This document shows positions 1 through 64,000 of a stretch of DNA of 64,000 nt, piece after piece. The notes beneath the pieces are model-generated. The model did not search any database. It saw only the letters and a list, made by a program, of their open reading frames with translations, and was not told the DNA's origin. How positions within the stretch are numbered: position 1 is the first letter of the stretch; each line of letters opens with the position of its first letter. The position numbers were made by a program, and so were the translations under genes. The stretch lies in NCBI RefSeq assembly GCF_057098645.1, contig NZ_CM169472.1. One strand, 5' to 3'.

Positions 1-1137
1 CTGGCTGCGGCCGGTGTTGGTTTTAGCGTTACGTTAATCTTGTTGATTGGGCTTTGGGCGTTGATGTGCTACACGGCGCTATTACTGCTGGAGGTGTACC
101 AGCATGTTCCGGCAGATACCGGTCTGGGCACGCTGGCAAAACGCTATCTGGGACGCTACGGTCAATGGCTGACGGGCTTCAGTATGATGTTCTTAATGTA
201 TGCTCTGACTGCGGCATACATCAGCGGTGCCGGTGAATTGTTGGCCTCCAGCATCAGCGACTGGACAGGTATTTCAATGTCGGCAACCGCTGGCGTGCTG
301 TTGTTCACTTTTGTTGCCGGTGGCGTGGTTTGTGTTGGAACATCGCTGGTCGATTTATTTAACCGTTTTCTGTTCAGCGCCAAAATTATTTTTTTGGTGG
401 TGATGTTGGTATTGCTGCTACCGCATATTCACAAAGTGAATCTTTTAACCCTGCCGTTGCAACAGGGGCTGGCACTGTCTGCAATCCCGGTGATTTTTAC
501 GTCGTTTGGTTTTCACGGTAGCGTGCCGAGTATTGTCAGCTATATGGATGGCAACATTCGTAAGCTACGCTGGGTGTTTATAACCGGTAGTGCGATCCCC
601 CTGGTGGCATATATTTTCTGGCAGGTGGCGACGCTTGGCAGCATTGATTCAACAACCTTTATGGGATTGCTGGCTAATCATGCCGGATTAAACGGGCTGT
701 TACAGGCGTTACGCGAAATGGTGGCCTCTCCGCATGTTGAGCTGGCAGTGCATTTATTTGCTGATTTAGCCCTCGCCACGTCATTTCTCGGCGTTGCGTT
801 AGGCTTATTTGATTATCTGGCTGATTTGTTTCAGCGTTCAAATACCGTTGGTGGACGATTGCAAACTGGAGCAATTACCTTTCTGCCGCCGTTGGCGTTT
901 GCACTGTTTTATCCACGAGGATTTGTGATGGCGCTGGGTTACGCCGGTGTGGCGCTGGCGGTACTGGCATTGATTATCCCTTCGCTGTTGACCTGGCAAA
1001 GCAGAAGGCACAATCCTCAAGCGGGTTACCGGGTCAAAGGTGGTCGTCCGGCGCTGGTGGTGGTGTTTCTCTGTGGTATTGCTGTGATTGGCGTGCAATT
1101 TTTGATTGCGGCAGGGTTGTTACCAGAAGTGGGGTGA
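1..1137 (+). CDS. tyrP: Tyrosine-specific transport protein TyrP (5' end outside window)
   Basis: Frame-1 translation from base 1 ([36 protein letters not shown]...) matches the HAAAP-family aromatic amino acid permease; multi-TM hydrophobic profile; ORF track 40..1137 is the internal-Met part. Confidence 0.88.
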
Positions 1138-1198
1138 TCAGATAGCCTCAAATTCCTTATTGGGTGCCAGAATTAACGCTGACACCCAATTTGACTTC

Positions 1199-1864
1199 TT
1201 AATGCAGGCAGCACTGCTTAAATTTCTTACCACTACCGCACGGGCAAGGATCGTTACGCCCCGGTTTCTCTTCTGCTTTGATCGGTTGCTGAACAGCTTT
1301 TTCCTGCGGATGCGCCATCCAGTACGCATGTAGATCAAGCGCCGCCAGTCGAATGGCATCTACGCTCTCTTCAAACGCTTCTGGCGACATCTTCTCTACC
1401 CGCTCGAAGTTTTCCTCAGTACCGTGCAGCGCAATCGCCTCCAGCGCTGGTTTTAACGAATCGGGCAATGTTGACCAGTCAGAAAGTGCCACGCCCCGCA
1501 TATAGCCAAAGCACCACTCCTCAACAATCGTCAGCTCGCTGCCATCAACTTCTCGCAAGCCGAATAACGGCTCAAACTGCTCCGGGAATTCGTTCAGACG
1601 CTCTGCGGTATCGGCCATATGTTGAAAAGCCAGGTTCATAAAGCGCGTCATCTCTTTCTCTGACGCCCAGCGCGGCACATAGTCAGCCCCACCCCACACG
1701 GCAACCAGCCACTGTGCCGGTTCAATCTCTTGCGGAGAACTCAACACCGCCGTCAATAAACCGTCCAGCTCCGCCACATCAAGGATGGCGTGGTCAGTGT
1801 TGTATTTGGTCAGAATATCGTCCAGCCATTCCAACTCACTTTCGTTTAACGGTCCCGTTTTCAT
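1199..1864 (-). CDS. yecA: UPF0149 family protein YecA with C-terminal SEC-C metal-binding motif
   Basis: 221-aa ORF ending ...[20 protein letters not shown] (SecA-like metal-binding domain); position between tyrP and the leuZ tRNA operon as in E. coli. Confidence 0.88.
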
Positions 1865-1985
1865 ACGCTTTTCCTTGTGGATCTCAACTCGCCAGCACCT
1901 ATCTTACATGCCGGTCCGTATCAGAGATACTTTTTGAGTGGCTTTGCCGGTGATTAAAAATCAAGGAGGGTGTAACGACAAGTTG

Positions 1986-2115
1986 CAGGCACAAAAAAAC
2001 CACCCGAAGGTGGTTTCACGACACTGCTTATTGCTTTGATTTTATTCTTATCTTTCCCATGGTACCCGGAGCGGGACTTGAACCCGCACAGCGCGAACGC
2101 CGAGGGATTTTAAAT
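1986..2115. repeat. Left direct repeat (attL) of island: 130-bp copy of leuZ 3' end (56 nt) plus downstream terminator region
   Basis: 130 bp with one mismatch to 30579..30708; contains a tRNA-Leu 3' fragment (2060..2115, minus) and a hairpin/T-run copy (about 1993..2017). Confidence 0.85.
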
Positions 2116-2412
2116 TCTACGCAATATCAATGAGTTACATAGCAGTGCATTGCGAAACTTTGCTGACGTTGAATGGTCGTCTTTGCAACCACTGGCAGAA
2201 AATGGATAGCCGTAGATTGCGTTGAGCACAGAAACAGCACAGGGTAATCGTCTACTTGGTCCTGTAAAGGAGGTTGTTGCCACACAAGCTAAAGCGCTTG
2301 ACCTGCCCCCAGTATTCGGTACAACTGTCAGTTAGTAATATCTGTTCTGTGAACCGCTCTCTGAATGTGATCCATTCATAATCAGCGCTACCTTTAGAGG
2401 TTGAATACCCAG

Positions 2413-2440
2413 CCCCTGGTAAACATAACGTTCCAGGGGG
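2413..2440 (-). terminator. Putative rho-independent terminator downstream of the DUF262/DUF1524 gene
   Basis: Inverted repeat cccctgg...ccagggg just 3' of the minus-strand ORF ending at 2463. Confidence 0.4.
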
Positions 2441-2462
2441 TACTTTGCGATGAAGGATATTT

Positions 2463-4334
2463 TTACAGCGTAAATTCGTTTCCGGGTCCAGTGCCCAGGT
2501 TATTTACTATATAAGCATCTATTCTCTGATCATTAAATCGCCAGCAGTCAATGGCAAGATCCATCAGCAGGCGTTGCCTTGATGTGATGCTTTCCGCAGA
2601 CCAGTCTTGATATTCATATCCATATTTCAGCTTAAAGCGATTTAATGCAGTGTTATCACCAATTGAGTACTGGGAGTGGAGTAATCGAGTCATGATGATT
2701 TCAGAGTTTAAATATTCTGTTTGTTTTTTCAAAAACCAGTCTTCACTCAAATCATTGCAGTTATTGACAGACTGGTTAATTGTACCCTCTAATAATGTTA
2801 CATTACCAAGTTTGTAGAGATAACTTGTTCGATTTACATCAGAGAACTCCCCGTTTTCAGGGGCGTTTCGTACCGTCTGAGGAAGAATATGCTCAATTTG
2901 CATCTGCTGAATAGCCTGCTGGCTCTTTTCCGGAAAACCGCAAAGATGGCGGATATGATTCTCTAATCTACCCAATACATAACGTTGGCGATACTGAGGC
3001 GTAAAATTATAGTCATTAATAATTGAGAATCGTTCTTTAAATTCATCTAAACGCTCCACAACAAAAGGTATAAGTGTTGCTGAAACAACATTTGCAACCT
3101 CTGCTTTCGTTTTCACATCCCGAAGCTTTACAGCCCATTGAGTAAAGCGTTGCTCATATGTCTTCGATTGAATAGCCATTGTATTTGTAAAGAATAAAAA
3201 GCTCTCAAGTTGAGCACCTAAGAAATCCATTACATCATCTGAACAACTAATATCCAATGCCATTAGTAAAACCAAATGCTGACGTGAGCGATATTTATTA
3301 ATATATCCAATGTTACTTACGTTTGGAAAACGGATATTTTCACGCCAGTAGGCTGCTTCATTTGTTGCATTGACCAGGTTAGCGTATCGTTCTGATAATT
3401 TTTCCAATTCTTTGACGAGGACCATAGGGCGTGTCTTATACTGCAACGACAGTTCCCCCTCAGCTGAAATGATCCATTTATATATATCATCTTCACGCAA
3501 AATCCCGTGATGATATCGTGCCATCAGAAAGTAACGTAAAAAACGAAGCGGGTTATCACTTTCGCCGCAAGACTCAAGGTTATTAGTGATGGATTTCCAT
3601 GTTGTCTTTATTGCCGAAAACTGTTCTTCTTTTATCTGACTGAAAATCAAATTTTTAACAAGATCCATAGCATTAAGGCTGGCACCACGCTGATTGATCG
3701 TTTCGAAGATCTTTAATGCGCTACTTAAGTTCTCTGATTCAATGACAACCAGCTCAACTTTTGTTAAAAAAAAGCGAGCGAAGGAGATTAATCCATTCAA
3801 GCTATCTTGCAATTGGTATTTAAGATAATCACGAATGTGATCATACGCGTCAGCCATTTTTTTTACTGAAGCTGTTTCCGCAAAGGTATTGGTTTGCCCT
3901 TCAATTAACCGCGAAATAAATCCTCGACTTTCTTCATATTGAAGATCTAGTCTAATTAGATTTTCCTCACTATTAATATCATAACTAGAGAGCCATTCCT
4001 CAATAGTTTTCAGATATTCCAGCCCTTTTTTGTCAAGTGTATCCAATCTATCTTTTAATAGATCCCGTAAGGCACACATAGTGATGACAATAGTGGTCAA
4101 CCGCTGCTGTCCGTCAATAACATCATGCTTTTCCCCATTCTTTACGATAATAACAGAACCGAGAAAATAACCATTTTGATCTTTCTGCTCTGGTTGGTAT
4201 TCATTGTCTAAATCCATGAGAAACTGTTCAACCTGATCATCAACCTTCCATACATACTCACGTTGATAATCGGGAACTAAAAAATAATAATCGCTTAATT
4301 TTGATATATTTTTTACATCGGCTTCTATTTTCAT
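2463..4334 (-). CDS. DUF262 (ParB-like NTPase) / DUF1524 (HNH-like) fusion protein, GmrSD-like type IV restriction-type nuclease
   Basis: 623-aa ORF; N-terminal DGQQR motif typical of DUF262, C-terminal ...QIEHILPQ... His-Me finger-like motif typical of DUF1524; AT-rich. Confidence 0.65.
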   Translation of the reverse strand: MKIEADVKNISKLSDYYFLVPDYQREYVWKVDDQVEQFLMDLDNEYQPEQKDQNGYFLGSVIIVKNGEKHDVIDGQQRLTTIVITMCALRDLLKDRLDTLDKKGLEYLKTIEEWLSSYDINSEENLIRLDLQYEESRGFISRLIEGQTNTFAETASVKKMADAYDHIRDYLKYQLQDSLNGLISFARFFLTKVELVVIESENLSSALKIFETINQRGASLNAMDLVKNLIFSQIKEEQFSAIKTTWKSITNNLESCGESDNPLRFLRYFLMARYHHGILREDDIYKWIISAEGELSLQYKTRPMVLVKELEKLSERYANLVNATNEAAYWRENIRFPNVSNIGYINKYRSRQHLVLLMALDISCSDDVMDFLGAQLESFLFFTNTMAIQSKTYEQRFTQWAVKLRDVKTKAEVANVVSATLIPFVVERLDEFKERFSIINDYNFTPQYRQRYVLGRLENHIRHLCGFPEKSQQAIQQMQIEHILPQTVRNAPENGEFSDVNRTSYLYKLGNVTLLEGTINQSVNNCNDLSEDWFLKKQTEYLNSEIIMTRLLHSQYSIGDNTALNRFKLKYGYEYQDWSAESITSRQRLLMDLAIDCWRFNDQRIDAYIVNNLGTGPGNEFTL

Positions 4335-4391
4335 TTTATATCCTTACATAGCTGGATGAACACCATAGATCATACTGATCCCAGATCCAAT

Positions 4392-4901
4392 TCACAAACG
4401 AACAGGAGAGTAGACCCCTTCTACATTACAGCTATCTCCGTCATCAAAAATCAACTCTCCTGCACTATAACCATCCATGGATAAAATAGCCTTTTCATTG
4501 AGAGCCAGACTAAGGCACATTGATGTTTTTATCATATTATCTGTACCATAAATCTCATACCAGTTATCTTCTTTTTTAGAAACCTCTACCTCATACTTTC
4601 CTGAGTCAATATTAACCATGCTAAATACATTATCTACATCACATGAATCCTTGCTATCTGTAAAAATTATTTTTTTATCATAGCCATCAACCCTGAGATA
4701 TGCGTCTTCAGAATAAGCATAAACATAACAATATTTAGTATTAACAAAAGAATCCTTCCCAGTAATTTGATATAAATTACTATCTTTTCTTGTGACATTT
4801 ATTTCCCACGTATTGGCATGAACATAACCTGGAGCCAAAAACAGGGTTAATAAGAACGGTCCAATCTTGGCTTTAAAGTTTCTAACAATTTTGAAAAACA
4901 T
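4392..4901 (-). CDS. Secreted hypothetical protein with internal tandem duplication
   Basis: 169-aa ORF; N-terminal signal peptide (...LLTLFLAPGYVHA); two ~50-aa repeats each ending in a DSCDV/DSCNV motif; no recognisable family. Confidence 0.55.
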   Translation of the reverse strand: MFFKIVRNFKAKIGPFLLTLFLAPGYVHANTWEINVTRKDSNLYQITGKDSFVNTKYCYVYAYSEDAYLRVDGYDKKIIFTDSKDSCDVDNVFSMVNIDSGKYEVEVSKKEDNWYEIYGTDNMIKTSMCLSLALNEKAILSMDGYSAGELIFDDGDSCNVEGVYSPVRL

Positions 4902-4952
4902 AAAACCCCTTCTTATATAGTTCTGTAATATGTTAATTTAGCTGGGCTCTTA

Positions 4953-5708
4953 CTACATATCAGCCAACAACATCCCAGCCATGCCATCCAGCCGTTTCTT
5001 GACCTTTTCCCACCCAGGCATAACCTGCCCCATCAGGCGGTAAAACTCTTCACTGTGGTTGTGCTCAGCAACATGGCATAACTCATGTAGCAAAACATAA
5101 TCGATACATTCTGAGGATGCCTTAACCAGCCATGGATTCAGGGTCAGACAGCCTTTTGCTGAACAGTTGCCCCATTGCGTTTGCATCGCCCGCAGACGTA
5201 TCGGAGGACGCTCACTGACCCAAAGGGTCTGCGGAATCAGTAAATCAAGCCTGCGCTGAAAAACATCTCTGGCACGTTCCCGATACCATTCAGCCAGCAA
5301 GGCTTTAATCTTTTCTGCCGATTTGTGTCTGACAGTCACTTCCAGACGCCCACGCAACATTTTCACTCGTTGCGGCACAGTAGCGTCTTCTGTCACTTTC
5401 AACTGATATTGCTTACCGAGATAATAATGGCTTTCTCCGCTGACATACTGACGCGGAACAATGTGTGTCTGTTGCTCCCTGAAATCACGCAGTTGCTGGT
5501 ATATCCAGCGCCCACGTTTTTTCAGCGCAGACAATACCTCGTGCTCCGGTGTTTCAGGCGGTACAGAGGCCACAACCCGGCAGTCCGGATAAACCTTGAT
5601 GAGCACCCTGCCCTTTACGACCTGACGCGGAACACACTGTACGACGATGACCTCATCACCATAGACAATGCGTAACGCTTTCATTGATGGCGATTCTTTT
5701 TCACTCAT
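4953..5708 (-). CDS. DUF45 / M48-like zinc metallopeptidase (YgjP-like)
   Basis: 251-aa ORF with HELCHVAEHNH (HExxH) motif; start overlaps hsdR stop by 4 bp, implying co-transcription; this family commonly follows hsdR. Confidence 0.7.
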   Translation of the reverse strand: MSEKESPSMKALRIVYGDEVIVVQCVPRQVVKGRVLIKVYPDCRVVASVPPETPEHEVLSALKKRGRWIYQQLRDFREQQTHIVPRQYVSGESHYYLGKQYQLKVTEDATVPQRVKMLRGRLEVTVRHKSAEKIKALLAEWYRERARDVFQRRLDLLIPQTLWVSERPPIRLRAMQTQWGNCSAKGCLTLNPWLVKASSECIDYVLLHELCHVAEHNHSEEFYRLMGQVMPGWEKVKKRLDGMAGMLLADM

Positions 5709-8700
5709 GATTTCATCAAACCAACGCGCAGTATCTGGATGATGGTTTCCACAATACGGTTAACCTGATTCATTCCGGCACCAATTTCCCGGCAGGCCGT
5801 AAACAGCAGTGGTAGCAGACTTGTCTTAACGACTTTCTCAATGTCCTGGGGGTTCAGGGAGTTTTCTGCCACCGCTTTGACGATAATGTTGTCCACGTCA
5901 AAAGCCAGCTTCGTCCACTTATCCTGCACTTGAACGTCTTTTACCACAAAAACCTCAGGTAGCTCTTTTTTAAATACACCGTAATATGCCTGAGCATGCT
6001 TGTTTACCGCCAAAGCATCCGGGATATCACTGAGCTTACGGGCTTTAACCTGTTCTTCAAACTCACGGAATAAGAGGTACTGCTTAAGTGGATGGTCGAA
6101 CAGTTTTTCAGCCTCTTCGATTGCCATACGCAGGAGTCTGGAAAAGGCCTCCTGAGCATACGGATCATCACGCAGCTCCTGCTCAATCATCTTCGTCACA
6201 CGGGTTTTAATGATGTCGGTTTCATTGCGGGTTTTATTGTTATCCCACTCTTCGGGTTTTTCGCTCTTGCCCATTTTACCGACTTCATACACGCCATCCG
6301 GTTCACGAACCTCAACGCCGGTAACATGCTTATCCAGCAATTTTTTCACCTGCTCAGCGTAGTCGTCATAATTGACCTGCTCTCCACTTACCTGCATCGC
6401 CCACTGGCGAAGGCTGGACATCTGTTTTACGGTTTCTTTATAGAGATTTCGGTCTTGTTCCGTAAAGCTCTTGTCGGTGAAGAAGGTAGCGGACTGCAGT
6501 GCCACTTTCAGGCATCCGGCAAAGGCCGTTAACGCCTCGAAGAAATCATCACGGGTTTTCTGATGGATATCGACCATCTCTCCGTCACGTTCTTCCATTT
6601 TAGGCACCAGTACTGCACGTAACTGCTCAGTATCATTTTTGTTTTTAACACCGGCAAATATGGCCCACAACTGGTTATACAGATGCGGCAGACGTTTATA
6701 TTCAGAGCTCATGGCGCTGTACAGCCCGTCAATATCCTTGATGTCGTATCCTCCCTGGGTTCGGGAGGCGAGATCCTGATATTTGCCGATAGTCGTGTCC
6801 AGTTCAGCCAGAATGCCGCGATAATCAATCAGCAGGCCAAACTTTTTCAGTGGATGCAGACGGTTTACCCTTGCAATCGCCTGGATAAGGTTGTGGGACT
6901 TAAGCGGCTTGTCGATATACAGCACGGTATTCTTCGGTTCATCAAATCCGGTGAGCAGTTTATCAACGACGATCAGTAATTTGAGCTTATCATCAGTATC
7001 GAAACGACTGATGATATTGCGGGTATACACAGACTCATCCTGCATGCCGACGTTATCTTTCCACCATTTCGTCACTTCCGGCAGTTTGCTTTCATCCACC
7101 TCAGTATTCCCTTCCCGGGTATCCGGCGGGCTGATAACTACAGCTGACTCAAACAACCCGGCTTCATCAAGATACTTTTTATATTTGATGGCGGAAATCT
7201 TGCTGTCGCAGGCAAGTTGGCCTTTCAGCCCCTCATCAATATTCTTCGAGAAGTGTGTGGCGATATCGAGTGCGATCAGCCGGATGCGGTCATCTGCACT
7301 GTAGACCTCACCTTTACGGGCATATTTACGTTTAAGGTCGGCTTTTTGCGCTTCGCTTAACCCATCGGTAATACGGTCAAACCAGGCATCTATTGCCCGA
7401 TCGTTAACCTCAAGGTCGGGAATACGTTCTTCATACAGCAAAGGTGTAACGGCTTTATCTTCTACCGCTCGCTGCATGGTATAAGCGTGGACAATCGGCC
7501 CGAATTTATTGGTGGTCTTATCTTCTTTTAGCAATGGCGTACCGGTGAATGCCACAAAGGCGGCGTTCGGCAGTGCCAGTTTCATTCGCACATGGTTCTC
7601 ACCCCCCTGGCTGCGGTGTCCTTCATCAATCAGAACGATGATGTCGGGGCTGGTATTGACGCATTCAGGCAATTTTGTCGCTGAGTTAAATTTCTGGATA
7701 AGGGTAAAGATTATACGTTCTTTACCAGAGCCAATCTGCTGTGCCAGCTTCTGACCTGAGGTCGCCATCGCTTTGGCCTTATCATCCTTCCCTGCCAGTT
7801 CGCCACCAGAGACAAAAGTGCCGCTGAGCTGCCCTTCAAGGTCCACGCGGTCCGTCACCACCACAATACGACACTGCTTCAGGCTGTCATGAAGGATCAG
7901 CGCCTTGCTGAGGAATACCATGGTGTAAGATTTACCTGACCTCGTGGTATGCCAGATCACCCCACCTTCCCTGCCCCCGTCTGGTCTGCGGGTACTGATG
8001 CGTTCCAGCAGTCTTTTTATCCCGAACACCTGCTGATAGCGGGCAACAATTTTTCCGGTTTTTTTATCAAACAGGGTGAAGAAGCGGGTCATCTCCAGCA
8101 GACGTTCCGGTGAAAGCAGACTGATGAGCAGCTTATCCTGCCCGCTGACTGCCAGTTCCCCCCCATCGATTAACTGTTGATACCATTTGAGATCGACTGA
8201 AGGACGATGATCAAACAACGCATGAATTTGTTCAGTCGATAACTGATGGTTGCGCAGCGCATACATCTGCGGATCGGTAATATCTTCTTCGCGCCATGCC
8301 GCCCAGAATTTCATTGGCGTATGGCATGTACCGTAGCGCCCGTCATGACCGTTAATCGAAAGTAATAACTGGCTGTAGACAAACAGCTGCGGGATTTCAT
8401 CGTTGAACTGGTTGCGGATACTCTGGGATATCCCCTCGTCAATGGTTGGCCCTTTCTTGCCATGACCAGCCGGGCTTTTCGCTTCAATAACAGCCAGCGG
8501 GATACCATTAACAAAGCAGACAATATCCGGTCTGCGGGTTTCAACACCGCCTGACCGCAATACCGTAAATTCTTCAGTAAAATGGAACTGGTTATTTTCC
8601 GGATGTTCCCAGTCGATCAGCGCAATGGTGGGGTTGACCTTCTTGCCATCGACAAATTCGGTGACGGCGATACCGTAGAGCAGATGGTTATACATCCGTT

Positions 8701-8989
8701 CATTGGCTTTGAGCAGCCCTTCATTCAGCGCCGGAGAACAGACCTGTGATATCAGGTTATCCAGTGCTTTTTCCGATAACTGGCAGTTTTTGCCACCCGC
8801 CATAAAGGAACGCTTCGACAGCTCTTCACGCAGAACCGGACGCAGCACCACCTCATCCTGTTTATAGCCCCGGTAATCCATAATCTGTTTCGGAGATAAA
8901 AACGTCCAGCCGAGGCTGGTCAGTAACGTCAGTGCCGGGATTTTGGCGCTGTATTCTTCCTGGAATTTAGGTTGGTAGTGCTTATCCAC
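5705..8989 (-). CDS. hsdR: Type I restriction enzyme R (restriction/translocase) subunit
   Basis: 1094-aa ORF with helicase-type motifs (e.g. VLIDEGHRSQ DEAH-like box); operon context with hsdM/hsdS. Confidence 0.88.
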   Translation of the reverse strand: MDKHYQPKFQEEYSAKIPALTLLTSLGWTFLSPKQIMDYRGYKQDEVVLRPVLREELSKRSFMAGGKNCQLSEKALDNLISQVCSPALNEGLLKANERMYNHLLYGIAVTEFVDGKKVNPTIALIDWEHPENNQFHFTEEFTVLRSGGVETRRPDIVCFVNGIPLAVIEAKSPAGHGKKGPTIDEGISQSIRNQFNDEIPQLFVYSQLLLSINGHDGRYGTCHTPMKFWAAWREEDITDPQMYALRNHQLSTEQIHALFDHRPSVDLKWYQQLIDGGELAVSGQDKLLISLLSPERLLEMTRFFTLFDKKTGKIVARYQQVFGIKRLLERISTRRPDGGREGGVIWHTTRSGKSYTMVFLSKALILHDSLKQCRIVVVTDRVDLEGQLSGTFVSGGELAGKDDKAKAMATSGQKLAQQIGSGKERIIFTLIQKFNSATKLPECVNTSPDIIVLIDEGHRSQGGENHVRMKLALPNAAFVAFTGTPLLKEDKTTNKFGPIVHAYTMQRAVEDKAVTPLLYEERIPDLEVNDRAIDAWFDRITDGLSEAQKADLKRKYARKGEVYSADDRIRLIALDIATHFSKNIDEGLKGQLACDSKISAIKYKKYLDEAGLFESAVVISPPDTREGNTEVDESKLPEVTKWWKDNVGMQDESVYTRNIISRFDTDDKLKLLIVVDKLLTGFDEPKNTVLYIDKPLKSHNLIQAIARVNRLHPLKKFGLLIDYRGILAELDTTIGKYQDLASRTQGGYDIKDIDGLYSAMSSEYKRLPHLYNQLWAIFAGVKNKNDTEQLRAVLVPKMEERDGEMVDIHQKTRDDFFEALTAFAGCLKVALQSATFFTDKSFTEQDRNLYKETVKQMSSLRQWAMQVSGEQVNYDDYAEQVKKLLDKHVTGVEVREPDGVYEVGKMGKSEKPEEWDNNKTRNETDIIKTRVTKMIEQELRDDPYAQEAFSRLLRMAIEEAEKLFDHPLKQYLLFREFEEQVKARKLSDIPDALAVNKHAQAYYGVFKKELPEVFVVKDVQVQDKWTKLAFDVDNIIVKAVAENSLNPQDIEKVVKTSLLPLLFTACREIGAGMNQVNRIVETIIQILRVGLMKS

Positions 8990-9058
8990 CCGGTAATCCT
9001 TCTTGGCTAAGAGGTGAAACTGTATGTCCTTACGGACATACTCAAAATGAACGAAGAC

Positions 9059-10843
9059 TTATGATGAAAAGAACGGCGAGTCCCGATAAAGGCGATTGTA
9101 CTTGACCTGTTCTGTTTCGCCCTTGTTTACATTACCAAATTTCTCCTGATGCGTCGTACAGCAGGAACCACAGGATGCACAAATAAATCGTCCTTCTGAA
9201 CATTTTTCATGCAAATCCCTGGCGTCAATTATTTCGCTGCATTTGTAACCAATACAGTGATTAATGTAATGCCCGATACCAAACTGTTCGCACGAATGAC
9301 TGGCACATTTAAAGACGGTCAGGCGATACGCGGCCTGGAAAGGTTTTTTCACAAATCCTTTCGACTTTGTATCCCAGACGCTGACTTCCACACGAGCATA
9401 TTTCATATCTGGAACCATCAGCACCCCACAACTTCGGCAATGCAAGCGGGAATGTAATTCTCTGATACGATTGAAATACCCAGCCAGTTTAATTGGGAAA
9501 TCCCGCTTAGAAGGTTCGCCTGCAATCAGATAGGTCATGCCATAGTGGGCAAGCCAGTCATAAATAGTGAAGTCGATGTAATCCCGACTGAGGTCGGGTA
9601 GTACCTGCGGATCATGGCAGATTTTCGAACGACAAAGGAATTTTTTCTCTATCGTTCCGTCAGGTTGTTTTGCATTCCAGTGAAATGCCTCACAGGATAA
9701 TTTTAAATTCCGGGAACGAATTTTCAATGAGCTACACTGTGGGAACAATTTGAAAACAGAAGGATGGCTTACCGGGATTTTACCCGACAACACTCCCTGC
9801 CATATCTCATGCAGAATAATACTCAGAACGGACTGTTCATCGTTACGCCCAATCAGCGGTAACAATTTACTCAGAATAAAGTATTCAGGGTCAGAAGAAA
9901 TTTCAGTATTCGACTCAATATCATTAACAAAACTGAAATCTTTCCTGAACATCTTCTGTTTAATCAAATACTTATTGACAAAAGGACTAATCACGGAATG
10001 TTTATAAAATTGCTCTCTCGATGAGAATTTCTGCTGATAGGCATCACGGACAAATGGTTGTATATCCATTTTATTTTTCGTGAAACTACGTCGAACAAAA
10101 TTCTCTATATCATCATGCCGATGTTCAAGAATCCGCTCGCTGCTTATACAATCGTAAAATGCCAGGTAGAGAATAGCACTTATAGATATATGGCTGAGTA
10201 ATTCATTGATGATGTCCGATGTTGAAGCCCCCTGGCAATCCGTAGCCGCAGAACACCTTTTCACCCAAACAGCGAACTGATCAATGTTATTATCGATAAA
10301 TGACGAAGGCATGACTGCAGGAGATATTTGTTGTGCGGTCAAATCATCAAAATTCTTATCAGAGGCGAAAAGTGCAAACTGGTTATCGTAGTTACGTGAT
10401 TTTAAAAATAGCGGCAAGACTTTTGTAGCAGCTATATCACTGGTAACTAACCGAATTATAGCCCTTTCGCCAAAGGACTGAGTGAGAAAATTAATAACGC
10501 AGTCACGATAACGCCAACGAGCGAAATCAACGCCCTCCTCAATAATAGCCCGGAGATATTCAATAAGGAGCTCAGCCGTCTCCTCATCTGTTTTATCAAG
10601 AATGTGAACATTAAAAGCCGTAGGCTTACCATTTTTACCTGTACCTTCCCTGAACAGCACCGGTGCATTGTCTGCGGGTGTATAGTTCCGGCTTATCTCA
10701 TTCTTATGAAAAAACAGCTCATTACCATTCTCTGATAAGAGAAAGCCAAAGTTATTCTCCCGATCCGTTTTGCTGTTGTAGCCTCCGAACCAGAGAACAT
10801 TTCCCATGTACCACCGGGAACGATCCAGATTGTTCACTGCCAT
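9059..10843 (-). CDS. Hypothetical protein: N-terminal cold-shock-like (OB-fold) domain, large unknown middle region, C-terminal Cys-rich zinc-ribbon-like region
   Basis: ORF 9059..10921; start chosen at internal Met (MAVNNL...) to avoid a 56-bp overlap with the upstream gene; N-terminal NNFGFLLSENGNELFFHKNEI resembles the CspA-type GFGFI...VFVH motif; C-terminus has clustered CxxC / CxH / CxxC motifs. Confidence 0.55.
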   Translation of the reverse strand: MAVNNLDRSRWYMGNVLWFGGYNSKTDRENNFGFLLSENGNELFFHKNEISRNYTPADNAPVLFREGTGKNGKPTAFNVHILDKTDEETAELLIEYLRAIIEEGVDFARWRYRDCVINFLTQSFGERAIIRLVTSDIAATKVLPLFLKSRNYDNQFALFASDKNFDDLTAQQISPAVMPSSFIDNNIDQFAVWVKRCSAATDCQGASTSDIINELLSHISISAILYLAFYDCISSERILEHRHDDIENFVRRSFTKNKMDIQPFVRDAYQQKFSSREQFYKHSVISPFVNKYLIKQKMFRKDFSFVNDIESNTEISSDPEYFILSKLLPLIGRNDEQSVLSIILHEIWQGVLSGKIPVSHPSVFKLFPQCSSLKIRSRNLKLSCEAFHWNAKQPDGTIEKKFLCRSKICHDPQVLPDLSRDYIDFTIYDWLAHYGMTYLIAGEPSKRDFPIKLAGYFNRIRELHSRLHCRSCGVLMVPDMKYARVEVSVWDTKSKGFVKKPFQAAYRLTVFKCASHSCEQFGIGHYINHCIGYKCSEIIDARDLHEKCSEGRFICASCGSCCTTHQEKFGNVNKGETEQVKYNRLYRDSPFFSS

Positions 10844-10865
10844 GAGCAAGCCCCCTTCCGCTTTG

Positions 10866-11549
10866 TCAGTGCAGGCAGCACTTTTTAAATTTTTTACCAC
10901 TGCCACACTGACACGGGTCATTACGACCGGGCAGTTTTTCTGCCCCCTTCACGGGAACAGGCCGGGATGATGCCTCTGACATTCTCACCGACAACCAGTG
11001 CTGGTAAAGCGCCAGTGCCGCAGGCTGAATGAGAGTAATACTCTGTTCAAATTGAACAGGTGACATTTTCTCAACCACTGGGAAGTTCTTTTCAATACCA
11101 TGAAGGGCTATCGCCTCCAGCGAGGGACGTAAGGCCTCTGGCAAGGCTGACCAGTCATCCAGAGACCGGCCTTTCATATACCCGAAACACCACTCTTCGA
11201 CGATGGTATATGTCTTCCCCTTCACCTCACGTCCATTGAAAATCGGTTCAAACTGTTCAGGGGCCTCATACAGGCAGCCAGCGATATCGTTCATATGCTG
11301 AAAACACAGCCCCACAAAACGCGTCATCTCTTTTTCAGTGGTCCAGCGAGGGTGGTAATCACCTCGCCCCCAGATAGCACTGAGCCAGGTATTAGGGGAA
11401 ATCGTATTCGGGCCAGAGACAATCGCCGTCAGAAAGCCATCCAGCTCAGAGAAACAGAGCACAGAGTCATCATTGCCGTATTTCATCAACACCTCTTCCA
11501 GCCAGTCGATTTCCCGGTCAATCAGCGGCCCGCTTTTCGTCAGTTTCAT
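10866..11549 (-). CDS. YecA-like UPF0149 / SEC-C motif protein (island-borne paralog of core yecA)
   Basis: 227-aa ORF alignable over its whole length with YecA (1199..1864), roughly half identical by eye; same C-terminal [20 protein letters not shown] motif; start abuts the hsdS stop. Confidence 0.8.
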   Translation of the reverse strand: MKLTKSGPLIDREIDWLEEVLMKYGNDDSVLCFSELDGFLTAIVSGPNTISPNTWLSAIWGRGDYHPRWTTEKEMTRFVGLCFQHMNDIAGCLYEAPEQFEPIFNGREVKGKTYTIVEEWCFGYMKGRSLDDWSALPEALRPSLEAIALHGIEKNFPVVEKMSPVQFEQSITLIQPAALALYQHWLSVRMSEASSRPVPVKGAEKLPGRNDPCQCGSGKKFKKCCLH

Positions 11550-12189
11550 TCGGCAACCGCCTCATCGACCTTAACACGACGTTTGCCAGTCAGTAGCTGT
11601 TGCATCAGGGCTTTTTTCTCGTCTTTCAGGCAGGCGAGTTTTTTCTCCAGCGTGGAGATTTCAGCGTCGGCAGCGGAAAGGACGGCGGCGATTTTTTGTT
11701 GTTCTTTGATATCTAATGGCAACCTAAAGTCTTTCTCTTTAAGTTCTCGCATATGTCTGCTGTAACCTAAATTCGGAATATCTGTATTTGAAAGAAGATA
11801 GTATCCAAGTTTTGGTTCAAGTATTTTGCTAGTTTTTATTACTTGCGTTCCATCAGCACCGGGACAAAACACAAACTCAATCCATTTGACGCATCTTGTA
11901 TGATCGCCAAAAACAATCACAGGCACGTCCGAATAAACCTCTAAATTATTACAGTACCCAGCAATTCGACTTTGCCCTTGATCGATTATAGGGATGGAAC
12001 CTGACTGTAAATAATCGGAAGATTTGACTTGCGCCGATTTTTTATTTGCAACAATGAAAGCATTATCAAACGTTAAATATACCCACTCCCCATTAAACCT
12101 CCCCCCATTCTCATCCAGCAAGCGTTTTTGTCCGGTAAGCAATTGCTGCATCAGGGCTTTTTTCTGTTGCTGGCTGTTGGTGAGAAGCG

Positions 12190-13245
12190 GCTTTGTTGAA
12201 TAAATCAGATTTCGGGTAAGTCTCCCCCGTAGCGGGTTGTGTTTTCAGGCAATACGCACGCTTTCAGGCATACCTGCTTTCGTCATTTTGTTCAGCGCTC
12301 GTACCAGGGCCATAGCCTCCGCAACCTGACCATCGTAGTCACGCAGCGTCAGTGAACCCCCGAACAGCTGTTTTACCCGGTACATCGCCGTTTCCGCTAT
12401 CGAGCGACGGTTGTAATCTGTTGTCCATTTCCACCGCGCATTACTCCCGGTCATTCGCTGATTAGCCACTGCACGGTTACGGTCTGCATATTCACCGGGC
12501 CAGTAGCCCGCACCTTTTCGGGGAGGGATAAGCGCGCTGATTTTCTTACGCCGCAGTTCATCGTGACATAGCCGGGTATCGTAAGCGCCATCGGCGGCGG
12601 CTGACCTGATTTTCCGGTGGGTTTGCCGGATTAACCCGGGGAAGGCCTCTGAGTCCGTAACGTTGTTCAGCGACAGGTCTGCACAGATGATTTCATGTGT
12701 TTTACTGTCAACGGCGAGATGCAGCTTACGCCAGATACGGCGGCGTTCCTGGCCATGCTTTTTGACTTTCCACTCGCCTTCACCGAAGACCTTCAGCCCG
12801 GTGGAATCAATCACCAGATGTGCGATTTCACCCCGGGTGGGCGTTTTGAAACTGACATTAACCGACTTTGCCCGCCTGCTGACACAGCTGTAATCCGGGC
12901 AGCGTAGCGGAACGTTCATCAGAGAAAAAATGGAATCAATAAAGCCCTGCGCAGCGCGCAGGGTCAGCCTGAATACGCGTTTAATGACCAGCACAGTCGT
13001 GATGGCAAGGTCAGAATAGCGCTGAGGTCTGCCTCGTGAAGAAGGTGTTGCTGACTCATACCAGGCCTGAATAGCTTCATCATCCAGCCAGAAAGTTATG
13101 GAGCCACGGTTGATGAGGGCTTTATTGTAGGTGGGCCAGTTGGTGATTTTGAACTTTTGCTTTGCCACGGAACGGTCTGCGTTGTCGGGAAGATGCGTGA
13201 TCTGATCCTTCAACTCAGCAAAAGTTCGATTTATTCAACAAAGCC
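12190..13245 (-). mobile_element. IS5-family (IS903-group) insertion sequence, copy 1
   Basis: ~1057 bp; terminal inverted repeats GGCTTTGTTGAATAAATC at both ends; flanked by 9-bp target-site duplication GTGAGAAGC (12181..12189 and 13246..13254). Confidence 0.85.
12245..13213 (-). CDS. IS903-group (IS5 family) transposase
   Basis: 322-aa ORF; DDE transposase with ...LIDSTGLKVFGEGEWKVKKHG...WRKLHLAVD... region; identical protein encoded at 28742..29710. Confidence 0.88.
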   Translation of the reverse strand: MKDQITHLPDNADRSVAKQKFKITNWPTYNKALINRGSITFWLDDEAIQAWYESATPSSRGRPQRYSDLAITTVLVIKRVFRLTLRAAQGFIDSIFSLMNVPLRCPDYSCVSRRAKSVNVSFKTPTRGEIAHLVIDSTGLKVFGEGEWKVKKHGQERRRIWRKLHLAVDSKTHEIICADLSLNNVTDSEAFPGLIRQTHRKIRSAAADGAYDTRLCHDELRRKKISALIPPRKGAGYWPGEYADRNRAVANQRMTGSNARWKWTTDYNRRSIAETAMYRVKQLFGGSLTLRDYDGQVAEAMALVRALNKMTKAGMPESVRIA

Positions 13246-13815
13246 GTGAGAAGCTTTTCCGTCACCGAAATCGCCTCATCCCAGGTTGACAGAATTTTAA
13301 CGATTCTCTTTTGTTCAGACAGTGGGGGGATATTAAATGGCCACTTAAACCAACTATCTAACTTAAAAATCATTTTCTCTATGTGCACACCAATGCTAGA
13401 GTGGAAGCAGGTTTGCTGGAAATATAGAGACTCCGATAGAAATTCCATATAAGGAAGATAAAAACCGGACTTCCCTGTAAGCACACAATATTCATTCGAT
13501 ACAATTGAGCCAGAAAGTTCTTTAGGTACAAGACCGCAAGCACCGTGCACAATTTGTCGTTTTGATATGAGAAAGTCGCCTTCTTTAATATAGAATTGAC
13601 TTTTTACGGAGATATCTTTTCCTTTAAGATGCTCACGTCTTATTACGCCACCTCTGGAGCGCTTTACTGTAACTAAGTCATACTCTTGATTATCTTGTAT
13701 ATATGCCTTTCTTGCCTCTATATTTAAGCACTTTTCTAATGATAACTTTTGCCATCCTGTAGGTAGCATTCCAAGGATCGGTTTTCCAGCTTTAACGCTC
13801 ACTGGGTAAAGCGAA

Positions 13816-15339
13816 TCACGAGCCATAACCCAACTCCTTCAAATACCCTGCCATCTCAACTTCCAGCTTCGCCAGTTCCACCTTCAGTTGCTCACGCTCT
13901 GCTCGCACCGCCACCAGGTCAATCTCATCCTCTTCTTCAAAGGTATCGACATAGCGCGGAATATTGAGGTTGTAATCGTTGTCCTGAATTTCCTTCAGGC
14001 TGGCAAGATAGGCGTATTTCTCGACGTTATCGCCATCACGGTAGGTCTTGACGATTTTCTTAATGTTTTCTTCGCTAAGCTGGTTCTGGTTTTTACCTGC
14101 CTTGAATTCACGGCTGGCATCGATAAACAGCACCTTGTCATCAACTTTCTACTTTTTGAAAATCAGAATCGCAGCCGGAATCCCCGTACCGTAGAACAGT
14201 TTTTCCGGCAGACCAATTACCGCATCCAGCAAATTTTCGTCGATCAGTTTCTGGCGAATTTTACCTTCGCTGGAGCCACGGAAAAGCACACCGTGTGGCA
14301 CAACTACGCCCATACGGCCAGTTCCCGGTTTCAGGGTTTCGATCATATGCGAGATAAAAGCGTAATCTCCTTTAGTCTTCGGCGGTACACCGCGACGAAA
14401 ACGGCCAAACTTATCGTTCTCGGCCTCGTCATGGCCCCACTTATCGAGGCTGAACGGTGGGTTAGCGGTCACGATATCAAACAGCATCAGGTCGCCATTT
14501 TTATCGAGCAGCTTCGGGTTACGAATGGTATCGCCCCACTCGATTTTATGGTTGTCTTCCCCGTGCAGGAACATATTCATTTTCGCCAGCGACCACGTAG
14601 AACCGATCGCTTCCTGACCGAACAAGGCATAGTTACGACTATCATGCCCGGAGACAATTTTACGCCCACACTTCATCAATAATGAACCGGAACCACAGGC
14701 TGGATCGCAGATGGTATCACCCGGTTGCGGATCGAGCAGTTCTGCAATCAGGTCCGAAACTTCCGGCGGGGTATAGAACTCCCCGGCTTTCTGCCCACCG
14801 CTGGCGGCAAAGTTTTTGATCAGGTATTCGTAAGCATTGCCGATAACGTCCAGCGTACCGACACGACTCGGCTTCAGGTTGAGATCTTCACCGGCGAAGT
14901 CTTCCAGTAGCTGACGCAGTATGGTGTTTTTCTGTTTTTCTTCGCCAAGACGATCGGTGTTAAACGAAATATCCTGGAACACGCTTTTCCCGGCATCTTT
15001 CAGTTTGGTTCCGTTGGCTTCTTCGATTGCATGCAGAGCCTGATCGATACGCTCACCGTTACCCAGCTCATGGCGGCGTTCGTACAGCGCATAAAAGCTG
15101 GCACTTTTTGGCAGTACAAAACGCTCGTTGGCCATCATCGCTTCAATCAGTTCCGGCGCATCGCCATACTGTTCTTTGTATTCGTCATAGTGATCCTGCC
15201 AGACATCTGAAATGTACTTGAGGAACAGCATGGTAAGGATAAAGTCTTTATAGGTATCAGCACTGATGGTGCCACGGAACGTATCACACGCGGCCCACAG
15301 GGCTTTGTTGATCGTGTCCTGACTGATTTTGTCGTTCAT
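13816..15339 (-). pseudogene. hsdM: Type I R-M methyltransferase subunit hsdM with in-frame amber stop
   Basis: ORFs 14149..15339 (396 aa, N6-adenine MTase motifs incl. ...IVTANPPFS...) and 13816..14133 (105 aa) are in the same frame, separated by a TAG at 14149..14151. Confidence 0.75.
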
Positions 15340-15642
15340 GAATCATCCTGGTCTGAAGAAAAAGCTAGCGATGCAGGGCTTTGCATCTTAAAAATTGCGG
15401 TAAATGATACCGTAAGATGCCTCCCCTGACACGCCAATATCGCAGCATTCAGGTTTGCATCATCCCCGTAATATCGACATGAGACAGACTGACACAACCT
15501 GGCTCGTCACTCGCTAAAAACCAATTATCTTAGTAAGATAGCATCCATATTAGCCATGGTGTAAAACTGCCGTTGGGGTAATGATGATCCATATATCACC
15601 CATTCTGGTGTGTGAAGCTGACATCATCCATAATCGGCAACG

Positions 15643-16878
15643 TTGATGCCCTTTGATAGTAATGATGACCGTCAATGTGATTCCCCTGCTGACTGGAGGT
15701 CTCCGGATAGAATGAGTATTGCCAACTGCGCTATCGGCCCACTTTATGATGAGCAAATAAAAAAAACACTTATGTATGCTGACCATAAATTCAAGCGGCT
15801 AATGAATACACGAATGTCGTTACTCGAACATTTATCACCCCACTATGACTTATCTTCCATGTTCAGCTATGAGTTGGAGGGAAGAGTTTTTCGGATTAAA
15901 TTGATCAAGCCTGAGATTAAATTATCTCGCCAGCAGTTGATCTTCTCCTCACTCTTTTTAGAGCAAGATTTTCTAAAAGAATATAAAAAACACATCTCAA
16001 ATACTCTACAAAAAACAATCAAACAGTGCATTAAAAAATACAAACAAAAAATCAAAATCGAGCCTTCTATTTTAGATTACATATCAGCATCACCCCGCAA
16101 TACGTCGAGTTATGTATTACATGAGATAGTTTCTCAATGTGAACATTGCGATGAAATTCGCAATATTAAAAATGATATATTGCTTGATGAACTAACGTTG
16201 AATGGCCGGATCACTAACATTTCAAAATACATTAAAAATAGTCAAGATAAAATCGTCGAACATATAGAGTTCTGCACTCATAAACTTGTCAATATAAGTC
16301 GTAAGAATCGTCACATTTTCAACAGCACCACAATACCTGGTAGAAAACCTAACATCACTGGTGTTTTACTTTGCCTTTCGGAATTGATAAGCAACCTGCA
16401 TATTTACCCAACTGAAATTAATAATATAAGCAATGCCATAATATTAAGCATTGTATACTCTGTACTTCAACATCTTCAATCTGGAAGAGAAACAGAAAAA
16501 ACCAAAACCTCTCCAGCACTGAATTTCATCCCCACCATCATCGCACCTCATGTTTTCTACCTGGCGAAACGCGAAAAATCCTCTCAATATAAATACATTG
16601 AAAAAGAATATCTTCTCGGCCAGTTACTTATATTTTTGATGTATAAAACAGTTTACTACTCGATTCATAGCATCAGGGTAAGCCGTAAGCATTTCTATAA
16701 CGATATAAAACCAAAATTAATGACACTAAAAAAAGAAAGCTTATTAAGCACCAATTTCATGAAAAATCGAAGAGAGATTAGTGGTGAAGTCTTTGGTGAT
16801 GTTGGTAGTATTGAGGCTGATTTTCGAGAAATCAGCACATTGATTCATCGGCGAAAGGCTCTGTTTATTTCCTTTTAA
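15643..16878 (+). CDS. Hypothetical protein, AT-rich orphan ORF
   Basis: 411-aa ORF in a very AT-rich block; Lys/Ile/Asn-rich; no recognisable motif; true start may be an internal Met. Confidence 0.4.
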   Translation: MMPFDSNDDRQCDSPADWRSPDRMSIANCAIGPLYDEQIKKTLMYADHKFKRLMNTRMSLLEHLSPHYDLSSMFSYELEGRVFRIKLIKPEIKLSRQQLIFSSLFLEQDFLKEYKKHISNTLQKTIKQCIKKYKQKIKIEPSILDYISASPRNTSSYVLHEIVSQCEHCDEIRNIKNDILLDELTLNGRITNISKYIKNSQDKIVEHIEFCTHKLVNISRKNRHIFNSTTIPGRKPNITGVLLCLSELISNLHIYPTEINNISNAIILSIVYSVLQHLQSGRETEKTKTSPALNFIPTIIAPHVFYLAKREKSSQYKYIEKEYLLGQLLIFLMYKTVYYSIHSIRVSRKHFYNDIKPKLMTLKKESLLSTNFMKNRREISGEVFGDVGSIEADFREISTLIHRRKALFISF

Positions 16879-17279
16879 TCTTTAGAGAACACTATATCAT
16901 CGTGAAGCAGAGCTAATTTCAGCCTTGCATAGATCATTATCAATGCCATAGACAGTGTTAATCATATGACATCGTTCCGGTATTGATACTGATTATCAGG
17001 CCTTGGTTTTATGTAATTTAAACACCACCATCTCTGAAACCCCATAACGCTCACAATTTAACCATAAAAACTAACCGGTTTATACCCGCTAACAAAATCA
17101 ATAACATATTGAATTTAAATAACTATAACCATTCCAACTACAGATGACTGGCTTTTATTTATGGTATATGTCCCGGCAGAATCAAGCTTGCGCCCTCTAC
17201 CACTCACGATTTAGGATTTCCTCGCTAACACAGCATGTTTCATTATAAATCAATGTATTAATTTAAACGAGGATAAACC

Positions 17280-18126
17280 ATGTTCGAGAAAATGAAAAAC
17301 AATGTAACCCGTGTACCGGGGAATTTAACCATACTTAATCAATACCAAAAAGACATTGATCACCTGTCTAAATTATTTTCTGAACAGCTATTACTGGATC
17401 TAATGACGACTACCAACCCTAATCAAACATTGCAAATGAAACCTTCTGTAGATATTCTTCATGTACTATCTCCATCAGCATCCACTGCTAACCATATCAA
17501 TTTTTTTCAGCACGTCCCAGTGATCGAACTATGGTTAAAAAAGGAGTGCACTGCCTTTAATTCACTTGCTATTTATTTCTATGCACAGCAATCCCGTAAA
17601 AATGTCATTCCGAAAAAAAATCTGTAGACAACTGGACGTATTTATTAATACTGAACTTGCATCTGCGGTTAATGGCAATAGTAATTCTAAACCCCTTTTT
17701 CATTTTCTAAATAACTACCTTTATCATCCTAAAATGATTGCATTGATCATTTTATCTATGCTGCCTTATGAAGTCATTCGTAACGATGAATCACTGAGTG
17801 AGTTTAAAACACCATTAACCACACCCGATGAGTTTATTATCAAAGCATTTTGCGTTAAAGGTACGCAAAACACCACGGGACATAAAAAAGATATCGAACA
17901 ATTGCTTCGAAAAACATATATCTACATTGCATTACTTTTGAACCCTGAGTGGGTACCATCATCCAAGGATTTGATTTCCTTTTTATCAGGAGAGTCCACC
18001 GAGATAAGTGGTTCAATGAATTTCCAGTCAACGTCCAGTGGTCTGGGTGTTCAAACTAACAATATCACTCTTCTTAAGAATGAGGTTTACTTCGAAAAAA
18101 TAGCGAACAAGATCATGAAACTGTAG
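17280..18126 (+). pseudogene. Hypothetical AT-rich gene split by +1/-1 frame change at an A8 tract
   Basis: ORFs 17280..17627 and 17566..18126 overlap in different frames across the homopolymer AAAAAAAA at 17613..17620; removing one A fuses them into a ~282-aa ORF. Confidence 0.45.
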
Positions 18127-18269
18127 TTTCTTAATATAATGGCGACATGGAATTGTGTTGCCATTATATCCGAATCAGAATTTTTCACCTGATGAACTGT
18201 GAAAACTGAGACTGGCAGACAGTAATCTCGCACCGTATTTTTTCTGTGTTATTTTACAGGAGAAATACG

Positions 18270-19400
18270 ATGCCCATTCTGGATCTGCGTTTCAGCAACA
18301 AATCACTTCACCAACTTCCCCATCCCCTCACGGGCTGTCAGGAATACCGTGATATTCACTGCCAAAACCTGCGTGCTCTGGTGTATCCCAATCGGATCAC
18401 GCTGGCCTTTCGTGCCACTATAAACAATCAGCGTATATATGAACCCCTGGGTCAGTTCCCTCAGCTCTGCGTTGAGGATGCCCGTCAGCATGTGATGAAA
18501 CTGCTTGCTGATAAAAATCGTCTTGCGGTTCAGTCCCGTCGATTCACTGTGGAACAGGCCATCAATGACCTGTGGCTACCGGATTTGCAGTTGTATAAAA
18601 AGAGTCCTCAGTCAGAGTTGTCAAAACTCAACCTCTACGTTCGCCCGTTCTGGGGCAAGCGGCAACTTCGCGACATCACGGCAGGAGAACTAGAACAATA
18701 TGCTGCTGGCTTACGGGAAAAATTACGTCCGTCAACAGTAAACCGTATCCTCGCAATATTGTCCAAAATATGCTCTCTGGCAGTACGTGCTGGATGGATC
18801 ACGCATTCCCCGATGTCACATGTCCGCTATCTGAAAGAAAATAACATTCGCTATCGCACACTATCAGCGACAGAAATCCCGCGCTTTATTGACGCGGCAA
18901 CAGCGCTGCAAACACCGGCAGCTGATTCTATATTGCTTGCTCTTTATACGGGGATGCGTATTGGTGAGGTATGTACCCTGAAATGGGAGTACTGGCACCT
19001 GGATATGCATCAACTCATACTGCCTGATACAAAGTCCGGACACCCTTTCACCTGCCCACTTGCACCTCCAGCCATTGCAGTTGTCCAGTGCCAGCAGGAC
19101 CTGATGCTCAGCAAAACTTACATTTTTCCGCGACTAACCGACAATGCCCGCCCTCTGGCATATCCGCGTGCAACCTTTGCCCGTATTTGCCGGGATGCCG
19201 ACATTGATAACCTGCGGATGCATGACCTGCGCCGTACCTTTGCCACCCGGGTACTACAGGCGACCGGGGATATTGCAATCGCTTCCCATCTGCTAAATCA
19301 CCATTCACTCACGGCGACCCGTCGCTACGCTTTTCACAATGCAGCGACATCACACGCAGTGGTTTCTCAGGTCATTGAAAGTTATGACACGAAAAAATGA
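18270..19400 (+). CDS. Tyrosine recombinase / phage-type integrase
   Basis: 376 aa from the ATG at 18270, which is preceded by AGGAG; C-terminal catalytic region ...HDLRRTFATRVLQ...HLLNHHSLTATRRYAF (R..H..R..Y). Confidence 0.85.
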   Translation: MPILDLRFSNKSLHQLPHPLTGCQEYRDIHCQNLRALVYPNRITLAFRATINNQRIYEPLGQFPQLCVEDARQHVMKLLADKNRLAVQSRRFTVEQAINDLWLPDLQLYKKSPQSELSKLNLYVRPFWGKRQLRDITAGELEQYAAGLREKLRPSTVNRILAILSKICSLAVRAGWITHSPMSHVRYLKENNIRYRTLSATEIPRFIDAATALQTPAADSILLALYTGMRIGEVCTLKWEYWHLDMHQLILPDTKSGHPFTCPLAPPAIAVVQCQQDLMLSKTYIFPRLTDNARPLAYPRATFARICRDADIDNLRMHDLRRTFATRVLQATGDIAIASHLLNHHSLTATRRYAFHNAATSHAVVSQVIESYDTKK

Positions 19401-19440
19401 ACCAATGATCTGTGATTCGTGAAAGCAGTTCGCAGAAAGA

Positions 19441-19608
19441 TTGAATCTTTCTGCATCCACGGTTGCGTCAGATATTTCTCGCAATCCCGGAAAACTCCCG
19501 CCCTTCATCAGAATTGGGCGGGCTATACGATTCTCTCTTGACGATATTGTTGATTGGGAAAATGCACATCGTCAAAACAAACTTAAAGGTGATATAAATG
19601 GTTACTAA
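19441..19608 (+). CDS. Possible AlpA/Xis-like HTH excisionase-type small protein (start codon uncertain)
   Basis: Frame translation ...LSASTVASDISRNPGKLPPFIRIGRAIRFSLDDIVDWENA... resembles AlpA-family regulators; no ATG start, so a TTG/GTG start or a 5' truncation is implied; not in the ORF track (<60 aa). Confidence 0.3.
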   Translation: MNLSASTVASDISRNPGKLPPFIRIGRAIRFSLDDIVDWENAHRQNKLKGDINGY

Positions 19609-19786
19609 GAACACGGAAAATAACGCTAATAATGCACTGAACATTCTTCCCGAATCAGCAAGCACAGCTGTAGACAACGATGAAAAATATCTGTCCTTTG
19701 CATTAGTTCTCGCTATCACGATTATGGGCAACTGAACCGCCCCGGGAATCCTGGAGACTAAACTTCCTGAGAAAGAGGTAAACAGG

Positions 19787-20113
19787 ATGACTAAAAATAC
19801 TCGTTTTTCCCCTGAAGTCCGTCAACGGGCAGTCCGTATGGTTCTGGAAAGTCAGGGCGAATATGACTCACAATGGGCGACAATTTGTTCCATTGCTCCA
19901 AAGATTGGCTGTACGCCGGAGACTCTGCGTGTCTGGGTTCGCCAGCATGAGCGGGATACCGGGGGCGGTGATGGAGGGCTCACCACCGCTGAACGTCAGC
20001 GTCTGAAAGAGCTGGAGCGTGAAAATCGTGAACTGCGCCGCAGTAACGATATCCTTCGCCAGGCTTCCGCTTATTTTGCGAAGGCGGAGTTCGACCGCCT
20101 CTGGAAAAAATGA
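19787..20113 (+). CDS. IS3-family transposase OrfA (HTH)
   Basis: 108-aa [22 protein letters not shown]..., typical IS3-family OrfA with leucine-zipper-like C-terminus. Confidence 0.85.
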
Positions 20114-21000
20114 TGCCACTGCTGGATAAGCTGCGTGAGCAGTACGGGGTCGGACCGCTATGCAGCGAACTGCATATTGCCCCGTCAACGTATTACCACT
20201 GTCAGCAACAGCGACATCATCCGGATAAACGCAGTGCCCGTGCGCAGCGCGATGACTGGCTGAAGAAAGAGATACAGCGCGTATACGATGAAAATCACAA
20301 GGTATACGGTGTGCGTAAAGTCTGGCGTCAGTTGTTACGGGAAGGTATCAGAGTGGCCAGATGCACTGTGGCACGTCTCATGGCGGTTATGGGACTTGCC
20401 GGTGTTCTCCGGGGTAAAAAGGTCCGTACGACCATCAGCCGGAAAGCCGTTGCCGCAGGCGACCGCGTAAACCGTCAGTTCGTGGCAGAACGACCTGACC
20501 AGCTGTGGGTGGCTGATTTTACTTACGTCAGCACATGGCAGGGCTTCGTCTATGTGGCGTTCATCATTGATGTGTTTGCCGGATACATTGTGGGGTGGCG
20601 GGTCTCATCGTCCATGGAGACGACATTCGTGCTGGATGCACTGGAGCAGGCGTTATGGGCCCGTCGACCGTCCGGCACGGTCCATCACAGTGATAAAGGT
20701 TCTCAGTATGTATCGCTGGCCTACACACAGCGGCTTAAGGAAGCCGGATTACTGGCATCAACAGGAAGTACAGGCGACTCGTATGACAACGCGATGGCGG
20801 AGAGCATCAATGGTCTTTACAAAGCGGAGGTAATACACCGTAAGAGCTGGAAAAACCGTGCAGAAGTGGAACTGGCCACACTCACGTGGGTGGACTGGTA
20901 TAACAATCGACGATTGCTGGAAAGGCTGGGCCATACTCCTCCGGCAGAAGCAGAAAAAGCTTATTATGCTTCCATCGGAAACGATGATCTGGCAGCCTGA
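20110..21000 (+). CDS. IS3-family transposase OrfB (DDE integrase-like catalytic domain)
   Basis: 296-aa ORF with DDE motif region (...WVADFTYV...HHSDKGSQY...[10 protein letters not shown]...). Confidence 0.85.
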
Positions 21001-21662
21001 GTTCACAGATAAAACACTCTCCAGGAAACCCGGGGCGGTTCAAACTTAGTAAAGCTCATCGGCACAGATGGCTTCATACTTTATACCTACACCCTGCAGG
21101 ACACGGCTACTGCTCGTGCTGTTTTTAATGAATTAGCCAGGCGTCTCAAAAATTTCAATCGTCAGGAGGAGGTCTACACCACCGATTCCCTCACCTTTCG
21201 AATGAAATACATTTACGGTGTTACCCTGTTCGAACATGATAGTAAATCTATCCTTAACCTTTTTGATAAGAAGGGTTATCCAGTATTGAGTGAATCAGGA
21301 GAACCCGGTTCTCTTGATGATATGTATCTTGACATTCAAGCCCGATTACATGGCGGCTACGCCTCAAAAAAGTTTCTTCATTTACATGAACATTGTCTGT
21401 TATCTGCACACGTTACCCCGTCTGTGGAAAAGACGCAACGTGGTATCCTGATTAAAGCAGGCAGGAAACTCGTTTCCTTTATCTATGCAGATAATGAATC
21501 TCGCAAAAATGATATTTTCAAAGCTGTAGTAGACGTCATTAAATCCTGATTCATTATGCCGGGTGCGTATTCCGCTCTATTCGATCACGGATTGGCATCG
21601 AAGTCCGATCAGCGATTCGCATCCATTCGATCAACCGGGAACTTAACTTTTTCTACCGCTTT

Positions 21663-22418
21663 TTAACGCGTTTTTTCGCTGCTTTCCACTACCGGGGGAT
21701 TTTTCCTCAGTGACTCTCCCTGAAGGACCACTCGGTGTGAGTTATGTACCAGTCTGTCCAGGATGGCATCTGCTGTTGTTGGGTTCTCCATCAGACCATG
21801 CCATTTATCTACCGGGAACTGGCTTACCACTATCGTGCTGCTTTGTCCGTAACGATCCTCTATGAGCTCCAGAAGGTCATTACACTGGGCGTTACTTAAC
21901 TGTTCCAGCCCCAGATCGTCCAGGATTAGAACCTGTATTTTTTGCAACTGTTTCAGATATTTCAGCCAGCTGCCATCAACACGTCCCTGAGCCAGTTGTT
22001 CCAGTAATCGCCCGGTTCTACAGTACCGGACGCTGTGTTTCTGTCGACATGCCTGTTCGCCCAGCGCATTGGCTATCCAGCTCTTGCCACATCCTGTCGG
22101 ACCGGTTATCAGCAGGTTTTTCCTGTGGGTTATGTAGTGGCCGTTCAGCAGTTCTCTCATCTGTTCAGCCCGCAGACCTCTTGAGGCCGGATAGCGCAGC
22201 CCTTCCGGTGTTGCCTGGTATTTCAGGCCGGCATTTTTTCTCAACCGTGCCACACGGCTGTTTTCCCTGCTCAGAAGCTCGTCATCAACCAGCAGCGTCA
22301 GCCTTTCCTCGAACGACAGTTCGTCGTAGGTCTGAGGCGTTTCCCGCTGCCGTATCAGGCTCCCGGCCATCGCCGGGAGTTTCAGTTGGGTCAGTTTGTT
22401 TAACAGGTTATCACTCAT
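21663..22418 (-). CDS. istB: IS21-family helper ATPase IstB
   Basis: Walker A GPTGCGKS and Walker B-like ILDDLG motifs; start set at MSDNLLNKL within the longer ORF 21663..22661. Confidence 0.8.
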   Translation of the reverse strand: MSDNLLNKLTQLKLPAMAGSLIRQRETPQTYDELSFEERLTLLVDDELLSRENSRVARLRKNAGLKYQATPEGLRYPASRGLRAEQMRELLNGHYITHRKNLLITGPTGCGKSWIANALGEQACRQKHSVRYCRTGRLLEQLAQGRVDGSWLKYLKQLQKIQVLILDDLGLEQLSNAQCNDLLELIEDRYGQSSTIVVSQFPVDKWHGLMENPTTADAILDRLVHNSHRVVLQGESLRKNPPVVESSEKTR

Positions 22419-22434
22419 ACTGTTGTTCCTTCTG

Positions 22435-23970
22435 TCAGTGGTAGTAGCCCGGACCACGCAGGTTTTCATGCTCTGAAGCATATGCCGGATGTTGTTCGCC
22501 CTGGCGGGATAATGGAAGCTCCAGGTTCTCCCGATGGTGACGCAGCAGATTGTCGATAAAGCGTCTGTCAGGGGCGTTATAGTGCAGGGCAACGTAACAG
22601 GCCTTTTCCAGCCGTTCCGGGCCGTATTTTTTCTGAAGTGCCAGCAGCCCCAGAACTGCACGATAAGCCAGTTCCGGATGGGGTTTTGCCTTCAGCATGG
22701 ATTCAACCACCCGGCCTGTGGACGGGCCCGTACGTTTTCCCTGCTCGATCAGGCGTTCCGGTGTCCATGTCCCGTGCTGCCGGTGGCGCTCTGGCATGTG
22801 AAGCGGATTGGTTGTGTGTTTATATTCATGTGTGCTGCGCGGATGTTGCGCCACACACTGCCCCTTGTGCCAGAGCTGTACCACCGACTGCCCCGCCTTC
22901 AGTGACAGACGCTGACCGACCAGTTCGTGTGGAACGGAGTACCAGTGACGGGCATATTCAACGTGGTAGTCAGGGCCAACCTTCACAGCTTTGTATTCCG
23001 TGTATTCATAAGGTGCCAGAGGCAGCGGAGAGAGTGCTGGCGCATCCAGTATGCGGAAGCGTTCTGCACGGGTTTGATTGCCGTACCCCTTCATTGGCCG
23101 GTTATTCATGTCTGTCAGTAACTCCCTAAGGCGCGCATTCAGCGCCCTGAGCGTGTGGAAGGTTTCATTACGGATGCGGGCAAGAAGCCATCGTTCAACG
23201 ATGAGGACGCCGTTTTCTGCTTTTGGTTTATCTTTAGGTTTGCGTGGTCGGGCCGGGATGATAACCGTGCCATAGTGCTCAGCCAGTGCCTGATAACTGT
23301 CGTTGATGACAGGCTCATATCGATCGGCCTTTTTCACTGCGCTTCTGAGGTTATCGGGGATGAGCAGCTTCGGTACGCCGCCCAGGAAGGTCAGGCAACG
23401 GCTGTGGGCATTTAACCATGACATCATGTCCTGACCTTCGCACGCTTCAACGTAGGTATAGTTGGACGCCCCCATTACGGCCACGAAGATTGCCACGCGG
23501 CGTATCTCACCGGTGTCCGGATTAATAACAGGAACCGTAGGACCACAGAAGTCGATAAAAAGCTTTTCGCCGGCACGATGCTCCTGGCGCATGGAGAGAC
23601 GTCGCGTTTTTTTCCACTCCCGGTAGCAACGGCAGAAGTGCGAGTATCCCATCGCTTTGTTACCCGCCTGTGCCTTGTATTCCATCCACAACAGTTGCCG
23701 CGTCACACCTGGTTTTCTCATTTCCGTATCGAAGTACAACATGTCAGGCATTACAAGCTCTGATGCAAAGGTGTCTTTGGGCGGAAAAATGAGTTTCTCC
23801 AGCGTGTCATGGGATATATCAGCAGGTAATGGCCATGACAGAGAAGAGGCTTTGAAGCGGGCAAGAACCTCAAAAACGGTTGAGGCGCTGATGTGTAACG
23901 TCAGTCCGATACAACGGTTAGTCAGCTTCTTGTCGAACTTGAGCTGAAGGATCTTAAAACAGGTTTCCAT
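22435..23970 (-). CDS. istA: IS21-family transposase IstA
   Basis: Large ORF 22435..24081 with N-terminal HTH and DDE catalytic region; start uncertain (internal Met chosen); overlaps istB start, as typical for IS21. Confidence 0.75.
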   Translation of the reverse strand: METCFKILQLKFDKKLTNRCIGLTLHISASTVFEVLARFKASSLSWPLPADISHDTLEKLIFPPKDTFASELVMPDMLYFDTEMRKPGVTRQLLWMEYKAQAGNKAMGYSHFCRCYREWKKTRRLSMRQEHRAGEKLFIDFCGPTVPVINPDTGEIRRVAIFVAVMGASNYTYVEACEGQDMMSWLNAHSRCLTFLGGVPKLLIPDNLRSAVKKADRYEPVINDSYQALAEHYGTVIIPARPRKPKDKPKAENGVLIVERWLLARIRNETFHTLRALNARLRELLTDMNNRPMKGYGNQTRAERFRILDAPALSPLPLAPYEYTEYKAVKVGPDYHVEYARHWYSVPHELVGQRLSLKAGQSVVQLWHKGQCVAQHPRSTHEYKHTTNPLHMPERHRQHGTWTPERLIEQGKRTGPSTGRVVESMLKAKPHPELAYRAVLGLLALQKKYGPERLEKACYVALHYNAPDRRFIDNLLRHHRENLELPLSRQGEQHPAYASEHENLRGPGYYH

Positions 23971-24594
23971 AGTGCTCCTGGATTTTCTCTTTCTGGACAT
24001 TGACGTCTCCACTGGTTTAAACACGGCAATGGAGACTGTGGTGAAAAGAGTTAATTCCCGGAGTGACTGGCAGGATGCCAATCAATGATCGGAAGCATGC
24101 CAAATCGTGATCGATTGTGATGCCAAACTGTGATCGGAGATGGATGCCAAATCATGATCGATTCGAATGCCAAACTGCGATCGATTCAGATGCCATTTTG
24201 CAGCCGGGGGGGACGAACTCCCGGCATTTTTTCGGAGTTAACTATGAGCAATAATTTGCAGGACATCCTCGCTGCCGCATCGGGGTATCAGTCCGTGACT
24301 TCAGAGCCAGCGCTCAATCTTAAAAGACCTAAAACGCTTGATGATTATCCTGTGATACCACCTGCATCAAAAAAAGTATCTGTTATTTCAAGTGACCTGA
24401 CACTCCATATCGGTTTTGATACCGAATATGTTTTCAATCCTGAAACACAACAGAATGATATTCTGTCATATCAGAGTTATGTTGTCTTACCCGATAATAC
24501 AGGTATATCGAACATTATCTATCCACCTGACTCACAGAAAAAATCCCGGCTGTCTTTTAAGAACTTTCTCTGTCAAACGATTATGGATTTGCCC

Positions 24595-25500
24595 CTATAT
24601 TTCCAGACATCTGTTATCACTTAACCCATTACAAGCCCGCTGCCGCAGATATTCCCGTGGCGAGCGATAACCCAGCGCACTATGCGGATGCCATTCGTTA
24701 TAATGCTCGAACGCCTCTGCAAGGTTCTTTGCTGCCGTTAACCCGTCTGGTTTGGGCATGATACTGATGTAGTCACGCTTTATCGTTTTCACGAAGCTCT
24801 CTGCTATTCCGTTACTCTCCGGACTCCGCACCGCCGTGTTCTTCGGTTCAAGTCCCAACATCCGGGCGAACTGGCGTGTTTCATTAGCCCGGTAGCATGA
24901 ACCATTATCCGTCAGCCACTCCACTGGAGACGACGGAAGATCGTTGCCGAAGCGGCGTTCCACCGCTCCCAGCATGACGTCCTGTACTGTTTCACTGTTG
25001 AAGCCGCCGGTAGTCACCGCCCAGTGCAGTGCCTCACGATCACAGCAGTCCAGCGCGAACGTGACACGCAGTCTCTCTCCGTTATCACAGCAGAACTCGA
25101 ACCCGTCAGAGCACCATCGCTGATTGCTTTCTTTCACGGCCACTCTGCCTGTATGTGCCCGTTTCGATGGCGGTACAGCAGGTTTTCGCTCAAGCAACAG
25201 CGCATTCTGGCGCATGATCCGGTAAACACGTTTGGCATTGATCGCAGGCATACCATCAAGTTCTGCCTGTCTGCGAAGCAGCGCCCATACCCGACGATAA
25301 CCATACGTGGGCAGCTCTCCGATAACATGGTGTATACGGAGAAGCACATCCGTATCATCAGTGTGACGACTGCGGCGGCCATCCATCCAGTCATCGGTTC
25401 GTCTGAGAATGACGTGCAACTGCGCACGCGACACCCGGAGACAACGGCTGACTAAGCTTACTCCCCATCCCCGGGCAATAAGGGCGCGTGCGCTATCCAC
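24595..25500 (-). CDS. insD: IS2 transposase OrfB (InsD)
   Basis: 301-aa [24 protein letters not shown]... with DDE integrase core; overlaps insC as expected for a frameshift-fusion transposase. Confidence 0.85.
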
Positions 25501-25823
25501 TTTTTTGCCCGTCCATATTCAACGGCTTCTTTGAGGAGTTCATTTTCCATCGTTTTCTTGCCGAGCAGGCGCTGGAGTTCTTTAATCTGCTTCATGGCGG
25601 CAGCAAGTTCAGAGGCAGGAACAACCTGTTCTCCGGCGGCCACAGCAGTAAGACTTCCTTCCTGGTATTGCTTACGCCAGAGAAATAACTGGCTGGCTGC
25701 TACACCATGTTGCCGGGCAACGAGGGAGACCGTCATCCCCGGTTCAAAGCTCTGCTGAACAATTGCGATCTTTTCCTGTGTGGTACGCCGTCTGCGTTTC
25801 TCCGGCCCTAAGACATCAATCAT
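25458..25823 (-). CDS. insC: IS2 transposase OrfA (InsC)
   Basis: Starts [26 protein letters not shown]..., the InsC sequence as recalled; taken from the internal Met of ORF 25458..25868. Confidence 0.85.
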
Positions 25824-27974
25824 CTGTTCTCCAATGACTAGTCTAAAAACTAGTATTAAGACTATCACTTATTTAAGTGATACTGGTTGTCTGGAGATTC
25901 AGGGGGCCAGTCTAGATTACACCGCTTCTTGAAACGGGTGTGATTACAAAATGGCCCGGTATTATTAATATATATGCGCATTTCATTCGTGCGGATATCA
26001 CCTCCTTTGCCAATTTCTGGTCAGACTACAAAATTCTTCTGAAAGGAATACGCGGTACTGTCAGCAGCTTCAAAAATCGTTACGGTATCGATTTTGATGA
26101 ACAGCAGGAACGTCGCGTAAAGACTGAACAGATAATGTTTGACAAACGAACTTCCCCTCCGCGTTGCAGTAACGTAGCTTTCATCGATACACTGCTTATC
26201 ACTCCCGGGGGTATGGGTCTGGCTGAATGTGGTGAATTACTGGGTCTTCCCAAACTGACCATTCCTGCACCTTATTCCATAACCAATATGCGTGAATATC
26301 TTCTGGGCGACAGAGCAGGGTTTGAAGCCTATGCTCTGCGGGATGCCGAGATTGCGGTTCGTTATGCTTTACAGGTTCGCAATTTTTGCGCCCGGGAGCT
26401 GATGATTGATCGTGTCCCCGCCACCATCGGGGCGATGGCAGTTTCACGGTTCACCAAAACACTTAAAGAAAACAATATGTCTCCTGAAGTCTGCCTTGGG
26501 ACACACATTAAAACCCGTGAACTCTGGCTCACGGAGAAACAGGCATTCCGGACGATTAAAAACCCCGCCAGTGTTCCTTCAAGAGAGCTGTTTGAAACGT
26601 TCCCGATCAACTGTTACCACGGCGGACGCAATGAGTGTTTTATGATGGGGGTTACACCGTCTGATCACTGGTATGACTACGATCTGGCTGGAGCGTATAC
26701 CACCGGGCTATTAGATATCCTCATACCCGATTACGGAAACATCCGCCTCAGTAAAAATCCGGACGATTACTGTGGGCATGTAATGGGATTTGCGTTTGTC
26801 ACATTTCAGTTCCCGGAATCAGTTCCCTATCCCAGCCTGCCGGTTCGGACCGATCAATATGGGTTATTCTTTCCATTAAGTGGCGAATCATGGGCAACGG
26901 CACCTGAAATCGAACTTGCTCTGTCGCTCGGGGCAGAGATGACGATCCATAATGGGATCATCGTCCCCTGGATCTGTGACACCTCCCCACATAACAGCGA
27001 ATCAACATCGGTGTTTCTTCCCTTTGTTCAACAGGTCCGTGAGAACCGTAATCGCCATATTAAAGGTTCTCTGGAGGAGAAATTCTGGAAAGAAATTGGC
27101 AACTCGCTTTATGGCAAACTTGCTCAGGGCCTTCGCGCCAAAACCGCCTTTGATACTGCCCGTGGATTAAACAGATCCCTCCCACCATCATCGGTTACTC
27201 AGCCATTCTTTGCTGCGCATGTGACGGGATTTATCCGCGCCGTTGTCGGGGAACTCATGAATGCTTTGCCTTCTGATTCATCGGTTGTCAGCGTCACAAC
27301 CGATGGCTTTTTGACAAATTGCCCACTTAACAAGATAAACATGAGCGGTCCACTGTCTTCCCGCTTCCAGTCGCTGTGCGATATTGTTGATCCGGGTTCA
27401 TCAATGTTGACATGTAAGCATGAGGTCAGCCAGCTTATCGCCATGAAAACCCGGGGGCAGTTAACCTATAGAGCTATTCAGGGAAAACCTGTTGTTCATG
27501 CCAGGGCTGGCGTCAAACCTCCTGCCGATATTCCACGCAGTGACTATAACGACTATATGGTAGATCTTTACCTTAATCGTTTACCCGGTCAGACGTTATC
27601 CCGAAGTACGTTGATATCAACGCGTGAGATGTGGCTGTCGGAAAGCGATCTGGTATCCCGGGAACAGGATATCCGTCTTAATCTGGAATTCGATTTCAAA
27701 CGCCAGCCCGTACAGCCCGCCATGAATGAAGGGCATTTACTGATGTCTTCCCGCCCATGGGATAATATGGAAGAGGCTCTGCAGCAACGCTCTCTTTTCG
27801 ACGACTGGCGGCAAACGCATACACTGAAGACCCTGGCTGACTGGGATGACTGGTGTGATTTTCTCTATTGCCGGACGGTGTTTTCTGATATGAAACTAAA
27901 AGTCGGAAGCAAACGTAGTGATGATATTTTAGTCAGACTATTTCTCCGGGCGCTGACTCAGTGCCAATGGGGGC

Positions 27975-28523
27975 TTATGCTGAAAGATAAAAAAAGTTAT
28001 TCCTGTAAAGAGGTTGCTGAATGGCTGACGTCAGAAGGCTATTCAGTAACATGTCAAAAAGCACCTGCTGGATCTCCCGGGCCCGAAGGTCGCAGTAACG
28101 TATCTTCCCCAGACGAGGTTCAATGTATTGCGTGAAACGCTGAACATCCTTATCCCAGGACTTTTTATGGCGTTTGATGAACGGAACATAGGTCTGGTGA
28201 AAAAACTCACTAAGTGTTGGCATCGCACGATAATTATCGCGTTCTGCTTTAGGGTCATTTCCCAGTGCAATCGCCTCCTTGTGACGACGAGCTATCTGAC
28301 GGGCTGTCCCCACATCGATTTCAGGGAATCTGCCAATACTGATACTTTTTTTGGTACCGTGGAATGTGTAGCGCAGGAGGAAACGTTTGTTACCCGTTCG
28401 ACCTGAGAGACATTTGAGGCCTATGACCTCGGTATCTGATACCTCAAGCTCTGTAGATCGGGTATCTGTGTTTGCCGGAAGGGCTTTGATGGATGAATTG
28501 GTGAATCGGAAGGATTTTTGCAT
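27975..28523 (-). pseudogene. Truncated P4-type integrase (N-terminal arm-binding domain only)
   Basis: ORF 27975..28553; MQKSFRFTNSSIKALP...GTARQIARRHKEAIALGNDP resembles the DUF4102 arm-binding N-terminus of P4-family integrases; no catalytic domain; 3' part overlaps the piPolB 3' end on the opposite strand. Confidence 0.5.
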
Positions 28524-28709
28524 ATTTATCCTCATGTATCTGATTGATATCATGAAAATAATATATATCTGAAGGTGTTTTTATTACGGGGCAGGATTGA
28601 AGAATGGAAAAGCTATTAGACGCGTACAAACGGATATTGCAGGAAGTTAACGCCCAGTCATTTAACCTGAATGAGGATAAATACTCAGGCGTCTTTTTAC
28701 CCGTGCCGT

Positions 28710-29766
28710 GGCTTTGTTGAATAAATCGAACTTTTGCTGAGTTGAAGGATCAGATCACGCATCTTCCCGACAACGCAGACCGTTCCGTGGCAAAGCAAAA
28801 GTTCAAAATCACCAACTGGCCCACCTACAATAAAGCCCTCATCAACCGTGGCTCCATAACTTTCTGGCTGGATGATGAAGCTATTCAGGCCTGGTATGAG
28901 TCAGCAACACCTTCTTCACGAGGCAGACCTCAGCGCTATTCTGACCTTGCCATCACGACTGTGCTGGTCATTAAACGCGTATTCAGGCTGACCCTGCGCG
29001 CTGCGCAGGGCTTTATTGATTCCATTTTTTCTCTGATGAACGTTCCGCTACGCTGCCCGGATTACAGCTGTGTCAGCAGGCGGGCAAAGTCGGTTAATGT
29101 CAGTTTCAAAACGCCCACCCGGGGTGAAATCGCACATCTGGTGATTGATTCCACCGGGCTGAAGGTCTTCGGTGAAGGCGAGTGGAAAGTCAAAAAGCAT
29201 GGCCAGGAACGCCGCCGTATCTGGCGTAAGCTGCATCTCGCCGTTGACAGTAAAACACATGAAATCATCTGTGCAGACCTGTCGCTGAACAACGTTACGG
29301 ACTCAGAGGCCTTCCCCGGGTTAATCCGGCAAACCCACCGGAAAATCAGGTCAGCCGCCGCCGATGGCGCTTACGATACCCGGCTATGTCACGATGAACT
29401 GCGGCGTAAGAAAATCAGCGCGCTTATCCCTCCCCGAAAAGGTGCGGGCTACTGGCCCGGTGAATATGCAGACCGTAACCGTGCAGTGGCTAATCAGCGA
29501 ATGACCGGGAGTAATGCGCGGTGGAAATGGACAACAGATTACAACCGTCGCTCGATAGCGGAAACGGCGATGTACCGGGTAAAACAGCTGTTCGGGGGTT
29601 CACTGACGCTGCGTGACTACGATGGTCAGGTTGCGGAGGCTATGGCCCTGGTACGAGCGCTGAACAAAATGACGAAAGCAGGTATGCCTGAAAGCGTGCG
29701 TATTGCCTGAAAACACAACCCGCTACGGGGGAGACTTACCCGAAATCTGATTTATTCAACAAAGCC
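28710..29766 (+). mobile_element. IS5-family (IS903-group) insertion sequence, copy 2
   Basis: Same ends as copy 1 (GGCTTTGTTGAATAAATC inverted repeats), inverted relative to copy 1; flanked by 9-bp target duplication CCGTGCCGT (28701..28709 and 29767..29775). Confidence 0.85.
28742..29710 (+). CDS. IS903-group (IS5 family) transposase
   Basis: 322-aa ORF identical in sequence to the one at 12245..13213. Confidence 0.88.
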   Translation: MKDQITHLPDNADRSVAKQKFKITNWPTYNKALINRGSITFWLDDEAIQAWYESATPSSRGRPQRYSDLAITTVLVIKRVFRLTLRAAQGFIDSIFSLMNVPLRCPDYSCVSRRAKSVNVSFKTPTRGEIAHLVIDSTGLKVFGEGEWKVKKHGQERRRIWRKLHLAVDSKTHEIICADLSLNNVTDSEAFPGLIRQTHRKIRSAAADGAYDTRLCHDELRRKKISALIPPRKGAGYWPGEYADRNRAVANQRMTGSNARWKWTTDYNRRSIAETAMYRVKQLFGGSLTLRDYDGQVAEAMALVRALNKMTKAGMPESVRIA

Positions 29767-30578
29767 CCGTGCCGTTTGAAGAATACTGGCATTCACCGAT
29801 AAAAATCATGCTGGTTGGACGTGAAACCGCAGGCTGGAATACGCTGAATGGTAAGAATACGATATCACGGGTGTTGGGACTTATACCTGACGTCACCATC
29901 GGGCAAGTGGTTGAAGAAGCTGTAGATCGTTACAGGAAACATCTTCCGGTACAAAATTATGGCACCGCCAACCTCAAATCACGTAGCCGCTTCACGCAAT
30001 ATCATTTCAGGCTGGCCCGGGAGCTTAATATTCTTCCCCAGGCAATCGTGTATGCCAATCTACTGGCGTGGGATTACGACGGACTGACCCCTCTCAATCG
30101 CCCTCAAAATGAAGTGCAGGAAGTCATATTAGCCTCGCTGAAGCTACTGGCGGTACAAATTAAACACCTTGAGCCTGATTTCATCATCTTTGCATCTGGA
30201 GCCCGGAGAACAGACTACATCATAAAACAGGTGCTTACTGAGCTAGGCGGCTATGAGACTTCTTCAGTCATTCCGGGGAAGCTGTGGGAGTTCAAAACAG
30301 GTAATACAATCTGTTTCAGAATTGCCCATCCAAGGGCTATGCGCGGACACCAGAAGTACAGAGATGAGGTGATTGCACGAATTAAGCAACTTTGTACTCA
30401 GGGTGGCTAGAGCATTACAGCTTGCTCAGCAGGGCCCCTTCCCGGAAGAGTACCGGAAAACAGGCAAAGCAACCTGGTTCTCTATGCTGGAGGCGACACG
30501 TTCGATTCGGCATTGCCAGGCTGGAGATTGCAGCTCATTGCACCCCGTGAGCACAGGATATGCACAGGACATGAATTT

Positions 30579-30708
30579 CAGGCACAAAAAAACCACCCGG
30601 AGGTGGTTTCACGACACTGCTTATTGCTTTGATTTTATTCTTATCTTTCCCATGGTACCCGGAGCGGGACTTGAACCCGCACAGCGCGAACGCCGAGGGA
30701 TTTTAAAT
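30579..30708. repeat. Right direct repeat (attR): leuZ 3' end plus downstream terminator region
   Basis: 130 bp matching 1986..2115 with one mismatch; overlaps the intact tRNA-Leu 3' 56 nt. Confidence 0.85.
30586..30612 (-). terminator. Rho-independent terminator of the glyW-cysT-leuZ tRNA operon
   Basis: Minus-strand hairpin aaccacc-tccg-ggtggtt followed by a T7 run immediately 3' of leuZ. Confidence 0.7.
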
Positions 30709-30739
30709 CCCTTGTGTCTACCGATTCCACCATCCGGGC
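30653..30739 (-). tRNA. leuZ: tRNA-Leu (anticodon UAA)
   Basis: 87-nt sequence GCCCGGATGGTGGAATCGGTAG...CTCCGGGTACCA on the minus strand; anticodon loop TTTAAAA; long variable arm; encoded CCA. Confidence 0.9.
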
Positions 30740-30751
30740 TCGGGAAGAAAG

Positions 30752-30825
30752 TGGAGGCGCGTTCCGGAGTCGAACCGGACTAGACGGATTTGCAATCCGC
30801 TACATAACCGCTTTGTTAACGCGCC
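30752..30825 (-). tRNA. cysT: tRNA-Cys (anticodon GCA)
   Basis: 74-nt GGCGCGTTAACAAAGCGGTTATGTAGCGGATTGCAAATCCGTCTAGTCCGGTTCGACTCCGGAACGCGCCTCCA on the minus strand. Confidence 0.9.
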
Positions 30826-30878
30826 AAATTCTTCAGGCCTTTCAGCCAGACATCCGCTGACGCCGATGTCTTTTAAAC

Positions 30879-30954
<76 letters not shown>

Positions 30955-31105
30955 ATTCATCAAGCAATCAGTTAATCACTTGATTTTATTATCGTCTGGC
31001 AATCAGTGCCGCCGTTCGATGCGTTGCATTCTACTTACCTGGCGCGATGAGTCAACGATATTTTTCACCACTTTTGATCGTTTGCTGAAAATTGCGCCGA
31101 AACGA

Positions 31106-31654
31106 TCACTGATCAAGCAAATCTGCACGCGCAGCGCTCAAATATTGCAACATTGACCACAGAGTCAGTACCGCAGCCACAAAGAAAAGTGCAATACCGG
31201 CGTACTCAACCCAAATGTTCGGACGCCACAGCAGCCATGCCAACGCCACCATCTGGGCAGTGGTTTTCACTTTCCCAATCCAGGAGACAGCCACGCTACT
31301 GCGTTTACCCAACTCCGCCATCCATTCGCGTAGCGCAGAAATAATAATTTCACGAGCGATCATCGTTGCCGCCGGTAAGGTCACCCACCAGCTGTGGTAA
31401 TGCTCGGTTACCAGCACCATGGCGATAGCCACGAGAACTTTATCTGCTACAGGGTCAAGGAAAGCACCAAACCGGGTACTCTGGTTCCAGCGGCGTGCCA
31501 GAAAACCATCGAACCAGTCAGTCACCGCCGCGACGCAGAAAATGAGCGCGGCGGCAAACGGCGACCAGGTGACAGGCAGATAAAAGACCAATACAAAGAA
31601 TGGGATAAGGATGACACGGAACAGTGTAAGCAACGTAGGGATATTAAATTGCAT
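31106..31654 (-). CDS. pgsA: CDP-diacylglycerol--glycerol-3-phosphate 3-phosphatidyltransferase
   Basis: 182-aa membrane protein with CDP-alcohol phosphotransferase motif (...[10 protein letters not shown]...[10 protein letters not shown]...); conserved position next to uvrC. Confidence 0.9.
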
Positions 31655-31710
31655 AATGACGGGTAACTATCTGTTGTCAGTAAGATTACCCCTATGTTGC
31701 TACAGAGACA

Positions 31711-33543
31711 TCAATGTTTCAACGACCAGAAGATCTTTTCTGCCAGACCTTGCGAAATACCCGGCACTTTTGCAATTTCCTCGACGCTGGCGTTACGTAA
31801 ACCTTGCAAACCACCCATATATTTCAACAACATTTGCCGGCGTTTTGGCCCGACGCCTTCAATGGTTTCCAGGGAACTGGTATTTTTGACCTTCGCCCGT
31901 TTTTTACGGTGCCCGCCAATCGCGTGATCATGTGATTCATCGCGAATATGCTGGATAACATGCAGCGCGGGAGAATCTGGCGGCAAACTGAATCCCTCAC
32001 CTTCCGGCTCAAAGAACAGCGTTTCCAGCCCAGCCTTACGATCTGCTCCTTTGGCAACGCCAAGTAGCAGCGGATGATTTTTATCCCATGAGACATCCAG
32101 TTCGGCGAAGACATTTTTCGCCTGCGCAAGCTGGCCTTTGCCGCCGTCGATAAGTATCACATCCGGGATCTTACTGTCGTCGATGGCTTTACCATAACGC
32201 CGACGCAGCACCTGATTCATCGCCGCATAATCATCGCCCGGCGTGATGCCAGTAATGTTATAGCGCCGATACTCCGCACGCAGCGGGCCGTTAGCATCAA
32301 ACACCACACAGGAAGCGACGGTTTGTTCACCCATGGTATGGCTGATGTCAAAGCACTCCATCCGCTTCACTTCCGGCAATTTCAACACGCTGGCAAGCGC
32401 GGTCAGTCGCTGGTGAACGGTAGATTGCTGCGAAAGTTTGCTGGTTAAGGCCGTCGCCGCATTGGTGCGCGCGAGTTTCAGATAACGCGCCCTATCGCCG
32501 CGAGGTTTGGTTTGAACATTAATCTTGCGTCCCGCCAGTTCTGAAAGGGAATCGGCGAGCAGCGTTTTATCGCTAAGATTAAAATCGAGCAGGATCTCAC
32601 CCGGTAAGGTGCGCATCTGGCTGCCTTGTAAATAGAACTGTCCTACGAAGGTTTCCACCACCTCGCTCAGTTCCGTACCGCCAGGCACTTTCGGGAAATA
32701 GCTGCGGCTGCCGAGCACTTTGCCCTGACGAATGAACAATACGTGGACACAAGCCATGCCCGCATCGAACGCCACACCAATAACGTCAAGGTCGTCGCCG
32801 GTATTGGACACAAACTGTTTTTCGGTGACGCGTCGCACCGCCTGAATTTGGTCGCGAATACGTGCCGCTTCTTCAAACTCCAGATTCTGGCTGGCAGTTT
32901 CCATACGGCTAATGAGTTGCGTAAGCACCTGATCATCTTTGCCAGACAAAAACAGGCGCACATACTCGACCTGCTGAGCGTATTCTTCTTCACTCACCAG
33001 TCCTTCAACGCACGGTCCCAGACAGCGCCCTATCTGATATTGCAGACACGGACGCGAGCGATTGCGATAAACACTATTTTCGCACTGGCGAATGGGGAAT
33101 ATCTTTTGCAGTAGCGCCAGTGTTTCACGTACGGCATAGCCATTCGGGAACGGGCCAAAATATTCACCTTTGGCATGCTTCGCACCACGATGCATCGCCA
33201 GACGCGGGTGGGTATCGCCACTCAGGAAGATAAAGGGATAAGATTTATCATCGCGTAGCAAAACGTTGTAACGCGGCTGATAGAGTTTGATGTAGTTGTG
33301 TTCCAGCAACAGCGCTTCGGTTTCTGTATGAGTAACCGTTACATCAATTTGCTGGATCTGGGCGACCAGCGCTTCGGTTTTGCGCGAAGCGAGGTTGCTA
33401 CGGAAATAGCTGGAAAGCCGTTTTTTCAGGTCTTTCGCTTTGCCGACATAGATAACCGTACCACCAGCATCGTACATGCGATAAACGCCTGGCTGGCTGG
33501 TTACGGTTTTTAAAAACGCTTTTGCGTCAAACTGATCACTCAC
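31711..33543 (-). CDS. uvrC: Excinuclease ABC subunit C
   Basis: 610-aa ORF; N-terminal GIY-YIG ([24 protein letters not shown]), C-terminal HhH region. Confidence 0.93.
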
Positions 33544-34196
33544 TGACTTGATAATGTCTCCGCATTACACAGACCATGGCGAATTGCCAGGTGAGTCAGC
33601 TCAACATCGCCATGAATGTTTAGTTTACTGAACATACGATAGCGGTAGCTGTTCACCGTTTTCGGACTGAGATTGAGCTGTTCTGAGATCTCATTGACCT
33701 TCTGGCCCTTGGTGATCATCAGCATAATCTGCAATTCACGTTCAGACAAACTGGCAAATGGGCTTTCTGTTTTTTCTGGTTCGATCTGGCTTAACGCCAT
33801 TTGTTGAGCGATGTCAGAAGCAATGTAACGCTGCCCTGAATAGACAGAACGGATCGCACTCACGACTTCCTGCGGAGCCGCGCCTTTGCTGAGGTAGCCC
33901 GCAGCACCGGCCTGCATGACTTTCGCTGGTAAAGGGTTTTCTGTATGGACGGTAAGCATGATGATTTTGACATCAGCTGTGGAACGCGCGATTTTACGCG
34001 TCGCCTCAAGACCGCCAATGCCCGGCATACTCATGTCCATTAGCACCACGTCAACGGCATTTGCCCGGCACCACTTAACGGCGTCTTCACCGCACGATGC
34101 CTCACCGACGACTTTTATACCCTTTATATCTTCCAGAATGCGTCGTATCCCTGCGCGCACCAGTTCGTGGTCATCAACAAGTAGAACGTTGATCAA
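33540..34196 (-). CDS. uvrY: Two-component response regulator UvrY (BarA partner)
   Basis: 218-aa ORF; receiver domain ([19 protein letters not shown]..., phospho-acceptor D in VVLMDMSMP) and LuxR-type HTH C-terminus; overlaps uvrC start. Confidence 0.93.
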
Positions 34197-34654
34197 AGGA
34201 ATATCTCCAGAAATAGGGATAACGCTACTGATAGTTAGTCATTCGTATATTAGCGGTTTTTATTGCAACTTTGAAACGTTAAAAATGGTGGTTATTCGAT
34301 TTTTCTCTCGTTTTTGTAAATTCGATTGTCCACAGTTATGGTCACGCCCGTCACCAACGGCTTCCGGGATCGTTTCACAGTAAGCCCTGCGATGAAATGT
34401 GACAAAAATTGACTTTATTCAGCAAAAATGAAAATCAGCCCGCTGAATATGTAACATTAATTAACCCGAACAATACGGGCAAAAAACATTCATGATAAAA
34501 ATATTTATTGGTCATTATATTAACGTATTTTATAGTACTGTTGATATCACGCTCAAAAAACAACCACTGCTATTTTTAGCAAAGCTTATGGTATACTCCG
34601 CCGCCTTAACATTTTTCACCGCAAATTTTCATTGCAACATGACGAGGAAAATAA

Positions 34655-34879
34655 ATGAGTACGCCTGATTTTTCTACTGCCGAGAATAATCAAGAACTGG
34701 CAAATGAAGTCTCCTGCCTGAAAGCGATGCTGACGCTGATGCTGCAGGCGATGGGACAAGCTGACGCGGGCCGCGTGATGTTAAAGATGGAAAAACAGCT
34801 TGCGCTGATCGAAGACAAAACCCAGGCTGCAGTATTTTCCAAAACGGTTAAGCAAATTAAACAAGCCTACCGTCAGTAA
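34655..34879 (+). CDS. yecF: Small protein YecF (DUF2594)
   Basis: 74-aa ORF at the conserved position between uvrY and sdiA; followed by a hairpin/T-run. Confidence 0.8.
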
Positions 34880-34883
34880 TATA

Positions 34884-34918
34884 AAACCGGCTGATAGCGT
34901 GCCTTTCAGCCGGTTTTT
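34884..34918. terminator. Bidirectional rho-independent terminator between yecF and sdiA
   Basis: Hairpin aaaccggctga...tcagccggttttt flanked by A/T runs; lies between convergent genes. Confidence 0.6.
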
Positions 34919-34946
34919 GCATCTGGCACGCAGGACAGAAAAGAGA

Positions 34947-35669
34947 TCAAATTAAGCCAGTAGCGGCCGCGTAACAGGCAACCTGGGTCTTATTTGGTGC
35001 ATTAATTTTTTTCTGCATGTTTTTCTGGTGGAAATTGACCGTATTCTCAGAGATTGACAAAATCATCGCTATCTCTGCTGATGTCTTCCCTTCCGCCGTC
35101 CACCTCAGAATTTCTTTTTCGCGCTTGCTGAAATTCATCTCTGGCGTCATCACTATTTCATCATTTAAACGCATCAGAGCCATCAGACTTTCGCGCACCA
35201 GTAACTGCATTTTTAATTGCAGTTCATCACTAAGAATGGGTATTTCGCGCGCGCTGCAACGGGAAAAGGACAAAAAGCCCAGCGCCCGGTTTGGCAGCAT
35301 TAAATACTGAGTGACACCGCGGCGTAAACCATGTGCGCGCGCGGCTTCCCATAACGGCTGTGCTTCGCTGAATAAGTCATCATTCCACATTAAATGGCCC
35401 TGACTAAAGTTTTCAGGGTTCAGCACCGGATCAATTGCGAGAAAGTTTTTTGCCTGATAATAACTAACCCACGCCTCAGGGTAATTGGTGTAGAAAGCCA
35501 CTTTAGGTCGCGTGAATGGTACCGGGTGGCGAACACATAACGAATAGTAATCGTACTCCAGCTGCTGAGCCTGAAGCTCTATTTCACGGTAGACCTCTTC
35601 TGCGGCCTCCATCCTCTGAAAACGCAACAGCATCGTGCGACGCCAGCTGAAAAAATCCGTATCCTGCAT
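34947..35669 (-). CDS. sdiA: LuxR-family quorum-sensing regulator SdiA
   Basis: 240 aa from internal Met (MQDTDFFSWRRTMLLRFQ...); autoinducer-binding domain plus C-terminal LuxR HTH (...EKEILRWTAEGKTSAEIAMILSISENTVNFH...). Confidence 0.92.
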   Translation of the reverse strand: MQDTDFFSWRRTMLLRFQRMEAAEEVYREIELQAQQLEYDYYSLCVRHPVPFTRPKVAFYTNYPEAWVSYYQAKNFLAIDPVLNPENFSQGHLMWNDDLFSEAQPLWEAARAHGLRRGVTQYLMLPNRALGFLSFSRCSAREIPILSDELQLKMQLLVRESLMALMRLNDEIVMTPEMNFSKREKEILRWTAEGKTSAEIAMILSISENTVNFHQKNMQKKINAPNKTQVACYAAATGLI

Positions 35670-35898
35670 AGTAAACCGCAACGCCCCTGAGAGTGAGTAT
35701 CATTTATAATGATAATTCAAACTATCACATAAATAAGATTTATATATAATTTATATTATTCAGGCAATGAATTACTTTTGCAAGCCATCGCATTCTCTTA
35801 TGTTATTAATGAGTTATGCTGATTTGTTAAGCAGTTTTATCACGCTTGAAATGGCGTCCCGCCCCGACAGGTGAATCGTCGGGGCTGATTTTTTCTTA

Positions 35899-36651
35899 TT
35901 ATTGCAGCAGAAACTTCTCGAGGAACTGGCGGGTGCGAGGCTGCTCGGGATCGGCAAATAACGCTTTTGCTGCCCCCTGCTCGACTATCCGCCCCTGGTC
36001 CATAAAAATCGCCCGGTCCGCAACATCCCGGGCAAAGCTCATTTCGTGCGTCACAATCACCATCGTGCGCTTTTCCTGCGCCAGCTGACGGATGGTGTTC
36101 AGGACTTCGCCCACCAGCTCTGGATCCAGCGCTGACGTTGGCTCGTCAAACAAAATCACCTCAGGACGCATTGCCAGCGCACGCGCAATCGCAACACGCT
36201 GCTGTTGACCGCCAGACAAACGACGTGGATAGCTGGTTTCTTTACCGGCCAGCCCAACTTTTGCCAGCAGCTCGCGAGCGCGCGCCGTGGCCTCTTCTTT
36301 CGGTTCGCCTTTGACGATCACCGGCCCTTCAATAATGTTCTCCAGCACCGTACGATGCGGAAACAAATTAAAGTTCTGGAAAACAAACCCGACGTGCTGA
36401 CGCAACTGGCGAATCAGCGATTTTTGCTGACTTAATGAACGTGCAGTATCAATAGTGATATCGCCAACGGTGATCGTTCCCGCTTCCGGTTGTTCCAGCA
36501 GATTTATGCTACGTAGCAACGTGGTTTTGCCGGAACCACTCGGACCGATAATTGCCACCACTTCGCCAGGCTTTACCTCGAGGTCGATACCGTGCAGCAC
36601 CGTCTGACCGTGGAATTTTTTCACCAGGTTCTTAACTTCAATGGCACTCAT
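35899..36651 (-). CDS. tcyN: L-cystine ABC transporter ATP-binding protein
   Basis: 250-aa ORF; Walker A GPSGSGKTT, ABC signature LSGGQQQRVAIARA, Walker B ILFDEPTSALD. Confidence 0.9.
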   Translation of the reverse strand: MSAIEVKNLVKKFHGQTVLHGIDLEVKPGEVVAIIGPSGSGKTTLLRSINLLEQPEAGTITVGDITIDTARSLSQQKSLIRQLRQHVGFVFQNFNLFPHRTVLENIIEGPVIVKGEPKEEATARARELLAKVGLAGKETSYPRRLSGGQQQRVAIARALAMRPEVILFDEPTSALDPELVGEVLNTIRQLAQEKRTMVIVTHEMSFARDVADRAIFMDQGRIVEQGAAKALFADPEQPRTRQFLEKFLLQ

Positions 36652-37316
36652 TTTGGTTCTCTCTCCTGGCGATTAAGTTGATTCTCAAAATGGTTCTGCA
36701 ACGTCGATAACACAGTCGCCATGATCCAGTAGATGAGCGAAGCCGCCAGATACATGGTGAACACCTCCAGCGTACGCGAGGTAATCAACTGCGCCTGACG
36801 GAACAGCTCCGGCACCTGGATTGTCGCGGCCAGCGACGTATCTTTTACCAGGCTGATAAAGCTGTTCGACAGCGGCGGCAACGCCACACGCGCCGCCTGT
36901 GGCAAAATCGCGCGACGCATGGTCTGCCACGGCGTCATACCAATACTGGCTGCCGCTTCCCACTGACCTTTATCAATAGAAGAAATGGCGGCGCGCAGCG
37001 TTTCGGCAGCATAGGCGGCAGTGTTCAACGACAGACCAATCATTGCTGACGGAATGGGATCTAATTCGATACCAAACTGCGGCAGGCCGTAATAGATCAT
37101 AAACAGTTGTGCGATGAGCGGCGTACCACGAAAAATAGAGATATAAAAACGCGCCAGCCAGCGCACGGGCCAGATTGGCGACAGGCGCATCAGCGCGAGA
37201 ATAAACCCGAGCAGTAAGCCAAAAAACATGCCGCCGATACTGAGTTGCAGCGTATACCCAGCCCCTTTCAGCAGGAACGGCAAGGAATCAATAACCAGTT
37301 GTATACTTTCTTGCAT
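36648..37316 (-). CDS. tcyL: L-cystine ABC transporter permease
   Basis: 222-aa polar amino acid ABC permease with multiple TM helices; overlaps tcyN start. Confidence 0.88.
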   Translation of the reverse strand: MQESIQLVIDSLPFLLKGAGYTLQLSIGGMFFGLLLGFILALMRLSPIWPVRWLARFYISIFRGTPLIAQLFMIYYGLPQFGIELDPIPSAMIGLSLNTAAYAAETLRAAISSIDKGQWEAAASIGMTPWQTMRRAILPQAARVALPPLSNSFISLVKDTSLAATIQVPELFRQAQLITSRTLEVFTMYLAASLIYWIMATVLSTLQNHFENQLNRQEREPK

Positions 37317-37330
37317 GAGCGTTCCCGGAG

Positions 37331-39222
<1,892 letters not shown>

Positions 39223-39309
39223 ATTCACCCCGAATGTTGTTATGTCTGTTTGCAGTGTAGAGCCATTGTTTGTAAACACAAAAACAACTCCGCTACATCT
39301 TATTCTTAT

Positions 39310-39861
39310 TTAATATATATCAGAAGAAGGCAGGCTGGAGGATTTCTGCACAAGTCTGGTACAGGTTTGGCGCTGATAGTGTTGATACTTCCGTAACGCG
39401 ATGCGGTAATTGTTGGTGCTGGTGGTGGGCAGCCACGGGGCGAGGATTTCATCAAGGAAACCGTCCTGCAGCTGATCGAGGGAAATATTTTGCTCGTGTA
39501 GATGATTCCCCAAACGGCGCAAACGAACGACATATTCACGCACCGTACCTGGGCTCATTTCAGTTTGCTCAAAAAGAAATTGCTTAAAGCCGATAATATC
39601 GAAAAAATCACTCTGCGTTTTGCAATGTAAATCACCGCAAAATCGGCACAATGCCGCCCATGATTTTTGTTCCGTTTGCCAGCCATTTTCATCAAGCAGC
39701 GTGTCCAGGCGGGAAATCTCGATTTTATTCACTATTTTGCCGTCGCGAACTAAGGTAATGCGATCGAGTAATTTACGGCAATGCGCGCAATGGGTCTGGC
39801 TGTGTTTAAAGTCTTTAAGATAGCGGCTTAATGGCCGTCTTTTCAGGTGCTGCACCATCAT
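39310..39861 (-). CDS. fliZ: Flagellar regulatory protein FliZ
   Basis: 183 aa from MMVQHLKRRPLSRYLKDF...; directly downstream of fliA in the same operon. Confidence 0.88.
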   Translation of the reverse strand: MMVQHLKRRPLSRYLKDFKHSQTHCAHCRKLLDRITLVRDGKIVNKIEISRLDTLLDENGWQTEQKSWAALCRFCGDLHCKTQSDFFDIIGFKQFLFEQTEMSPGTVREYVVRLRRLGNHLHEQNISLDQLQDGFLDEILAPWLPTTSTNNYRIALRKYQHYQRQTCTRLVQKSSSLPSSDIY

Positions 39862-39906
39862 TAAGAACTCCTGGTAGTCAAAGTTAAAGTGCGGCATTTA
39901 CTGACG

Positions 39907-40626
39907 TTATAACTTACCCAGTTTAGTGCGTAACCGTTTAATAGCCTGGCTGTGTAACTGACTGACCCGCGATTCCCCGACCTCCAGCACCGCGCCAATC
40001 TCTTTGAGATTCAGCTCTTCCTGGTAATAGAGGGTTAATACCAGTTTTTCGCGCTCCGGCAACGTTTCGATGGCTTCCATCACCCGCTGGCGCAGATTAC
40101 TGTCCAGTAGTTGTTGTAGCGGGTTTTCTCGCTGATGATCATCAGTAACCAGTTCGATGCTATCGCCGTGCTCTTCGCGCCACTCATCGTAGGAGAAGAG
40201 CTGGCTGTTATTGGTGTCGAGCAACATTTGGCGATAATCGGCAATATCGATCCCTAAACGTTCCGCTACCTCAGTTTCCGTGGCGTTGCGGCCAAGTTCC
40301 TGCTCCAGTTGCCCTATTGCCTGTGCCACTTCACGCGCGTTGCGTCGCACGCTGCGCGGCACCCAGTCACGGCTGCGAAGTTCATCCAGCATAGCGCCAC
40401 GGATACGCTGCACTGCGTAAGTTGTAAATGCCGTTCCTTGTAGGGCGTCATAGCGTTCGACGGCATTAAGTAACCCAATGCCGCCCGCCTGTAGCAGATC
40501 GTCAAGTTCCACGCTCGCGGGCAGTCGAACCTGCAGGCGCAATGCTTCGTGACGCACCAGCGGGACATAACGCTGCCACAGCGAGTGTTTATCCATTACA
40601 CCTTCAGCGGTATAGAGTGAATTCAC
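39907..40626 (-). CDS. fliA: RNA polymerase sigma factor FliA (sigma-28)
   Basis: 239-aa ORF with sigma-70-family regions 2-4 (...YVPLVRHEALRLQVRLP..., C-terminal HTH ...EIGAVLEVGESRVSQLHSQAIKRLR...). Confidence 0.93.
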   Translation of the reverse strand: MNSLYTAEGVMDKHSLWQRYVPLVRHEALRLQVRLPASVELDDLLQAGGIGLLNAVERYDALQGTAFTTYAVQRIRGAMLDELRSRDWVPRSVRRNAREVAQAIGQLEQELGRNATETEVAERLGIDIADYRQMLLDTNNSQLFSYDEWREEHGDSIELVTDDHQRENPLQQLLDSNLRQRVMEAIETLPEREKLVLTLYYQEELNLKEIGAVLEVGESRVSQLHSQAIKRLRTKLGKL

Positions 40627-40746
40627 GATAAACAGCCCTGCGTTATATGAGTTATCGGCATGATTATCCGTTTCTGCAGGGTTTTTAATCGGACGATTAG
40701 TGGGTGAAATGAGGGGTTATTTGGGGGTTACCAGTAAATTGCGAAC

Positions 40747-40772
40747 AGAAAAAACCCCCGCCGGTGGCGGGG
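40747..40772 (-). terminator. Rho-independent terminator downstream of fliC
   Basis: Minus-strand hairpin ccccgccaccggcggggg followed by a T6 run. Confidence 0.6.
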
Positions 40773-40800
40773 AAGCACGTTGCTGACAAATTGCGCTTTA

Positions 40801-40910
40801 TGTTGCCGGATGCGGCGTAAACGCCTTACCCGGCCTACAAAAATGTGCAAATTCAATAAATTGCAATTCACCTTGTAGGCCTGATAAGCGCAGCGCATCA
40901 GGCAATTTGG
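40801..40910. repeat. REP / BIME-type repetitive extragenic palindromes
   Basis: gccggatgcggcgtaaacgccttacccggcctac and taggcctgataagcgcagcgcatcaggca units typical of E. coli REP sequences, between fliA and fliC. Confidence 0.7.
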
Positions 40911-40946
40911 CGTTGCCGTCAGTCTCAGTTAATCAGGTTACGACGA

Positions 40947-42680
40947 TTAACCCTGCAGCAGAGACAGAACCTGCTGCGGTACCTGGTTAGCTTTTGCCAG
41001 CACGGAGTTACCGGCCTGCTGGATGATCTGCGCTTTCGACATGTTGGACACTTCGGTCGCATAGTCGGCGTCCTGAATACGGGACTGCGCTTCAGACAGG
41101 TTAGTAGTGGTGTTGTTCAGGTTGGTGACTGCGGAATCCAGACGGTTTTGCACCGCACCGAGGGAAGAACGGAATTTGTCGATGGAGCTGATCGCTTCGT
41201 CCAGAGCTTTCAGGGGATCGGCGGTGGTTGCAGCTTTAGTTTCAGCGTCAGTAGTAAAATTACCATCCGCTGAAACATAGACTGCTTTACCTGAACCATT
41301 GGTCACAGTTCCGTCTTTTTGCAAAAACAGATTGGTTGTATTATCGGTAGTCAGTGAACCATCAGCTTTGGTGTAAGCATCTTCAAAACCTGTACCTGTG
41401 TGTTGTTGTACTATACCTTTACTATCAACTTTAATATCGCCTGCGCTGGTACCAGTAGTTCCAACATCAACCGTGAATCCTGTGGACTTAGTTGCCGATT
41501 GAAGAGACTCAGCACTCATTCTTGCATTTGCTACAGTGATTGTACCAGAAGTAGTAGCATCAGTACCGCCAGCCAGAGTGAAGGTTGTTTCATCTTCAGT
41601 TGTAATTACCGTAGATACGGCATCCGGTGTGCCTGTTGTATGCCAGTTTTTAGTCAGTGCATCAAGAGTGGCTGCTTTGACAGTCCCAGCATTGTTTTGA
41701 GTGAGGTTACCATCTACGTCAATAAATAGTTCTGAACCATCTTTCGCGGTAATTTTGCCATCGCTCGCCAGAACAACATCAACAGATGTCGTACCGATTT
41801 TGACGCTCAGGTTAGCTGTATCACCTGCTTTTGGTGTCAGGAAGGATTGCAGAGCTGCGCTGTTACTATCACCGACCGCAGCAGCAGCAATGCTGGCATT
41901 GAAAGTGAAATCATTTGTAGCTTTATTGTAGGTGTAGTCTGTAGCTGCTGCACCAAAACCGTTGGAAATGCTAGCATTAACAACAGCACCATCTGCAAGG
42001 TTTGCAAACACGTTTGCTGCTGTGGCTTTGTTAAGCCCTGCGTCTACGGTATATTTGGTCACGCCGTCAGTACCGACAGCAGGAGTTGTACCCGCAGCAG
42101 CAGCAGCCAGTTCATCTTTAGTCGCTGCAGTATTAGCCACAGCCCCGCCACCATTCACATTAAACCCACTCAGCCCCAGCGTATCTGAGTCAATTTTCTT
42201 CAGATCAATAGTGATAGTCTGGCCGTCATTCGCACCAACCTGAATTTTCATTGAACCGTCTTTCGCCAGTACGTTCACGCCGTTGAACTGGGTCTGGCCA
42301 GATACGCGGTCAATTTCGTCCAGACGGGATTTGATTTCGTCCTGAATGGAGTCCAGATCCGAATCGGAGTTAGTCCCGGTAGAAGCCTGAACCGTCAGTT
42401 CACGGATACGCTGTAAGTTGTTGTTGATTTCGGACAGCGCGCCTTCGGTGGTCTGTGCAACAGAAATACCGTCGTTGGCGTTACGTGCAGCCTGAGTCAG
42501 GCCTTTAATATTAGAGGTGAAACGGTTAGCAATCGCCTGACCTGCGGCGTCATCCTTCGCGCTGTTAATACGCAAGCCAGAAGACAGACGCTCGATAGAA
42601 CTCGACAGCGCAGACTGGTTCTTGTTGATATTATTTTGAGTGATCAGCGAGAGGCTGTTGGTATTAATGACTTGTGCCAT
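40947..42680 (-). CDS. fliC: Flagellin (H antigen) with long variable central domain
   Basis: 577-aa ORF; conserved N-terminus (MAQVINTNSLSLITQNNINKNQSALSSSIERLSSGLRINSAKDDAAGQAIANRF) and C-terminus (...QVPQQVLSLLQG); Thr/Ala/Gly-rich central region. Confidence 0.93.
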   Translation of the reverse strand: MAQVINTNSLSLITQNNINKNQSALSSSIERLSSGLRINSAKDDAAGQAIANRFTSNIKGLTQAARNANDGISVAQTTEGALSEINNNLQRIRELTVQASTGTNSDSDLDSIQDEIKSRLDEIDRVSGQTQFNGVNVLAKDGSMKIQVGANDGQTITIDLKKIDSDTLGLSGFNVNGGGAVANTAATKDELAAAAAGTTPAVGTDGVTKYTVDAGLNKATAANVFANLADGAVVNASISNGFGAAATDYTYNKATNDFTFNASIAAAAVGDSNSAALQSFLTPKAGDTANLSVKIGTTSVDVVLASDGKITAKDGSELFIDVDGNLTQNNAGTVKAATLDALTKNWHTTGTPDAVSTVITTEDETTFTLAGGTDATTSGTITVANARMSAESLQSATKSTGFTVDVGTTGTSAGDIKVDSKGIVQQHTGTGFEDAYTKADGSLTTDNTTNLFLQKDGTVTNGSGKAVYVSADGNFTTDAETKAATTADPLKALDEAISSIDKFRSSLGAVQNRLDSAVTNLNNTTTNLSEAQSRIQDADYATEVSNMSKAQIIQQAGNSVLAKANQVPQQVLSLLQG

Positions 42681-42699
42681 GATTCGTTATCCTATATTG

Positions 42700-42770
42700 C
42701 AAGTCGTTGATTACGTATTGGGTTTCCACCCGTCGGCTCAATCGCCGTCAACCCTGTTATCGTCTGTCGT
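42700..42770 (-). promoter_or_regulatory. fliC promoter region (sigma-28 dependent, approximate)
   Basis: Upstream of the fliC start on the minus strand; contains a GCCGACGG element resembling the sigma-28 -10 (GCCGATAA); exact -35 not confidently placed. Confidence 0.35.
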
Positions 42771-42875
42771 AAAACAACCTTTAGAATTTTTTTCACAAAC
42801 AGCCATTTTTTGTTAGTCGCCGAAATACTCTTTTCTCAGCCCCTTATTCCCGCTATTAAAAAAAACAATTAAACG

Positions 42876-42902
42876 TAAACTTTGCGCAATTCAGGCCGAT
42901 AA
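42876..42902 (+). promoter_or_regulatory. Sigma-28 (class 3) promoter of fliD
   Basis: TAAA-N15-GCCGATAA match: TAAA 42876..42879, GCCGATAA 42895..42902, ~43 bp upstream of the fliD ATG. Confidence 0.7.
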
Positions 42903-42945
42903 CCCCGGTATTCGTTTTACGTGTCGAAAGATAAAAGGAAATCGC

Positions 42946-64000: not shown

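Follow-up and report, generated by a model that had tools for sequence, protein, structure and literature searches.

Pipolins are widespread mobile islands that encode a primer-independent family-B DNA polymerase (piPolB). In E. coli they are inserted at tRNA-Leu, are bounded by att direct repeats and carry piPolB (PMC7385651). They have been characterized as defence islands, in which an extensive defence cargo accompanies a compact core, the role of the IntP2 recombinase has been described and known defence genes make up ~16-20% of the gene content (PMC11551731). The conserved core also contains 'several orphan proteins' (PMC11551731), and among its 'hypothetical protein' groups, several that occur in 64-93% of the E. 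coli elements lack an HHpred hit (PMC7385651, Table S3). The island examined here is the same type of element as those whose orphan 'shell' genes were reported in these papers, and shares with them the tRNA-Leu site, att repeats, piPolB, an XerC-like/IntP2 recombinase with an excisionase, and type I restriction-modification (R-M) cargo. Neither paper describes the integrase-proximal slot of AT-rich orphan genes reported here, or a role for the orphan gene (hereafter gene 1) that is our main subject.

The psu-int locus of P4-like satellites is a defence hotspot, many of whose unannotated genes have been validated as anti-phage systems (PMC9122126). It resembles the pipolin slot in being a variable, integrase-adjacent locus of a small integrative element, occupied by differing and often unannotated genes. 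The two loci are nevertheless distinct: the element carrying gene 1 is a pipolin with no psu or cos, just three occupants of the slot were seen here (gene 1, gene 2 and orf236), its content is fixed in E. coli, and homologues of gene 1 are found in no phage or plasmid record.

Lactococcal Abi proteins, including AbiJ, are abortive-infection proteins that act as single-gene systems. Like gene 1, they are ~350-400 aa in length, Lys/Ile-rich, and encoded singly by AT-rich genes on mobile elements. Unlike AbiJ, the gene 1 product scored just 17.1 bits with the AbiJ_NTD4 model (PF18863), whose cut-off is 34, and inspection revealed no conserved HEPN-type motif in it.

The window, by which we mean the whole 64,000 nt stretch of DNA analysed, contains an island of 28.6 kb with a 133-bp direct repeat on either side, situated between chromosomal yecA and the tRNA-Leu-Cys-Gly, pgsA, uvrC cluster. 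The landmarks of the island are as follows.

1983-2115, no strand assigned: attL, the left 133-bp direct repeat.
18270-19400, plus strand: IntP2, an intact P2-type tyrosine recombinase (Pfam Phage_integrase, 5e-22; annotated by RefSeq in relatives).
24245-28135, plus strand: piPolB, the pipolin hallmark gene, cut by an IS2 element.
30576-30708, no strand assigned: attR, the right 133-bp direct repeat, overlapping the 3' part of tRNA-Leu.
30653-30739, minus strand: tRNA-Leu.

The 133-bp repeats, the insertion at tRNA-Leu, the gene order IntP2-Exc-orphan-piPolB and the match to published pipolins together lead us to identify the island, on sequence grounds, as a pipolin. In the relative L001 the polymerase is an 851-aa protein that matched the PHROG DNA polymerase model (1e-6), with a weak match to Pfam DNA_pol_B_2, and is named 'DNA polymerase type-B family protein' in RefSeq. 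The window piPolB shares 99.6% DNA identity with it and is split by IS2; the intact polymerase would be primer-independent. In intact relatives, the leftward genes are GmrSD, a 169-aa ORF, an M48 peptidase, hsdR, an optional cold-shock-domain protein, a YecA-like protein, hsdS and hsdM. The rightward genes are gene 1, gene 2, the tyrosine recombinase, an HTH_17 excisionase-like gene, a 212-aa orphan (orf212) and the 851-aa family-B polymerase. On the tRNA side lies a second, Arm-domain integrase, which is a remnant in L001, and DUF2787 and WYL genes were found in the relatives L002, L003, L013 and L015. The preliminary description had placed gene 1 in a defence island, and the cargo of the pipolin (GmrSD, type I R-M and the PADLOC candidate PDC-S12) bears this out. 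Of 5,426 complete E. coli genomes, 422 have piPolB, 288 IntP2, 265 gene 1 and 250 gene 2.

The region between hsdR and hsdS (9059-11549, minus strand) encodes a 620-aa protein with a weak match to the cold-shock domain and the 227-aa YecA-like SEC-C protein, which is the PDC-S12 match (8.5e-98). The YecA-like gene is kept at this position in the E. coli and Edwardsiella pipolins, and the cold-shock-domain gene is optional. We also observed that the island YecA-like gene shares an 81-nt stretch of 75% identity with the chromosomal yecA beside attL.

The surroundings of gene 1 in the window are listed below.

13816-15339, minus strand: hsdM, carrying an amber codon (CAG to TAG, Q397*, 14149-14151); intact in strain PapRG-06-5 (507 aa).
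15340-15642, no strand assigned: intergenic region from which hsdM (leftward) and gene 1 (rightward) diverge.
15643-15711, plus strand: 5' part of the mechanically called ORF, probably an untranslated leader; contains GGAGG.
15712-16878, plus strand: gene 1, an orphan coding sequence of 388 aa plus stop, with its start placed by homologue alignment.
16879-17279, no strand assigned: AT-rich spacer of 401 bp between gene 1 and gene 2.
17280-18126, plus strand: gene 2, a pseudogene here, having gained one base at 17613 and lost 285 bp at 17711.

A 411-codon AT-rich ORF had been reported between hsdM and the integrase, and the mechanically called plus-strand ORF (15643-16878, TTG start) is indeed present, far beyond the length expected by chance. 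Its placement needs qualification: hsdM and the integrase do flank it, but a second AT-rich orphan, gene 2, intervenes before the integrase. Translation of gene 1 most probably starts at ATG 15712, giving 388 aa, instead of at 15643, because the diverged homologues all begin at the methionine equivalent to 15712 in the alignment, because a GGAGG sequence (15695-15699) lies 12 nt before this ATG, and because the ~40 nt of upstream similarity to the L004 element stops there. The RefSeq pipeline places the start in relatives at an ATG equivalent to position 15646. Homologues in Salmonella, Edwardsiella and L004 do not include the segment 15643-15711. The DNA of this segment differs by just two substitutions between E. 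coli and Edwardsiella; the hsd side is similarly conserved, and the two sequences start to diverge at the ATG.

Comparison of this junction between E. coli and Edwardsiella tarda gave an observation of its own. The HsdM proteins share 98.6% identity and the DNA between hsdM and gene 1 is nearly identical (window 15320-15712 compared with L003 9609-10001), whereas from gene 1 onward the sequences are just 57-70% identical. This abrupt drop indicates a recent exchange of the R-M module, with its breakpoint at the gene 1 start codon.

A promoter scan of 15340-15642 revealed no convincing plus-strand promoter consensus, and the flanking spacers gave no Rfam match and empty promoter and terminator scans. 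Directly after the gene 1 stop codon, most E. coli alleles carry ~105 bp of additional sequence (L005 8168-8280) that includes a terminator-like hairpin, GAGAGACTGA...TCAGCCTCTC; this segment is missing in the window and in L001.

The GC content across 15750-18000 was 0.32-0.36 in 500-bp windows, against 0.48-0.52 for hsdM and the integrase. Gene 1 itself has a GC content of 0.344 and a GC3 of 0.352, compared with GC contents of 0.503 for the integrase and 0.505 for hsdM. Its product is a basic 45-kDa protein (388 aa, pI 9.5). It had been characterized as Lys/Ile/Asn-rich, which is accurate for Lys (9.8%) and Ile (12.1%), but Asn is only slightly raised (5.4%); Leu (11.1%) and Ser (9.8%) complete the composition. 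No transmembrane segment was found, the Kyte-Doolittle maximum over 19 residues (1.23) being under the usual value for a membrane helix. The protein is predicted to be mainly alpha-helical, based on low-confidence AlphaFold2 models.

Gene 1 is a real, conserved gene under purifying selection and not a degraded remnant, one of the outcomes that the preliminary description had said would refute its reading. At the base composition of gene 1, the probability of 388 stop-free codons arising by chance is ~5e-13, and shuffling the AT-rich block 500 times produced no ORF longer than 149 codons. The mean pairwise dN/dS of intact alleles was ~0.16, compared with 0.18 for the integrase, and none of the nine full-length alleles, which come from E. 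coli, Citrobacter and Intestinirhabdus, contains a stop codon. Homologues down to 47% identity retain the length of the protein and more than 100 invariant residues. Truncated alleles also occur: a common allele (1,082 member sequences) lacks the C-terminal 34 residues, E. coli O145:H28 RM12761 has lost the first 34 codons through a deletion that also spans hsdR to hsdM, and in NCTC9080 an IS1 element is inserted in the gene. Gene 1 has thus been kept in many lineages and is dispensable in others. A mosaic homologue, P0009, follows the Salmonella/Edwardsiella type over its ~115 N-terminal residues and is close to the E. coli type in its C-terminal part; comparison with P0010-P0012 and the window protein points to recombination inside gene 1.

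The gene had been described as an orphan with no recognizable motif, and database searches agreed on both counts. The gene 1 family comprises 13 clusters among 5.8 billion protein clusters, all from Enterobacterales (E. coli, Klebsiella aerogenes, Salmonella and Edwardsiella, plus read-archive assemblies). When one genome per species was scanned, just four further Enterobacteriaceae emerged, with 94-97% identity: Citrobacter amalonaticus, C. koseri, Franconibacter helveticus and Intestinirhabdus alba. A remote homology search with a profile HMM yielded no homologue outside the family: against 1.84 billion cluster representatives, the family profile recovered nothing beyond its own members and their frameshifted fragments, and against PDB sequences there was no match up to E = 10. 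Gene 1 had no significant match in Pfam, NCBIfam or PHROGs, PADLOC-DB v2.0 (2023) held no family that matched gene 1 or gene 2 at E <= 1, and tblastn detected no match in 72,556 plasmids and 50,697 phages. We recognized no catalytic or sensor motif in the protein, no helix-turn-helix or other DNA-binding profile, and no similarity to anti-restriction or anti-defence families. A literature search found no published description of the family, and its RefSeq protein accessions yielded no paper.

An abortive-infection or toxin function had been proposed for gene 1; no Abi or toxin family matched. The AbiJ_NTD4 hit (E = 0.008) was produced by just two near-identical E. coli members out of seven, and we therefore rejected it as a chance match; inspection of the invariant residues revealed no conserved HEPN-type R-x4-6-H. 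The abortive-infection or toxin reading is a plausible guess from genomic context, not a finding. AlphaFold2 models were too poor for use, with a pLDDT of 41 for the full-length protein (seven-sequence alignment) and 46 for the N-terminal 130 residues. Within the family, D46 and E68-I-K70 (in 'KPEIK') are invariant and a beta-hairpin is predicted at residues 50-63, in models with pLDDT <50 and no profile match; the arrangement D46...E68-x-K70 beside a hairpin would be compatible with a PD-(D/E)xK nuclease motif.

The genes around gene 1 vary between elements. Gene 2, a second AT-rich orphan that encodes 376 aa when intact, is unrelated to gene 1: BLASTP and hhalign gave no indication that the two are distant paralogues, and orf236 and orf198 of L017 were likewise negative. 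In the L004 element, gene 1 is present without hsd genes and without gene 2, in a module consisting of gene 1, an integrase and a DUF927 primase. Conversely, Hafnia pipolins carry hsdRSM without gene 1, and pipolins of Serratia and Hafnia carry gene 2 without gene 1. Since it is found without R-M genes and without gene 2, gene 1 can be regarded as a stand-alone module. These distributions, together with the divergent orientation of gene 1 and hsdM, rule against gene 1 as a type I R-M component and against a functional tie to the R-M operon.

The constant partner of gene 1 is a co-oriented P2-type tyrosine recombinase that lies downstream of it. E. coli and L004 share 45% identity in gene 1 and 27% in the adjacent integrases; between E. 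coli and Edwardsiella, the corresponding values are 57% and 69%, with IntP2 and piPolB at 68-69%. The mismatch between gene 1 and integrase identities indicates that gene 1 has moved between elements, after which it either landed, or was retained, in the same relative position. The L004 element and the Hafnia pipolin are 39-55% identical in the pipolin core genes that they share on the IntSXT side (DUF2787, two small orphans and IntSXT). Only chance-level short repeats were found in a search for flanking repeats that would bound a gene 1 cassette. In L004, an exact 14-nt direct repeat, GAAATAATATGTGT, occurs at 5113-5126 and 12500-12513 and brackets gene 1, the integrase, the DUF927 gene, a 139-aa ORF and IntSXT. 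Such pairs are expected by chance at ~0.15 per 9-kb stretch and the repeat may be nothing; if real, it would mark the bounds of a nested element.

The position upstream of the integrase is itself variable. In Serratia and Hafnia it is filled by gene 2, at 40-42% identity to the E. coli form and next to an integrase of 78% identity, and in L017, from a compost metagenome with an integrase 40% identical, by orf236, a third unrelated orphan. The GC content of these occupants is 0.33-0.35 for gene 1, 0.35 for orf236 and 0.35-0.39 for gene 2, against 0.47-0.53 for the adjacent integrase and polymerase genes. Based on five contexts, we make the modest observation that pipolins have a variable slot directly upstream of IntP2, at the junction of the defence cargo and the island core. 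Low GC content had been taken as a sign of horizontal acquisition, but gene 1 retains a GC content of 0.33-0.35 in three lineages with 45-57% protein identity, between flanks of 0.47-0.53. An equally low GC content in all three argues for a maintained property and not a mark of recent arrival. In E. coli, gene 1 is part of a fixed syntenic block, with no visibly swapping cassette.

The pipolin copy in the window is badly decayed. Scored against strain PapRG-06-5, its further lesions, beyond those in hsdM and gene 2, are the following.

12189-13245: IS5-family element in hsdS.
19422/19423: 144-bp deletion relative to L001 (12368-12510), removing the sequence from the integrase stop codon to the first codons of the HTH_17 excisionase-like gene.
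19734-21042: IS3-family element in the core region.
21564-24202: IS21-family element in the core region.
24584-25914: IS2 element splitting piPolB.
28710-29765: second IS5-family element.

Five insertion sequences are thus present in one island, the two IS5-family copies being identical; their targets are hsdS, the 212-aa orphan, the orf212/piPolB junction, piPolB and a 246-aa orphan. This number suggests an IS-rich host lineage. The amber codon in hsdM and the insertion in hsdS mean that the type I R-M system of the island is dead, though hsdR is open. Also open in the window are gene 1, the integrase, GmrSD and the genes for the cold-shock-domain and YecA-like proteins. The gene 2 lesions recur in E. 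coli O145:H28 RM12761, together with an identical integrase, which was the closest integrase match; the exact arrangement of the window was found in none of the complete E. coli genomes of the collection.

What gene 1 does can be approached through its neighbourhood and its pattern of conservation. We tentatively place first the proposal that gene 1 is a single-gene conflict determinant, mediating exclusion of phages or other mobile genetic elements, because it is stand-alone, patchily distributed, fast-evolving, AT-rich and integrase-adjacent, like the cargo of the psu-int hotspot. Low GC content in all lineages, a narrow and patchy taxonomy and often broken alleles would fit a conflict gene. 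Other observations count against this proposal: gene 1 has no database model match, homologue or recognized motif; no plasmid or phage copies were found, unlike the pipolin defence genes that are reported as exchanged; it lies in a fixed syntenic block in E. coli; and its constant, co-oriented linkage to the integrase could mean a mobility-related role. Under that last reading, which we consider rather unlikely, gene 1 would be an accessory or regulatory factor of the IntP2 mobility and replication module, whether a regulator of the integrase, excisionase and replicase, an accessory in recombination or target choice, or a factor interacting with a helper element. Gene 1 always lies upstream of, and co-oriented with, a P2-type recombinase followed by a replication gene, and does so in two non-orthologous contexts, IntP2-Exc-orf-piPolB in E. 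coli and Edwardsiella and Int-DUF927 primase in L004. Its frequency in complete E. coli genomes tracks that of the integrase (265 against 288 for IntP2 and 422 for piPolB), and a pI of 9.5 would fit DNA binding. However, pipolins of Serratia and Hafnia have the same IntP2 (78% identity), Exc and piPolB and yet no gene 1, which is therefore not needed by the IntP2 module. The 400-550 bp of non-coding DNA before the next gene, the lack of a DNA-binding profile, the 5' truncation in O145:H28 and the C-terminal truncation in the 1,082-member allele also weigh against a mobility role.

A counter-defence or establishment factor, which would shield the incoming island or a partner element from host immunity, is in our estimation improbable. 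An orphan, fast-evolving, AT-rich gene for a basic protein at the edge of the mobility module of a mobile element would suit such a factor, as would evolution faster than the core (57% identity between E. coli and Edwardsiella, against 68-69% for IntP2 and piPolB). Typical anti-defence proteins, however, are smaller than 388 aa, and gene 1 resembles no known anti-restriction or anti-defence family. Pipolins moreover have no definable leading region, and their transfer route is unknown (PMC11551731). We give very little credence to gene 1 and gene 2 working together, whether as a toxin-antitoxin addiction pair or as a two-component defence. The genes are adjacent and co-oriented in E. coli, Salmonella and Edwardsiella and occur at similar frequency in complete E. 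coli genomes (265 and 250), but each is found alone, which largely refutes the idea. A spacer of 400-500 bp separates them (401 bp in the window), they diverge at very different rates, and in the window and in O145:H28 gene 2 is wrecked by a frameshift and the 285-bp deletion, while window gene 1 is intact; an obligate pair was rejected on this evidence. It is just as improbable that gene 1 has no current function and persists by chance as a silenced, hitch-hiking ORF. The frequency of broken alleles, the IS1 insertion in NCTC9080 and the lack of homologues outside the family would be expected of such an ORF, but the dN/dS of ~0.16, the retention of length and of many invariant residues down to 47% identity, and the chance probability of a 388-codon ORF in 34%-GC DNA (~5e-13) all speak against it. 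A role beyond all of those named here is unlikely, though by no means negligible.

Returning to the proposal of a conflict determinant, we envisage gene 1 as a stand-alone accessory gene of the enterobacterial pipolin, occupying the slot immediately upstream of the P2-type integrase. Its product would be a soluble, basic, mostly helical 45-kDa protein that acts as a phage- or mobile-element-exclusion factor of an undescribed family. The basic charge suggests nucleic-acid binding, and the protein would probably act on nucleic acid or on an invader protein. Gene 1 may be expressed from its own promoter, with its level held low by xenogeneic silencing of the AT-rich DNA by H-NS. We infer the defence role, the molecular target and the silencing by H-NS from the properties described above.

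The pipolin as an island type and the orphan genes within it were already known; the new element is a slot that holds unrelated AT-rich orphans. The broader idea, that the integrase-proximal slot of pipolins collects unrelated AT-rich single-gene modules and that gene 1 founds a new anti-phage or anti-mobile-element family with a new fold and mechanism, seems to us somewhat doubtful. Gene 1 is an uncharacterized accessory gene of a defence island and a reasonable candidate for a defence screen, which will come as no surprise to specialists. It is present in ~5% of complete E. coli genomes (265/5,426). If gene 1 is a defence or exclusion factor, it would represent a new protein family and would flag the integrase-proximal slot of pipolins as a place to search for others; if it is a mobility factor, it would offer a first handle on the control of pipolins, elements whose route of transfer is unknown.

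Follow-up and report, generated by a model that had tools for sequence, protein, structure and literature searches.

The window analysed here, a stretch of DNA of 64,000 nucleotides, carries an island integrated between pgsA and yecA, and within this island two short open reading frames of different frame overlap directly upstream of a tyrosine recombinase gene (Table 1). The overlap spans AAAAAAAA at 17613..17620, a run of eight adenines (A8). Both ORFs were recovered at the positions given in a preliminary description of this DNA, with their frames differing across the run. The same description had predicted that removal of one A fuses them into a single ORF of about 282 aa; with the run set to A7 we indeed obtained one ORF of 281 aa (846 nt including the stop codon). 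The length of the run thus sets the frame, A7 giving a single ORF and A8 a split one. RefSeq starts the C-terminal piece at the ATG at 17602, which results in a product of 174 aa. Since homopolymer runs of at least eight bases occur five times in the 64-kb window, the presence of an A8 run alone means little, and it is the comparison with orthologs that decides.

Table 1. Positions of the focal gene, of its lesions and of the island features in the window.
Feature	Position	Strand	Remarks
Pipolin	1986..30708		at tRNA-Leu(taa), between pgsA and yecA; cargo: type I RM, M48 peptidase, DUF262
Distal att-like direct repeat, 130 bp, yecA side	1986..2115	+	129/130 identical to 30579..30708
DDE_Tnp_1 IS copy 1, 1057 bp	12189..13245		splits hsdS into pieces of 201 aa and 203 aa
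hsdM nonsense codon, CAG>TAG (Q397*)	14149..14151 (gene 13816..15339)	-	relative to PapRG-06-5; 507 to 396 aa
Neighboring AT-rich orphan gene	15646..16878	+	410 aa, intact; no significant family match
ORF 1	17280..17627	+	115 aa; native codons 1-113, then out-of-frame N, L, TAG
ORF 2	17566..18126	+	186 aa from TTG 17566; +1 frame relative to ORF 1
A8 run, frameshift site	17613..17620	+	A7 in intact orthologs, CCG AAA AAA ATC = P K K I
C-terminal remnant	17621..18126	+	+1 frame; native residues 114-143, then 239-376
Junction of 285-bp in-frame deletion (native codons 144-238)	17710..17711	+	from ortholog alignments
Tyrosine recombinase/integrase	18270..19400	+	directly downstream; kept in all orthologous loci examined
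143-bp deletion	19422/19423		relative to PapRG-06-5; removes start of HTH_17 excisionase-like gene
IS3-family element	19734..21042		in pipolin core
IS21-family element	21564..24202		in pipolin core
piPolB-like DNA polymerase gene	24245..28135	+	coordinates mapped from PapRG-06-5
IS, 1331 bp	24584..25914		interrupts piPolB about 340 nt from its start
DDE_Tnp_1 IS copy 2, 1057 bp	28709..29765		identical to copy 1, opposite orientation
Proximal att-like direct repeat, 130 bp	30579..30708	+	overlaps 3' part of tRNA-Leu(taa)
tRNA-Leu(taa)	30653..30739	-

Among the matches listed, the closest intact ortholog was that of PapRG-06-5, which is 99.8% identical and annotated as a single CDS of 376 aa. 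Pairwise alignment with the window revealed exactly three differences: A7 in place of A8, 285 bp that are absent from the window copy, and one synonymous SNP. Because PapRG-06-5 is identical around the site save for its A7 and reads through as a 376-aa ORF, the frame change is, judged by this alignment, a real lesion rather than a chance overlap of ORFs. The 285 bp (95 codons) constitute a second lesion, which had escaped the preliminary description; they are present in every full-length ortholog. The missing segment contains M149, T154, F155, L187, S189, W192, S208, F212, F215, C216, F221, I224, M231 and I236, all of them invariant in the family, and from their absence we infer that the functional product has probably been lost in the window copy. 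A deletion via direct repeats was considered and rejected, the microhomology at the junction amounting to only about 1 nt. Since the window lacks these 95 codons, the fused ORF is not the native protein. A homology search with the fused protein had been proposed as a check; neither the 281-aa (A7) nor the 282-aa (A10) fused product of the deleted allele was found among about 15 billion proteins. With 95 conserved residues gone, even an ON length of the run would not be expected to give a functional product at this locus, and in the window a change of run length alone cannot turn the gene on again.

The intact protein belongs to a narrow family of 375-381 aa, conserved along its whole length and confined to Enterobacterales, with members in E. 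coli, Enterobacter, Phytobacter, Edwardsiella, Salmonella, Serratia, Lelliottia and Hafnia. When 1.84 billion representative proteins were searched with a profile, 31 representative clusters of this family emerged and no relatives beyond it, and the 376-aa protein showed nothing significant against Pfam, NCBIfam, PADLOC and PHROGs. The gene is an orphan, as suggested for the locus earlier. The sole match of the 410-aa neighbor, to AbiJ_NTD4, was rejected as sub-threshold (E = 0.006). In E. coli, in Phytobacter (L020), in Serratia (L018, 41% identity) and in a further distant member (L023), the 376-aa gene always lies directly upstream of, and in the same orientation as, one module comprising genes for the tyrosine integrase, an HTH_17 excisionase-like protein, a product of about 210 aa and a DNA polymerase of about 860 aa. 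The cargo on its upstream side differs by host and consists of a type I RM system, of a UvrD-PDDEXK helicase with a methyltransferase and ResIII, or of three dynamin-like GTPases. From this synteny, the 376-aa gene is recognizable as a conserved orphan at the boundary between core and cargo. In the Serratia and Phytobacter elements, piPolB is followed downstream by genes for a WYL-domain regulator and for a small GTPase.

The island itself is a pipolin. A piPolB gene was found between att-like direct repeats, and integration has taken place at tRNA-Leu between pgsA and yecA, with one att overlapping the tRNA gene; the island of PapRG-06-5 lies between tRNA-Gly/Cys/Leu and yecA. The 851-aa polymerase homologue matched the PHROG 'DNA polymerase' at 9.6e-07 and bears the RefSeq name 'DNA polymerase', and the Phytobacter polymerase has a weak match to Pfam DNA_pol_B_2. 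No Pfam match was obtained on the window fragment of the piPolB homologue and none was found among PDB sequences; membership of the polymerase in PolB is weakly indicated. The E. coli pipolins described so far carry piPolB between att-like repeats at a Leu-tRNA gene between pgsA and yecA. Their core is conserved and lies close to the site of integration, whereas the distal defense cargo is exchangeable; they hold many orphan genes and are often truncated or disrupted, and the published core model includes two orphan proteins (PMC7385651, PMC11551731). The window's element resembles them in its tRNA-Leu/yecA site, its 130-bp att-like repeats, its piPolB-like polymerase, its tyrosine recombinases, its excisionase-like HTH gene and its defense cargo of type I RM and DUF262, but differs in being unusually degraded, with five IS insertions (one of them in hsdS and one disrupting piPolB) and with both hsdM and hsdS dead (PMC7385651, PMC11551731).

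The A9 loci described below (L009-L012) also lack the 143 bp at the position of the window's deletion, and no HTH_17 gene is called there; this common deletion links the A9 lineages to that of the window and fits a stepwise decay within one sub-lineage. Strains RM12761 and RM13516 are without about 9 kb (window 6735..15745, the larger part of the type I RM operon) and carry the IS3-family element elsewhere, and the arrangement of the window's island found no match among complete RefSeq E. coli genomes. The terminal repeat of the 1057-bp IS, GGCTTTGTTGAATAAATC, is presumably IS903-like.

The variation of the run was surveyed in 5426 complete E. coli genomes, about 245 of which carry the gene. 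The 1151 bp around the locus matched in 269 of the 5426, and among the matches listed only the O145:H28 strains RM12761 and RM13516 aligned in one piece, agreeing with the window across the focal 1151 bp at 100% identity; the remaining listed matches were split into two aligned pieces, those of full coverage spanning 1433-1436 bp against 1151. Verified in the DNA, the run is A7 in L001, L005, L008, L013 and L015, A8 in the window, L002 (RM12761), L003, L004 and L007, A9 in four assemblies (L009-L012, with the matching 143-aa product on 31 contigs) and A6 in L016 and L017; in L006 (H10407) it is interrupted as AAAGAAA. Some of the A6 or A8 lengths taken from long-read assemblies may be due to homopolymer errors. 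Tract length is thus polymorphic among strains in both directions, from A6 to A9. Public contigs encode the exact 115-aa N-terminal product in 308 cases and, in 77 cases, the exact C-terminal product of 174 aa, which reflects A8 together with the deletion; these contigs come from NCBI, ENA, JGI and Logan assemblies.

The frequency of the split form was followed by allele. Complete genomes with the window-type 5' allele have A8 in ten cases and A7 in five, and in public contigs with this allele OFF is the majority (308 against a few tens ON), perhaps as a result of clonal expansion or because OFF was selected for. For the allele of the L008 type, which has an uninterrupted run, a single A8 (CFSAN061762) was found in 103 complete genomes at at least 99% identity; 59 others among the L008-type matches listed show one gap relative to the A8 copy, are otherwise identical and are each annotated as a single CDS, L008 itself being the one read directly as A7. 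The AAAGAAA allele of the H10407 type matches about 90 complete genomes at at least 99% over 230 bp. In 60 records sampled across the 245, no split was present at the run site, and one unrelated -1 lesion was seen. Within each set of close relatives the run does not vary (RM12761 and RM13516; G1/2, G6/7 and G8; five PS10-3-like genomes). In other genera the position encodes EK, KH, EH or AH from different codons, so that, together with the AAAGAAA alleles, the tract is not maintained across orthologs.

Near-identical window-type alleles (at most 3 SNPs over 1131 bp) combine either state of a D-to-N SNP with either A7 or A8, and these four combinations require recurrent slippage, reversion or recombination. 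The A8 of L007 has a separate origin in a divergent allele. Across A6-A9, these comparisons show that the length has changed independently about five times or more, which makes the run a genuine slippage hot spot, but only in the ordinary sense in which any A run of 7-9 nt is one. The intact 410-aa gene has an in-frame A8 run of its own at 15759..15766 (…EQIKKTL…), 1.85 kb from the focal run, which is invariant in the same eight islands that have A7, A8 or A9 at the focal site. This invariance indicates that the variability of the focal run reflects what selection tolerates and not a special tract. A T7 run at gene nt 222-228 was considered as a second slippage site and rejected, as it is T7 in all loci compared. 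In L013 (NT1F31), a TT-to-T deletion at gene nt 185 leads RefSeq to call a 296-aa product from an internal GTG, and in L015 a GAT>AAT change (D-to-N) at gene nt ~889-896 extends another A-rich stretch.

We consider it very probable that the locus is a pseudogene of one 376-aa pipolin orphan gene, generated by slippage and decaying further. Intact orthologs of 375-381 aa exist in at least eight genera, and the window copy has both the additional A and the 285-bp deletion. Replication slippage would have added one A to the A7 run at codons K112-K113-I114. On the A8 message the ribosome would be out of frame and translation would stop two codons later, cutting the protein after residue 113. The loss of the gene was evidently tolerated, and perhaps neutral, so that OFF alleles could persist and spread clonally. 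In the lineage of the window an illegitimate deletion would then have removed the 95 conserved residues, and in a sister lineage A8 would have become A9; this order of lesions is the one we regard as probable. A plain pseudogene had been mentioned as an alternative in the preliminary description, and it turns out to be the better reading in view of the two lesions at the locus and the other inactivating lesions of the island.

An event of this kind is already known, being a textbook slippage frameshift followed by more decay. The locus resembles homopolymer-slippage pseudogenes in decaying islands of pathogenic E. coli in that a +1 indel sets its short A run apart from that of intact orthologs, in its extra deletion, in the neighboring IS insertions and nonsense codon, and in its clonal inheritance. 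It differs from them in nothing essential, except that the gene here is an uncharacterized pipolin orphan annotated as two hypothetical proteins. These two RefSeq entries, WP_187002355.1 and WP_229998153.1, should be annotated as one pseudogene.

The reading initially put forward as possible for this locus was phase variation by homopolymer-controlled switching. The part of it that concerns the DNA stands, as the A8 is a +1 slippage at a homopolymer and the run is polymorphic from A6 to A9; a functioning ON/OFF switch is unsupported. The idea was to be given up if reads showed no heterogeneity of tract length and no intact fused ortholog existed anywhere; intact 376-aa orthologs with A7 do exist and the length is polymorphic between strains, so that the idea is not refuted on these terms. 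In this reading the A7 run would be a low-rate contingency locus that toggles the orphan core gene reversibly by slipped-strand mispairing, the window copy being OFF and fixed in this state by its deletion. We regard this as unlikely. It would account for the existence of A6, A7, A8 and A9, for the independent A8 events in two allele classes, for the abundance of OFF in one of them and for the occurrence of A7 and A8 on both sides of a linked SNP, where reversion is possible as a low-rate contingency locus would show it. However, the ON run is only 7 nt long, and it is not conserved, being AAAGAAA in about 90 complete genomes and encoded by different codons in other genera. OFF is limited to one in 103 genomes in the largest group with an uninterrupted run, closely related genomes do not vary within their sets, and OFF alleles gain lesions such as the 285-bp deletion and A9. 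Moreover, where mismatch repair is proficient in E. coli, A runs of 7-8 nt undergo indels at rates that are lower by orders of magnitude than at classical contingency loci, and this background argues against the contingency reading as well. A run that is short, interrupted or absent in many orthologs, ON in nearly all of the largest group and uniform among relatives does not look like an evolved switch. That A7 is nevertheless a genuine low-rate switch of a pipolin function, such as mobilization control or defense/anti-defense, with the OFF phase of the window locked by its deletion, is improbable; if true, this switch would have its signature in the A6-A9 polymorphism together with the possible A8-to-A7 reversion. 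With the simple sequence contingency loci of Neisseria, Haemophilus, Campylobacter, Helicobacter and Bordetella (SSR loci) the gene shares an intragenic mononucleotide run that sets the frame and whose length is polymorphic among strains, but it differs from them in its 7-nt ON run, in its mismatch-repair-proficient host species, in the lack of conservation of the run among orthologs, in the uniformity of related genomes and in the further decay of OFF alleles (PMC1891110, PMC5084427, PMC2831843).

It is very improbable that the split gene is rescued without a change of the DNA, either by slippage of RNA polymerase on A8 or A9 or by a +1 slip of tRNA-Lys on AAA AAA A; part of the products would then be in the native frame, and the split gene would be leaky and not dead. 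If the message lost one A, or if the ribosome slipped by +1 at the second Lys codon, exactly the native K-K-I-C-R would be read, and slippage during transcription is known from A/T runs of about 9 or more in E. coli as well as in endosymbionts; the 8-nt run of the window, however, is at the low end for slippage. The frameshift is neither conserved nor programmed, because the orthologs are single ORFs: the two-frame layout expected of programmed frameshifts of the IS3 orfAB or dnaX type is absent from all full-length orthologs, and no stimulatory element for the required +1 shift was identified at the locus. Moreover, a product rescued in the window would still lack the 95 conserved residues.

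A sequencing error, the remaining option of the preliminary description, by which the extra A is a homopolymer miscall in an intact gene, has a negligible probability and is effectively refuted. Assemblies from 454, PacBio CLR and Nanopore data often contain errors in homopolymer length, and the A6 variants stem from two assemblies with very long contigs. The fragments that result from A8, however, are found in identical form on 308 and 77 independent public contigs, RM12761 and RM13516 agree with the window, and a 285-bp deletion is impossible as a homopolymer error.

The mechanistic importance of the decayed gene is small. The island is falling apart, and the frameshift is one of many lesions in it. 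The family to which it belonged, by contrast with the exchangeable cargo, is locked to the integrase–excisionase–piPolB core in different hosts, which makes the 376-aa gene a candidate for a backbone function of pipolins. Its repeated inactivation suggests that the gene is dispensable, or even costly, once the element is resident.

Follow-up and report, generated by a model that had tools for sequence, protein, structure and literature searches.

Introduction

Pipolins of Enterobacterales are integrative elements that encode the polymerase piPolB and reside at tRNA-Leu (Redrejo-Rodriguez 2017, PMC5695915; Flament-Simon 2020, PMC7385651; Mateo-Caceres 2024, PMC11551731). Their published core has been described as "IntP2 usually followed by an excisionase", together with orphan proteins (PMC11551731), and a truncated variant, in which IS elements lie close to IntP2 and sequence from piPolB to IntSXT is deleted, forms a monophyletic subgroup (Mateo-Caceres 2024, PMC11551731).

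The sequence analysed here (the window) is a stretch of 64,000 nucleotides from contig NZ_CM169472.1 of assembly GCF_057098645.1. It carries a pipolin, thus a mobile element of a kind already described, integrated at tRNA-Leu, and this copy matches the truncated variant of PMC11551731 in both the IS elements near IntP2 and the deletion between piPolB and IntSXT. We focus on one gene of its core, ORF212, which is split in the window by an insertion sequence.

Results

A pipolin with a conserved core order

The window region encodes piPolB (disrupted here) and a recombinase, and it has 130-bp direct repeats and tRNA-Leu, which identify it as a pipolin. Its features are listed in Table 1. The two piPolB pieces are 92-99% identical to piPolB of E. 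coli H10407, and the sources name this polymerase "Primer-independent DNA polymerase PolB". The core reads, in order, a 376-aa orphan, the P2-type integrase, a 66-aa excisionase-like HTH protein, ORF212, a GC-rich hairpin and piPolB. The sequence-only reading had seen in the succession integrase, Xis-like protein, unknown gene and polymerase the likeness of a replication or regulation module, and comparison bears out a conserved module, in which ORF212 may act in replication or in regulation: the order is kept in 10 of 10 loci examined from outside E. coli (Citrobacter, Intestinirhabdus, Enterobacter and Buttiauxella among them, with ORF212 identity down to 29-36%) as well as in the intact H10407 element. 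Pipolins with IntP2 and Exc also occur in Aeromonadales and Vibrionales (PMC11551731). A protein search with piPolB for distant pipolins (Vibrio, Aeromonas) gave only 99%-identical E. coli-type proteins among the matches listed, and a scan of viral contigs for piPolB loci returned one locus, also of E. coli type.

Table 1. Position of the pipolin features and insertion sequences in the window
Feature	Coordinates	Strand	Evidence and remarks
Left att-like direct repeat, 130 bp	1986..2115		99.2% to 30579-30708; adjoins yecA as in RM12761
P2-type tyrosine integrase, 376 aa	18270..19400	+	Pfam Phage_integrase E=5e-22; 99.2% to H10407 WP_001121920.1
143-bp deletion junction	19422..19423		Alignment with H10407 and RM12761; blastn map
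Excisionase-like HTH gene, 5'-truncated	19423..19608	+	Residues 6-66 of 66; tblastn 96.7% to H10407 Exc
ORF212 5' fragment	19598..19732	+	Codons 1-45
Target duplication AAC, left copy	19730..19732
IS629 (IS3 family)	19733..21042	+	1310 bp; Pfam HTH_Tnp_1 and rve; terminal repeats
IS629 orfA	19787-20113	+	Pfam HTH_Tnp_1 E=6e-13
ALIL pseudoknot	20068..20184	+	Programmed -1 frameshift signal of IS629; Rfam RF01497, 120 bits
IS629 orfB	20110-21000	+	Pfam rve E=5e-28
Target duplication AAC, right copy	21043..21045
ORF212 3' fragment	21046..21549	+	Codons 46-212 and stop; tblastn 97.6% to H10407 WP_000256735.1
IS21-family element, ISSso4-like (RefSeq name)	21564..24202	-	Pfam IstB_IS21, rve, Mu-transpos_C_2
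istB	21663-22661		IS21-family gene
istA	22435-24081		IS21-family gene
piPolB 5' fragment	24244..24583	+	About codons 1-113
IS3-family element, presumably IS2-like	24584..25914	-	1331 bp; 5-bp duplication; blastn map; splits piPolB
ORFs of this element	24595-25500 and 25458-25868
piPolB remainder	25915..28050	+	Up to codon 824
Right att-like direct repeat	30579..30708		Overlaps 3' part of tRNA-Leu
tRNA-Leu	30653-30739	-

An IS629 copy interrupts ORF212

The element inside ORF212 shows the hallmarks of the IS3 family, with two ORFs and a -1 frameshift, TG...CA repeats, a 3-bp duplication and near-identity to IS629. Its terminal inverted repeats are imperfect (TGAACCGCCCCGGG... / ...CCCGGGGCGGTTCA), its ALIL pseudoknot spans the overlap between orfA and orfB, and over its 1310 bp it is 100% identical to multicopy IS3-family elements of O145:H28 genomes, related copies of which carry the RefSeq label "IS3-like element IS629 family". 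Insertion took place between codons 45 and 46 of ORF212, where AAC was duplicated. The empty site is known: RM12761 (O145:H28) and other genomes match the restored sequence in one piece, at 99.9%. An IS629-like insertion with an AAC duplication had been proposed from the sequence alone, and both its coordinates and the AAC on either side proved exact. The junction between IS629 and ORF212 is absent from 5426 complete E. coli genomes. The event is an ordinary insertion in an already known element. IS629 is one of several insertion sequences that riddle this pipolin, in a genome that is IS-rich and STEC-like.

The HTH gene upstream has lost its start

The stretch 19423-19605 corresponds to residues 6-66 of WP_000281555.1, an HTH/excisionase protein of 66 aa. 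It lacks a start codon because 143 bp are deleted after 19422; this sequence, present in H10407, comprises the spacer between the integrase and excisionase genes, with a conserved palindrome, and excisionase codons 1-5. The ribosome-binding site and upstream region are gone as well. The sequence-only reading had recognised here an AlpA/Xis-like HTH stretch without ATG and had proposed aligning it to define the true start; the comparison with H10407 agrees with that description and traces the missing ATG to the deletion. The deletion is common to O145:H28 strains, and PGAP makes no call for the truncated gene in RM12761. In the window it is probably a pseudogene.

The assignment of the 66-aa gene as excisionase-like is a prediction from its sequence and its place next to a tyrosine integrase. 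The window remnant scores 22.1 bits against HTH_17, below the cut-off of 27; the intact H10407 ortholog matches PHROG_66 "excisionase" (E=4e-7) and reaches 24.1 bits with TIGR01764, below the cut-off of 28.8. The ortholog of locus L003 carries a recorded HTH_17 match, and some copies of the gene are named "AlpA family transcriptional regulator" by PGAP.

ORF212 is a gene of enterobacterial pipolins

Joining the two fragments across the insertion gives an unbroken ORF of 212 aa (MVTKNTENN...DVIKS). The restoration had thus been rightly anticipated, its length had not (about 207 aa). At the empty site of RM12761 PGAP annotates a hypothetical protein of this length (WP_022581683.1), and intact 212-aa orthologs are annotated in both H10407 and RM12761. 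ORF212 begins before the excisionase gene ends (ATGGTTACTAA), with an overlap of 11 nt in E. coli and 17 nt in L003, and its ATG is preceded 6 nt upstream by AGGTGA.

Among 5426 complete E. coli genomes ORF212 is present in 280 (intact in about 273, every copy chromosomal) and piPolB in 295, and in E. coli the two genes occur together in about 95% of carriers; no homolog was found in 72,556 plasmids or in 50,697 phage records. The family comprises about 67 clusters of relatives, all from Enterobacterales where the source names the organism, and length and position are conserved among homologs down to 29% identity. Between H10407 and locus L005, ORF212 is 30% identical, compared with 71% for piPolB, 79% for the integrase and 56% for Exc. 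Its dN/dS is 0.27-0.48, 2-3 times above that of the flanking genes; being below 0.5, it gives no sign of overall positive selection. Other IS elements interrupt ORF212 in several strains, and the gene is therefore dispensable for the host. As the sequence-only reading had supposed, the protein falls outside recognised families: Pfam, PHROG, NCBIfam and PADLOC gave no family match, the last (models of anti-phage defence) not even at E<=1, and a profile search of PDB sequences returned noise (E 0.57 and 2). We conclude that ORF212 is a true protein-coding gene and that it is restricted to the pipolins of enterobacteria.

A predicted fold of three modules

The AlphaFold2 model of ORF212 (pLDDT 87.6, pTM 0.82) consists of three tandem beta5-alpha modules of about 62 aa, each with five strands and a long helix at its end. 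hhalign between the three modules gives a probability of just 3-5%, so an internal repeat is not detectable in the sequence. In both PDB and BFVD, Foldseek ranks LytTR DNA-binding proteins first (E about 1e-3 to 8e-3, probability 0.89-1.0), and the resemblance to PH-like and LytTR domains is weak; the Pfam LytTR profile matches none of 29 ORF212 members even at E<=5. Most members have a pI of 4.9-7, that is, neutral to acidic, with a basic third module. A homodimer modelled as a (GGGGS)6-linked tandem, a crude method without PAE, had no confident interface (pTM 0.55 vs 0.82 for the monomer). ORF212 represents a very small orphan family with a confident three-repeat fold and without close structural relative.

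Two further identities were considered. That of a clamp (Hus1/PCNA), prompted by the periodicity of secondary structure and by weak Hus1 matches, was discarded: the Pfam Hus1 match in 18 of the 29 members scores 12-16 bits where 27 are required, covers 57 residues and is limited to one closely related subfamily, and sliding clamps do not superpose on the model (Foldseek probability 0.02-0.11, TM about 0.12). A terminal protein or polymerase extension appears unlikely: ORF212 is unrelated to the longer piPolBs encoded on Staphylococcus and Fusobacterium plasmids and resembles neither their N-terminal nor their C-terminal extensions.

Signals flanking ORF212 and decay of the module

Directly after ORF212 and before piPolB lies a terminator-like hairpin with a T-run, which argues against simple co-transcription of ORF212 with the polymerase. 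This GC-rich hairpin is kept in 3 of 3 subfamilies despite differing sequence. A palindrome in the spacer between the integrase and excisionase genes, CTGCAGGGCCCTGCA or CTGCAGGGCCCGGCAG, is conserved in two subfamilies and absent in L003 and L010.

In the window the hairpin is occupied by the IS21-family element, with a duplication of about 6 bp (GCCGGG); the junction between this element and the spacer is absent from the 5426 complete E. coli genomes. piPolB is split by a second IS3-family element, presumably IS2-like, since its length and the size of its duplication match those of IS2. A 5.8-kb deletion cuts piPolB after codon 824; the WYL, DUF726 and DUF2787 genes are lost with it, as is the greater part of the second integrase. 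The piPolB of RM12761 carries the same truncation. With the excisionase gene deprived of promoter region and start, ORF212 split, an IS21 element before piPolB, and piPolB itself split and truncated, the module cannot work. The whole module in the window is a decayed remnant, and dead.

Discussion

We infer that ORF212 would encode a binding or adaptor protein without enzymatic activity, expressed together with the excisionase. The gene would be transcribed together with that of the excisionase and, in two of three subfamilies, presumably coupled to it in translation. The overlap of the two genes and the terminator-like hairpin that closes ORF212 speak for this joint expression. The predicted product is soluble and neutral to acidic, with three small beta-sheet-plus-helix modules in tandem; as no catalytic motif can be recognised in it, binding is its most likely mode of action. 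Its targets could be control sites of the element itself, as DNA or RNA, or one of the proteins Exc, Int and piPolB, and it would so serve as an accessory factor where the element excises and the polymerase is switched on. The LytTR matches of Foldseek and the lack of any enzyme family in Pfam, NCBIfam, PHROGs and PADLOC speak for a binding role. Against it we count that no link at sequence level joins ORF212 to a DNA-binding family; that its pI is atypical for a sequence-specific DNA binder; that its divergence far outpaces that of its neighbours, which is not obviously expected of a tightly co-adapted replication factor; and the IS disruptions, the homodimer model and the hairpin before piPolB. 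The identity of ORF212 as a pipolin core gene split by IS629 we consider nearly certain and its action as a binding-type accessory factor tentative, somewhat short of even; the account as a whole we judge reasonably probable.

A dedicated accessory of piPolB replication, acting in origin recognition or loading, as a processivity or clamp-like factor, or as a protein primer in the manner of terminal proteins, seems to us unlikely. It would fit the position of ORF212 directly upstream of piPolB in every locus, its co-occurrence with the polymerase in E. coli carriers and absence from plasmid and phage collections outside pipolins, the basic third module in an acidic protein and the weak match to Hus1, a checkpoint clamp. 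In phi29 and PRD1 the terminal protein gene lies directly upstream of the polymerase gene, and the position of ORF212 may be likened to this. The Hus1 and Foldseek values given above count against a clamp, and the hairpin parts ORF212 from piPolB. Further, hhalign finds nothing resembling ORF212 in the piPolBs of Staphylococcus and Fusobacterium plasmids (probability <1%), the rate of evolution of ORF212 is far above that of the polymerase, and piPolB requires neither primer nor terminal protein in vitro (PMC5695915). It is likewise doubtful that ORF212 supplies a factor still missing from pipolin replication, for specificity or as an accessory; it would then be a three-module binding protein, produced along with the excisionase, that recognises the excised element. 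Its sites could be, for example, the att junction or the conserved hairpin ahead of piPolB, where it would recruit or license the polymerase for primer-independent synthesis, and if this were true the rapid divergence of ORF212 would reflect co-evolution with element-specific sites, each pipolin lineage having a replication specificity of its own.

The same low probability attaches to a LytTR-like regulator of the excisionase-ORF212 operon, of read-through into piPolB, or of both. Such a protein would bind the spacer palindrome, found in two subfamilies, or the hairpin, conserved in all three; the palindrome is missing from L003 and L010, the E-values are marginal and unaccompanied by a LytTR signal in sequence, the pI is acidic, and the HTH protein encoded alongside could bind these sites just as well.

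Still less probable is a fast-evolving conflict gene unrelated to maintenance of the element, whether for defence, anti-defence or exclusion or as the toxin partner of the HTH protein. Its divergence and dN/dS relative to the flanking genes would suit this, as would the description of pipolins as defence islands (PMC11551731), and the overlap of a small HTH gene with the ORF after it may recall a toxin-antitoxin layout. However, the gene has no PADLOC match and no overall positive selection, and it belongs to the invariant core rather than to an exchangeable cargo module. The defence genes of pipolins are exchanged (PMC11551731), whereas ORF212 is unseen on other mobile elements (plasmids, phages). 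O145:H28 strains also keep ORF212 intact with the HTH gene truncated, unexpected for a toxin unless unexpressed. Finally, that the restored frame is a chance one and no gene, for which the lack of a named family could be cited, is refuted to the point of being virtually inconceivable by homologs that keep length, position and synteny at identities as low as 29%, by purifying selection and by a confident, repeat-structured fold.

The interest of the locus is modest and lies in the orphan gene family, the sequence event itself being routine; ORF212 and the conserved hairpin after it are concrete targets that deletion and binding experiments could address cheaply.

Compared with known systems, the IS629 copy agrees with IS629 of the IS3 family in length, in orfA/orfB with ALIL, in its ends and in the 3-bp duplication, and its insertion site alone is new. 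The 66-aa protein, like the AlpA/excisionase directionality factors (MerR-like HTH_17), follows a tyrosine integrase, its E. coli form falling just below curated cut-offs. ORF212 differs from the LytTR domain (AgrA/ComE type; PDB 3d6w, 4cbv) in having no sequence similarity to it, three modules that each end in a long helix, and an acidic rather than basic character. From the PH-like superfold (PH/PTB/FERM-F3, TFIIH p62, FACT double-PH) it differs in its five strands instead of seven per module of about 62 aa, in the tandem of three and in its setting in a bacterial mobile element, and evidence of homology is none. Terminal proteins of protein-primed PolBs become linked covalently to the 5' DNA end through a priming Ser, Thr or Tyr, in complex with the polymerase; ORF212 resembles them solely in lying upstream of a polymerase gene. 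The element as a whole has in common with the pipolins of Enterobacterales piPolB (98-99% identical to that of E. coli H10407), an excisionase downstream of a P2-type integrase, tRNA-Leu and the 130-bp repeats, and is more decayed than any pipolin in the 5426 complete E. coli genomes.

IS629 interrupts a restorable reading frame

The insertion that splits the frame between the excisionase gene (exc) and the gene for the primer-independent family-B DNA polymerase (piPolB) is an IS629 element. Its terminal inverted repeats are imperfect (TGAACCGCCCCGGG... and ...CCCGGGGCGGTTCA), the trinucleotide AAC flanks it on both sides (19730-19732 before, 21043-21045 after), its orfA and orfB match HTH_Tnp_1 (E=6e-13) and rve (E=5e-28) in Pfam, and the frameshift signal of IS3-family elements, the ALIL pseudoknot (RF01497, 120 bits), lies at 20068-20184. 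Multicopy elements of E. coli O145:H28 genomes are 100% identical to it over the full length, and related copies go under the RefSeq name 'IS3-like element IS629 family'. With the element and a single AAC taken out, 19598..19732 and 21046..21549 together form an unbroken ORF of 212 aa (MVTKNTENN...DVIKS), hereafter ORF212. The empty target site is found in O145:H28 RM12761, RM13516 and others, which match the restored sequence in one piece at 99.9%, and PGAP annotates there a 212-aa hypothetical protein (WP_022581683.1). The sequence-only reading had proposed an IS629-like insertion with an AAC duplication, and the ends, the duplication and the empty site in RM12761 bear this out; the frame can be restored as it described, its length of ~207 aa being a small miscount. 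The event is ordinary, and the observation was real and correctly read. None of the 5426 complete E. coli genomes in the collection carries this IS629/ORF212 junction.

Upstream of ORF212, an AlpA-like stretch lacking an ATG had also been noticed. The corresponding gene of H10407, which lies between those for the integrase and ORF212, encodes a 66-aa 'helix-turn-helix transcriptional regulator' (WP_000281555.1) that matches PHROG_66 'excisionase and transcriptional regulator' (E=4e-7) and reaches 24 bits against TIGR01764 'excisionase family' (cut-off 28.8). HTH_17 matches are recorded for its orthologs, and PGAP names some copies 'AlpA family'. This gene is probably the published pipolin excisionase. 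Relative to the intact gene of H10407, 143 bp are missing from both the window and RM12761, one of the O145:H28 strains that share the deletion. The frame is open but start-less because this deletion took codons 1-5 (MYLTI) and, ahead of them, the ribosome-binding site with most of the int-exc spacer. No obvious microhomology is present at the deletion junction, and in RM12761 PGAP annotates no gene at the remnant.

Features of the window and of related loci (L001, E. coli H10407; L003-L012 include non-E. coli loci; L013, O145:H28 12E115; L014, isolate GPT21-003)
Feature	Window	Other loci	Size, strand	Basis or remarks
att-like direct repeats	1986-2115 and 30579-30708		130 bp	99.2% identical
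376-aa orphan gene upstream of integrase	17280-18126	L001 9647-10777		With 285-bp deletion
int-exc spacer		L001 12052-12201
143-bp deletion	After 19422 (19422/19423)	L001 12074-12216	143 bp	Alignment with H10407 and RM12761
IS629 (IS3 family)	19733..21042		1310 bp	Terminal inverted repeats, Pfam, Rfam, sequence identity
Interrupted ORF212		L013 6001-7737; L014 3001-4326
Hairpin spacer	21550-21563 + 24203-24243	L001 13031-13080; L003 8637-8699; L005 8604-8662; L009-L012 ~7568-7630
IS21-family element	21564-24202		2639 bp	istA/istB; ISSso4-like by RefSeq naming
IS2-like element	24584-25914		1331 bp, minus	5-bp duplication; inside piPolB
5.8-kb deletion	At 28050	L001 15552-21359	5.8 kb	Comparison with H10407
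Further DDE_Tnp_1 IS	28705-29765			Transposase 322 aa; DDE_Tnp_1_5 and DDE_Tnp_1 domains

ORF212 is a conserved, fast-evolving gene

ORF212 was found in 280 of the 5426 complete E. coli genomes (full length in 273), always on the chromosome, and piPolB in 295 of them; the plasmid (72,556) and phage (50,697) collections hold no copy of ORF212. The homology search proposed for the restored protein did find relatives: phmmer, run exhaustively against 1.84 billion representative proteins, gave 18 matches, and a profile search of 5.8 billion proteins gave 67 clusters, all of them unnamed and without Pfam domains. Named source organisms are E. coli, Citrobacter, Klebsiella aerogenes, Enterobacter, Leclercia, Lelliottia and Hafnia; scanning 100,044 species genomes brought in Intestinirhabdus and Buttiauxella as well. 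The gene order that the sequence-only reading had pointed out (integrase, Xis-like, unknown gene, polymerase) is conserved: as far as each contig extends, the order 376-aa orphan, integrase, Exc, ORF212, piPolB is kept in H10407 and in 10 of 10 non-E. coli loci, even where ORF212 identity is only 29-36%.

Within this block ORF212 evolves fastest. Between H10407 and L005, identity is 71% for piPolB, 79% for the integrase, 56% for Exc and 30% for ORF212; between H10407 and the Citrobacter loci (L006-L008) the respective values are 97-99%, 96-99%, 100% and 84-90%. For ORF212 the pairwise dN/dS is 0.27-0.48, against ~0.15 (integrase), 0.15-0.23 (piPolB) and 0 (Exc), making it 2-3 times as high as in its neighbours. 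Since these values stay below 0.5, they argue for relaxed or locally diversifying selection and against pseudogenisation as the cause of the divergence. Distribution, family size, synteny, selection and predicted fold (below) thus speak together against a chance ORF devoid of homologs and coding signal, and ORF212 is a gene.

This gene has been interrupted repeatedly. In 12E115 an oppositely oriented IS629 interrupts it at nt 481, and RM9873-C1 matches the same span (nt 1-481); in GPT21-003, IS1A lies near the 3' end. The insertion in the window, at nt 135, is independent of those two, as they are of each other, and the host evidently tolerates loss of ORF212.

A decaying pipolin

The polymerase downstream is 98-99% identical to an 866-aa family-B protein of H10407, named 'Primer-independent DNA polymerase PolB' by sources. 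The island is located between yecA and the tRNA-Leu/Cys/Gly cluster, and att-like repeats, the right one overlapping the 3' part of tRNA-Leu, mark off a pipolin some 28.7 kb long. Its left arm, like that of H10407 and RM12761, contains genes for type I restriction-modification and for DUF262 and M48 proteins.

Several further lesions have accumulated. The 376-aa orphan gene, which has no Pfam match and is syntenic in every locus long enough to reach it (29-93% identity), is broken by its deletion into ORFs of 115 and 186 aa, in RM12761 likewise. The IS21-family element, flanked by a duplication of about 6 bp (GCCGGG), has entered exactly within the GC-rich hairpin that separates ORF212 from piPolB, and the collection's 5426 complete E. 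coli genomes all lack this junction. Another element, which from its length and duplication size we take to be IS2-like, splits piPolB at about codon 113. In RM12761 piPolB carries an IS3-family element at about codon 93, with the same transposase protein as the 12E115 insertion, and the two piPolB insertions are therefore independent. The 5.8-kb deletion, common to the window and RM12761, cuts piPolB at codon 824 and joins it to an integrase Arm-domain remnant; it also took the genes for WYL, DUF726 and DUF2787 proteins, as well as most of a second integrase, of IntSXT type. The further IS near the right end apparently has a 5-bp duplication.

Expression layout

The ATG of ORF212 overlaps the 3' end of exc (ATGGTTACTAA), with AGGTGA 6 nt upstream; elsewhere this junction is a 17-nt overlap (L003 subfamily) or a 31-nt gap (L005 subfamily). 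The ORF212-piPolB spacer (46-63 nt) contains a GC-rich hairpin in three of three subfamilies, the stem sequences differing, and the piPolB ribosome-binding site follows directly; a T-run that makes the hairpin intrinsic-terminator-like is present only in the E. coli/Citrobacter type. From this arrangement, ORF212 looks to be part of a small exc-ORF212 operon, with entry into piPolB apparently gated. Read-through may be gated by this hairpin, or a protein or the polymerase may recognise it. In the int-exc spacer, all three subfamilies share the motif ATGA(G/T)CTGTGA. A palindrome (CTGCAGGGCCCTGCA or CTGCAGGGCCCGGCAG) is present in the E. coli and L005/L009/L011 types and absent from L003 and L010, and it falls inside the 143 bp deleted from the window.

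Predicted fold and possible function

An AlphaFold2 model of ORF212, built from only 9 sequences, has pLDDT 87.6 and pTM 0.82. Residues 1-20, N/T-rich and absent in a 200-aa subfamily, are predicted disordered; in the rest, a unit of five short strands and a closing helix occurs three times in tandem (22-82, 88-149 and 155-211), and hhalign detects no sequence similarity among these three modules (probability 3-5%). Positions V25, V37, R97, G103, G122, S127, E128, L146, C162, G178 and F190 are invariant, and nearly invariant ones include Y102, K174 and K182. The pI is 4.9-7 overall and 9.7 in the basic third module. No catalytic family matches. A weak match to Hus1, seen in one subfamily at 12-16 bits (cut-off 27), we regard as noise. 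The model suggests a small beta-rich scaffold of binding type, with no close known relative.

ORF212 is almost certainly a pipolin-restricted core gene, coupled to exc, separated from piPolB by a hairpin, with a three-module product of non-enzymatic appearance, and inactive here. As to mechanism, we tentatively propose that it would bind nucleic acid or partner proteins, acting when excision gives way to polymerase expression or replication. Confidence in this is limited by its acidic pI and marginal fold scores, by its rapid divergence and by the hairpin that stands before piPolB. A LytTR-like regulator of two conserved spacer elements is an unlikely alternative: LytTR proteins rank first in the PDB by Foldseek, weakly (E 3e-3 to 9e-3), and 'DNA binding regulator' and 'LytTr' phage proteins first among viral models (E 1e-3 and weaker), but this weak structural likeness comes without any LytTR signal in the sequence. 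Equally doubtful is a piPolB accessory or loader, which the constant neighbourhood of the two genes would suit and the hairpin between them would not. There is a similarly small chance that ORF212 is an element-specific factor directing or licensing piPolB on the excised pipolin. A conflict-driven cargo gene, a role that the fast divergence would fit and the fixed synteny would not, is the least probable.

Comparison with known pipolins

In the published pipolin core (PMC11551731), IntP2, the P2-type integrase, usually has an excisionase after it, and 'orphan proteins' are counted among the core genes. In Table S3 of PMC7385651 and the passages of PMC11551731 concerned with them, neither HHpred nor eggNOG gives an assignment for the 'hypothetical' or 'orphan' core proteins. 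ORF212 falls among these proteins. What is new is minor: this IS629 insertion, the explanation of the start-less helix-turn-helix frame, and the description of the ORF212 family (distribution, synteny, fold, exc coupling, conserved hairpin and fast evolution). A monophyletic subgroup of pipolins has been described that has IS elements near IntP2 and has lost sequence between piPolB and IntSXT (PMC11551731), and the window belongs to it. The organisation matches that of published E. coli pipolins (PMC5695915, PMC7385651), and the element is not a new kind of system: it belongs to the truncated enterobacterial pipolins already published.

What the first reader, a model, noticed from the sequence alone, without database searches (positions are those of the whole stretch)
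21552..24243. IS21-family element ends only ~12 bp upstream of the piPolB start codon
The multi-repeat terminus of the IS21-family element ends around 24230 and the piPolB ATG is at 24244 with a GGAG ribosome-binding site between them. The native promoter must have been displaced, so any residual transcription would come from IS-borne or read-through promoters. It is also possible that the true piPolB N-terminus lay further upstream and was truncated.
Basis: inference. Interest (0 to 1): 0.3.

Follow-up and report, generated by a model that had tools for sequence, protein, structure and literature searches.

The report
IS21-type insertion upstream of pipolin polymerase
A common E. coli insertion sequence has landed in the short spacer in front of the DNA polymerase gene of a "pipolin" mobile element, cutting the gene off from upstream transcription without shortening it; a second insertion inside the gene has already broken it, so this is ordinary IS-driven decay.

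Summary
An intact IS21-family element (annotated by PGAP as the ISSso4 family) is present, but at 21564-24202 (2,639 bp), not 21552-24243. It lies on the minus strand, and its istA-proximal multi-repeat end faces piPolB. It has a 6-bp target duplication, GCCGGG (21558-63 and 24203-08). Removing the IS and one GCCGGG copy gives a sequence 100% identical over 737 bp to six E. coli O145 genomes and contiguous in 272 genomes.

The IS therefore ends 41 bp upstream of the piPolB ATG (24244), not about 12 bp. It is a terminator-like hairpin plus T6 that sits between an upstream 213-aa gene and piPolB. The duplication rebuilt 8 of its 10 base pairs.

N-terminal truncation is refuted. All annotated references start at the same ATG, no alternative start lies upstream, and the residue numbering matches the biochemically active enzyme. 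Loss of upstream transcription is plausible but inferred. The native 48-bp spacer has no clear promoter. No outward promoter was found in the IS end, and the residual hairpin still stands in the way.

The question is moot, because IS2 (24584-25914) splits piPolB at codon 114. Low interest.

The parts
21564..24202 (-). Complete IS21-family element (PGAP: ISSso4 family), 2,639 bp, with terminal TG...CA
   Evidence: Copies in 2,215 of 5,426 E. coli genomes; many are 100% identical and match exactly query positions 164/165-2803/2804, which is window 21563/4-24202/3. The empty site was reconstructed exactly.
21558..21563 (.). Left copy of the 6-bp target-site duplication GCCGGG
   Evidence: a single copy is present in uninterrupted reference loci.
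24203..24208 (.). Right copy of the 6-bp target-site duplication GCCGGG; it also forms the 5' arm of the residual hairpin
22435..23970 (-). istA transposase gene (511 aa; starts METCFKIL)
   Evidence: Coordinates transferred from the PGAP annotation of an identical copy. Pfam rve and Mu-transpos_C_2.
21663..22418 (-). istB helper AAA+ ATPase gene (251 aa)
   Evidence: PGAP annotation of an identical copy. Pfam IstB_IS21, E=1e-60.
24075..24202 (+). Left (istA-proximal) terminal inverted repeat region: five spaced ~23-bp repeats (GATGCCAAAnnnnGATCG) plus the terminal partial copy GATGCCATTTTGCA
21564..21641 (-). Right (istB-distal) terminal repeat region: two repeats plus the terminal copy
24203..24232 (+). 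Native pipolin DNA: residual terminator-like hairpin (8 of the native 10 pairs) followed by T6
   Evidence: Scan hit in the window. The intact 10-pair version is at L001 6355-6381. Folds: -22.6 kcal/mol native against -18.5 kcal/mol after insertion.
24233..24243 (+). Native ribosome-binding region (CGGAGTTAACT) of piPolB
   Evidence: Identical in all E. coli and Citrobacter references.
24244..24583 (+). piPolB 5' fragment: codons 1-113 plus 1 nt, including the exonuclease residues D59/E61
24584..25914 (-). IS2 (1,331 bp) inserted in piPolB codon 114; 5-bp duplication GATTA (24579-83 and 25915-19)
   Evidence: In-silico excision restores the 851-aa ORF.
25920..28135 (+). piPolB 3' fragment (remainder of the 851-aa variant)
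21043..21549 (+). 3' part of the upstream 213-aa hypothetical gene; its 5' part is at 19598-19732, split off by an IS629-like element

Best explanation
An intact IS21-family element of the ISSso4 family (21564-24202, istA and istB on the minus strand) inserted by ordinary IstA/IstB transposition. Its target was the 48-bp spacer between a conserved 213-aa gene and piPolB in an E. coli pipolin integrated at tRNA-Leu. The staggered cut fell on GCCGGG, the 5' arm of a GC-rich hairpin followed by T6 (an intrinsic-terminator-like element), and this sequence was duplicated. The IS therefore ends 41 bp before the piPolB ATG, and most of the hairpin, the T-run, the RBS and the entire N-terminus remain intact on the piPolB side. 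Shown here: the boundaries, the duplication, the exact empty site, the intact N-terminus, and the orientation of the IS (its left end faces piPolB and istAB is transcribed away from it). Inferred: piPolB natively depends on transcription coming through or past the upstream gene. The insertion cuts that supply and provides no replacement promoter, and the rebuilt hairpin with its T-run would further impede read-through. The effect has no functional consequence now, because IS2 separately splits piPolB at codon 114.
For: IS copies in other genomes define the ends at 21564 and 24202. GCCGGG flanks both ends. The reconstructed empty site is 100% identical over 737 bp to six O145 genomes and contiguous in 272 genomes. 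PGAP annotates piPolB from the same ATG, with the upstream hypothetical gene ending 49 bp before it. The hairpin is detected as terminator-like in the reference (10 pairs) and in the window (8 pairs), with fold energies of -22.6 and -18.5 kcal/mol. A hairpin occupies the same position in Citrobacter and in piPolB loci only 71% identical, with a different sequence and one compensatory pair. No sigma-70-like site at 9 of 12 or better occurs on the + strand anywhere in 20900-24700, and the best in the last 500 bp of the IS is 8 of 12 with a 15-nt spacer. In IS21 the outward-facing -35 box is in the right TIR and the left TIR carries the -10 box for istA (PMC10122671); here the right TIR is the far end. 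istA and istB carry the family domains and have the same coordinates as in annotated identical copies. IS2 disruption and in-silico repair are shown.
Against: No transcription data exist for this locus, so 'promoter displaced' and 'hairpin acts as a terminator' rest on sequence alone. In the distant clade the hairpin lacks a T-run, so its conserved role may not be termination. A weak promoter-like match, TAGACG-16-CATTAT (8 of 12), lies immediately upstream of the insertion point in the O145-type allele. The consensus scans are crude and cover sigma-70 only.
Confidence: 0.92

Rival explanations
1. One reading: the IS terminus runs to about 24230, so the hairpin GCCGGGGGGGACGAACTCCCGGC belongs to the IS and only about 12 bp of native DNA precede the ATG.
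For: The hairpin directly abuts the repeat array and is not obviously separate on reading alone.
Against: IS copies elsewhere stop matching at 24202/3. Eight other insertion sites in viral contigs have unrelated sequence immediately after ...TTTTGCA. The hairpin is present, without any IS, in 272 uninterrupted E. coli loci and in Citrobacter.
Confidence: 0.01
2. The true piPolB N-terminus lay further upstream and the IS truncated it.
For: In the window the frame stays open upstream into the IS (ORF 24130-24624).
Against: In intact loci two stop codons close the frame 22 codons upstream, with no start codon between them and the ATG. PGAP uses the same ATG in five genomes. Homologues at 71% identity start at the equivalent position, MFDMNALL. 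The published numbering of the catalytic residues of the active enzyme fits this start. Distant homologues share only the core from about residue 50 onward and have variable N-terminal extensions.
Confidence: 0.01
3. The IS supplies an outward promoter from its piPolB-facing end, so the piPolB 5' fragment is still transcribed or even activated.
For: IS ends often carry promoters, and IS21 has promoter elements in its TIRs (PMC10122671).
Against: The piPolB-facing end is the left TIR, whose -10 box points inward towards istA. No acceptable + strand -35/-10 pair was found in 23700-24243. An 8-bp GC-rich hairpin followed by T6 remains between the IS and the RBS.
Confidence: 0.05
4. The native piPolB promoter is the weak TAGACG-16-CATTAT match at the 3' end of the upstream gene, with a start site inside the hairpin arm. 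The IS, inserted 6 bp after the -10 box, would then have split promoter from gene directly.
For: An 8 of 12 match at L001 6329-6356, equivalent to window 21530-21557.
Against: The more common E. coli/Citrobacter allele has TAAATG and CTTTAT at those positions, which is a poor match lacking the key A2. Matches of 8 of 12 are common by chance.
Confidence: 0.08

Closest known systems
ISSso4-family IS21-like elements of E. coli and Shigella (PGAP naming)
   Same: 100% identical over 2,639 bp to copies in many E. coli chromosomes and plasmids. It has the same istA (511 aa) and istB (251 aa), multi-repeat TIRs, and terminal TG...CA.
   Different: Only the insertion site differs. No complete E. coli genome in the collection carries a copy at this position.
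IS21 / IS5376 (prototype IS21 family; PMC10122671)
   Same: A two-gene istA-istB operon, TIRs built of repeated IstA-binding units, a terminal CA, a short target duplication, and no strong target sequence preference.
   Different: The left end here has five repeats plus a terminal copy, against the usual L1/L2. The duplication is 6 bp, against 5 bp reported for IS5376. Promoter elements in these TIRs were not identified here.
E. coli pipolins (piPolB-encoding elements at tRNA-Leu; PMC5695915, PMC7385651, PMC11551731)
   Same: piPolB is present with int, an HTH/excisionase-like gene and a hypothetical gene upstream. 133-bp att repeats overlap tRNA-Leu. The 851-aa piPolB variant abuts an Arm-domain-only integrase remnant, as described for a truncated subgroup.
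   Different: This copy carries five IS insertions. piPolB is split by IS2 and separated from its upstream gene by the IS21-like element.

Membership tests
IS21 family insertion sequence | Two consecutive genes: istA (DDE transposase) and istB (AAA+ helper ATPase) | tested here: met
   Pfam rve and Mu-transpos_C_2 in IstA; IstB_IS21 at E=1e-60 in IstB. PGAP names in identical copies.
IS21 family insertion sequence | Terminal inverted repeats made of multiple repeated units and ending in the dinucleotide CA (5'-TG...CA-3') | tested here: met
   Repeats listed. The ends read TGCGTATT... and ...CATTTTGCA. Feature as described in PMC10122671.
IS21 family insertion sequence | Short direct target-site duplication flanking the element | tested here: met
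   The 6-bp GCCGGG is present once in the empty site.
IS21 family insertion sequence | Transposition activity of this copy | not testable with these tools
   Only indirect evidence: the ORFs are intact and the copy is 100% identical to many dispersed copies, for example 29 places in one chromosome.
Pipolin | Encodes a piPolB with ExoI D/E, PolC D and the KH-X8-KTRG motif | tested here: met
   D59, E61, D368, K613-H614 and KTRG623 are found in the in-silico repaired ORF (motifs from PMC5695915). The gene is physically split by IS2 in the window.
Pipolin | Integrated element bounded by direct att repeats, one overlapping a tRNA gene, with a tyrosine recombinase | tested here: met
   A 133-bp repeat at 1983-2115 and 30576-30708, 98.5% identical. 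tRNA-Leu at 30653-30739. Phage_integrase domain at 18246-19400.
Rho-independent (intrinsic) terminator | GC-rich stem-loop immediately followed by a T/U run on the transcribed strand, downstream of a stop codon | tested here: met
   A 10-pair stem with 7 GC pairs followed by T6, starting 6 nt after the upstream gene's stop codon. An 8-pair version remains in the window.
Rho-independent (intrinsic) terminator | Actually terminates transcription | not testable with these tools
   No transcript data are available. The hairpin of the distant clade lacks the T-run, so termination may not be the conserved role.

The most novel reading that the evidence does not exclude
The stem-loop between the 213-aa gene and piPolB, which the IS hit, may be more than a plain terminator. 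A hairpin sits at the same place in pipolins whose piPolB is only 71% identical. It has an unrelated sequence there, shows one compensatory pair, and lacks a T-run in that clade. It could be a conserved intercistronic control element, such as an attenuator, an RNA-processing or stability site, or a protein-binding palindrome, that keeps expression of the primer-independent polymerase low or conditional. In that case this IS insertion is a natural knock-out of that element.
Probability: 0.2. Interest if true: 0.3.

Novelty: already known. Interest (0 to 1): 0.1.

Why it matters
It matters little beyond correct annotation. The IS boundary, the target duplication and the native spacer are now defined to the base. 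The piPolB start codon is confirmed, and the gene should be annotated as a pseudogene split by IS2, not as an N-terminally truncated or promoter-less gene. The locus is a clean example of stepwise IS-driven decay of a pipolin: five insertions, each with its own duplication, on an otherwise 100% conserved backbone. The one small lead is the positionally conserved hairpin in front of piPolB, whose regulation has not been studied in the pipolin papers consulted here.

Tried and rejected
1. Target-site preference of the IS for GCCGGG or for hairpins. The top-ranked hits extended 4-6 nt into both flanks, which suggested a preferred target. Eight distinct insertion sites recovered from viral contigs show unrelated flanks, so the extensions were an effect of ranking. 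PMC10122671 also reports no strong specificity for IS21.
2. Rfam scan of 18000-31000. Nothing was found at the hairpin; the only hits were the ALIL pseudoknot of the IS3-family element and three tRNAs.
3. Search for the same ISSso4-type or IS2 insertion in 5,426 complete E. coli genomes. None was found, so the source strain or lineage could not be identified. The chromosomal flank is 99.9% identical to O145:H28-type genomes.
4. Pfam on the upstream 213-aa protein gave no family.
5. Low-threshold promoter scan upstream of piPolB in the intact reference. It gave only 8 of 12 matches, and the one next to the hairpin is not conserved in the common allele.

Full report
**What is at the coordinates.**
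The ORF list and sequence show, on the minus strand, an istA-like ORF and an istB-like ORF. They are flanked by arrays of a repeated ~23-bp unit. Pfam confirms the family domains. IstA carries rve and Mu-transpos_C_2. IstB matches IstB_IS21 with E=1e-60. A megablast of 21400-24400 against 5,426 complete E. coli genomes found the element in 2,215 genomes. Many copies are 100% identical, and they match only query positions 164/165 to 2803/2804, which correspond to window 21563/4-24202/3. PGAP annotates them as 'IS21 family transposase' and 'IS21-like element ISSso4 family helper ATPase IstB'. Transferring the annotation of an identical copy places istB at 21663-22418 and istA at 22435-23970, both on the minus strand.

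**Exact boundaries and empty site.**
- The element reads TGCGTATT...CATTTTGCA and is flanked on both sides by GCCGGG (21558-63 and 24203-08).
- Joining 21202-21563 to 24209-24583 gave a 737-bp match at 100% identity, as one piece, in six O145 genomes. The locus is contiguous in 272 of the 282 genomes that carry it.
- The IS is therefore 21564-24202 (2,639 bp) with a 6-bp target duplication.
- It ends 41 bp upstream of the ATG at 24244, not about 12 bp.

**What the 41 bp are.**
- In the uninterrupted reference (L001, NZ_CP035768), a hypothetical 213-aa gene ends at 6348 and piPolB starts at 6398.
- The 49-nt gap contains ATGCCGGGGGGGACGAACTCCCGGCAT followed by TTTTTT, then CGGAGTTAACT and the ATG.
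- The scan reports this as a terminator-like site with 10 pairs. It folds at -22.6 kcal/mol.
- The IS cut the 5' arm. Because the duplicated GCCGGG is that arm, an 8-pair hairpin followed by T6 persists at 24203-24232 (-18.5 kcal/mol).

**The N-terminus is intact.**
- PGAP begins piPolB at this ATG in L001 and in three other E. coli genomes carrying the common MSHNLQ allele. It uses the equivalent ATG (MFDMNALL) in a divergent E. coli pipolin.
- Translating upstream in frame in the intact locus gives ...SKL**TSLNPDSLCRGGRTPGIFSELT-MSNNLQ. Two stops lie 22 codons upstream, and reading that stretch codon by codon shows no ATG, GTG or TTG.
- With this start, D59, E61, D368, K613-H614 and KTRG623 fall on the residue numbers published for the biochemically active E. 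coli 3-373-03_S1_C2 enzyme (PMC5695915).
- A search of 1.8 billion cluster representatives shows that the conserved core begins at about residue 50-56. It is preceded by N-terminal extensions of variable length, in line with the 'non-conserved N-terminal domain' described in that paper.

**Related loci.**
One scan of representative genomes returned eight loci.
- Citrobacter loci (97-99% identity) carry the allele ATGCCGGGACACAGCTCCCGGCAT followed by T6, which is also the common E. coli allele.
- Buttiauxella, Intestinirhabdus, an Enterobacter MAG and E. coli HCM-25C-3 (about 71% identity) have the same gene order: integrase, HTH gene, hypothetical gene, piPolB.
- These also have a hairpin at the same spot, but with unrelated sequence: GCGGTGTC-GATAAT-GACACCGC. 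Intestinirhabdus has GGTGCC...GGCACC, which is one compensatory pair. None of these hairpins has a T-run.
- The stem-loop is therefore conserved in position, but its terminator character is not universal.

**Transcription (inferred only).**
- On the + strand, the consensus scan finds no sigma-70-like site in window 20900-24700 or in reference positions 5400-6800.
- A looser scan finds only 8 of 12 matches. One of these, TAGACG-16-CATTAT, lies just upstream of the insertion point but is not conserved in the common allele.
- In the window, int (18246-19400), an HTH gene (19441-19608), the 213-aa gene (starting at 19598) and piPolB are co-oriented and closely packed. This suggests transcription from further upstream.
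- The IS is oriented with its left TIR towards piPolB, and istAB is transcribed away from it.
- In IS21 the left TIR holds the -10 box for istA, and the outward -35 box lies in the right TIR (PMC10122671). That is the far end here.
- Read-through would have to cross 2.6 kb of antisense IS and then the residual hairpin with its T-run. I therefore consider the piPolB 5' fragment transcriptionally orphaned. This has not been tested.

**The issue is moot.**
- Comparison with L001 shows that IS2 (1,331 bp, 24584-25914, duplication GATTA) splits piPolB after codon 113.
- Removing IS2 and one duplication copy restores an 851-aa ORF identical to the reference.
- The upstream 213-aa gene is itself split by a 1,310-bp IS629-like element (19733-21042, duplication AAC).
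- Two identical IS903-like copies lie at 12189-13245 and 28710-29766, each with its own 9-bp duplication.
- The pipolin is bounded by 133-bp att repeats at 1983-2115 and 30576-30708, and the second overlaps tRNA-Leu.
- Outside the ISs, the compared region is 99.7-100% identical to the O145 reference, with a single mismatch in about 5 kb, so the insertions are recent.
- No complete E. coli genome in the collection shares the ISSso4-type or the IS2 insertion.

**Comparison with what is known.**
The pipolin literature already reports truncated and disrupted piPolBs, IS elements inside pipolins, and a subgroup with an Arm-domain-only integrase remnant next to piPolB (PMC7385651 and PMC11551731). 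The window belongs to that subgroup. The IS is a standard member of its family by every testable criterion. Nothing here is new in kind.

**Verdict.**
- The 'promoter displaced' reading is plausible but untested.
- The 'N-terminus truncated' reading is refuted.
- Interest is low.

Noticed in passing
window 24584-25914: IS2 (1,331 bp, minus orientation, 5-bp duplication GATTA) splits piPolB at codon 114. The ExoI residues D59/E61 are left on a 113-aa fragment. Excision in silico restores the reference ORF exactly.
   Followed up: yes
window 19733-21042: A 1,310-bp IS629-like IS3-family element (3-bp duplication AAC; Rfam ALIL frameshift pseudoknot at 20068-20184) splits the 213-aa gene upstream of piPolB. 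In the O145 reference the same IS sits 373 bp further left and is associated with loss of the integrase.
   Followed up: partly
window 12189-13245 and 28710-29766: Two 100% identical 1,057-bp IS903-like (IS5-family) copies lie in inverted orientation. Each has its own 9-bp duplication (GTGAGAAGC and CCGTGCCGT). They bracket the int-piPolB module. The first copy splits a type I restriction S-subunit-like gene. There is no sign that recombination between them has occurred.
   Followed up: partly
window 1983-2115 and 30576-30708: 133-bp direct repeats (98.5% identical) mark the pipolin ends. The right one overlaps tRNA-Leu(taa), which is followed by tRNA-Cys and tRNA-Gly. The element is about 28.7 kb, of which about 7.4 kb is IS DNA.
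   Followed up: partly
window 27975-28553 (minus) against the piPolB 3' end at 28135: An Arm-DNA-binding-domain-only integrase remnant overlaps the 3' end of piPolB. The piPolB is the 851-aa variant with a divergent C-terminal tail, in place of the common 866-aa form. The O145 reference has the same arrangement, which matches the truncated pipolin subgroup described in the literature.
   Followed up: partly
L005, L006, L008 around 2945-2970; L028 around 1090-1115: Pipolins with piPolB only 71% identical carry a different hairpin at the same intercistronic position (GCGGTGTC-GATAAT-GACACCGC; GGTGCC/GGCACC in Intestinirhabdus). It has no T-run, so the structure rather than the sequence appears to be conserved.
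   Followed up: partly
L003 2943-3003 (Citrobacter and common E. coli allele): The predicted fold adds an outer helix that pairs the region just after the upstream stop codon (UUGAUUCU) with the piPolB Shine-Dalgarno region (GGAGUUAA), around the terminator hairpin. This could sequester the RBS. The IS insertion would remove the 5' partner.
   Followed up: no
window 30400-55000: The chromosomal flank (uvrC, flagellar genes, amyA) is 99.9% identical to E. coli O145:H28-type genomes. The exact source strain is not among the 5,426 complete genomes searched.
   Followed up: partly

Follow-up and report, generated by a model that had tools for sequence, protein, structure and literature searches.

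An IS2 insertion splits the piPolB gene of a decayed Escherichia coli pipolin

Introduction

Pipolins are integrative mobile elements or defence islands. In the window, by which we mean the whole 64,000-nucleotide stretch of DNA analysed here, the pipolin polymerase gene piPolB is present as two fragments separated by a copy of IS2. The locus raises the question of whether a single clean transposition turned this gene into a pseudogene, or whether other changes also contributed. Our overall account, which we consider very probably correct, is that the IS2 insertion makes the piPolB gene of a decayed E. coli pipolin a pseudogene, and that it does so amid several other lesions.

Pipolin context

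The region is classed as an E. coli-type pipolin located between yecA and the leuZ tRNA-Leu gene. The two att repeats are 98% identical and lie 28,593 bp apart (Table 1); piPolB is situated between these direct repeats, with attR over the tRNA-Leu gene, an arrangement that agrees with the published description of E. coli pipolins (PMC7385651). Insertion sequences account for about 26% of the 28.7-kb pipolin. Its defence genes include a type I restriction-modification system and HEC-06. The ORF of a XerC-like recombinase is open and has profile scores under the equivalog cut-offs, and of a second tyrosine recombinase (P4/SXT-type integrase) only 159 of 399 codons are left.

Table 1. Features of the pipolin and insertion breakpoints in piPolB, in window numbering
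Feature	Position	Strand	Description	Evidence
attL	1983..2115	+	left 133-bp direct repeat, next to yecA	
IS903-like element, second copy	12189..13245	-	1057 bp; 9-bp duplication GTGAGAAGC	
XerC-like recombinase ORF	18246..19400			
IS629-like IS3-family element	19733..21042	+	1310 bp; 3-bp duplication AAC	
IS21-family element	21564..24202	-	2639 bp; istA 548-aa ORF, istB 332-aa ORF; TG...CA ends; 6-bp duplication GCCGGG at 21558-63 and 24203-08	NCBIfam NF033546, NF038214
Terminator-like hairpin	24203..24231	+	8-bp GC-rich stem, then ATTTTTT; just upstream of piPolB ribosome-binding site	
piPolB 5' fragment	24244..24583	+	codons 1-113 and first base of codon 114; contains ExoI (D59, E61)	
Left GATTA	24579..24583		5-bp IS2 target-site duplication	direct reading
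IS2	24584..25914	-	1331 bp; transposase genes antisense to piPolB	profile matches, GATTA flanks
IS2 orfB frame	24595..25500	-	301 aa	
IS2 orfA (InsC)	25458..25826	-	121 aa	
Right GATTA	25915..25919		5-bp IS2 target-site duplication	direct reading
piPolB 3' fragment	25920..28135	+	called as 731-aa ORF from GTG 25940	
P4-type integrase remnant	28047..28523	-	codons 1-159 of 399, Arm DNA-binding domain only	
IS903-like (IS5-family) element	28710..29766	+	1057 bp; 9-bp duplication CCGTGCCGT	
attR	30576..30708	+	right 133-bp direct repeat, overlaps tRNA-Leu(UAA)	
tRNA-Leu(UAA), leuZ	30653..30739	-		
IS629 in piPolB of other genomes	near 24412		L005	
IS1 in piPolB of other genomes	24496-504		L011, L013, L016; 95-aa stub on 37 contigs	
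IS2 in piPolB of another genome	24519-23		opposite orientation; L014	
IS629 in piPolB of other genomes	24521-23		RM12761/RM13516	
Further piPolB breakpoints (two)			no element assigned; L008, L015	

Reconstruction of the piPolB gene

In silico excision of 24584..25919, that is, of IS2 together with one GATTA copy, joins the two fragments into a 2556-nt ORF of 851 amino acids with no internal stop. Early stops arise if IS2 alone, or IS2 with both GATTA copies, is removed. The reconstructed gene matches 2556 of 2556 bases of the uninterrupted CDS WP_022582033.1 from E. coli O145 RM9872, and the healed frame is therefore not a product of chance. The sequence-only reading had proposed such an in-frame fusion, and the comparison bears it out. 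The 5' fragment is likewise 100% identical to RM9872 (L001, 8960-9340), and a 672-nt probe over the healed junction has uninterrupted coverage in 274 complete E. coli genomes. In its present state the 5' fragment reads through into IS2, giving a 126-aa product that ends at 24624.

The gene is assigned by its motifs and close relatives to piPolB, the primer-independent family-B DNA polymerase that is the hallmark of pipolins. The reconstructed protein contains ExoI (GFD59-T-E61), ExoII (HFIRAD at 134-139) and ExoIII (YALRD at 251-255). Its PolC motif has the second carboxylate only (VTTDGF at 572-577, with TTD instead of DTD), a variant described as a piPolB feature (PMC5695915), and KH-x8-KTRG (KHEVSQLIAMKTRG at 613-626) replaces the PolB KxY motif. 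Residues D59/E61, D368, K613, H614, K623 and R625 bear the same numbers as residues mutated in the biochemical study of piPolB (PMC5695915). ExoI had been placed in the N-terminal fragment and the polymerase motifs in the downstream ORF, and the motif positions agree: the 731-aa ORF contains ExoII, ExoIII, PolA (D368), PolB, PolC (TTD) and KH-x8-KTRG (K613-G626). Residues 1-824 are colinear with the common 866-aa piPolB at 99% identity, with 6 substitutions.

The Pfam, NCBIfam and PDB searches returned no piPolB-specific family. Pfam gave only a sub-threshold match to PF03175 DNA_pol_B_2 (i-E 0.0028), no family was matched in the NCBIfam profile search, and the PDB search found no sequence relative. 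Since curated profiles gave a sub-threshold match at best, the family assignment relies on the motifs, the nearly identical published piPolBs of E. coli and the 2072 family representatives found.

IS2 element and its insertion site

The position of IS2 and its GATTA flanks, as reported in the sequence-only reading, were confirmed by direct reading and by full-length NCBIfam matches. Read from the sequence, the element starts with TGGATTTGCCCC and terminates with GGGGGCCAGTCTA. Both of its reading frames are intact, and an A6G slippery site for frameshifting was found. The orfB product matches the NCBIfam family 'IS2 transposase TnpB' (NF006918) with 724.6 bits over 301/301 positions (cut-off, 597 bits), and the orfA product matches 'IS2 repressor TnpA' (NF006928) with 275.8 bits over 121/121 positions (cut-off, 229 bits). 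Matching copies bear the RefSeq annotation 'IS3-like element IS2 family transposase', and an independent IS2 copy in another piPolB allele (L014) differs at 7 of 1331 bases.

A 5-bp target duplication is normal for IS2. IS2 entered by simple insertion, with no loss or rearrangement at the site. An IS-mediated deletion or rearrangement there was ruled out by the intact target duplications and exact empty sites, which are found for all five IS elements of the island, the empty sites being present in relatives.

The 851-aa allele and the 5.8-kb deletion

The allele obtained by removing IS2 has 851 residues, compared with 866 in the canonical form. After residue 824 (window position 28050/28051), 27 residues are read from the antisense of an integrase fragment, so that the last 27 codons of the 3' fragment (28051..28135, stop included) are non-piPolB sequence. 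Compared with ETEC H10407, 5,808 bp have been deleted (blastn breakpoints). The deletion created this foreign tail: it fuses the integrase remnant to piPolB codon 824 and exchanges the last 42 residues (825-866 of the canonical form) for 27 unrelated ones. In a MAFFT alignment of 106 diverged family members the lost 42 residues are occupied and conserved. Of the expected alignment of the reconstructed protein with piPolB along its whole length, the part covering residues 1-824 holds, colinear and without frameshift; the last 27 amino acids are not colinear, and the conserved C-terminus is missing.

The integrase remnant matches its parent at 100% over residues 1-159 in tblastn, its product matches Pfam PF13356, and in RM9872 it is annotated as 'Arm DNA-binding domain-containing protein, missing C-terminus'. 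The deletion junction is the same as in O145:H28 genomes such as RM9872, RM12761 and FWSEC0002, and is common to 32 complete genomes, all of which lack IS2; the deletion is therefore older than IS2.

The 851-aa allele may thus already have been impaired before IS2 arrived. It is a real possibility, although we lean against it, that the deletion had killed or badly impaired the gene and that IS2 was a neutral second hit on decaying DNA. About 97% of the 106 diverged full-length piPolBs possess residues 825-864, with N830, A831, R833, P843, T845 and P860 conserved, and the breakpoint at T824 falls within this conserved C-terminal block. In this lineage the catalytic domain of the integrase is also gone and 143 bp are deleted where the upstream gene string begins, and the lineage is counted in the literature as a truncated pipolin subgroup (PMC11551731; PMC7385651). 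Against this, the 851-aa ORF is open in 24 complete genomes, free of further frame-disrupting changes; its first 824 residues differ from those of the 866-aa form by only 6 substitutions, which fits a recent origin or continued constraint; and the catalytic motifs are all intact. We keep to the reading in which IS2 made the gene a pseudogene.

Recurrent disruption of piPolB

IS insertions in piPolB are common. At least five further IS insertions, each independent, are present in public assemblies within the first 340 bp of piPolB, as detected by look-ups with the exact 731-aa and 746-aa ORF products, which register disruptions between ~24355 and 24583 only. Among 60 evenly sampled complete genomes carrying piPolB, the gene is interrupted or truncated in 8 (~13%). 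A 5' hot spot for IS elements was considered and discarded, as the seven breakpoints show a fairly even distribution across the detectable interval.

The sole positional coincidence among the breakpoints is that of IS2 and IS629, both at 24519-24523.

The activities of piPolB include de novo priming and translesion synthesis. These activities could become a burden on the host when the pipolin has been fixed in place as a defence island, in which case IS knockouts would be favoured repeatedly, above the level of neutral decay. The recurrence of insertions and the share of disrupted genes in the sample are consistent with such selection, which we nevertheless consider unlikely: the look-ups are blind to disruptions beyond codon 121, making the apparent clustering an ascertainment effect, IS elements are inserted at four other places in the pipolin of the same window, and ~87% of the sampled carriers have an intact gene. 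An ordinary knockout by IS2 remains our preferred explanation.

Predicted loss of function

The split gene cannot yield a full-length polymerase and hence is regarded as a pseudogene. With IS2 in place, the ExoI catalytic residues (D59, E61) are cut off from the remainder of the enzyme, and the 731-aa ORF lies 1.3 kb downstream of the 126-aa stub. No promoter-like site was found by consensus scan between IS2 and GTG 25940, nor was a usable Shine-Dalgarno sequence found before this codon. An outward promoter in IS2 that might drive the 731-aa ORF was also sought, and the consensus scan gave none. We infer that the 3' fragment is not expressed and that piPolB function is lost, the latter because the ~120-residue N-terminal part of the fold is missing and expression signals are lacking.

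The D59A/E61A mutant of piPolB retains polymerase activity in vitro (PMC5695915), so that absence of ExoI alone would not abolish catalysis. Together with the presence of every polymerase motif in the 731-aa ORF, this leaves a very slight chance of continued expression of the ORF as a polymerase without exonuclease. Apart from the missing signals at GTG 25940, IS2 transcription runs opposite to the ORF, its ExoII and ExoIII motifs would be without the N-terminal strands of the exonuclease fold, and its C-terminus is non-native.

Neighbouring lesions and the order of events

IS2 is one of several lesions at the piPolB locus, and no other interrupts the reading frame. The 212-aa gene immediately upstream of piPolB, on the same strand, is split at codon 45 by an IS629-like element; further upstream, the HTH gene that heads a string of co-directional genes has lost its start in a 143-bp deletion. 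The IS21-family element went into the ~50 bp that separate the 212-aa gene from piPolB; 41 bp remain between its end and the piPolB ATG, or 36 bp counted from its target duplication. The insertion point coincides with the left arm of the terminator-like hairpin (-17.3 kcal/mol, z = -2.07), and the site is empty in RM9872, H10407 and L002. On the other side of piPolB, an IS903-like element splits a 246-aa gene between the integrase remnant and attR, and its second copy splits hsdS of the pipolin type I restriction-modification system. The proposal that piPolB was inactivated by a single clean event thus stands in part: the insertion of IS2 is clean and splits the gene, but other lesions are present, and even without IS2 the allele is a derived one.

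Two other public datasets (draft or read-derived contigs) also contain this IS2 allele: GCA_029357705.1 (L002) has its left junction, and SRR27405698 (L009) has its right junction. Probe searches of complete RefSeq E. coli genomes found no carrier of the left IS2/piPolB junction or of the IS21/piPolB junction. Repeats are a classic source of misjoins, and IS2 is multicopy in most E. coli (matches in 4378 of 5426 genomes), but an assembly artefact with a misplaced repeat is hardly credible here, since a misjoin would not create the perfect 5-bp duplication at the IS2 borders and both junctions recur in the independent datasets.

IS2 was inserted before the IS21-family element, because L002 has IS2 and IS629 and lacks the latter. 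The order of events is as follows. The 5.8-kb deletion came first, swapping the conserved last 42 residues, removing the adjacent integrase catalytic domain and giving the 'truncated pipolin' allele of 851 aa, which is carried widely by the O145:H28 lineage. An IS629-like element would then have split the upstream gene before the arrival of IS2. As the second-latest lesion, IS2 transposed into codon 114 with duplication of GATTA. Finally, the IS21-family element inserted 36 bp upstream of the start codon, in this genome only.

Significance

The IS insertion in piPolB is an ordinary, well-explained knockout of a known kind. Its importance hardly extends beyond annotation: the pipolin is to be recorded as non-autonomous, because it has a split polymerase and one truncated integrase, and about a quarter of it is IS DNA. 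The open defence genes (hsdR, HEC-06-like) may be the reason why the pipolin is kept. The exact empty site and the series of lesions (deletion, IS629, IS2, IS21) are useful lineage markers for the clade. A rate of piPolB disruption across E. coli above the neutral expectation would be relevant to the question of whether pipolins still require piPolB.

Comparison with known systems

The closest characterised relative is the piPolB of the E. coli 3-373-03_S1_C2 pipolin (Redrejo-Rodriguez et al. 2017, PMC5695915), which belongs to the same family and is near-identical in sequence; in contrast to it, the present gene is split after codon 113 by IS2. By sequence, the present gene is a derived piPolB by descent and does not form a separate family. 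The inserted element resembles known simple insertions of IS2 (IS3 family) in its length of 1331 bp, its orfA/orfB organisation with the A6G site and its 5-bp duplication, and nothing in this copy is out of the ordinary.

The IS629-interrupted piPolB of O145:H28 strains RM12761/RM13516 has the same 851-aa allele and the same 731-aa downstream ORF, and is likewise knocked out in the 5' region. It differs in the inserted element, which is IS629-like with a 3-bp duplication ATC and lies 60 bp upstream of the IS2 site, and thus represents an independent event. A truncated pipolin subgroup with a deletion between piPolB and the integrase is on record in Enterobacterales (Mateo-Caceres et al. 2024, PMC11551731; Flament-Simon et al. 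2020, PMC7385651). The present pipolin shares with it a piPolB that abuts an Arm-domain-only integrase remnant next to attR/tRNA-Leu, and adds the IS2 and IS21-family insertions, which are absent from all complete RefSeq E. coli genomes.

Insertion of IS2 into piPolB

The gene for piPolB, the primer-independent family-B DNA polymerase that marks the pipolin island, is split by an IS2 element beginning with TGGATTTGCCCC and finishing with GGGGGCCAGTCTA. Its two overlapping frames both give full-length NCBIfam IS2 matches above the curated cut-offs (transposase TnpB model, 724.6 bits against 597, 301/301 positions; repressor TnpA model, 275.8 bits against 229, 121/121 positions), and an A6G frameshift site was found. 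In RefSeq, copies that match it carry the label 'IS3-like element IS2 family transposase' across thousands of E. coli genomes. The intact 5-bp duplication proposed in the sequence-only reading is present as GATTA on both sides.

Once 24584..25919 is removed, a single stop-free frame of 2556 nt runs from ATG 24244 to its end at 28135, restoring an 851-aa protein; excision of IS2 alone, or of IS2 with both GATTA copies, leads to early stops. The healed gene is identical at 2556/2556 bases to the coding sequence of WP_022582033.1 from E. coli O145 RM9872, an uninterrupted 851-aa protein annotated 'DNA-directed DNA polymerase', and a 672-nt probe for the healed junction has an unbroken match in 274 complete E. 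coli genomes (in 70 of the 274 at 99% identity or more). At codon 114, IS2 therefore went in by simple insertion, duplicating 5 bp and leaving all flanking sequence in place. An assembly artefact was rejected: the left IS2 junction, with an identical 126-aa stub product, is also found in GCA_029357705.1 (L002), and the right junction on an SRR27405698-derived contig (L009). The same split allele is already present in public data; the IS2 junction was absent from all complete RefSeq E. coli genomes searched.

The healed protein contains the complete set of piPolB motifs, at exactly the residue numbers mutated in piPolB of E. coli 3-373-03_S1_C2 (D59A/E61A, D368A, K613A, H614A, K623A and R625A; PMC5695915). 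The family is barely detected by curated profile libraries: Pfam gives a sub-threshold PF03175 match (i-E 0.0028), the NCBIfam profile search gave no match and no sequence relative was found in PDB, while an exhaustive phmmer search yields 2072 representatives at 50% clustering.

IS2 separates ExoI from ExoII. At its end the N-terminal piece acquires 13 IS2-derived residues, giving the 126-aa product; the C-terminal ORF of 731 aa starts at GTG 25940, in the orientation opposite to the IS2 genes, and no promoter-like site or convincing ribosome-binding site was found ahead of this GTG. From this anatomy we infer that function has been lost. The main proposal of the sequence-only reading, a pseudogene made of an ExoI fragment and a 731-aa ORF, is borne out, and can be put more strongly since the empty site is base-identical in a sequenced relative, RM9872. 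The IS2-split piPolB is an ordinary, well-explained pseudogene.

Features of the piPolB locus, its interrupted alleles and the pipolin island (L-numbers denote public sequences carrying the piPolB region)
Feature	Position	Details
IS2	24584..25914	1331 bp; transposase frames on minus strand (sequence, NCBIfam)
GATTA duplication	24579-24583, 25915-25919	directly outside both IS2 ends
ExoI	GFD59-T-E61	healed protein
ExoII	residues 134-139	healed protein
ExoIII	residues 251-255	YALRD; healed protein
PolA		includes D368; healed protein
PolB	residues 504-512	KEIGNSLYG; healed protein
PolC variant	residues 573-575	TTD; healed protein
KH-x8-KTRG	residues 613-626	healed protein
Deletion junction	28050/28051	integrase remnant 28047-28523, minus strand, Arm domain only
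IS21-family element (istA/istB)	21564-24202	2639 bp; GCCGGG duplication
IS629-like element	19733-21042	AAC duplication; splits upstream 212-aa gene at codon 45
143-bp deletion	19422/19423	relative to H10407 and L012; also in RM9872
IS629	24521-23	O145:H28 RM12761, RM13516
IS629	near 24412	within ExoI codons; L005
IS1	24496-504	L011, L013, L016; 95-aa stub on 37 contigs
IS2, opposite orientation	24519-23	L014
att direct repeats	1983-2115, 30576-30708	133 bp; 98% identical
tRNA-Leu(UAA)	30653-30739	overlapped by right att repeat
Type I restriction-modification system	11546-15339	decayed
hsdR of this system	5705..8989	open, 1094 aa
IS903-like element	12189-13245	9-bp duplication GTGAGAAGC; splits hsdS
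HEC-06/Orf5-like candidate defence protein	2463-4334	623 aa; PADLOC E 1.6e-79
yecA paralogue (PDC-S12)	10866-11549	island-borne; additional to chromosomal yecA 1199-1864
Second IS903-like copy	28710-29766	9-bp duplication CCGTGCCGT; splits 246-aa gene at ~codon 33-36
246-aa hypothetical gene beside attR	28604-30407	including second IS903-like copy

An older deletion in the 851-aa allele

The dominant form of piPolB has 866 aa; one exact sequence (P0025) occurs on 570 contigs, and 1387 member sequences fall in the 90%-identity cluster. Colinearity of the healed protein with this intact form holds for residues 1-824, with 6 substitutions, but fails for the final 27 residues, which are foreign: beyond 824 the 851-aa and 866-aa forms are wholly different (CQKAPAGSPGPEGRSNVSSPDEVQCIA versus VTDVKNAVRAKIPQMKFGSVTPRMKSLMDIIARKYPTFCLPA). 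Relative to ETEC H10407 (L010), a deletion of 5,808 bp (L010 9514-15321) removed some six cargo genes together with the catalytic domain of a 399-aa integrase convergent with piPolB, fusing codon 824 of piPolB to integrase codon 159; the foreign tail is the integrase remnant read in antisense. Among 106 aligned full-length representatives of the family (31-50% identity), about 97% have residues at positions 825-864, with N830, A831, R833, P843, T845 and P860 conserved. Judged by this alignment, the 42 residues missing from the 851-aa form would not be a dispensable tail. The identical junction was found in 32 complete genomes, mostly O145:H28, and a monophyletic subgroup of truncated pipolins with the recombinase reduced to its Arm domain has already been described (PMC11551731; PMC7385651).

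Residues ~806-833 of P0025 (window ~27995-28075) form a conserved C-terminal block, xxxEVAEWLTxxGYxxTxxDVKNAxR. The block looks like a small helix-turn-helix, and the breakpoint at T824 would cut it ahead of the putative recognition helix.

Lesions upstream of piPolB

A helix-turn-helix (HTH) regulator gene, the 212-aa gene and piPolB form a co-directional string headed by the first. The spacer of ~50 bp that separates the latter two holds the IS21-family element, which ends 41 bp from the piPolB ATG (its target duplication, 36 bp); this insertion was absent from all complete RefSeq E. coli genomes searched. It is later than IS2, since L002 has IS2 but lacks the IS21-family element. In the 143-bp deletion the small HTH gene lost its first five codons, and the intergenic region went with them. 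The earlier proposal of a single clean event is thus right as to the clean IS2 insertion, but the healed allele was already derived by the 5,808-bp deletion, and the IS21-family, IS629-like and 143-bp lesions are additional.

A GC-rich, terminator-like hairpin with a T-run (24203-24231, -17.3 kcal/mol) follows the 212-aa gene and precedes the ribosome-binding site of piPolB. The relatives examined keep it, and its left arm is the IS21-family insertion point. The hairpin suggests that piPolB expression may normally depend on read-through or attenuation.

Other interrupted piPolB alleles

Further knockouts were sought by looking up the exact downstream ORFs of 731 aa (851-type) and 746 aa (866-type). 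Besides the tabulated IS629, IS1 and opposite IS2 insertions, L008 and L015 have two more, unassigned 5' breakpoints, and L012 carries a frameshifted or nonsense allele. The IS and other 5' knockouts are independent of the IS2 insertion described here. We do not claim a 5' insertion hot spot, as the apparent clustering is a product of how the search was made; that selection favours piPolB knockouts is a minor possibility. IS2 in GCA_964239825.1 (L014 82-1415, 866-type) and IS629 in RM12761 (L003 1607-2918, 851-type) were inserted independently into the same few bases, equivalent to 24519-24523 (TCTATCCACC).

Among 5426 complete genomes, 295 carry piPolB. Sixty of these carriers, sampled at even spacing, included four interrupted by IS3-family elements and four with truncated piPolB; truncated or interrupted piPolBs are already recorded in published surveys (PMC7385651; PMC11551731).

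The pipolin island and known systems

The island has tyrP and yecA as left neighbours and cysT, glyW, pgsA and uvrC as right neighbours. Five IS elements with intact duplications make up 7,394 of its 28,726 bp. All 507 codons of hsdM align, but with an internal stop, and the gene is open over 14149..15339 only. At 17280-18126 lie two ORFs, of 115 and 186 aa, that overlap. Together they match a single 376-aa hypothetical protein of H10407 (85-89% identity), with a gap separating the two matches; this is probably a further pipolin gene that has been frameshifted or has diverged.

E. coli pipolins are integrated at a Leu-tRNA gene and have piPolB flanked by att repeats (PMC7385651), and the island here has this published structure. 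The cargo is in line with pipolins being regarded as defence islands (PMC11551731). The components are all already known, from piPolB and pipolins through IS2 and its 5-bp duplication to the truncated subgroup and piPolBs interrupted by IS elements.

Follow-up and report, generated by a model that had tools for sequence, protein, structure and literature searches.

The tail-to-tail overlap of a piPolB gene with a truncated integrase gene in the 64,000-nt stretch of DNA analysed here (hereafter the window; contig NZ_CM169472.1 of RefSeq assembly GCF_057098645.1) is almost certainly the scar of one illegitimate-recombination deletion within the Escherichia coli pipolin at tRNA-Leu (leuZ), a scar that was later inherited, moved and subjected to further decay. 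Intact pipolins have piPolB on the plus strand and the att-proximal integrase of the IntSXT/P4 subgroup on the minus strand, in convergent orientation with 5 kb between them. Loss of ~5.8 kb, with 1 nt of microhomology, brought codon 824 of piPolB tail to tail against codon 158 of the integrase, such that each gene now runs into the antisense of the other until it meets a chance stop codon; in piPolB, 27 foreign residues thereby substitute for 42 native residues, and in the integrase stub 23 substitute for 241. This was a single event, after which the deleted haplotype was inherited and moved into several E. coli backgrounds, with further decay in the window through insertion sequence (IS) insertions in piPolB and the neighbouring genes.

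The pipolin and its boundaries

The window covers the E. coli chromosome around the glyW-cysT-leuZ tRNA operon, pgsA, uvrC and uvrY. Its chromosomal flanks are 99.95-100% identical to those of the O145:H28 strain RM9872, which represents the CC32 lineage of the pipolin papers (PMC7385651; PMC11551731). Within these flanks lies an island of 28.7 kb with a 130-nt direct repeat at each end (129/130 identical), these outer copies being the only two in the window, and with a cargo of a GmrSD-type nuclease, a type I restriction-modification system, an IntP2-type recombinase, piPolB and several IS elements. Because it is repeat-bounded at tRNA-Leu and has both piPolB and the IntP2-type recombinase among its cargo, the island is an E. 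coli pipolin as defined in earlier studies (PMC5695915; PMC7385651; PMC11551731). At the DNA level, its piPolB gene is 99.4% identical to those that 295 genomes annotate as DNA polymerase or piPolB, and one of its att-like flanking direct repeats lies over tRNA-Leu. The landmarks of the element are:

1986..2115: attL, the left copy of the 130-nt direct repeat, 129/130 identical to 30579..30708
18246..19400, plus strand: the IntP2-type second pipolin recombinase, 376 aa from the native ATG, with Pfam matches PF00589 and PF22022
30579..30708: attR, the right copy of the repeat, overlapping the 3' 56 nt of tRNA-Leu(taa)
30653..30739: tRNA-Leu(taa)

IntP2 is full length in the window and differs from its orthologue in the intact pipolin of strain AR_0085 by four substitutions. 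Between the integrase and tRNA-Leu lies a conserved gene for a 246-aa protein (window 28604..28709 plus 29766..30410; intact in the AR_0085 locus, L003, at 25668..26408), which has no match in Pfam or PADLOC and is the single gene of this interval in strains that lack the IS903B copy found here. This gene is inside the att-bounded element in every pipolin examined. An Rfam search of the window returned three tRNAs and one IS3 frameshift pseudoknot only, with no match at the integrase/piPolB overlap.

A base-exact deletion joint

We compared positions 27700..28750 by megablast with 5426 complete E. coli genomes and obtained two classes of matches: 32 genomes match the full query, and many others match only from query position 351 (window 28050). 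The partial matches fall in an annotated 400-aa 'site-specific integrase' adjoining the same tRNA-Leu; these genes, full length in other E. coli, are 97.6-98.5% identical at the DNA level to window 28050..28709 in their 5' part and upstream region. Two genomes in which both piPolB and the integrase are whole, AR_0085 (NZ_CP029741, 81.6-96.7 kb; L003) and OZ261667 (L004), then served as intact references in a three-way alignment with the window. These intact leuZ pipolins share the order of the window up to piPolB codon 824 and again from integrase codon 158 to tRNA-Leu, with the piPolB part 99.4% identical, but they keep 5.8 kb, including the catalytic half of the integrase, that the window lacks. 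Window 25915..28050 corresponds to L003 17158..19293, in piPolB, and window 28050..28709 to L003 25114..25773, in the integrase 5' part and its upstream region. The resulting parts of the two genes are:

24244..24583, plus strand: first 113 codons of piPolB (BLAST against RM9872 and AR_0085)
25915..28050, plus strand: continuation of the native piPolB coding sequence 3' of an IS2-type element, as far as Thr824 (99.4% identity with intact genes)
28049/28050: deletion joint, with the C at 28050 common to both parental sequences (1 nt of microhomology; alignment against AR_0085 and OZ261667)
28051..28135, plus strand: non-native piPolB tail, consisting of the third base of the Thr824 codon and then 27 foreign codons and a stop from the integrase antisense
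27975..28049, minus strand: read-through tail of the integrase stub, 24 codons and a stop from the piPolB antisense (alignment with the intact integrase and piPolB)
28050..28523, minus strand: retained integrase 5' part, a pseudogene of 474 nt (codons 1-158) with the arm-binding domain and roughly the first half of the core-binding domain
28524..28553, minus strand: in-frame extension of the longest open reading frame (ORF) by ten codons 5' of the native ATG, not part of the native gene

The piPolB ORF ends at 28135, and the two ORFs overlap tail to tail over 27975..28135, i.e. 161 nt or ~53 codons, in agreement with the ~50 piPolB codons given by the initial annotation of this sequence; the arrangement is far beyond chance. 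The same annotation had suspected a deletion joint near 28070..28135: such a joint exists, although at 28049/28050 it falls ~20 nt outside that bracket. Intact pipolins with the same overlap and a short native protein at this place, named there as the finding that would speak against a deletion, were not seen. Rather than a native stand-alone arm-binding protein overlapping piPolB, the intact loci have the 400-aa integrase 5 kb from piPolB, and the native piPolB 3' end is present in 257 of the 295 complete genomes that have the 3' region of this gene.

The interval of AR_0085 that is absent from the window is 19294..25113 (5820 bp); the two endpoints of the joint are 5.8 kb apart in AR_0085 and 7.1 kb apart in OZ261667, which has an extra IS3. 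The lost DNA takes in the final 42 piPolB codons, six complete genes and integrase codons 159-400, including PF00589. From annotation and Pfam, three of the six genes code for an HTH_DeoR-WYL-WCX regulator and for proteins with DUF726 and DUF2787, respectively, and the other three for orphans, one of them of 108 aa; on the deleted genes, PADLOC gave no more than generic WYL matches. DUF2787, WYL and the IntSXT integrase are among the conserved core genes of gammaproteobacterial pipolins (PMC11551731).

Because the endpoints share just 1 nt, do not convincingly resemble att and lack an IS end, we attribute the deletion to illegitimate recombination. Comparisons of endpoint with endpoint, and of the left endpoint with att, gave homology no better than shuffled sequences; the right endpoint reached a score of 13 against att, attained by 0.028 of the shuffles, which, as one marginal result in three tests, we take as chance. 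No IS end is present at the joint. Site-specific, homologous and IS-mediated recombination were considered as deletion mechanisms and are argued against by these same features. The mechanism would rather have been non-homologous or alternative end joining, or replication slippage or template switching with minimal microhomology.

Two chimeric reading frames

Native piPolB has 866 aa and ends in ...SEGYSVT-VTDVKNAVRAKIPQMKFSSVTPRMKSLMDIIARKYPTFCLPV. In the joined version, 27 residues from the integrase antisense, CQKAPAGSPGPEGRSNVSSPDEVQCIA, take the place of the native last 42 (VTDVKNAV...TFCLPV), so the suspicion in the initial annotation that the extreme C-terminus is non-native proved justified. 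In strains without the IS insertion in this gene (RM9872, PapRG-06-5), the chimera is an uninterrupted protein of 851 aa and may still be active there, whereas in the window both the IS insertion and the chimeric tail mark piPolB as a pseudogene by its sequence. Pfam recovers a weak match to PF03175 (DNA_pol_B_2) in the piPolB of the window and, at E<=10, nothing credible in the last 119 residues of the protein; no solved structure matched piPolB by sequence. A single-sequence AlphaFold2 model of native residues 641-866 has a pLDDT of only 39.7, too low to be of use, and the predicted secondary structure gives no more than a hint that the break lies between two short helices. PS10-3 (L007) has an in-frame 9-nt insertion in piPolB, TGACTGGGA, after the position equivalent to window 27837 and within an imperfect local repeat, which gives an 854-aa chimera. 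The same 9-nt excess, together with 98.9% identity, is seen in XPFI_3_2, YJR, GPEC1292 and CM196106, which suggests that they have the insertion in common with PS10-3.

On the opposite strand, the ORF 27975..28553 codes for 192 aa. The ORF itself is as initially annotated, but its start is not the native one: the integrase begins with the ATG at 28523 (MQKSF...), the start also used by the intact orthologue and by RefSeq, where PGAP marks window 28047..28523 as a pseudogene, 'Arm DNA-binding domain-containing protein', 'incomplete; missing C-terminus'. In the 192-aa ORF, Pfam detects Arm-DNA-bind_3 alone (PF13356, formerly DUF4102; residues 17-106, E 7.7e-15, 55 bits, cut-off 27); the catalytic domain PF00589 was not found. 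In the intact 400-aa orthologue of AR_0085, Arm-DNA-bind_3 spans residues 7-96, the central domain ~119-199 and the Phage_integrase catalytic domain PF00589 213-377; the solved structures 3ju0 (arm-binding domain) and 2kj5 (core-binding domain) align to its residues 21-96 and 127-198, respectively. The window keeps residues 1-158, which confirms the earlier reading of the ORF as an arm-binding N-terminal domain without its catalytic domain. The native sequence stops within the core-binding (SAM-like/central) domain, of which a sub-threshold SAM-like match remains, and the DNA encoding the catalytic R, HxxR and Tyr nucleophile is deleted. Beyond the joint, the first codon of the tail encodes Leu, matching the native Leu159 by coincidence, and is followed by 23 foreign residues, NSLLTSAIQQPLYRNNFFYLSA, that stand in for 241 native ones. 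As the whole catalytic domain (R..HxxR..Y) is lost, the stub, judged by its domain content, cannot recombine DNA and is predicted to be a pseudogene. We infer that both chimeric products, that of piPolB as well as that of the integrase, lack function.

The truncated gene belongs to the pipolin

Among tyrosine recombinases, the DUF4102 arm-binding domain is what defines the IntSXT subgroup, to which the tRNA-targeting P4 cluster belongs (PMC8138268, Smyshlyaev et al. 2021). The integrase considered here shares the common features of that cluster, namely the N-terminal DUF4102 (PF13356) and the location of the gene beside the tRNA used for integration as the att site. The stub departs from the recombinases of the subgroup and cluster in that it has no catalytic domain, and its product is not a recombinase. 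The label 'P4-type' is acceptable at the subgroup level, although the pipolin integrase shows <30% identity to any integrase in a phage collection and reaches only 22.6 bits with the NCBIfam P4-like model PRK09692, for which the cut-off is 434. In the initial annotation, this label had been attached to an 'orphan' fragment; the P4 subgroup stands, but any sense of a foreign island does not, the gene being on present evidence the pipolin's own tRNA-proximal IntSXT/P4-subgroup recombinase (PMC8138268; PMC11551731). An att-proximal IntSXT integrase is ubiquitous in gammaproteobacterial pipolins (PMC11551731). Moreover, in the intact loci of AR_0085 and OZ261667 the 130-nt att repeat lies only at tRNA-Leu and never separates piPolB from the integrase, and therefore both genes are in one element.

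Integrases running across the breakpoint position occur in 441 complete genomes, many of them only 80-95% identical, compared with 295 genomes that have piPolB. Related integrases also occur without piPolB, for example in MSB1_9I, which has the integrase module and, of piPolB, only a 3' remnant.

One event in several chromosomal backgrounds

The identical joint is found in 32 of the 5426 complete E. coli genomes, mostly O145:H28, and the integrase is uninterrupted across the breakpoint in 407. The 24-nt joint sequence is absent from 100,044 GTDB species-representative genomes. The joint, CTATTCAGTAAC directly followed by ATGTCAAAAAGC, provides a base-exact marker for tracking the deleted haplotype. 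In RM9872, UTME-3, CUVM53, PapRG-06-5 and PS10-3, the joint and its surroundings are base-identical save for a few SNPs and the 9-nt insertion of the PS10-3 group. From the stub down to attR, these five strains are 99.7-100% identical to the window, whereas the intact versions are 96.4-98.5% identical; the best intact match on the integrase side reaches 98.5%, and no intact pipolin with the exact parental haplotype was found on that side. The chromosomal flanks of CUVM53, PapRG-06-5 and PS10-3, on the other hand, differ from those of the window by 0.7-1.4%. Because the joint is identical, the distinguishing SNPs are common to its carriers and the flank backgrounds differ, the alignments establish one deletion event followed by spread, and point to a common origin of the truncated pipolins of these five strains across at least three flank backgrounds.

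In SNP-density profiles of both flanks, the low-divergence tract reaches ~1 kb past attR. This extension hints that the deleted haplotype may have been transferred by homologous recombination of the chromosomal flanks; however, the stretch in question is highly conserved, and the left flank carries no information on this point. That the pipolin might still be mobile, through IntP2 (intact in PapRG-06-5 and the window) or an integrase acting in trans, seems to us improbable; the stub might in that case bind arm sites in an accessory or regulatory role.

Alternative readings of the joint have to be set against these data. One holds that the stub is the leftover of a separate P4-like island in tandem with the pipolin at tRNA-Leu, and the joint a fusion of two elements. 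The excess of genomes with the integrase across the breakpoint (407-441 complete genomes) over those with the piPolB 3' end (295) would fit such a history, as would the integrase module of MSB1_9I with its piPolB remnant. However, the att repeat has no internal copy, being confined to tRNA-Leu in the two intact loci and to the outer ends in the window; furthermore, the IntSXT integrase, DUF2787 and WYL genes are syntenic with piPolB across Gammaproteobacteria and treated as pipolin core (PMC11551731). We thus regard a two-element origin as very unlikely. Still less credible is that the joint marks a recurrent hotspot or an IS-mediated deletion that arose independently in different lineages. 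The many IS copies in the element and the IS-compatible gaps that the text of PMC11551731 reports for the truncated pipolin subgroup could be cited in its favour, but the joint is base-identical in every strain examined and lacks an IS end, and its carriers have flanking SNPs in common that set them apart from all intact versions, a pattern that independent events would fail to produce. An assembly artefact of the source contig, for which nothing speaks except the abrupt change of homology, has a negligible probability, given that the same joint recurs in 32 independently assembled complete genomes from different laboratories.

The single deletion within the pipolin might nevertheless have yielded a selected product, namely a short arm-binding protein that serves, for instance, as a decoy on arm sites and blocks excision or the integration of related elements. 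All five sampled lineages keep the ORF of the stub open, with its native start and the DNA upstream of it preserved, such that expression may be possible, and the haplotype persists in several backgrounds. Yet the only two substitutions among the lineages are both non-synonymous (P102S, R22L), with no sign of purifying selection, the core-binding domain is halved, the tail consists of 23 antisense-derived residues, and a scan of 27600..28760 found no promoter-like consensus; neither a sigma-70-like promoter nor a terminator was detected near the joint, which in itself is uninformative. The persistence of the haplotype is explained by its youth. As its divergence is at most 0.3%, it is too young for the open ORF to be taken as a sign of selection, and we consider a selected function of the stub to be very unlikely, on a par with the two-element origin.

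Relationship to described truncated pipolins

A truncated, monophyletic pipolin subgroup is already described (PMC7385651; PMC11551731), and the stub is already a RefSeq pseudogene. The truncated pipolins of clonal complex 32/H28 (LREC247, LREC250 and LREC251) are of the same element type and at the same tRNA-Leu site as that in the window (PMC7385651, Flament-Simon et al. 2020). The window likewise matches the text description that accompanies Fig. 3B of the 'pipolin 2' subgroup, in which DNA between IntSXT and piPolB is deleted, down to the truncated recombinase (PMC11551731, Mateo-Caceres et al. 2024). The truncated pipolins of these papers are, like that of the window, monophyletic, with a recombinase cut to the Arm DNA-binding domain, a truncated piPolB and IS copies near IntP2. 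The breakpoint and the chimeric tails, which are not given in the main text of either paper, are mapped and listed here; new in the present analysis are thus the joint at base resolution, the inventory of lost genes, the origin of both chimeric tails and the counts in complete genomes.

As a deletion scar in a mobile element undergoing decay, the feature is ordinary in kind, and no new system is involved. It matters chiefly to annotators: O145:H28 entries for an 851-aa 'DNA-directed DNA polymerase' (e.g., WP_022582033.1) end in 27 residues of antisense integrase sequence. Users of these entries as piPolB references, or those scoring pipolin mobility, should be aware of the foreign tail and of the 'Arm DNA-binding domain-containing protein' stub. 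The scar also documents the decay of the pipolin in the STEC O145:H28 lineage, in which the att-proximal integrase, the WYL/DUF2787 core genes and, in the window, piPolB have been lost.

Further lesions in the window

The window differs from the collection of complete genomes in extra IS2-type and IS903B insertions that are found in none of them. The IS elements of the island that bear on the genes discussed here are:

12189..13245 and 28710..29765: two IS903B copies in opposite orientation
19734..21042: IS3-family element of 1.3 kb with an ALIL frameshift pseudoknot (Rfam RF01497, 20068..20184)
21564..24202: IS21-family element with IstA-like (22435..24081) and IstB (21663..22661) genes, ~40 nt 5' of the piPolB start codon (24244)
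24584..25914: IS3-family (IS2-type) element of 1331 bp with transposase ORFs matching rve and HTH_21, which interrupts piPolB after codon 113 and has duplicated 5 bp of the target

We take the element at 24584..25914 to be IS2-type from its InsD-like 301-aa transposase, and its length also fits; this insertion is absent from RM9872 and the other sampled strains. The IS903B copy at 28710..29765 splits the 246-aa orphan gene (native start ~28604) with a ~9-bp duplication, its junction at 28709/28710 occurring in 0 of the 5426 complete E. coli genomes, and the copy at 12189..13245 lies inside the specificity gene of the type I restriction-modification system. The IS21-family element is likewise absent from RM9872. 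The IS3-family element at 19734..21042 sits in a 212-aa gene that has an excisionase-like HTH gene on one side and piPolB on the other; two copies of this element are present in RM9872, and a deletion between them truncated IntP2 in that strain. Finally, relative to PapRG-06-5 and AR_0085, the window has a 143-nt deletion at 19422/19423, common to RM9872, that removes the DNA between the IntP2 and excisionase-like HTH genes together with the first 15 nt of the latter.

Follow-up and report, generated by a model that had tools for sequence, protein, structure and literature searches.

Near the right end of the pipolin carried by the 64,000-nucleotide stretch of DNA analysed here (the window), an open reading frame (ORF) runs into an insertion sequence (IS) and resumes on its far side, close to the attachment site attR. 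This locus raises the question of which gene was split, what its intact product would do, and whether anything functional is left of it. A preliminary description had proposed that a core pipolin gene resembling a uracil-DNA glycosylase (UDG) was knocked out here by the second of two IS903-group copies. Very probably, the region is the 'UDG' gene from the right end of an E. coli pipolin that integrated at tRNA-Leu, and IS903B inactivated it by transposing there recently.

The inserted element is an IS903B (IS5 family) of 1057 bp on the plus strand (28710..29766), bounded by perfect 18-bp terminal inverted repeats, GGCTTTGTTGAATAAATC (28710..28727 and 29749..29766), and flanked by a 9-bp target-site duplication, CCGTGCCGT, whose left copy (28701..28709) corresponds to nt 98-106 of the intact gene and whose right copy occupies 29767..29775. 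Duplications of 9 bp are typical of IS903B, and the chance of this 9-mer matching exactly at a fixed position is about 4e-6. The transposase ORF (28742..29710, plus strand) contains DDE domains (Pfam DDE_Tnp_1_5 and DDE_Tnp_1) and scored 357 bits against the NCBIfam IS5-family model NF033579, which has a cut-off of 140. The length of about 1057 bp, the 18-bp inverted repeats, the 9-bp duplication, and the single IS5-family DDE transposase are those of the IS903 group, and the full 1057 bp are 100% identical to copies annotated as IS903B on E. coli chromosomes and plasmids; no difference from the standard element was found in sequence, ends, duplication, or DDE transposase. Insertion took place after nt 106 of the 741-nt gene, that is, after 35 codons and 1 nt. 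The resulting junction was absent from all 5426 complete E. coli genomes in the collection searched, and the insertion is therefore particular to one strain or lineage. The first IS903B copy in the window lies on the minus strand at 12189..13245 between duplicated copies of GTGAGAAGC (12180..12188 and 13246..13254). The two copies are identical at 1057 of 1057 positions and stand in opposite orientation; because they are identical and each has its own duplication, they represent separate, recent insertions that did not recombine with each other. The pair brackets 15.5 kb, with no sign of mutual recombination.

Removal of the IS and one copy of the duplication joins a 5′ fragment (28604..28709, plus strand; codons 1-35 and 1 nt) to a 3′ fragment (29776..30410, plus strand; the rest of codon 36 through the stop codon, with motif A, F108, N130, and motif B) in a single frame of 741 nt, encoding 246 amino acids and a stop, that takes in ORF 29769..30410. 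The preliminary description had followed the same path, reading 35 codons from the ATG at 28604 to the IS, recognizing the 9-bp duplication on both sides, and continuing into ORF 29769..30410, and its coordinates proved exact. An AGGA Shine-Dalgarno sequence stands 7 nt 5′ of the ATG at 28604, and this start agrees with the conserved N-terminus in all 36 aligned homologues. A chance ORF was considered and rejected, as a family-profile search of 1.8 billion representatives returned 474 clusters at 50% identity (E ≤ 1e-3), with conservation of both start and length.

What remains in the window is two pieces. From the ATG at 28604, the frame enters the IS for three codons and stops (28604..28720, 38 aa), while on the other side ORF 29769..30410 could encode 213 aa from a GTG that lies inside the duplication. 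The latter ORF retains motifs A and B, and the split would be harmless if it still gave a working protein, but this is scarcely credible. The missing residues 1-35 hold nine positions that are invariant among 37 relatives (L4, Y8, F20, D25, Y27, S28, G29, F31, and L32), including the conserved segment S28-G29-x-F31; the upstream Met, and not this GTG, is the start in 36 of 36 aligned homologues; and no Shine-Dalgarno sequence or other ribosome-binding site was seen before the GTG in the sequence read (28300..30700). A promoter and terminator scan of the region likewise gave counts at the shuffle level, with nothing above background, although, as far as sequence alone can tell, an outward promoter borne by the IS could conceivably drive the 213-aa ORF. 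Because the 5′ piece amounts to a 38-aa peptide and the 3′ ORF is cut off from the promoter side and lacks both a ribosome-binding site and residues 1-35, the gene is inactivated, as had been proposed, and in this window the UDG-like gene is dead. No polar effect is expected, since no same-strand gene lies between the UDG-like gene and attR.

The surroundings of the gene are those of a pipolin, with a gene for the pipolin DNA polymerase (piPolB), att sites in direct repeat, and a tRNA gene as the integration site. The two 129-bp repeats, attL (1986..2114) and attR (30579..30707), differ by one mismatch, and attR overlaps the 3′ part of tRNA-Leu(UAA) (30653..30739, minus strand), the integration target. 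The end of the UDG-like gene and attR are separated by 168 bp, which bears out its earlier placement beside attR. On the other side, and divergent from it, lies a remnant of the pipolin integrase (27975..28553, minus strand) that retains only the Arm DNA-binding N-terminal part and is annotated as 'Arm DNA-binding domain-containing protein, missing C-terminus' in the matching genome annotation. The same arrangement is found in strain RM9872 (O145:H28), where the gene is flanked by a truncated integrase and tRNA-Leu and adjoins a 'DNA-directed DNA polymerase', and where identity with the window is 99.9-100% on both sides of IS903B. The integrase beside the UDG-like gene is truncated in RM9872 as well. 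Other pipolins, such as that of strain 2452, have a full 1200-nt integrase at this place (L063, 7721..8920), followed by DUF2787 and other core genes; these genes are missing between piPolB and the UDG-like gene in the window.

Decay extends across the pipolin: IS2 interrupts piPolB, the integrase beside the UDG-like gene has lost its C-terminal part, and the other IS903B copy appears to interrupt a further gene. The IS2 element (24584..25914) is 1331 bp long, is flanked by a 5-bp duplication, GATTA, and has minus-strand ORFs that match IS2 TnpB and TnpA (24595..25500 and 25458..25868); on both sides of it, the window's piPolB is 100% identical to the intact piPolB of RM9872. The first IS903B copy appears to split another pipolin gene, with flanking ORFs at 11546..12151 and 13215..13826 on the minus strand, and neither half of that gene had a match in NCBIfam. 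This pipolin copy is degenerate and is unlikely to replicate or to use the UDG-like enzyme. The event itself is an ordinary one, in which a common IS landed in a previously described accessory gene of a pipolin already in decay.

That the accessory gene is a known one follows from comparison with published pipolins. A pipolin 'Uracil-DNA glycosylase' was reported in 87 of 92 E. coli pipolins (95%), with Q96YD0 as the best HHpred hit (Flament-Simon et al. 2020, PMC7385651), and was placed 'at the right end', syntenic with the integrase (PMC7385651). The split gene is this published 'UDG' (group_1 of PMC7385651; WP_022581686.1): after removal of the IS it is 100% identical at the nucleotide level and occupies the same right-end location, with the integrase on one side and attR/tRNA-Leu on the other, and it differs only in being interrupted by IS903B after codon 35. 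The preliminary description had taken it for a core pipolin gene, and this held, with the frequency just given and with an identical gene at the same position in RM9872 and other genomes. The restored 741 nt are 100% identical to an intact gene annotated as 'hypothetical protein' (WP_022581686.1) in at least 25 complete E. coli genomes, of which many are O145:H28. Overall, the search detected the UDG-like gene in 531 of 5426 complete E. coli genomes. The 3′ two-thirds of the window's piPolB allele, searched in the same mode, was found in only 311; comparison of the two counts indicates that the right-end gene often persists where piPolB has been deleted or is divergent.

Whether the name 'UDG' is deserved is harder to establish, as the protein escapes direct detection. 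Searched on its own, the 246-aa protein had no match at E ≤ 10 in Pfam (including PF03167) or NCBIfam and none in PADLOC or among PDB sequences, and a profile of 37 close relatives likewise found nothing in the PDB. The sole match in PHROGs was phrog_29550, a family of unknown function. The check that the preliminary description had proposed was precisely such a direct profile search against the UDG superfamily, and its outcome, taken by itself, would have led to a correct idea being discarded. The relationship emerges through intermediates. A broad alignment was built from 85 relatives drawn from the 474 clusters, down to 24% identity, and its profile matched the UDG of Sulfolobus tokodaii (4zbx) with an E value of 1.4e-6, the only significant match among PDB sequences; in this alignment N130 falls on N82 of the enzyme and the H-P pair of the family falls on the H-P of the enzyme. 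Searched individually, 40 of the 85 relatives matched Pfam PF03167 at E ≤ 0.1, and no Pfam family other than UDG recurred in more than two of the 85. Among ten distant relatives checked individually, the best PF03167 score was 23.9 bits, just under the gathering cut-off of 24.3; the alignments of two of the ten reach the N-terminal end of the PF03167 profile, and both start at the motif A region. The predicted structure has an alpha/beta fold with a central parallel sheet, as in UDG families 1-6. Predicted fold and transitive homology together support membership of the UDG superfamily, outside all of its curated families, and in this form the earlier assignment to the superfamily is upheld.

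Conservation within the family points to a possible active site. Across the 85 relatives, G50 is conserved in 85, E52 in 84, W56 in 84, F108 in 78, N130 in 82, S156 in 85, and R217, H220, and P221 in 84 each. The segment G50-R-E52-T-A-G-W56 constitutes motif A, with the family consensus G-(R/K/Q)-E-T-x-G-W, and H220-P221 belongs to motif B; the two motifs that had been picked out earlier as loosely UDG-like are these same two, and they hold G50, E52, W56, H220, and P221, among the most strongly conserved residues of the family. In the structural model, strand 46-50 leads into G50-R-E52, strand 126-130 ends in N130, and strand 213-218 precedes H220-P221, which gives the UDG pattern of a motif A with a polar residue after strand 1 and a motif B with a conserved His. 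In the UDG superfamily, the water-activating residue of motif A is Asp in family 1 and Asn in families 2 and 3, and the sites also include a base-reading Asn and the leaving-group His of motif B. By analogy, a base would be flipped into a pocket, with F108, the candidate stacking aromatic, packed against it and N130, the last residue of strand 2, contacting its edge for recognition; water would be activated by E52, which lies in the G-x-E loop after strand 1, where families 1-3 have their catalytic Asp or Asn, and the departing base would be stabilised by H220 in the H-P motif. These roles were assigned from motif position and conservation and not from residue-level structural superposition. 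The intact 246-aa protein would accordingly be described, with due caution, as a probable monofunctional DNA glycosylase with a UDG fold.

The label 'type-4 UDG' used in the literature goes further, and implies a canonical family-4 (thermostable-type, Fe-S) enzyme that would serve uracil repair in piPolB-made pipolin DNA. The remote matches to the S. tokodaii family-4 enzyme, both as the only significant PDB sequence match of the family profile and as the HHpred best hit Q96YD0 of PMC7385651, agree with this label, as does the position of the gene next to piPolB in the conserved core; the published annotation rests on the same remote match to S. tokodaii UDG as does the present one. Comparison with the family-4 UDGs of Thermotoga maritima (1l9g), Thermus thermophilus (1ui0), and S. 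tokodaii (4zbx) and with UdgX makes the reading unlikely. The protein lacks the Fe-S cysteines of these enzymes: the four-cysteine set is not conserved, and because close relatives have a single conserved cysteine column (C215) and a median of one cysteine, a four-cysteine Fe-S site is lacking. The consensus of motif A in family-4 UDGs is G-E-(A/G)-P-G, and G-E-x-P-G is found in the enzymes compared, whereas the pipolin protein has G-R-E-T-A-G-W. Its N-terminus carries a conserved extension of roughly 45 residues, and roughly 55 residues are inserted between motif A and F108; it shares only 10-16% identity with these enzymes and matches neither PF03167 nor any NCBIfam UDG model; in addition, many genomes carry relatives without piPolB. 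The protein is not a canonical family-4 enzyme, and the 'type-4 UDG' label denotes the nearest solved structure, not membership. As this widely repeated label reflects a remote match that fails two family-4 hallmarks, the substrate should not be assumed from it. The protein appears instead to fall in a clade of its own within the superfamily, which lacks the Fe-S cluster and comprises about 470 clusters at 50% identity.

Proximity to the polymerase also raises another option. Vaccinia D4 is a UDG-fold accessory of the family-B polymerase E9, and a comparable role as an accessory factor of the pipolin DNA polymerase, with catalysis secondary or lost, might be envisaged, given that the gene adjoins piPolB in E. 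coli pipolins. Such a role is very unlikely, as the predicted catalytic residues are nearly invariant in the 85 relatives, the gene is found in at least 16 species whose loci lack piPolB within 10 kb, and the 531 E. coli genomes with the gene exceed the 311 with this piPolB allele.

The relatives outside E. coli show the gene in other company. A scan of one genome per species, with closer alignment, yielded 44 loci, nearly all from Gammaproteobacteria. In 11 of 21 enterobacterial loci, mostly those whose protein is 78-98% identical to the one split in the window, the pipolin integrase lies directly upstream on the other strand, and four of them also have piPolB within 10 kb. In marine bacteria and pseudomonads, by comparison, 16 loci have no piPolB within 10 kb, and in these a conserved ORF of 109-113 aa lies directly upstream of the UDG-like gene, overlapping it or within 15 nt; the predicted fold of this 109-aa partner is closest to nuclease-toxin immunity proteins. 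Relatives in Proteus (50-57% identity) lie beside Mrr and a type I restriction-modification (R-M) system, those in marine Pseudomonas are flanked by an ADP-ribosylglycohydrolase with a WYL regulator and, on the opposite side, by BrxR and ZorA, and a relative in Marinobacter has a DUF6361-helicase cluster nearby. The genes of some relatives overlap a gene for an RNase T-like exonuclease or a KAP NTPase. A census of 150 neighbouring ORFs at 16 non-pipolin loci found WYL proteins at four loci, integrases at three, GmrSD at two, and OLD/Gabija-like ATPases at two, with the rest heterogeneous and partly housekeeping. In several marine loci, an ADP-ribosylglycohydrolase gene adjoins the UDG-like gene and its small partner (L011-L014, 6358..7605; L045, L046, and L042); it lies upstream in most of them and just downstream in L042. 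Outside pipolins, relatives thus lie in variable islands, some of which carry defence genes; such surroundings suit a mobile gene with occasional links to defence and are not proof of a defence role.

Such a role does have precedents. In Brig1 (PMC11078745), Brig2 (bioRxiv 10.1101/2025.10.29.685425), and Brig3 (bioRxiv 10.64898/2026.02.25.707755), a divergent UDG fold serves to remove modified bases from phage DNA, and ADP-ribosylglycohydrolases also neighbour Brig1 (PMC11078745) and Brig3 (bioRxiv 10.64898/2026.02.25.707755). If the intact pipolin protein were a Brig-type anti-phage glycosylase that excises a modified phage base, the IS would have removed a defence gene. The protein resembles Brig1-3 in having a divergent UDG fold that curated sequence models miss, in residing on mobile or defence islands, and in having some relatives near ADP-ribosylglycohydrolases, as do brig1 and brig3. 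Pipolins have themselves been described as defence islands (PMC11551731), and the Mrr/type I R-M, ADP-ribosylglycohydrolase/WYL, and BrxR/ZorA neighbourhoods, the overlaps with KAP NTPase or RNase T-like exonuclease genes, and the WYL, integrase, GmrSD, and OLD/Gabija-like neighbours of the non-pipolin relatives all accord with such a role. Against it, no homology to Brig1 was detectable when its sequence, taken from the machine-read supplement of its paper, was compared with the pipolin protein (hhalign probability 0.2%; BLASTP E 2.2), and motif A is of the N-P type in Brig1 and Brig3, with Asn-Pro in place of the Glu of G-x-E-T. The E. coli gene, moreover, sits in the conserved core beside the integrase, outside the exchangeable cargo module, had no match in PADLOC, and has many housekeeping neighbours in other genomes. 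Because the neighbour census is heterogeneous and recurrence of defence-linked genes is modest, defence was not adopted as the main explanation; it is possible but rather doubtful.

A tentative extension, no less doubtful than the Brig-type reading, would make the pipolin 'UDG' the founding member of a non-repair, Fe-S-less clade (G-x-E-T-x-G-W ... F ... N ... H-P) that excises a modified or non-standard base, for instance one in the DNA of an invading phage, with the marine gammaproteobacterial copies controlled by the upstream 109-aa partner and with the IS having removed a defence function in the window. Because the family is also found outside pipolins, beside WYL regulators and genes for modification-dependent restriction, a plaque assay could test for a defence role.

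Loss of the 5′ end has also befallen the gene elsewhere. Independently of the event in the window, other E. coli strains carry a copy truncated at the 5′ end beside an IS3-family element, and piPolB and the integrase are missing there. The truncated copies were found in IR53017 (L062, 3995..4636), CE0011b (L064, 3001..3642), and 20AR0192 (H73). Homology in these copies resumes at nt 100-106 of the gene, a few bases from the IS903B insertion site, which may be a coincidence or may reflect a locally favoured target.

Follow-up and report, generated by a model that had tools for sequence, protein, structure and literature searches.

Flagellin, the product of fliC, is the protein whose subunits assemble into the filament of the flagellum. 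The flagellin of E. coli K-12 MG1655 (b1923, antigen H48) has 498 aa. Classical H28 genes are represented by those of SE11 (O152:H28, 1740 bp) and of the type strain HW30 (O132:H28, 1752 bp), and H46 by the gene of O26:H46 strain 5306-56 (AY250024). The subtype fliC-H28[O145] (LN555740; WP_000079704.1) was described as 1743 bp/580 aa long, this being the only length given, and 92% identical to the H28 type strain; it is carried by EHEC O145:H28 and EPEC O28:H28 (Beutin, Delannoy & Fach 2015, PMC4441469). In the same study 28 of the 36 O145:H28 isolates were non-motile, and the O145-specific fliC-H28 PCR cross-reacted with H46 strains. Among the long-form, sheath-forming (ODS) flagellins of EPEC H6 (7SN7/7SQJ) and EHEC H7 (7SN4), residues N319 and N323 of H7 belong to the D4 dimer site (Kreutzberger et al. 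2022, PMC8931119).

The gene analysed here is assigned to this known H28 flagellin, the O145-type allele of the E. coli O145:H28 lineage. The locus as a whole is very probably explained by an H28/O145-type fliC that carries a patch of H46 sequence, has lost three of seven GCT repeats by slippage, is transcribed from a sigma-28 promoter and ends at an intrinsic terminator.

The fliC gene and its neighbourhood

The window, i.e., the whole 64,000-nucleotide stretch of DNA that was analysed, contains a real, intact and ordinary flagellin gene, far beyond chance, and none of the results speaks against this identity. Its parts and the flanking signals are as follows.

40947..42680, minus strand: fliC coding sequence, H28 flagellin, assigned to the O145-type allele (ORF, Pfam, nucleotide and protein comparison)
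42156..42680, minus strand: conserved N-terminal core D0/D1, aa 1-175 (Pfam, K-12 comparison, long helices in the AF2 model)
41226..42155, minus strand: hypervariable outer region, aa 176-485, the H-antigen determinant (composition, lack of K-12 alignment, AF2)
40947..41225, minus strand: conserved C-terminal core D1/D0, aa 486-577 and the stop codon (Flagellin_C, K-12 comparison)
42757..42783, minus strand: putative sigma-28 (FliA) class 3 promoter of fliC, TAAAGGTT-N11-GACGATAA (motif scan, K-12 identity)
40749..40943, minus strand: fliC 3'UTR, putative equivalent of the K-12 sRNA FliX, with REP-like hairpins (K-12 alignment)
40755..40773, minus strand: predicted intrinsic terminator of fliC, a GC-rich hairpin followed by a T run (terminator scan)

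The reading frame runs from an ATG to a TAA over 1734 nt and encodes 577 aa. The first-pass annotation had described a 577-codon fliC with both terminal flagellin domains intact and a Thr/Ala/Gly-rich centre, and on the first point the ORF and the Pfam matches agree: Flagellin_N (PF00669) covers aa 5-140 (E 1.5e-46, 158.3 bits against a cut-off of 26.6), FliC (PF12445) aa 347-481 (E 1.5e-31) and Flagellin_C (PF00700) aa 490-575 (E 5e-32, 110.5 bits against a cut-off of 23). The composition is likewise as described, with T at 17.4%, A at 16.8% and G at 10.6%, together 44.8%, over the 310 aa of the central region (aa 176-485), from which Cys is absent. The two terminal domains, in a locus flanked by fliA and fliD and preceded by a sigma-28 promoter, place the product in the FliC/FljB family. 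The conserved aa 1-175 and 486-577 make up the helical D0/D1 core from which the filament is built, and the 310-aa middle folds into the surface-exposed outer domains with the H antigen.

The gene order is canonical, dcyD-tcyJ-fliZ-fliA-fliC / fliD-fliS-fliT-amyA, and 19 other flagellar genes are full length and 97.8-100% identical to those of K-12. The motif at 42757..42783, which we take to be the fliC promoter from the established sigma-28 consensus, has no second match anywhere in the window, the expectation from shuffles being 0, and its sequence is identical to that of K-12; a scan for sigma-70 promoters gave fewer hits than the shuffles, none of them relevant. Downstream, the 3'UTR can be aligned gaplessly, a few substitutions apart, to the segment of K-12 that carries the ncRNA annotation fliX, and it folds with -72 kcal/mol (z = -2.5). 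Since a scan of the fliC flanks at the Rfam gathering threshold found no family, the FliX assignment comes from the alignment to the K-12 annotation only. The terminator is conserved in K-12 and in the O145:H28 lineage. Transcription of fliC would thus run from the K-12-identical sigma-28 promoter to the intrinsic terminator past the FliX-like 3'UTR.

The K-12 gene shares with this fliC the locus, the promoter, the 3'UTR and the D0/D1 core: aa 1-175 differ from K-12 by 11 mismatches (~94% identical), and 88 of the 92 residues of aa 486-577 are identical (96%). The outer regions, in contrast, do not align; in the protein comparison aa ~225-485 find no partner, and in 60-nt blocks of the central ~930 nt identity to H48 is 5-47%, too low to count as a real alignment. 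The K-12 H48 allele was therefore rejected as a candidate, only the two ends of the gene having a counterpart in b1923, and the match of the centre to H48 that the first-pass annotation had named as evidence against its claim was not seen over aa ~176-485. The K-12 length given there, about 500 aa, is close to the actual 498 aa. The proposal that the centre is longer than in K-12 is borne out as far as length goes, the K-12 outer region being 79 aa shorter, but the centre is a different, unalignable region and not an extended K-12 one. A serotype other than that of K-12, also proposed, turns out to be H28, O145 subtype, by the comparisons below, and the suggested non-K-12 background agrees with the 24-kb flank of fliC, which is 99.9% identical to genomes of the O145:H28 lineage.

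Assignment to the O145 subtype of H28

Along the gene itself, nucleotide identity to O145:H28-lineage genomes is 99.4-99.8%. The protein is 100% identical to FliC of O145:H28 strains (RM12581 and others) save for one poly-Ala run, with 5 Ala here and 8 there, and at the nucleotide level the differences from RM12581 fliC amount to a 9-bp contraction and one synonymous change. The same holds for the published fliC-H28[O145]: the protein is the same outside that one run, 1 nucleotide difference is synonymous, and the flanks and the genomic lineage are shared. Identity to classical H28 is 92%, as reported for the subtype. All 6 published H28 and H28[O145] PCR oligonucleotides match the gene exactly (0 mismatches), at two sites.

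41909..41992, minus strand: match of the O145-specific fliC-H28 primers and probe, gene nt 689-772 (three oligonucleotides, 0 mismatches)
41600..41698, minus strand: generic fliC-H28 real-time PCR target (three oligonucleotides, 0 mismatches)

The O145-specific site is displaced by -9 nt relative to LN555740, where it lies at nt 698-781. The gene also departs from the published length, having (GCT)4 and 1734 bp/577 aa as against (GCT)7 and 1743 bp/580 aa. Because the whole deficit sits in the (GCT)n tract, we assign the 577-aa gene to the fliC-H28[O145] subtype as a length variant and not as a separate allele. Judged by the sequences compared, 580 aa with (GCT)7GCG is the standard length of the O145-type allele and 577 aa is not. 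The H28 antigenicity of the 5-Ala form is presumably that of the 8-Ala form.

An H46-derived patch in the outer region

The O145-type gene is a mosaic of classical H28 and H46 sequence.

41757..42111, minus strand: recombinant patch of H46 origin in an H28 backbone, covering gene nt ~570-924 and aa ~190-308 (informative sites, block identities)

The 404 informative sites follow classical H28 up to nt 555, an H46-like type over nt 570-924 and classical H28 again from nt 933. Compared with classical H28, with which it shares the serotype designation, the gene is 98.7% identical over nt 1-530 and 99.0% over nt 951-1734, so that the classical-H28-like portion takes in the core together with roughly two thirds of the outer part; over the wider block of nt 531-950, identity falls to 70%, the classical gene has no GCT tract but reads DLAAAQLLAP there, and the O145-specific oligonucleotides do not match it. 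The relation to H46 (strain 5306-56 and the P0047-type gene of 575 aa) is the reverse, with 96% identity over nt 531-950, 93% over nt 1-530 and 73% over nt 951-1734. A full-length H46 allele was rejected, as only nt ~570-924 follow H46 and the gene is 73% identical from nt 951 to the end. The KDEL-poly-Ala run and a second Ala-rich stretch are also present in H46, and both Ala tracts of the gene fall inside the patch.

These patterns suggest that ~360 bp (aa ~190-308) of a classical H28 gene were exchanged for H46 sequence via homologous recombination, with the junctions placed in locally conserved stretches. Because ~80% of the gene follows H28, an H46 patch probably entered an H28 gene, rather than H28 ends being joined onto an H46 gene. 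Strain labels could not name the donor, since the P0047-type (H46-like) fliC occurs in 1 of 5,426 complete E. coli genomes and that genome has no serotype label; it was named H46 from the type-strain row in S1 Fig of Beutin et al. (PMC4441469) and from the primer-mismatch signature 0/1/1. The H28/H46 recombinant nature of the O145-type gene explains the published PCR cross-reaction with H46 strains. Literature searches, with the H-antigen survey of Wang et al. 2003 outside their scope, returned no account of an H28/H46 recombinant or of the repeat polymorphism; neither ‘recombination’ nor ‘mosaic’ occurs in the main text of Beutin 2015. The S1 Fig of that paper does show the H28/H46 pattern.

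Length variation at the GCT tracts

Two in-frame microsatellites, located by alignment and regular-expression search, encode the Ala runs.

42093..42107, minus strand: Ala tract 1, (GCT)4GCG, A192-A196 (alignment to other genomes)
41877..41888, minus strand: Ala tract 2, (GCT)3GCG, A265-A268 (repeat scan, cluster variants)

Perfect trinucleotide repeats of at least 4 units occur twice in the 64-kb window, both times in fliC, whereas the shuffle mean is 0.17. Tandem Repeats Finder did not report the GCT tracts; its sole hit, a period-12 repeat at 41409-41438, was taken as chance given its weak score of 39.

The difference between 577 and 580 aa is that between (GCT)4 and (GCT)7 at tract 1. Other genomes have (GCT)5, 6 or 7 there, and public proteins have 5-10 Ala. 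Among public contigs, the 580-aa form is found on at least 1000, the 579-aa form on 375, the 578-aa form on 46 and the 577-aa form on 51; the exact 577-aa protein is thus already deposited (51 contigs/87 index blocks; the NCBI, ENA and Logan assemblies in question are independent of one another). The tract changes among very close relatives: RM11626 and RM12581 have 0 substitutions over 23.4 kb and differ in tract 1 only, five genomes 0-11 substitutions apart in 23.4 kb show four tract-1 lengths, and the n=6 state is found in two sublineages split by marker SNPs as well as in the divergent strain E7-1N7. Tract 2 varies too, with 3 Ala in the cluster members P0007 and P0012. By these comparisons tract 1 qualifies as a recurrent slippage hotspot, at which replication slippage would have turned the standard (GCT)7GCG into the (GCT)4GCG found here. 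Of two (GCT)4 carriers, one (L014) has every one of the window's five private variants and the other (L015) has none; a single origin of the n=4 state and recurrent contraction to it are both possible. The variation in tract length is probably neutral. Like a contingency locus, the repeat differs in length among very close relatives; on/off switching by length is absent, the 3-nt unit lying within the ORF and all lengths seen being in frame.

Predicted structure and similarity to sheath-forming flagellins

In the AF2 model the outer region is mostly beta, with pLDDT 81-95. A helix at the entrance of this region spans residues 188-194 in the 5-Ala form and 188-197 in the 8-Ala form; elements after tract 1 are offset by +3 in the 8-Ala model and otherwise unchanged, and a short helix at 165-168, in the low-confidence segment 162-179, is not called in the 8-Ala model. 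The contraction is therefore predicted only to shorten the short entrance helix by about one turn.

The top Foldseek matches are 7SN4, 9N59, 7SN7 and 7SQD (E 1e-24 to 1e-38), with H7 at ranks 1-2, Azotobacter 9N59 at rank 3 and H6 at rank 4; an Achromobacter flagellin is also among the best fold matches. Global superposition on the solved filaments was uninformative, with TM-scores of only 0.33-0.38, since core and outer region stand at another angle to each other in the monomer model than they do in a filament; the fold similarity therefore rests on the Foldseek E-values and sequence identity. The H6 and H7 flagellins match over the full length (E 1e-182 and 1e-159) and, like the present protein, are long-form; overall identity is 61% and 56%, identical cores included, the outer regions being only moderately similar. 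The D4 dimer-site asparagines are conserved within the following motif.

41685..41711, minus strand: GNLTQNNAG motif, aa 324-332, aligned to the H7 D4 dimer site (HMMER alignment to 7SN4)

In this alignment N325/N329 fall on H7 N319/N323, and 39 homologues show no variation at G324, N325, L326, Q328, N329 or G332. The outer region appears to resemble those of the sheath-forming H6/H7 flagellins, which suggests that H28 outer domains may adopt a sheath-type packing.

Alternative interpretations

The ~120 outer-region residues of H46 origin, the closeness of nt 531-950 to H46 and the pick-up of H46 strains by the O145-specific PCR would fit an allele that specifies not H28 but H46, a new H type or a specificity mixed from H28 and H46. 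We consider this extremely unlikely, as carriers of the 8-Ala form are serotyped H28 when motile (8 of 36 O145:H28 strains, and O28:H28; PMC4441469). Residues ~309-485, about two thirds of the outer region, are 98-100% identical to classical H28, with just 25-75% identity to H46 in most 20-aa blocks, and the generic H28 oligonucleotides match the gene, while on the H46-like gene they either meet at least 6 mismatches or fail to match. Judged by its sequence fliC would be expressed; given that most O145:H28 isolates are non-motile, a filament need not be formed even where fliC is intact. The gene may be phenotypically silent, in a strain that is non-motile (H-) like most of its lineage, with the allele a genotyping marker only; this reading is plausible, if somewhat doubtful. 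The proportion of 28 non-motile strains in 36 (PMC4441469) speaks for it, as do one lineage genome whose fliC is split by an IS3 element and another that is labelled O145:NM although its fliC is intact. Against it, the window contains fliC, the sigma-28 promoter, fliA, fliZ, fliD/S/T and fliE-R in intact, K-12-like form, the flhDC, flg and mot/che regions falling outside.

An error of sequencing or assembly at a repeat of low complexity could also account for the length of 577 aa, the true gene having 580 aa; short repeats can be miscalled, and none of 5,426 complete E. coli genomes has (GCT)4. Such an error is scarcely credible, since a repeat of 12-21 bp fits well inside single reads, the contigs with the 577-aa protein come from independent assemblies and represent at least two haplotypes, complete genomes contain the 578- and 579-aa intermediates, and the change keeps the frame. 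The GCT tracts might be selected contingency loci, at which rapid in-frame changes of length adjust the antigenic surface or the way the outer domains pack, instead of sites of neutral slippage. No other site across 23.4 kb of near-identical genomes varies nearly as much as tract 1, both tracts vary, H46 varies at the same run (6 vs 7 Ala), and AF2 places tract 1 within a helix that leads into the outer region. Selection is nevertheless unlikely: the 8-Ala form dominates heavily in the contig counts given above, AF2 predicts helix length as the only change, and the Gly/Thr/Pro loop after the tract could absorb length shifts. Neutral slippage in an H28 gene of the O145 subtype remains our preferred reading.

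Significance for typing and for the O145:H28 lineage

The usefulness for strain typing that was expected of this gene is confirmed, fliC typing as H28, O145 subtype. By this type the strain would belong to, or lie close to, the EHEC O145:H28/EPEC O28:H28 lineage, which ranks among the main non-O157 EHEC groups, and a positive result is predicted in the published fliC-H28[O145] PCR. The GCT repeat is unstable in length, and typing by allele length or exact match, as well as cgMLST, should therefore expect variant alleles of 577-582 aa. Both the allele and the 577-aa protein were already known, and the understanding of flagellin biology is unchanged. A further idea, which we regard as very unlikely, is that the two GCT tracts, which came in with the H46 patch, act as a tunable spacer where the outer region begins, slippage varying antigenicity or sheath packing while the filament is kept; frequent one-codon slippage would alter the helix length and with it the register of the outer domains at the filament surface or their orientation there. 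If true, an E. coli flagellin would contain a contingency-like locus that works in frame, and the O145:H28 lineage would gain rapid heritable variation.

The fliC gene and its H type

The flagellin gene reported in the first-pass annotation is present as described, on the minus strand, which had not been stated. Its terminal flagellin domains, described as intact, are both recovered by Pfam together with a middle domain.

Features of fliC and its flanks
40947-42680, minus strand: fliC, ATG to TAA, 1734 nt, 577 aa
aa 5-140: Flagellin_N (Pfam, E 1.5e-46)
aa 347-481: PF12445, FliC middle domain, enterobacterial family (Pfam, E 1.5e-31)
aa 490-575: Flagellin_C (Pfam, E 5e-32)
42093-42107: Ala tract 1, perfect trinucleotide repeat (GCT)4GCG
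41877-41888: Ala tract 2, A265-A268
42757-42783: promoter-like motif TAAAGNTT-N11-GNCGATAA
40773-40755: GC-rich hairpin followed by a T run

The 310 residues between the conserved ends (aa 176-485) are indeed rich in Thr, Ala and Gly (17.4%, 16.8% and 10.6%), and a composition count found no Cys among them. The gene is flanked by dcyD, tcyJ, fliZ and fliA on one side and by fliD, fliS, fliT and amyA on the other, in the K-12 order, and the flanking proteins are 97.8–100% identical to those of K-12. FliC of K-12 MG1655 (H48) has 498 aa against the 577 found here, close to the length of about 500 given earlier. BLASTP aligns the two proteins at their ends alone, with 11 mismatches in the ~175 N-terminal residues and 88 identities in the C-terminal 92. 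The centre, for which comparison with the K-12 H48 allele had been proposed, does not match it: no BLASTP alignment was obtained between the aligned ends, and identity over gene nt ~540-1440 was 5–47% per 60-nt block, which is no real alignment. As the ends and neighbours are K-12-like and the centre is unalignable, the middle of fliC is an island of divergence in an ordinary core region.

Full-length fliC matches were found by megablast in 96 of 5,426 complete E. coli genomes. In 27 of these the identity was at least 98%, and every serotype-labelled one was O145:H28, O145 or O145:NM; the remaining matches were at about 92%. The protein equals FliC of O145:H28 strains (e.g., RM12581, WP_000079704.1) save for the length of one Ala run, beyond which a synonymous T/C at gene nt 1302 is the single DNA difference from the RM12581 gene. 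The allele sequenced from O145:H28 and O28:H28 strains (1743 bp, 580 aa) is only 92–92.5% identical to those of the H28 type strain HW30 (1752 bp) and SE11 (1740 bp), and two PCRs were designed, a generic fliC-H28 and an O145-specific fliC-H28[O145] assay (Beutin, Delannoy & Fach 2015, PMC4441469). All six published oligonucleotides match the window without mismatches, at positions offset by exactly -9 nt, while classical H28 fliC (SE11, HW30) matches the generic set only. Additionally, the 24 kb around fliC are 99.9% identical to chromosomes of the O145:H28 lineage. The allele identity, oligonucleotide matches and flank identity therefore place this fliC in H28, O145 subtype. Both the different H serotype and the non-K-12 background proposed earlier are thus borne out, the background being related to EHEC O145:H28.

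H28/H46 mosaic structure of the allele

Differences from classical H28 cluster in the middle of the gene: identity is 70% over nt 531-950, against 98.7% before it (gene nt 1-530) and 99.0% after it (nt 951-1734). No other complete E. coli genome offered a better match to the divergent segment. The protein encoded by this segment is 85% identical to Enterobacter flagellins and 94% identical to P0047, a 575-aa E. coli flagellin, compared with 84% to P0047 overall. A three-way comparison with classical H28 and P0047-type DNA used 404 sites that distinguish these two parental types. The window agrees with classical H28 as far as nt 555, with the P0047 type over nt 570-924, and once more with classical H28 from nt 933. 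The P0047 sequence agrees across the diagnostic stretches with the O26:H46 type-strain row in S1 Fig of Beutin et al., and the P0047-type gene has none, one and one mismatches to the O145-specific oligonucleotides, the pattern published for H46 in that assay (PMC4441469). Judged by these sequence agreements, the P0047 type is H46. Taken with the three-way pattern, this makes the O145-type allele a recombinant in which a patch of ~360 bp from H46 sits within an H28 gene, and it explains why the O145-specific PCR was reported to cross-react with H46.

Both ends of the patch fall within locally conserved sequence, …VANTAATK… and …DVVLASDGKITAKDGS…, and the first GCT tract starts a few bases inside the 5' junction. 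The same Ala run in H46 is (GCT)4(GCG)3 and varies in length, with six Ala in the type strain and seven in P0047. The words 'recombination' and 'mosaic' are absent from the main text of PMC4441469, and no other description of an H28/H46 recombinant was found in the literature searched, the scope of which did not extend to the 2003 survey of Wang et al.; no priority is claimed.

Length variation of the alanine tracts

Ala tract 1 holds the entire difference between 577 and 580 aa. It reads (GCT)5GCG in UTME-3 and (GCT)6GCG in RM11626-C1, C325 and E7-1N7; the 22 remaining intact complete genomes have (GCT)7GCG, and four units occur in none of the complete genomes. The exact 577-aa protein is already public on 51 contigs (e.g., EFA4761915.1, UniRef UPI00181350B9); the 580-, 579- and 578-aa forms occur on at least 1000, 375 and 46 contigs, respectively, and a 582-aa form with 10 Ala is also public. 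RM11626 (six units) and RM12581 (seven) show zero substitutions over 23.4 kb of shared flank, the repeat being their sole difference. Two sublineages, told apart by marker SNPs at positions 30600 and 30929 of the window, both contain six-unit tracts, which recur in the divergent strain E7-1N7, and four tract lengths are spread over five genomes differing by 0–11 substitutions. The tract thus behaves as a slippage hotspot and unlike a clonal marker. All five private variants of the window are also present in the public assembly GCA_050371875.1, which is evidently the same clone; SRR5579190, another carrier of four units, has none of the five.

Perfect trinucleotide repeats of at least four units occur twice in the 64-kb window, both being GCT/Ala tracts in fliC (shuffle mean 0.17). 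Tract 2 has three or four Ala in public sequences. The evidence for selection of the tracts as a tunable spacer is weak.

Predicted structure of the filament protein

With 39 diverse homologues as input, AlphaFold2 models an outer region (aa ~180-480) that is mostly beta, with pLDDT of 81–95, and a helical core of lower confidence, as is expected of a monomer. Tract 1 falls within a short helix at the entrance to the outer region, predicted to span residues 188-194 with five Ala and 188-197 with eight. All later elements are offset by three residues and otherwise the same, except that a short helix at 165-168, in the low-confidence segment 162-179, is not called in the 8-Ala model. The simplest reading of these models is a tolerated change in helix length.

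Among solved structures, Foldseek ranks the filaments of EHEC O157:H7, Azotobacter, EPEC O127:H6 and Achromobacter highest (E 1e-38 to 1e-24). Of the solved flagellins, those of H6 and H7 also stand nearest in sequence. In such filaments three outer domains (D2-D4) form a sheath by dimerising or tetramerising, and mutation of the H7 D4 dimer site N319/N323 disrupts the sheath and impairs motility (PMC8931119). The H7 pair aligns with N325 and N329 of the window protein, inside GNLTQNNAG, in columns invariant across the 39 homologues. By analogy of fold, sequence and conserved Asn residues, a sheath like that of H6 and H7 is plausible in H28 filaments.

Expression signals and flagellar neighbours

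The fliC-fliD intergenic region differs from that of K-12 at 3 of 271 positions. The motif at 42757-42783, which has the form of a sigma-28 class 3 promoter, is identical to that in K-12 and is the sole match in the window, with none in shuffles. At 42838, between the divergently oriented promoters of fliC and fliD and ~55 nt upstream of the sigma-28 -35 element of fliC, the window clone has a private substitution; K-12 and the remaining O145:H28 genomes share one base there. Downstream of fliC, a stretch of ~195 nt, which carries the sRNA annotation FliX in K-12, is conserved with no gaps and ends in the hairpin at 40773-40755. In E7-1N7 (4738-4903 of its locus) the fliC-fliA region is ~160 nt shorter, its FliX-like 3'UTR lacking the REP-containing part and keeping the terminator hairpin; the FliX region is therefore not shared by all genomes with this fliC type.

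The genes fliA, fliZ, fliD, fliS, fliT and fliE-fliR are of full length, and no flagellar defect is predicted from the window, outside which flhDC and the flg and mot/che regions lie. The fliD gene of GCA_050371875.1 has lost 9 bp in frame within a repetitive Thr/Ser-rich stretch (window-equivalent 43169-43177; 465 vs 468 aa). The window's own fliD is of full length, and the deletion is a second small in-frame indel in the filament genes of this clone. Among the O145:H28 isolates of Beutin's collection, 28 of 36 were non-motile (PMC4441469). An IS3-family insertion interrupts fliC in RM9154-C1 (NZ_CP031353.1), an O145 genome of the lineage, and offers a ready explanation for at least some non-motile O145 isolates.

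Other features of the window

Left of the tRNA-Leu/Cys/Gly cluster (30656-30954), positions 1-30600 form a mosaic, IS-riddled defence island outside the core genome; over the part queried (1-25000), none of the 5,426 complete E. coli genomes carried at least 80% in one place. In O145:H28 strain RM12581, this tRNA site is occupied by a P2-like prophage instead. A type I restriction-modification system (12245-15339) looks disrupted.

Features of the defence island
2463-4334: DUF262/HEC-06 protein
5705-8989: type I restriction R subunit
10866-11549: PDC-S12
12245-13213: DDE (IS5-like) transposase gene, directly adjoining the half-size hsdS
13215-13826: half-size hsdS, single specificity domain
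14149-15339: hsdM-like ORF, 396 aa, matching only the N-terminal ~370 positions of methyltransferase profiles
18246-19400: phage-type integrase
20068-21000: IS3 element with ALIL frameshift pseudoknot
22435-24081: Mu-type transposase
28742-29710: second copy of the DDE (IS5-like) transposase, identical scores

Relative to K-12 YedL (159 aa), yedL (49674-50150) has an in-frame stop near its start, and in lineage genomes the annotated product is a GNAT acetyltransferase of 146 aa that starts at a codon further downstream. Between yedL and fliE (~50291-51430) lies a pseudogene of the leucine-rich repeat T3SS effector espR3, annotated 'internal stop' in O145:H28 genomes and carrying an additional 1-bp deletion in the window clone (about 51117-51123); K-12 has the yedN pseudogene at that place.

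Concluding remarks

The earlier finding is correct but ordinary, since both the gene and its allele were already known, and its value, as first suggested, is in strain typing. The H28/H46 mosaic and the hypermutable in-frame GCT tracts neatly explain details of the allele and do not amount to discoveries.
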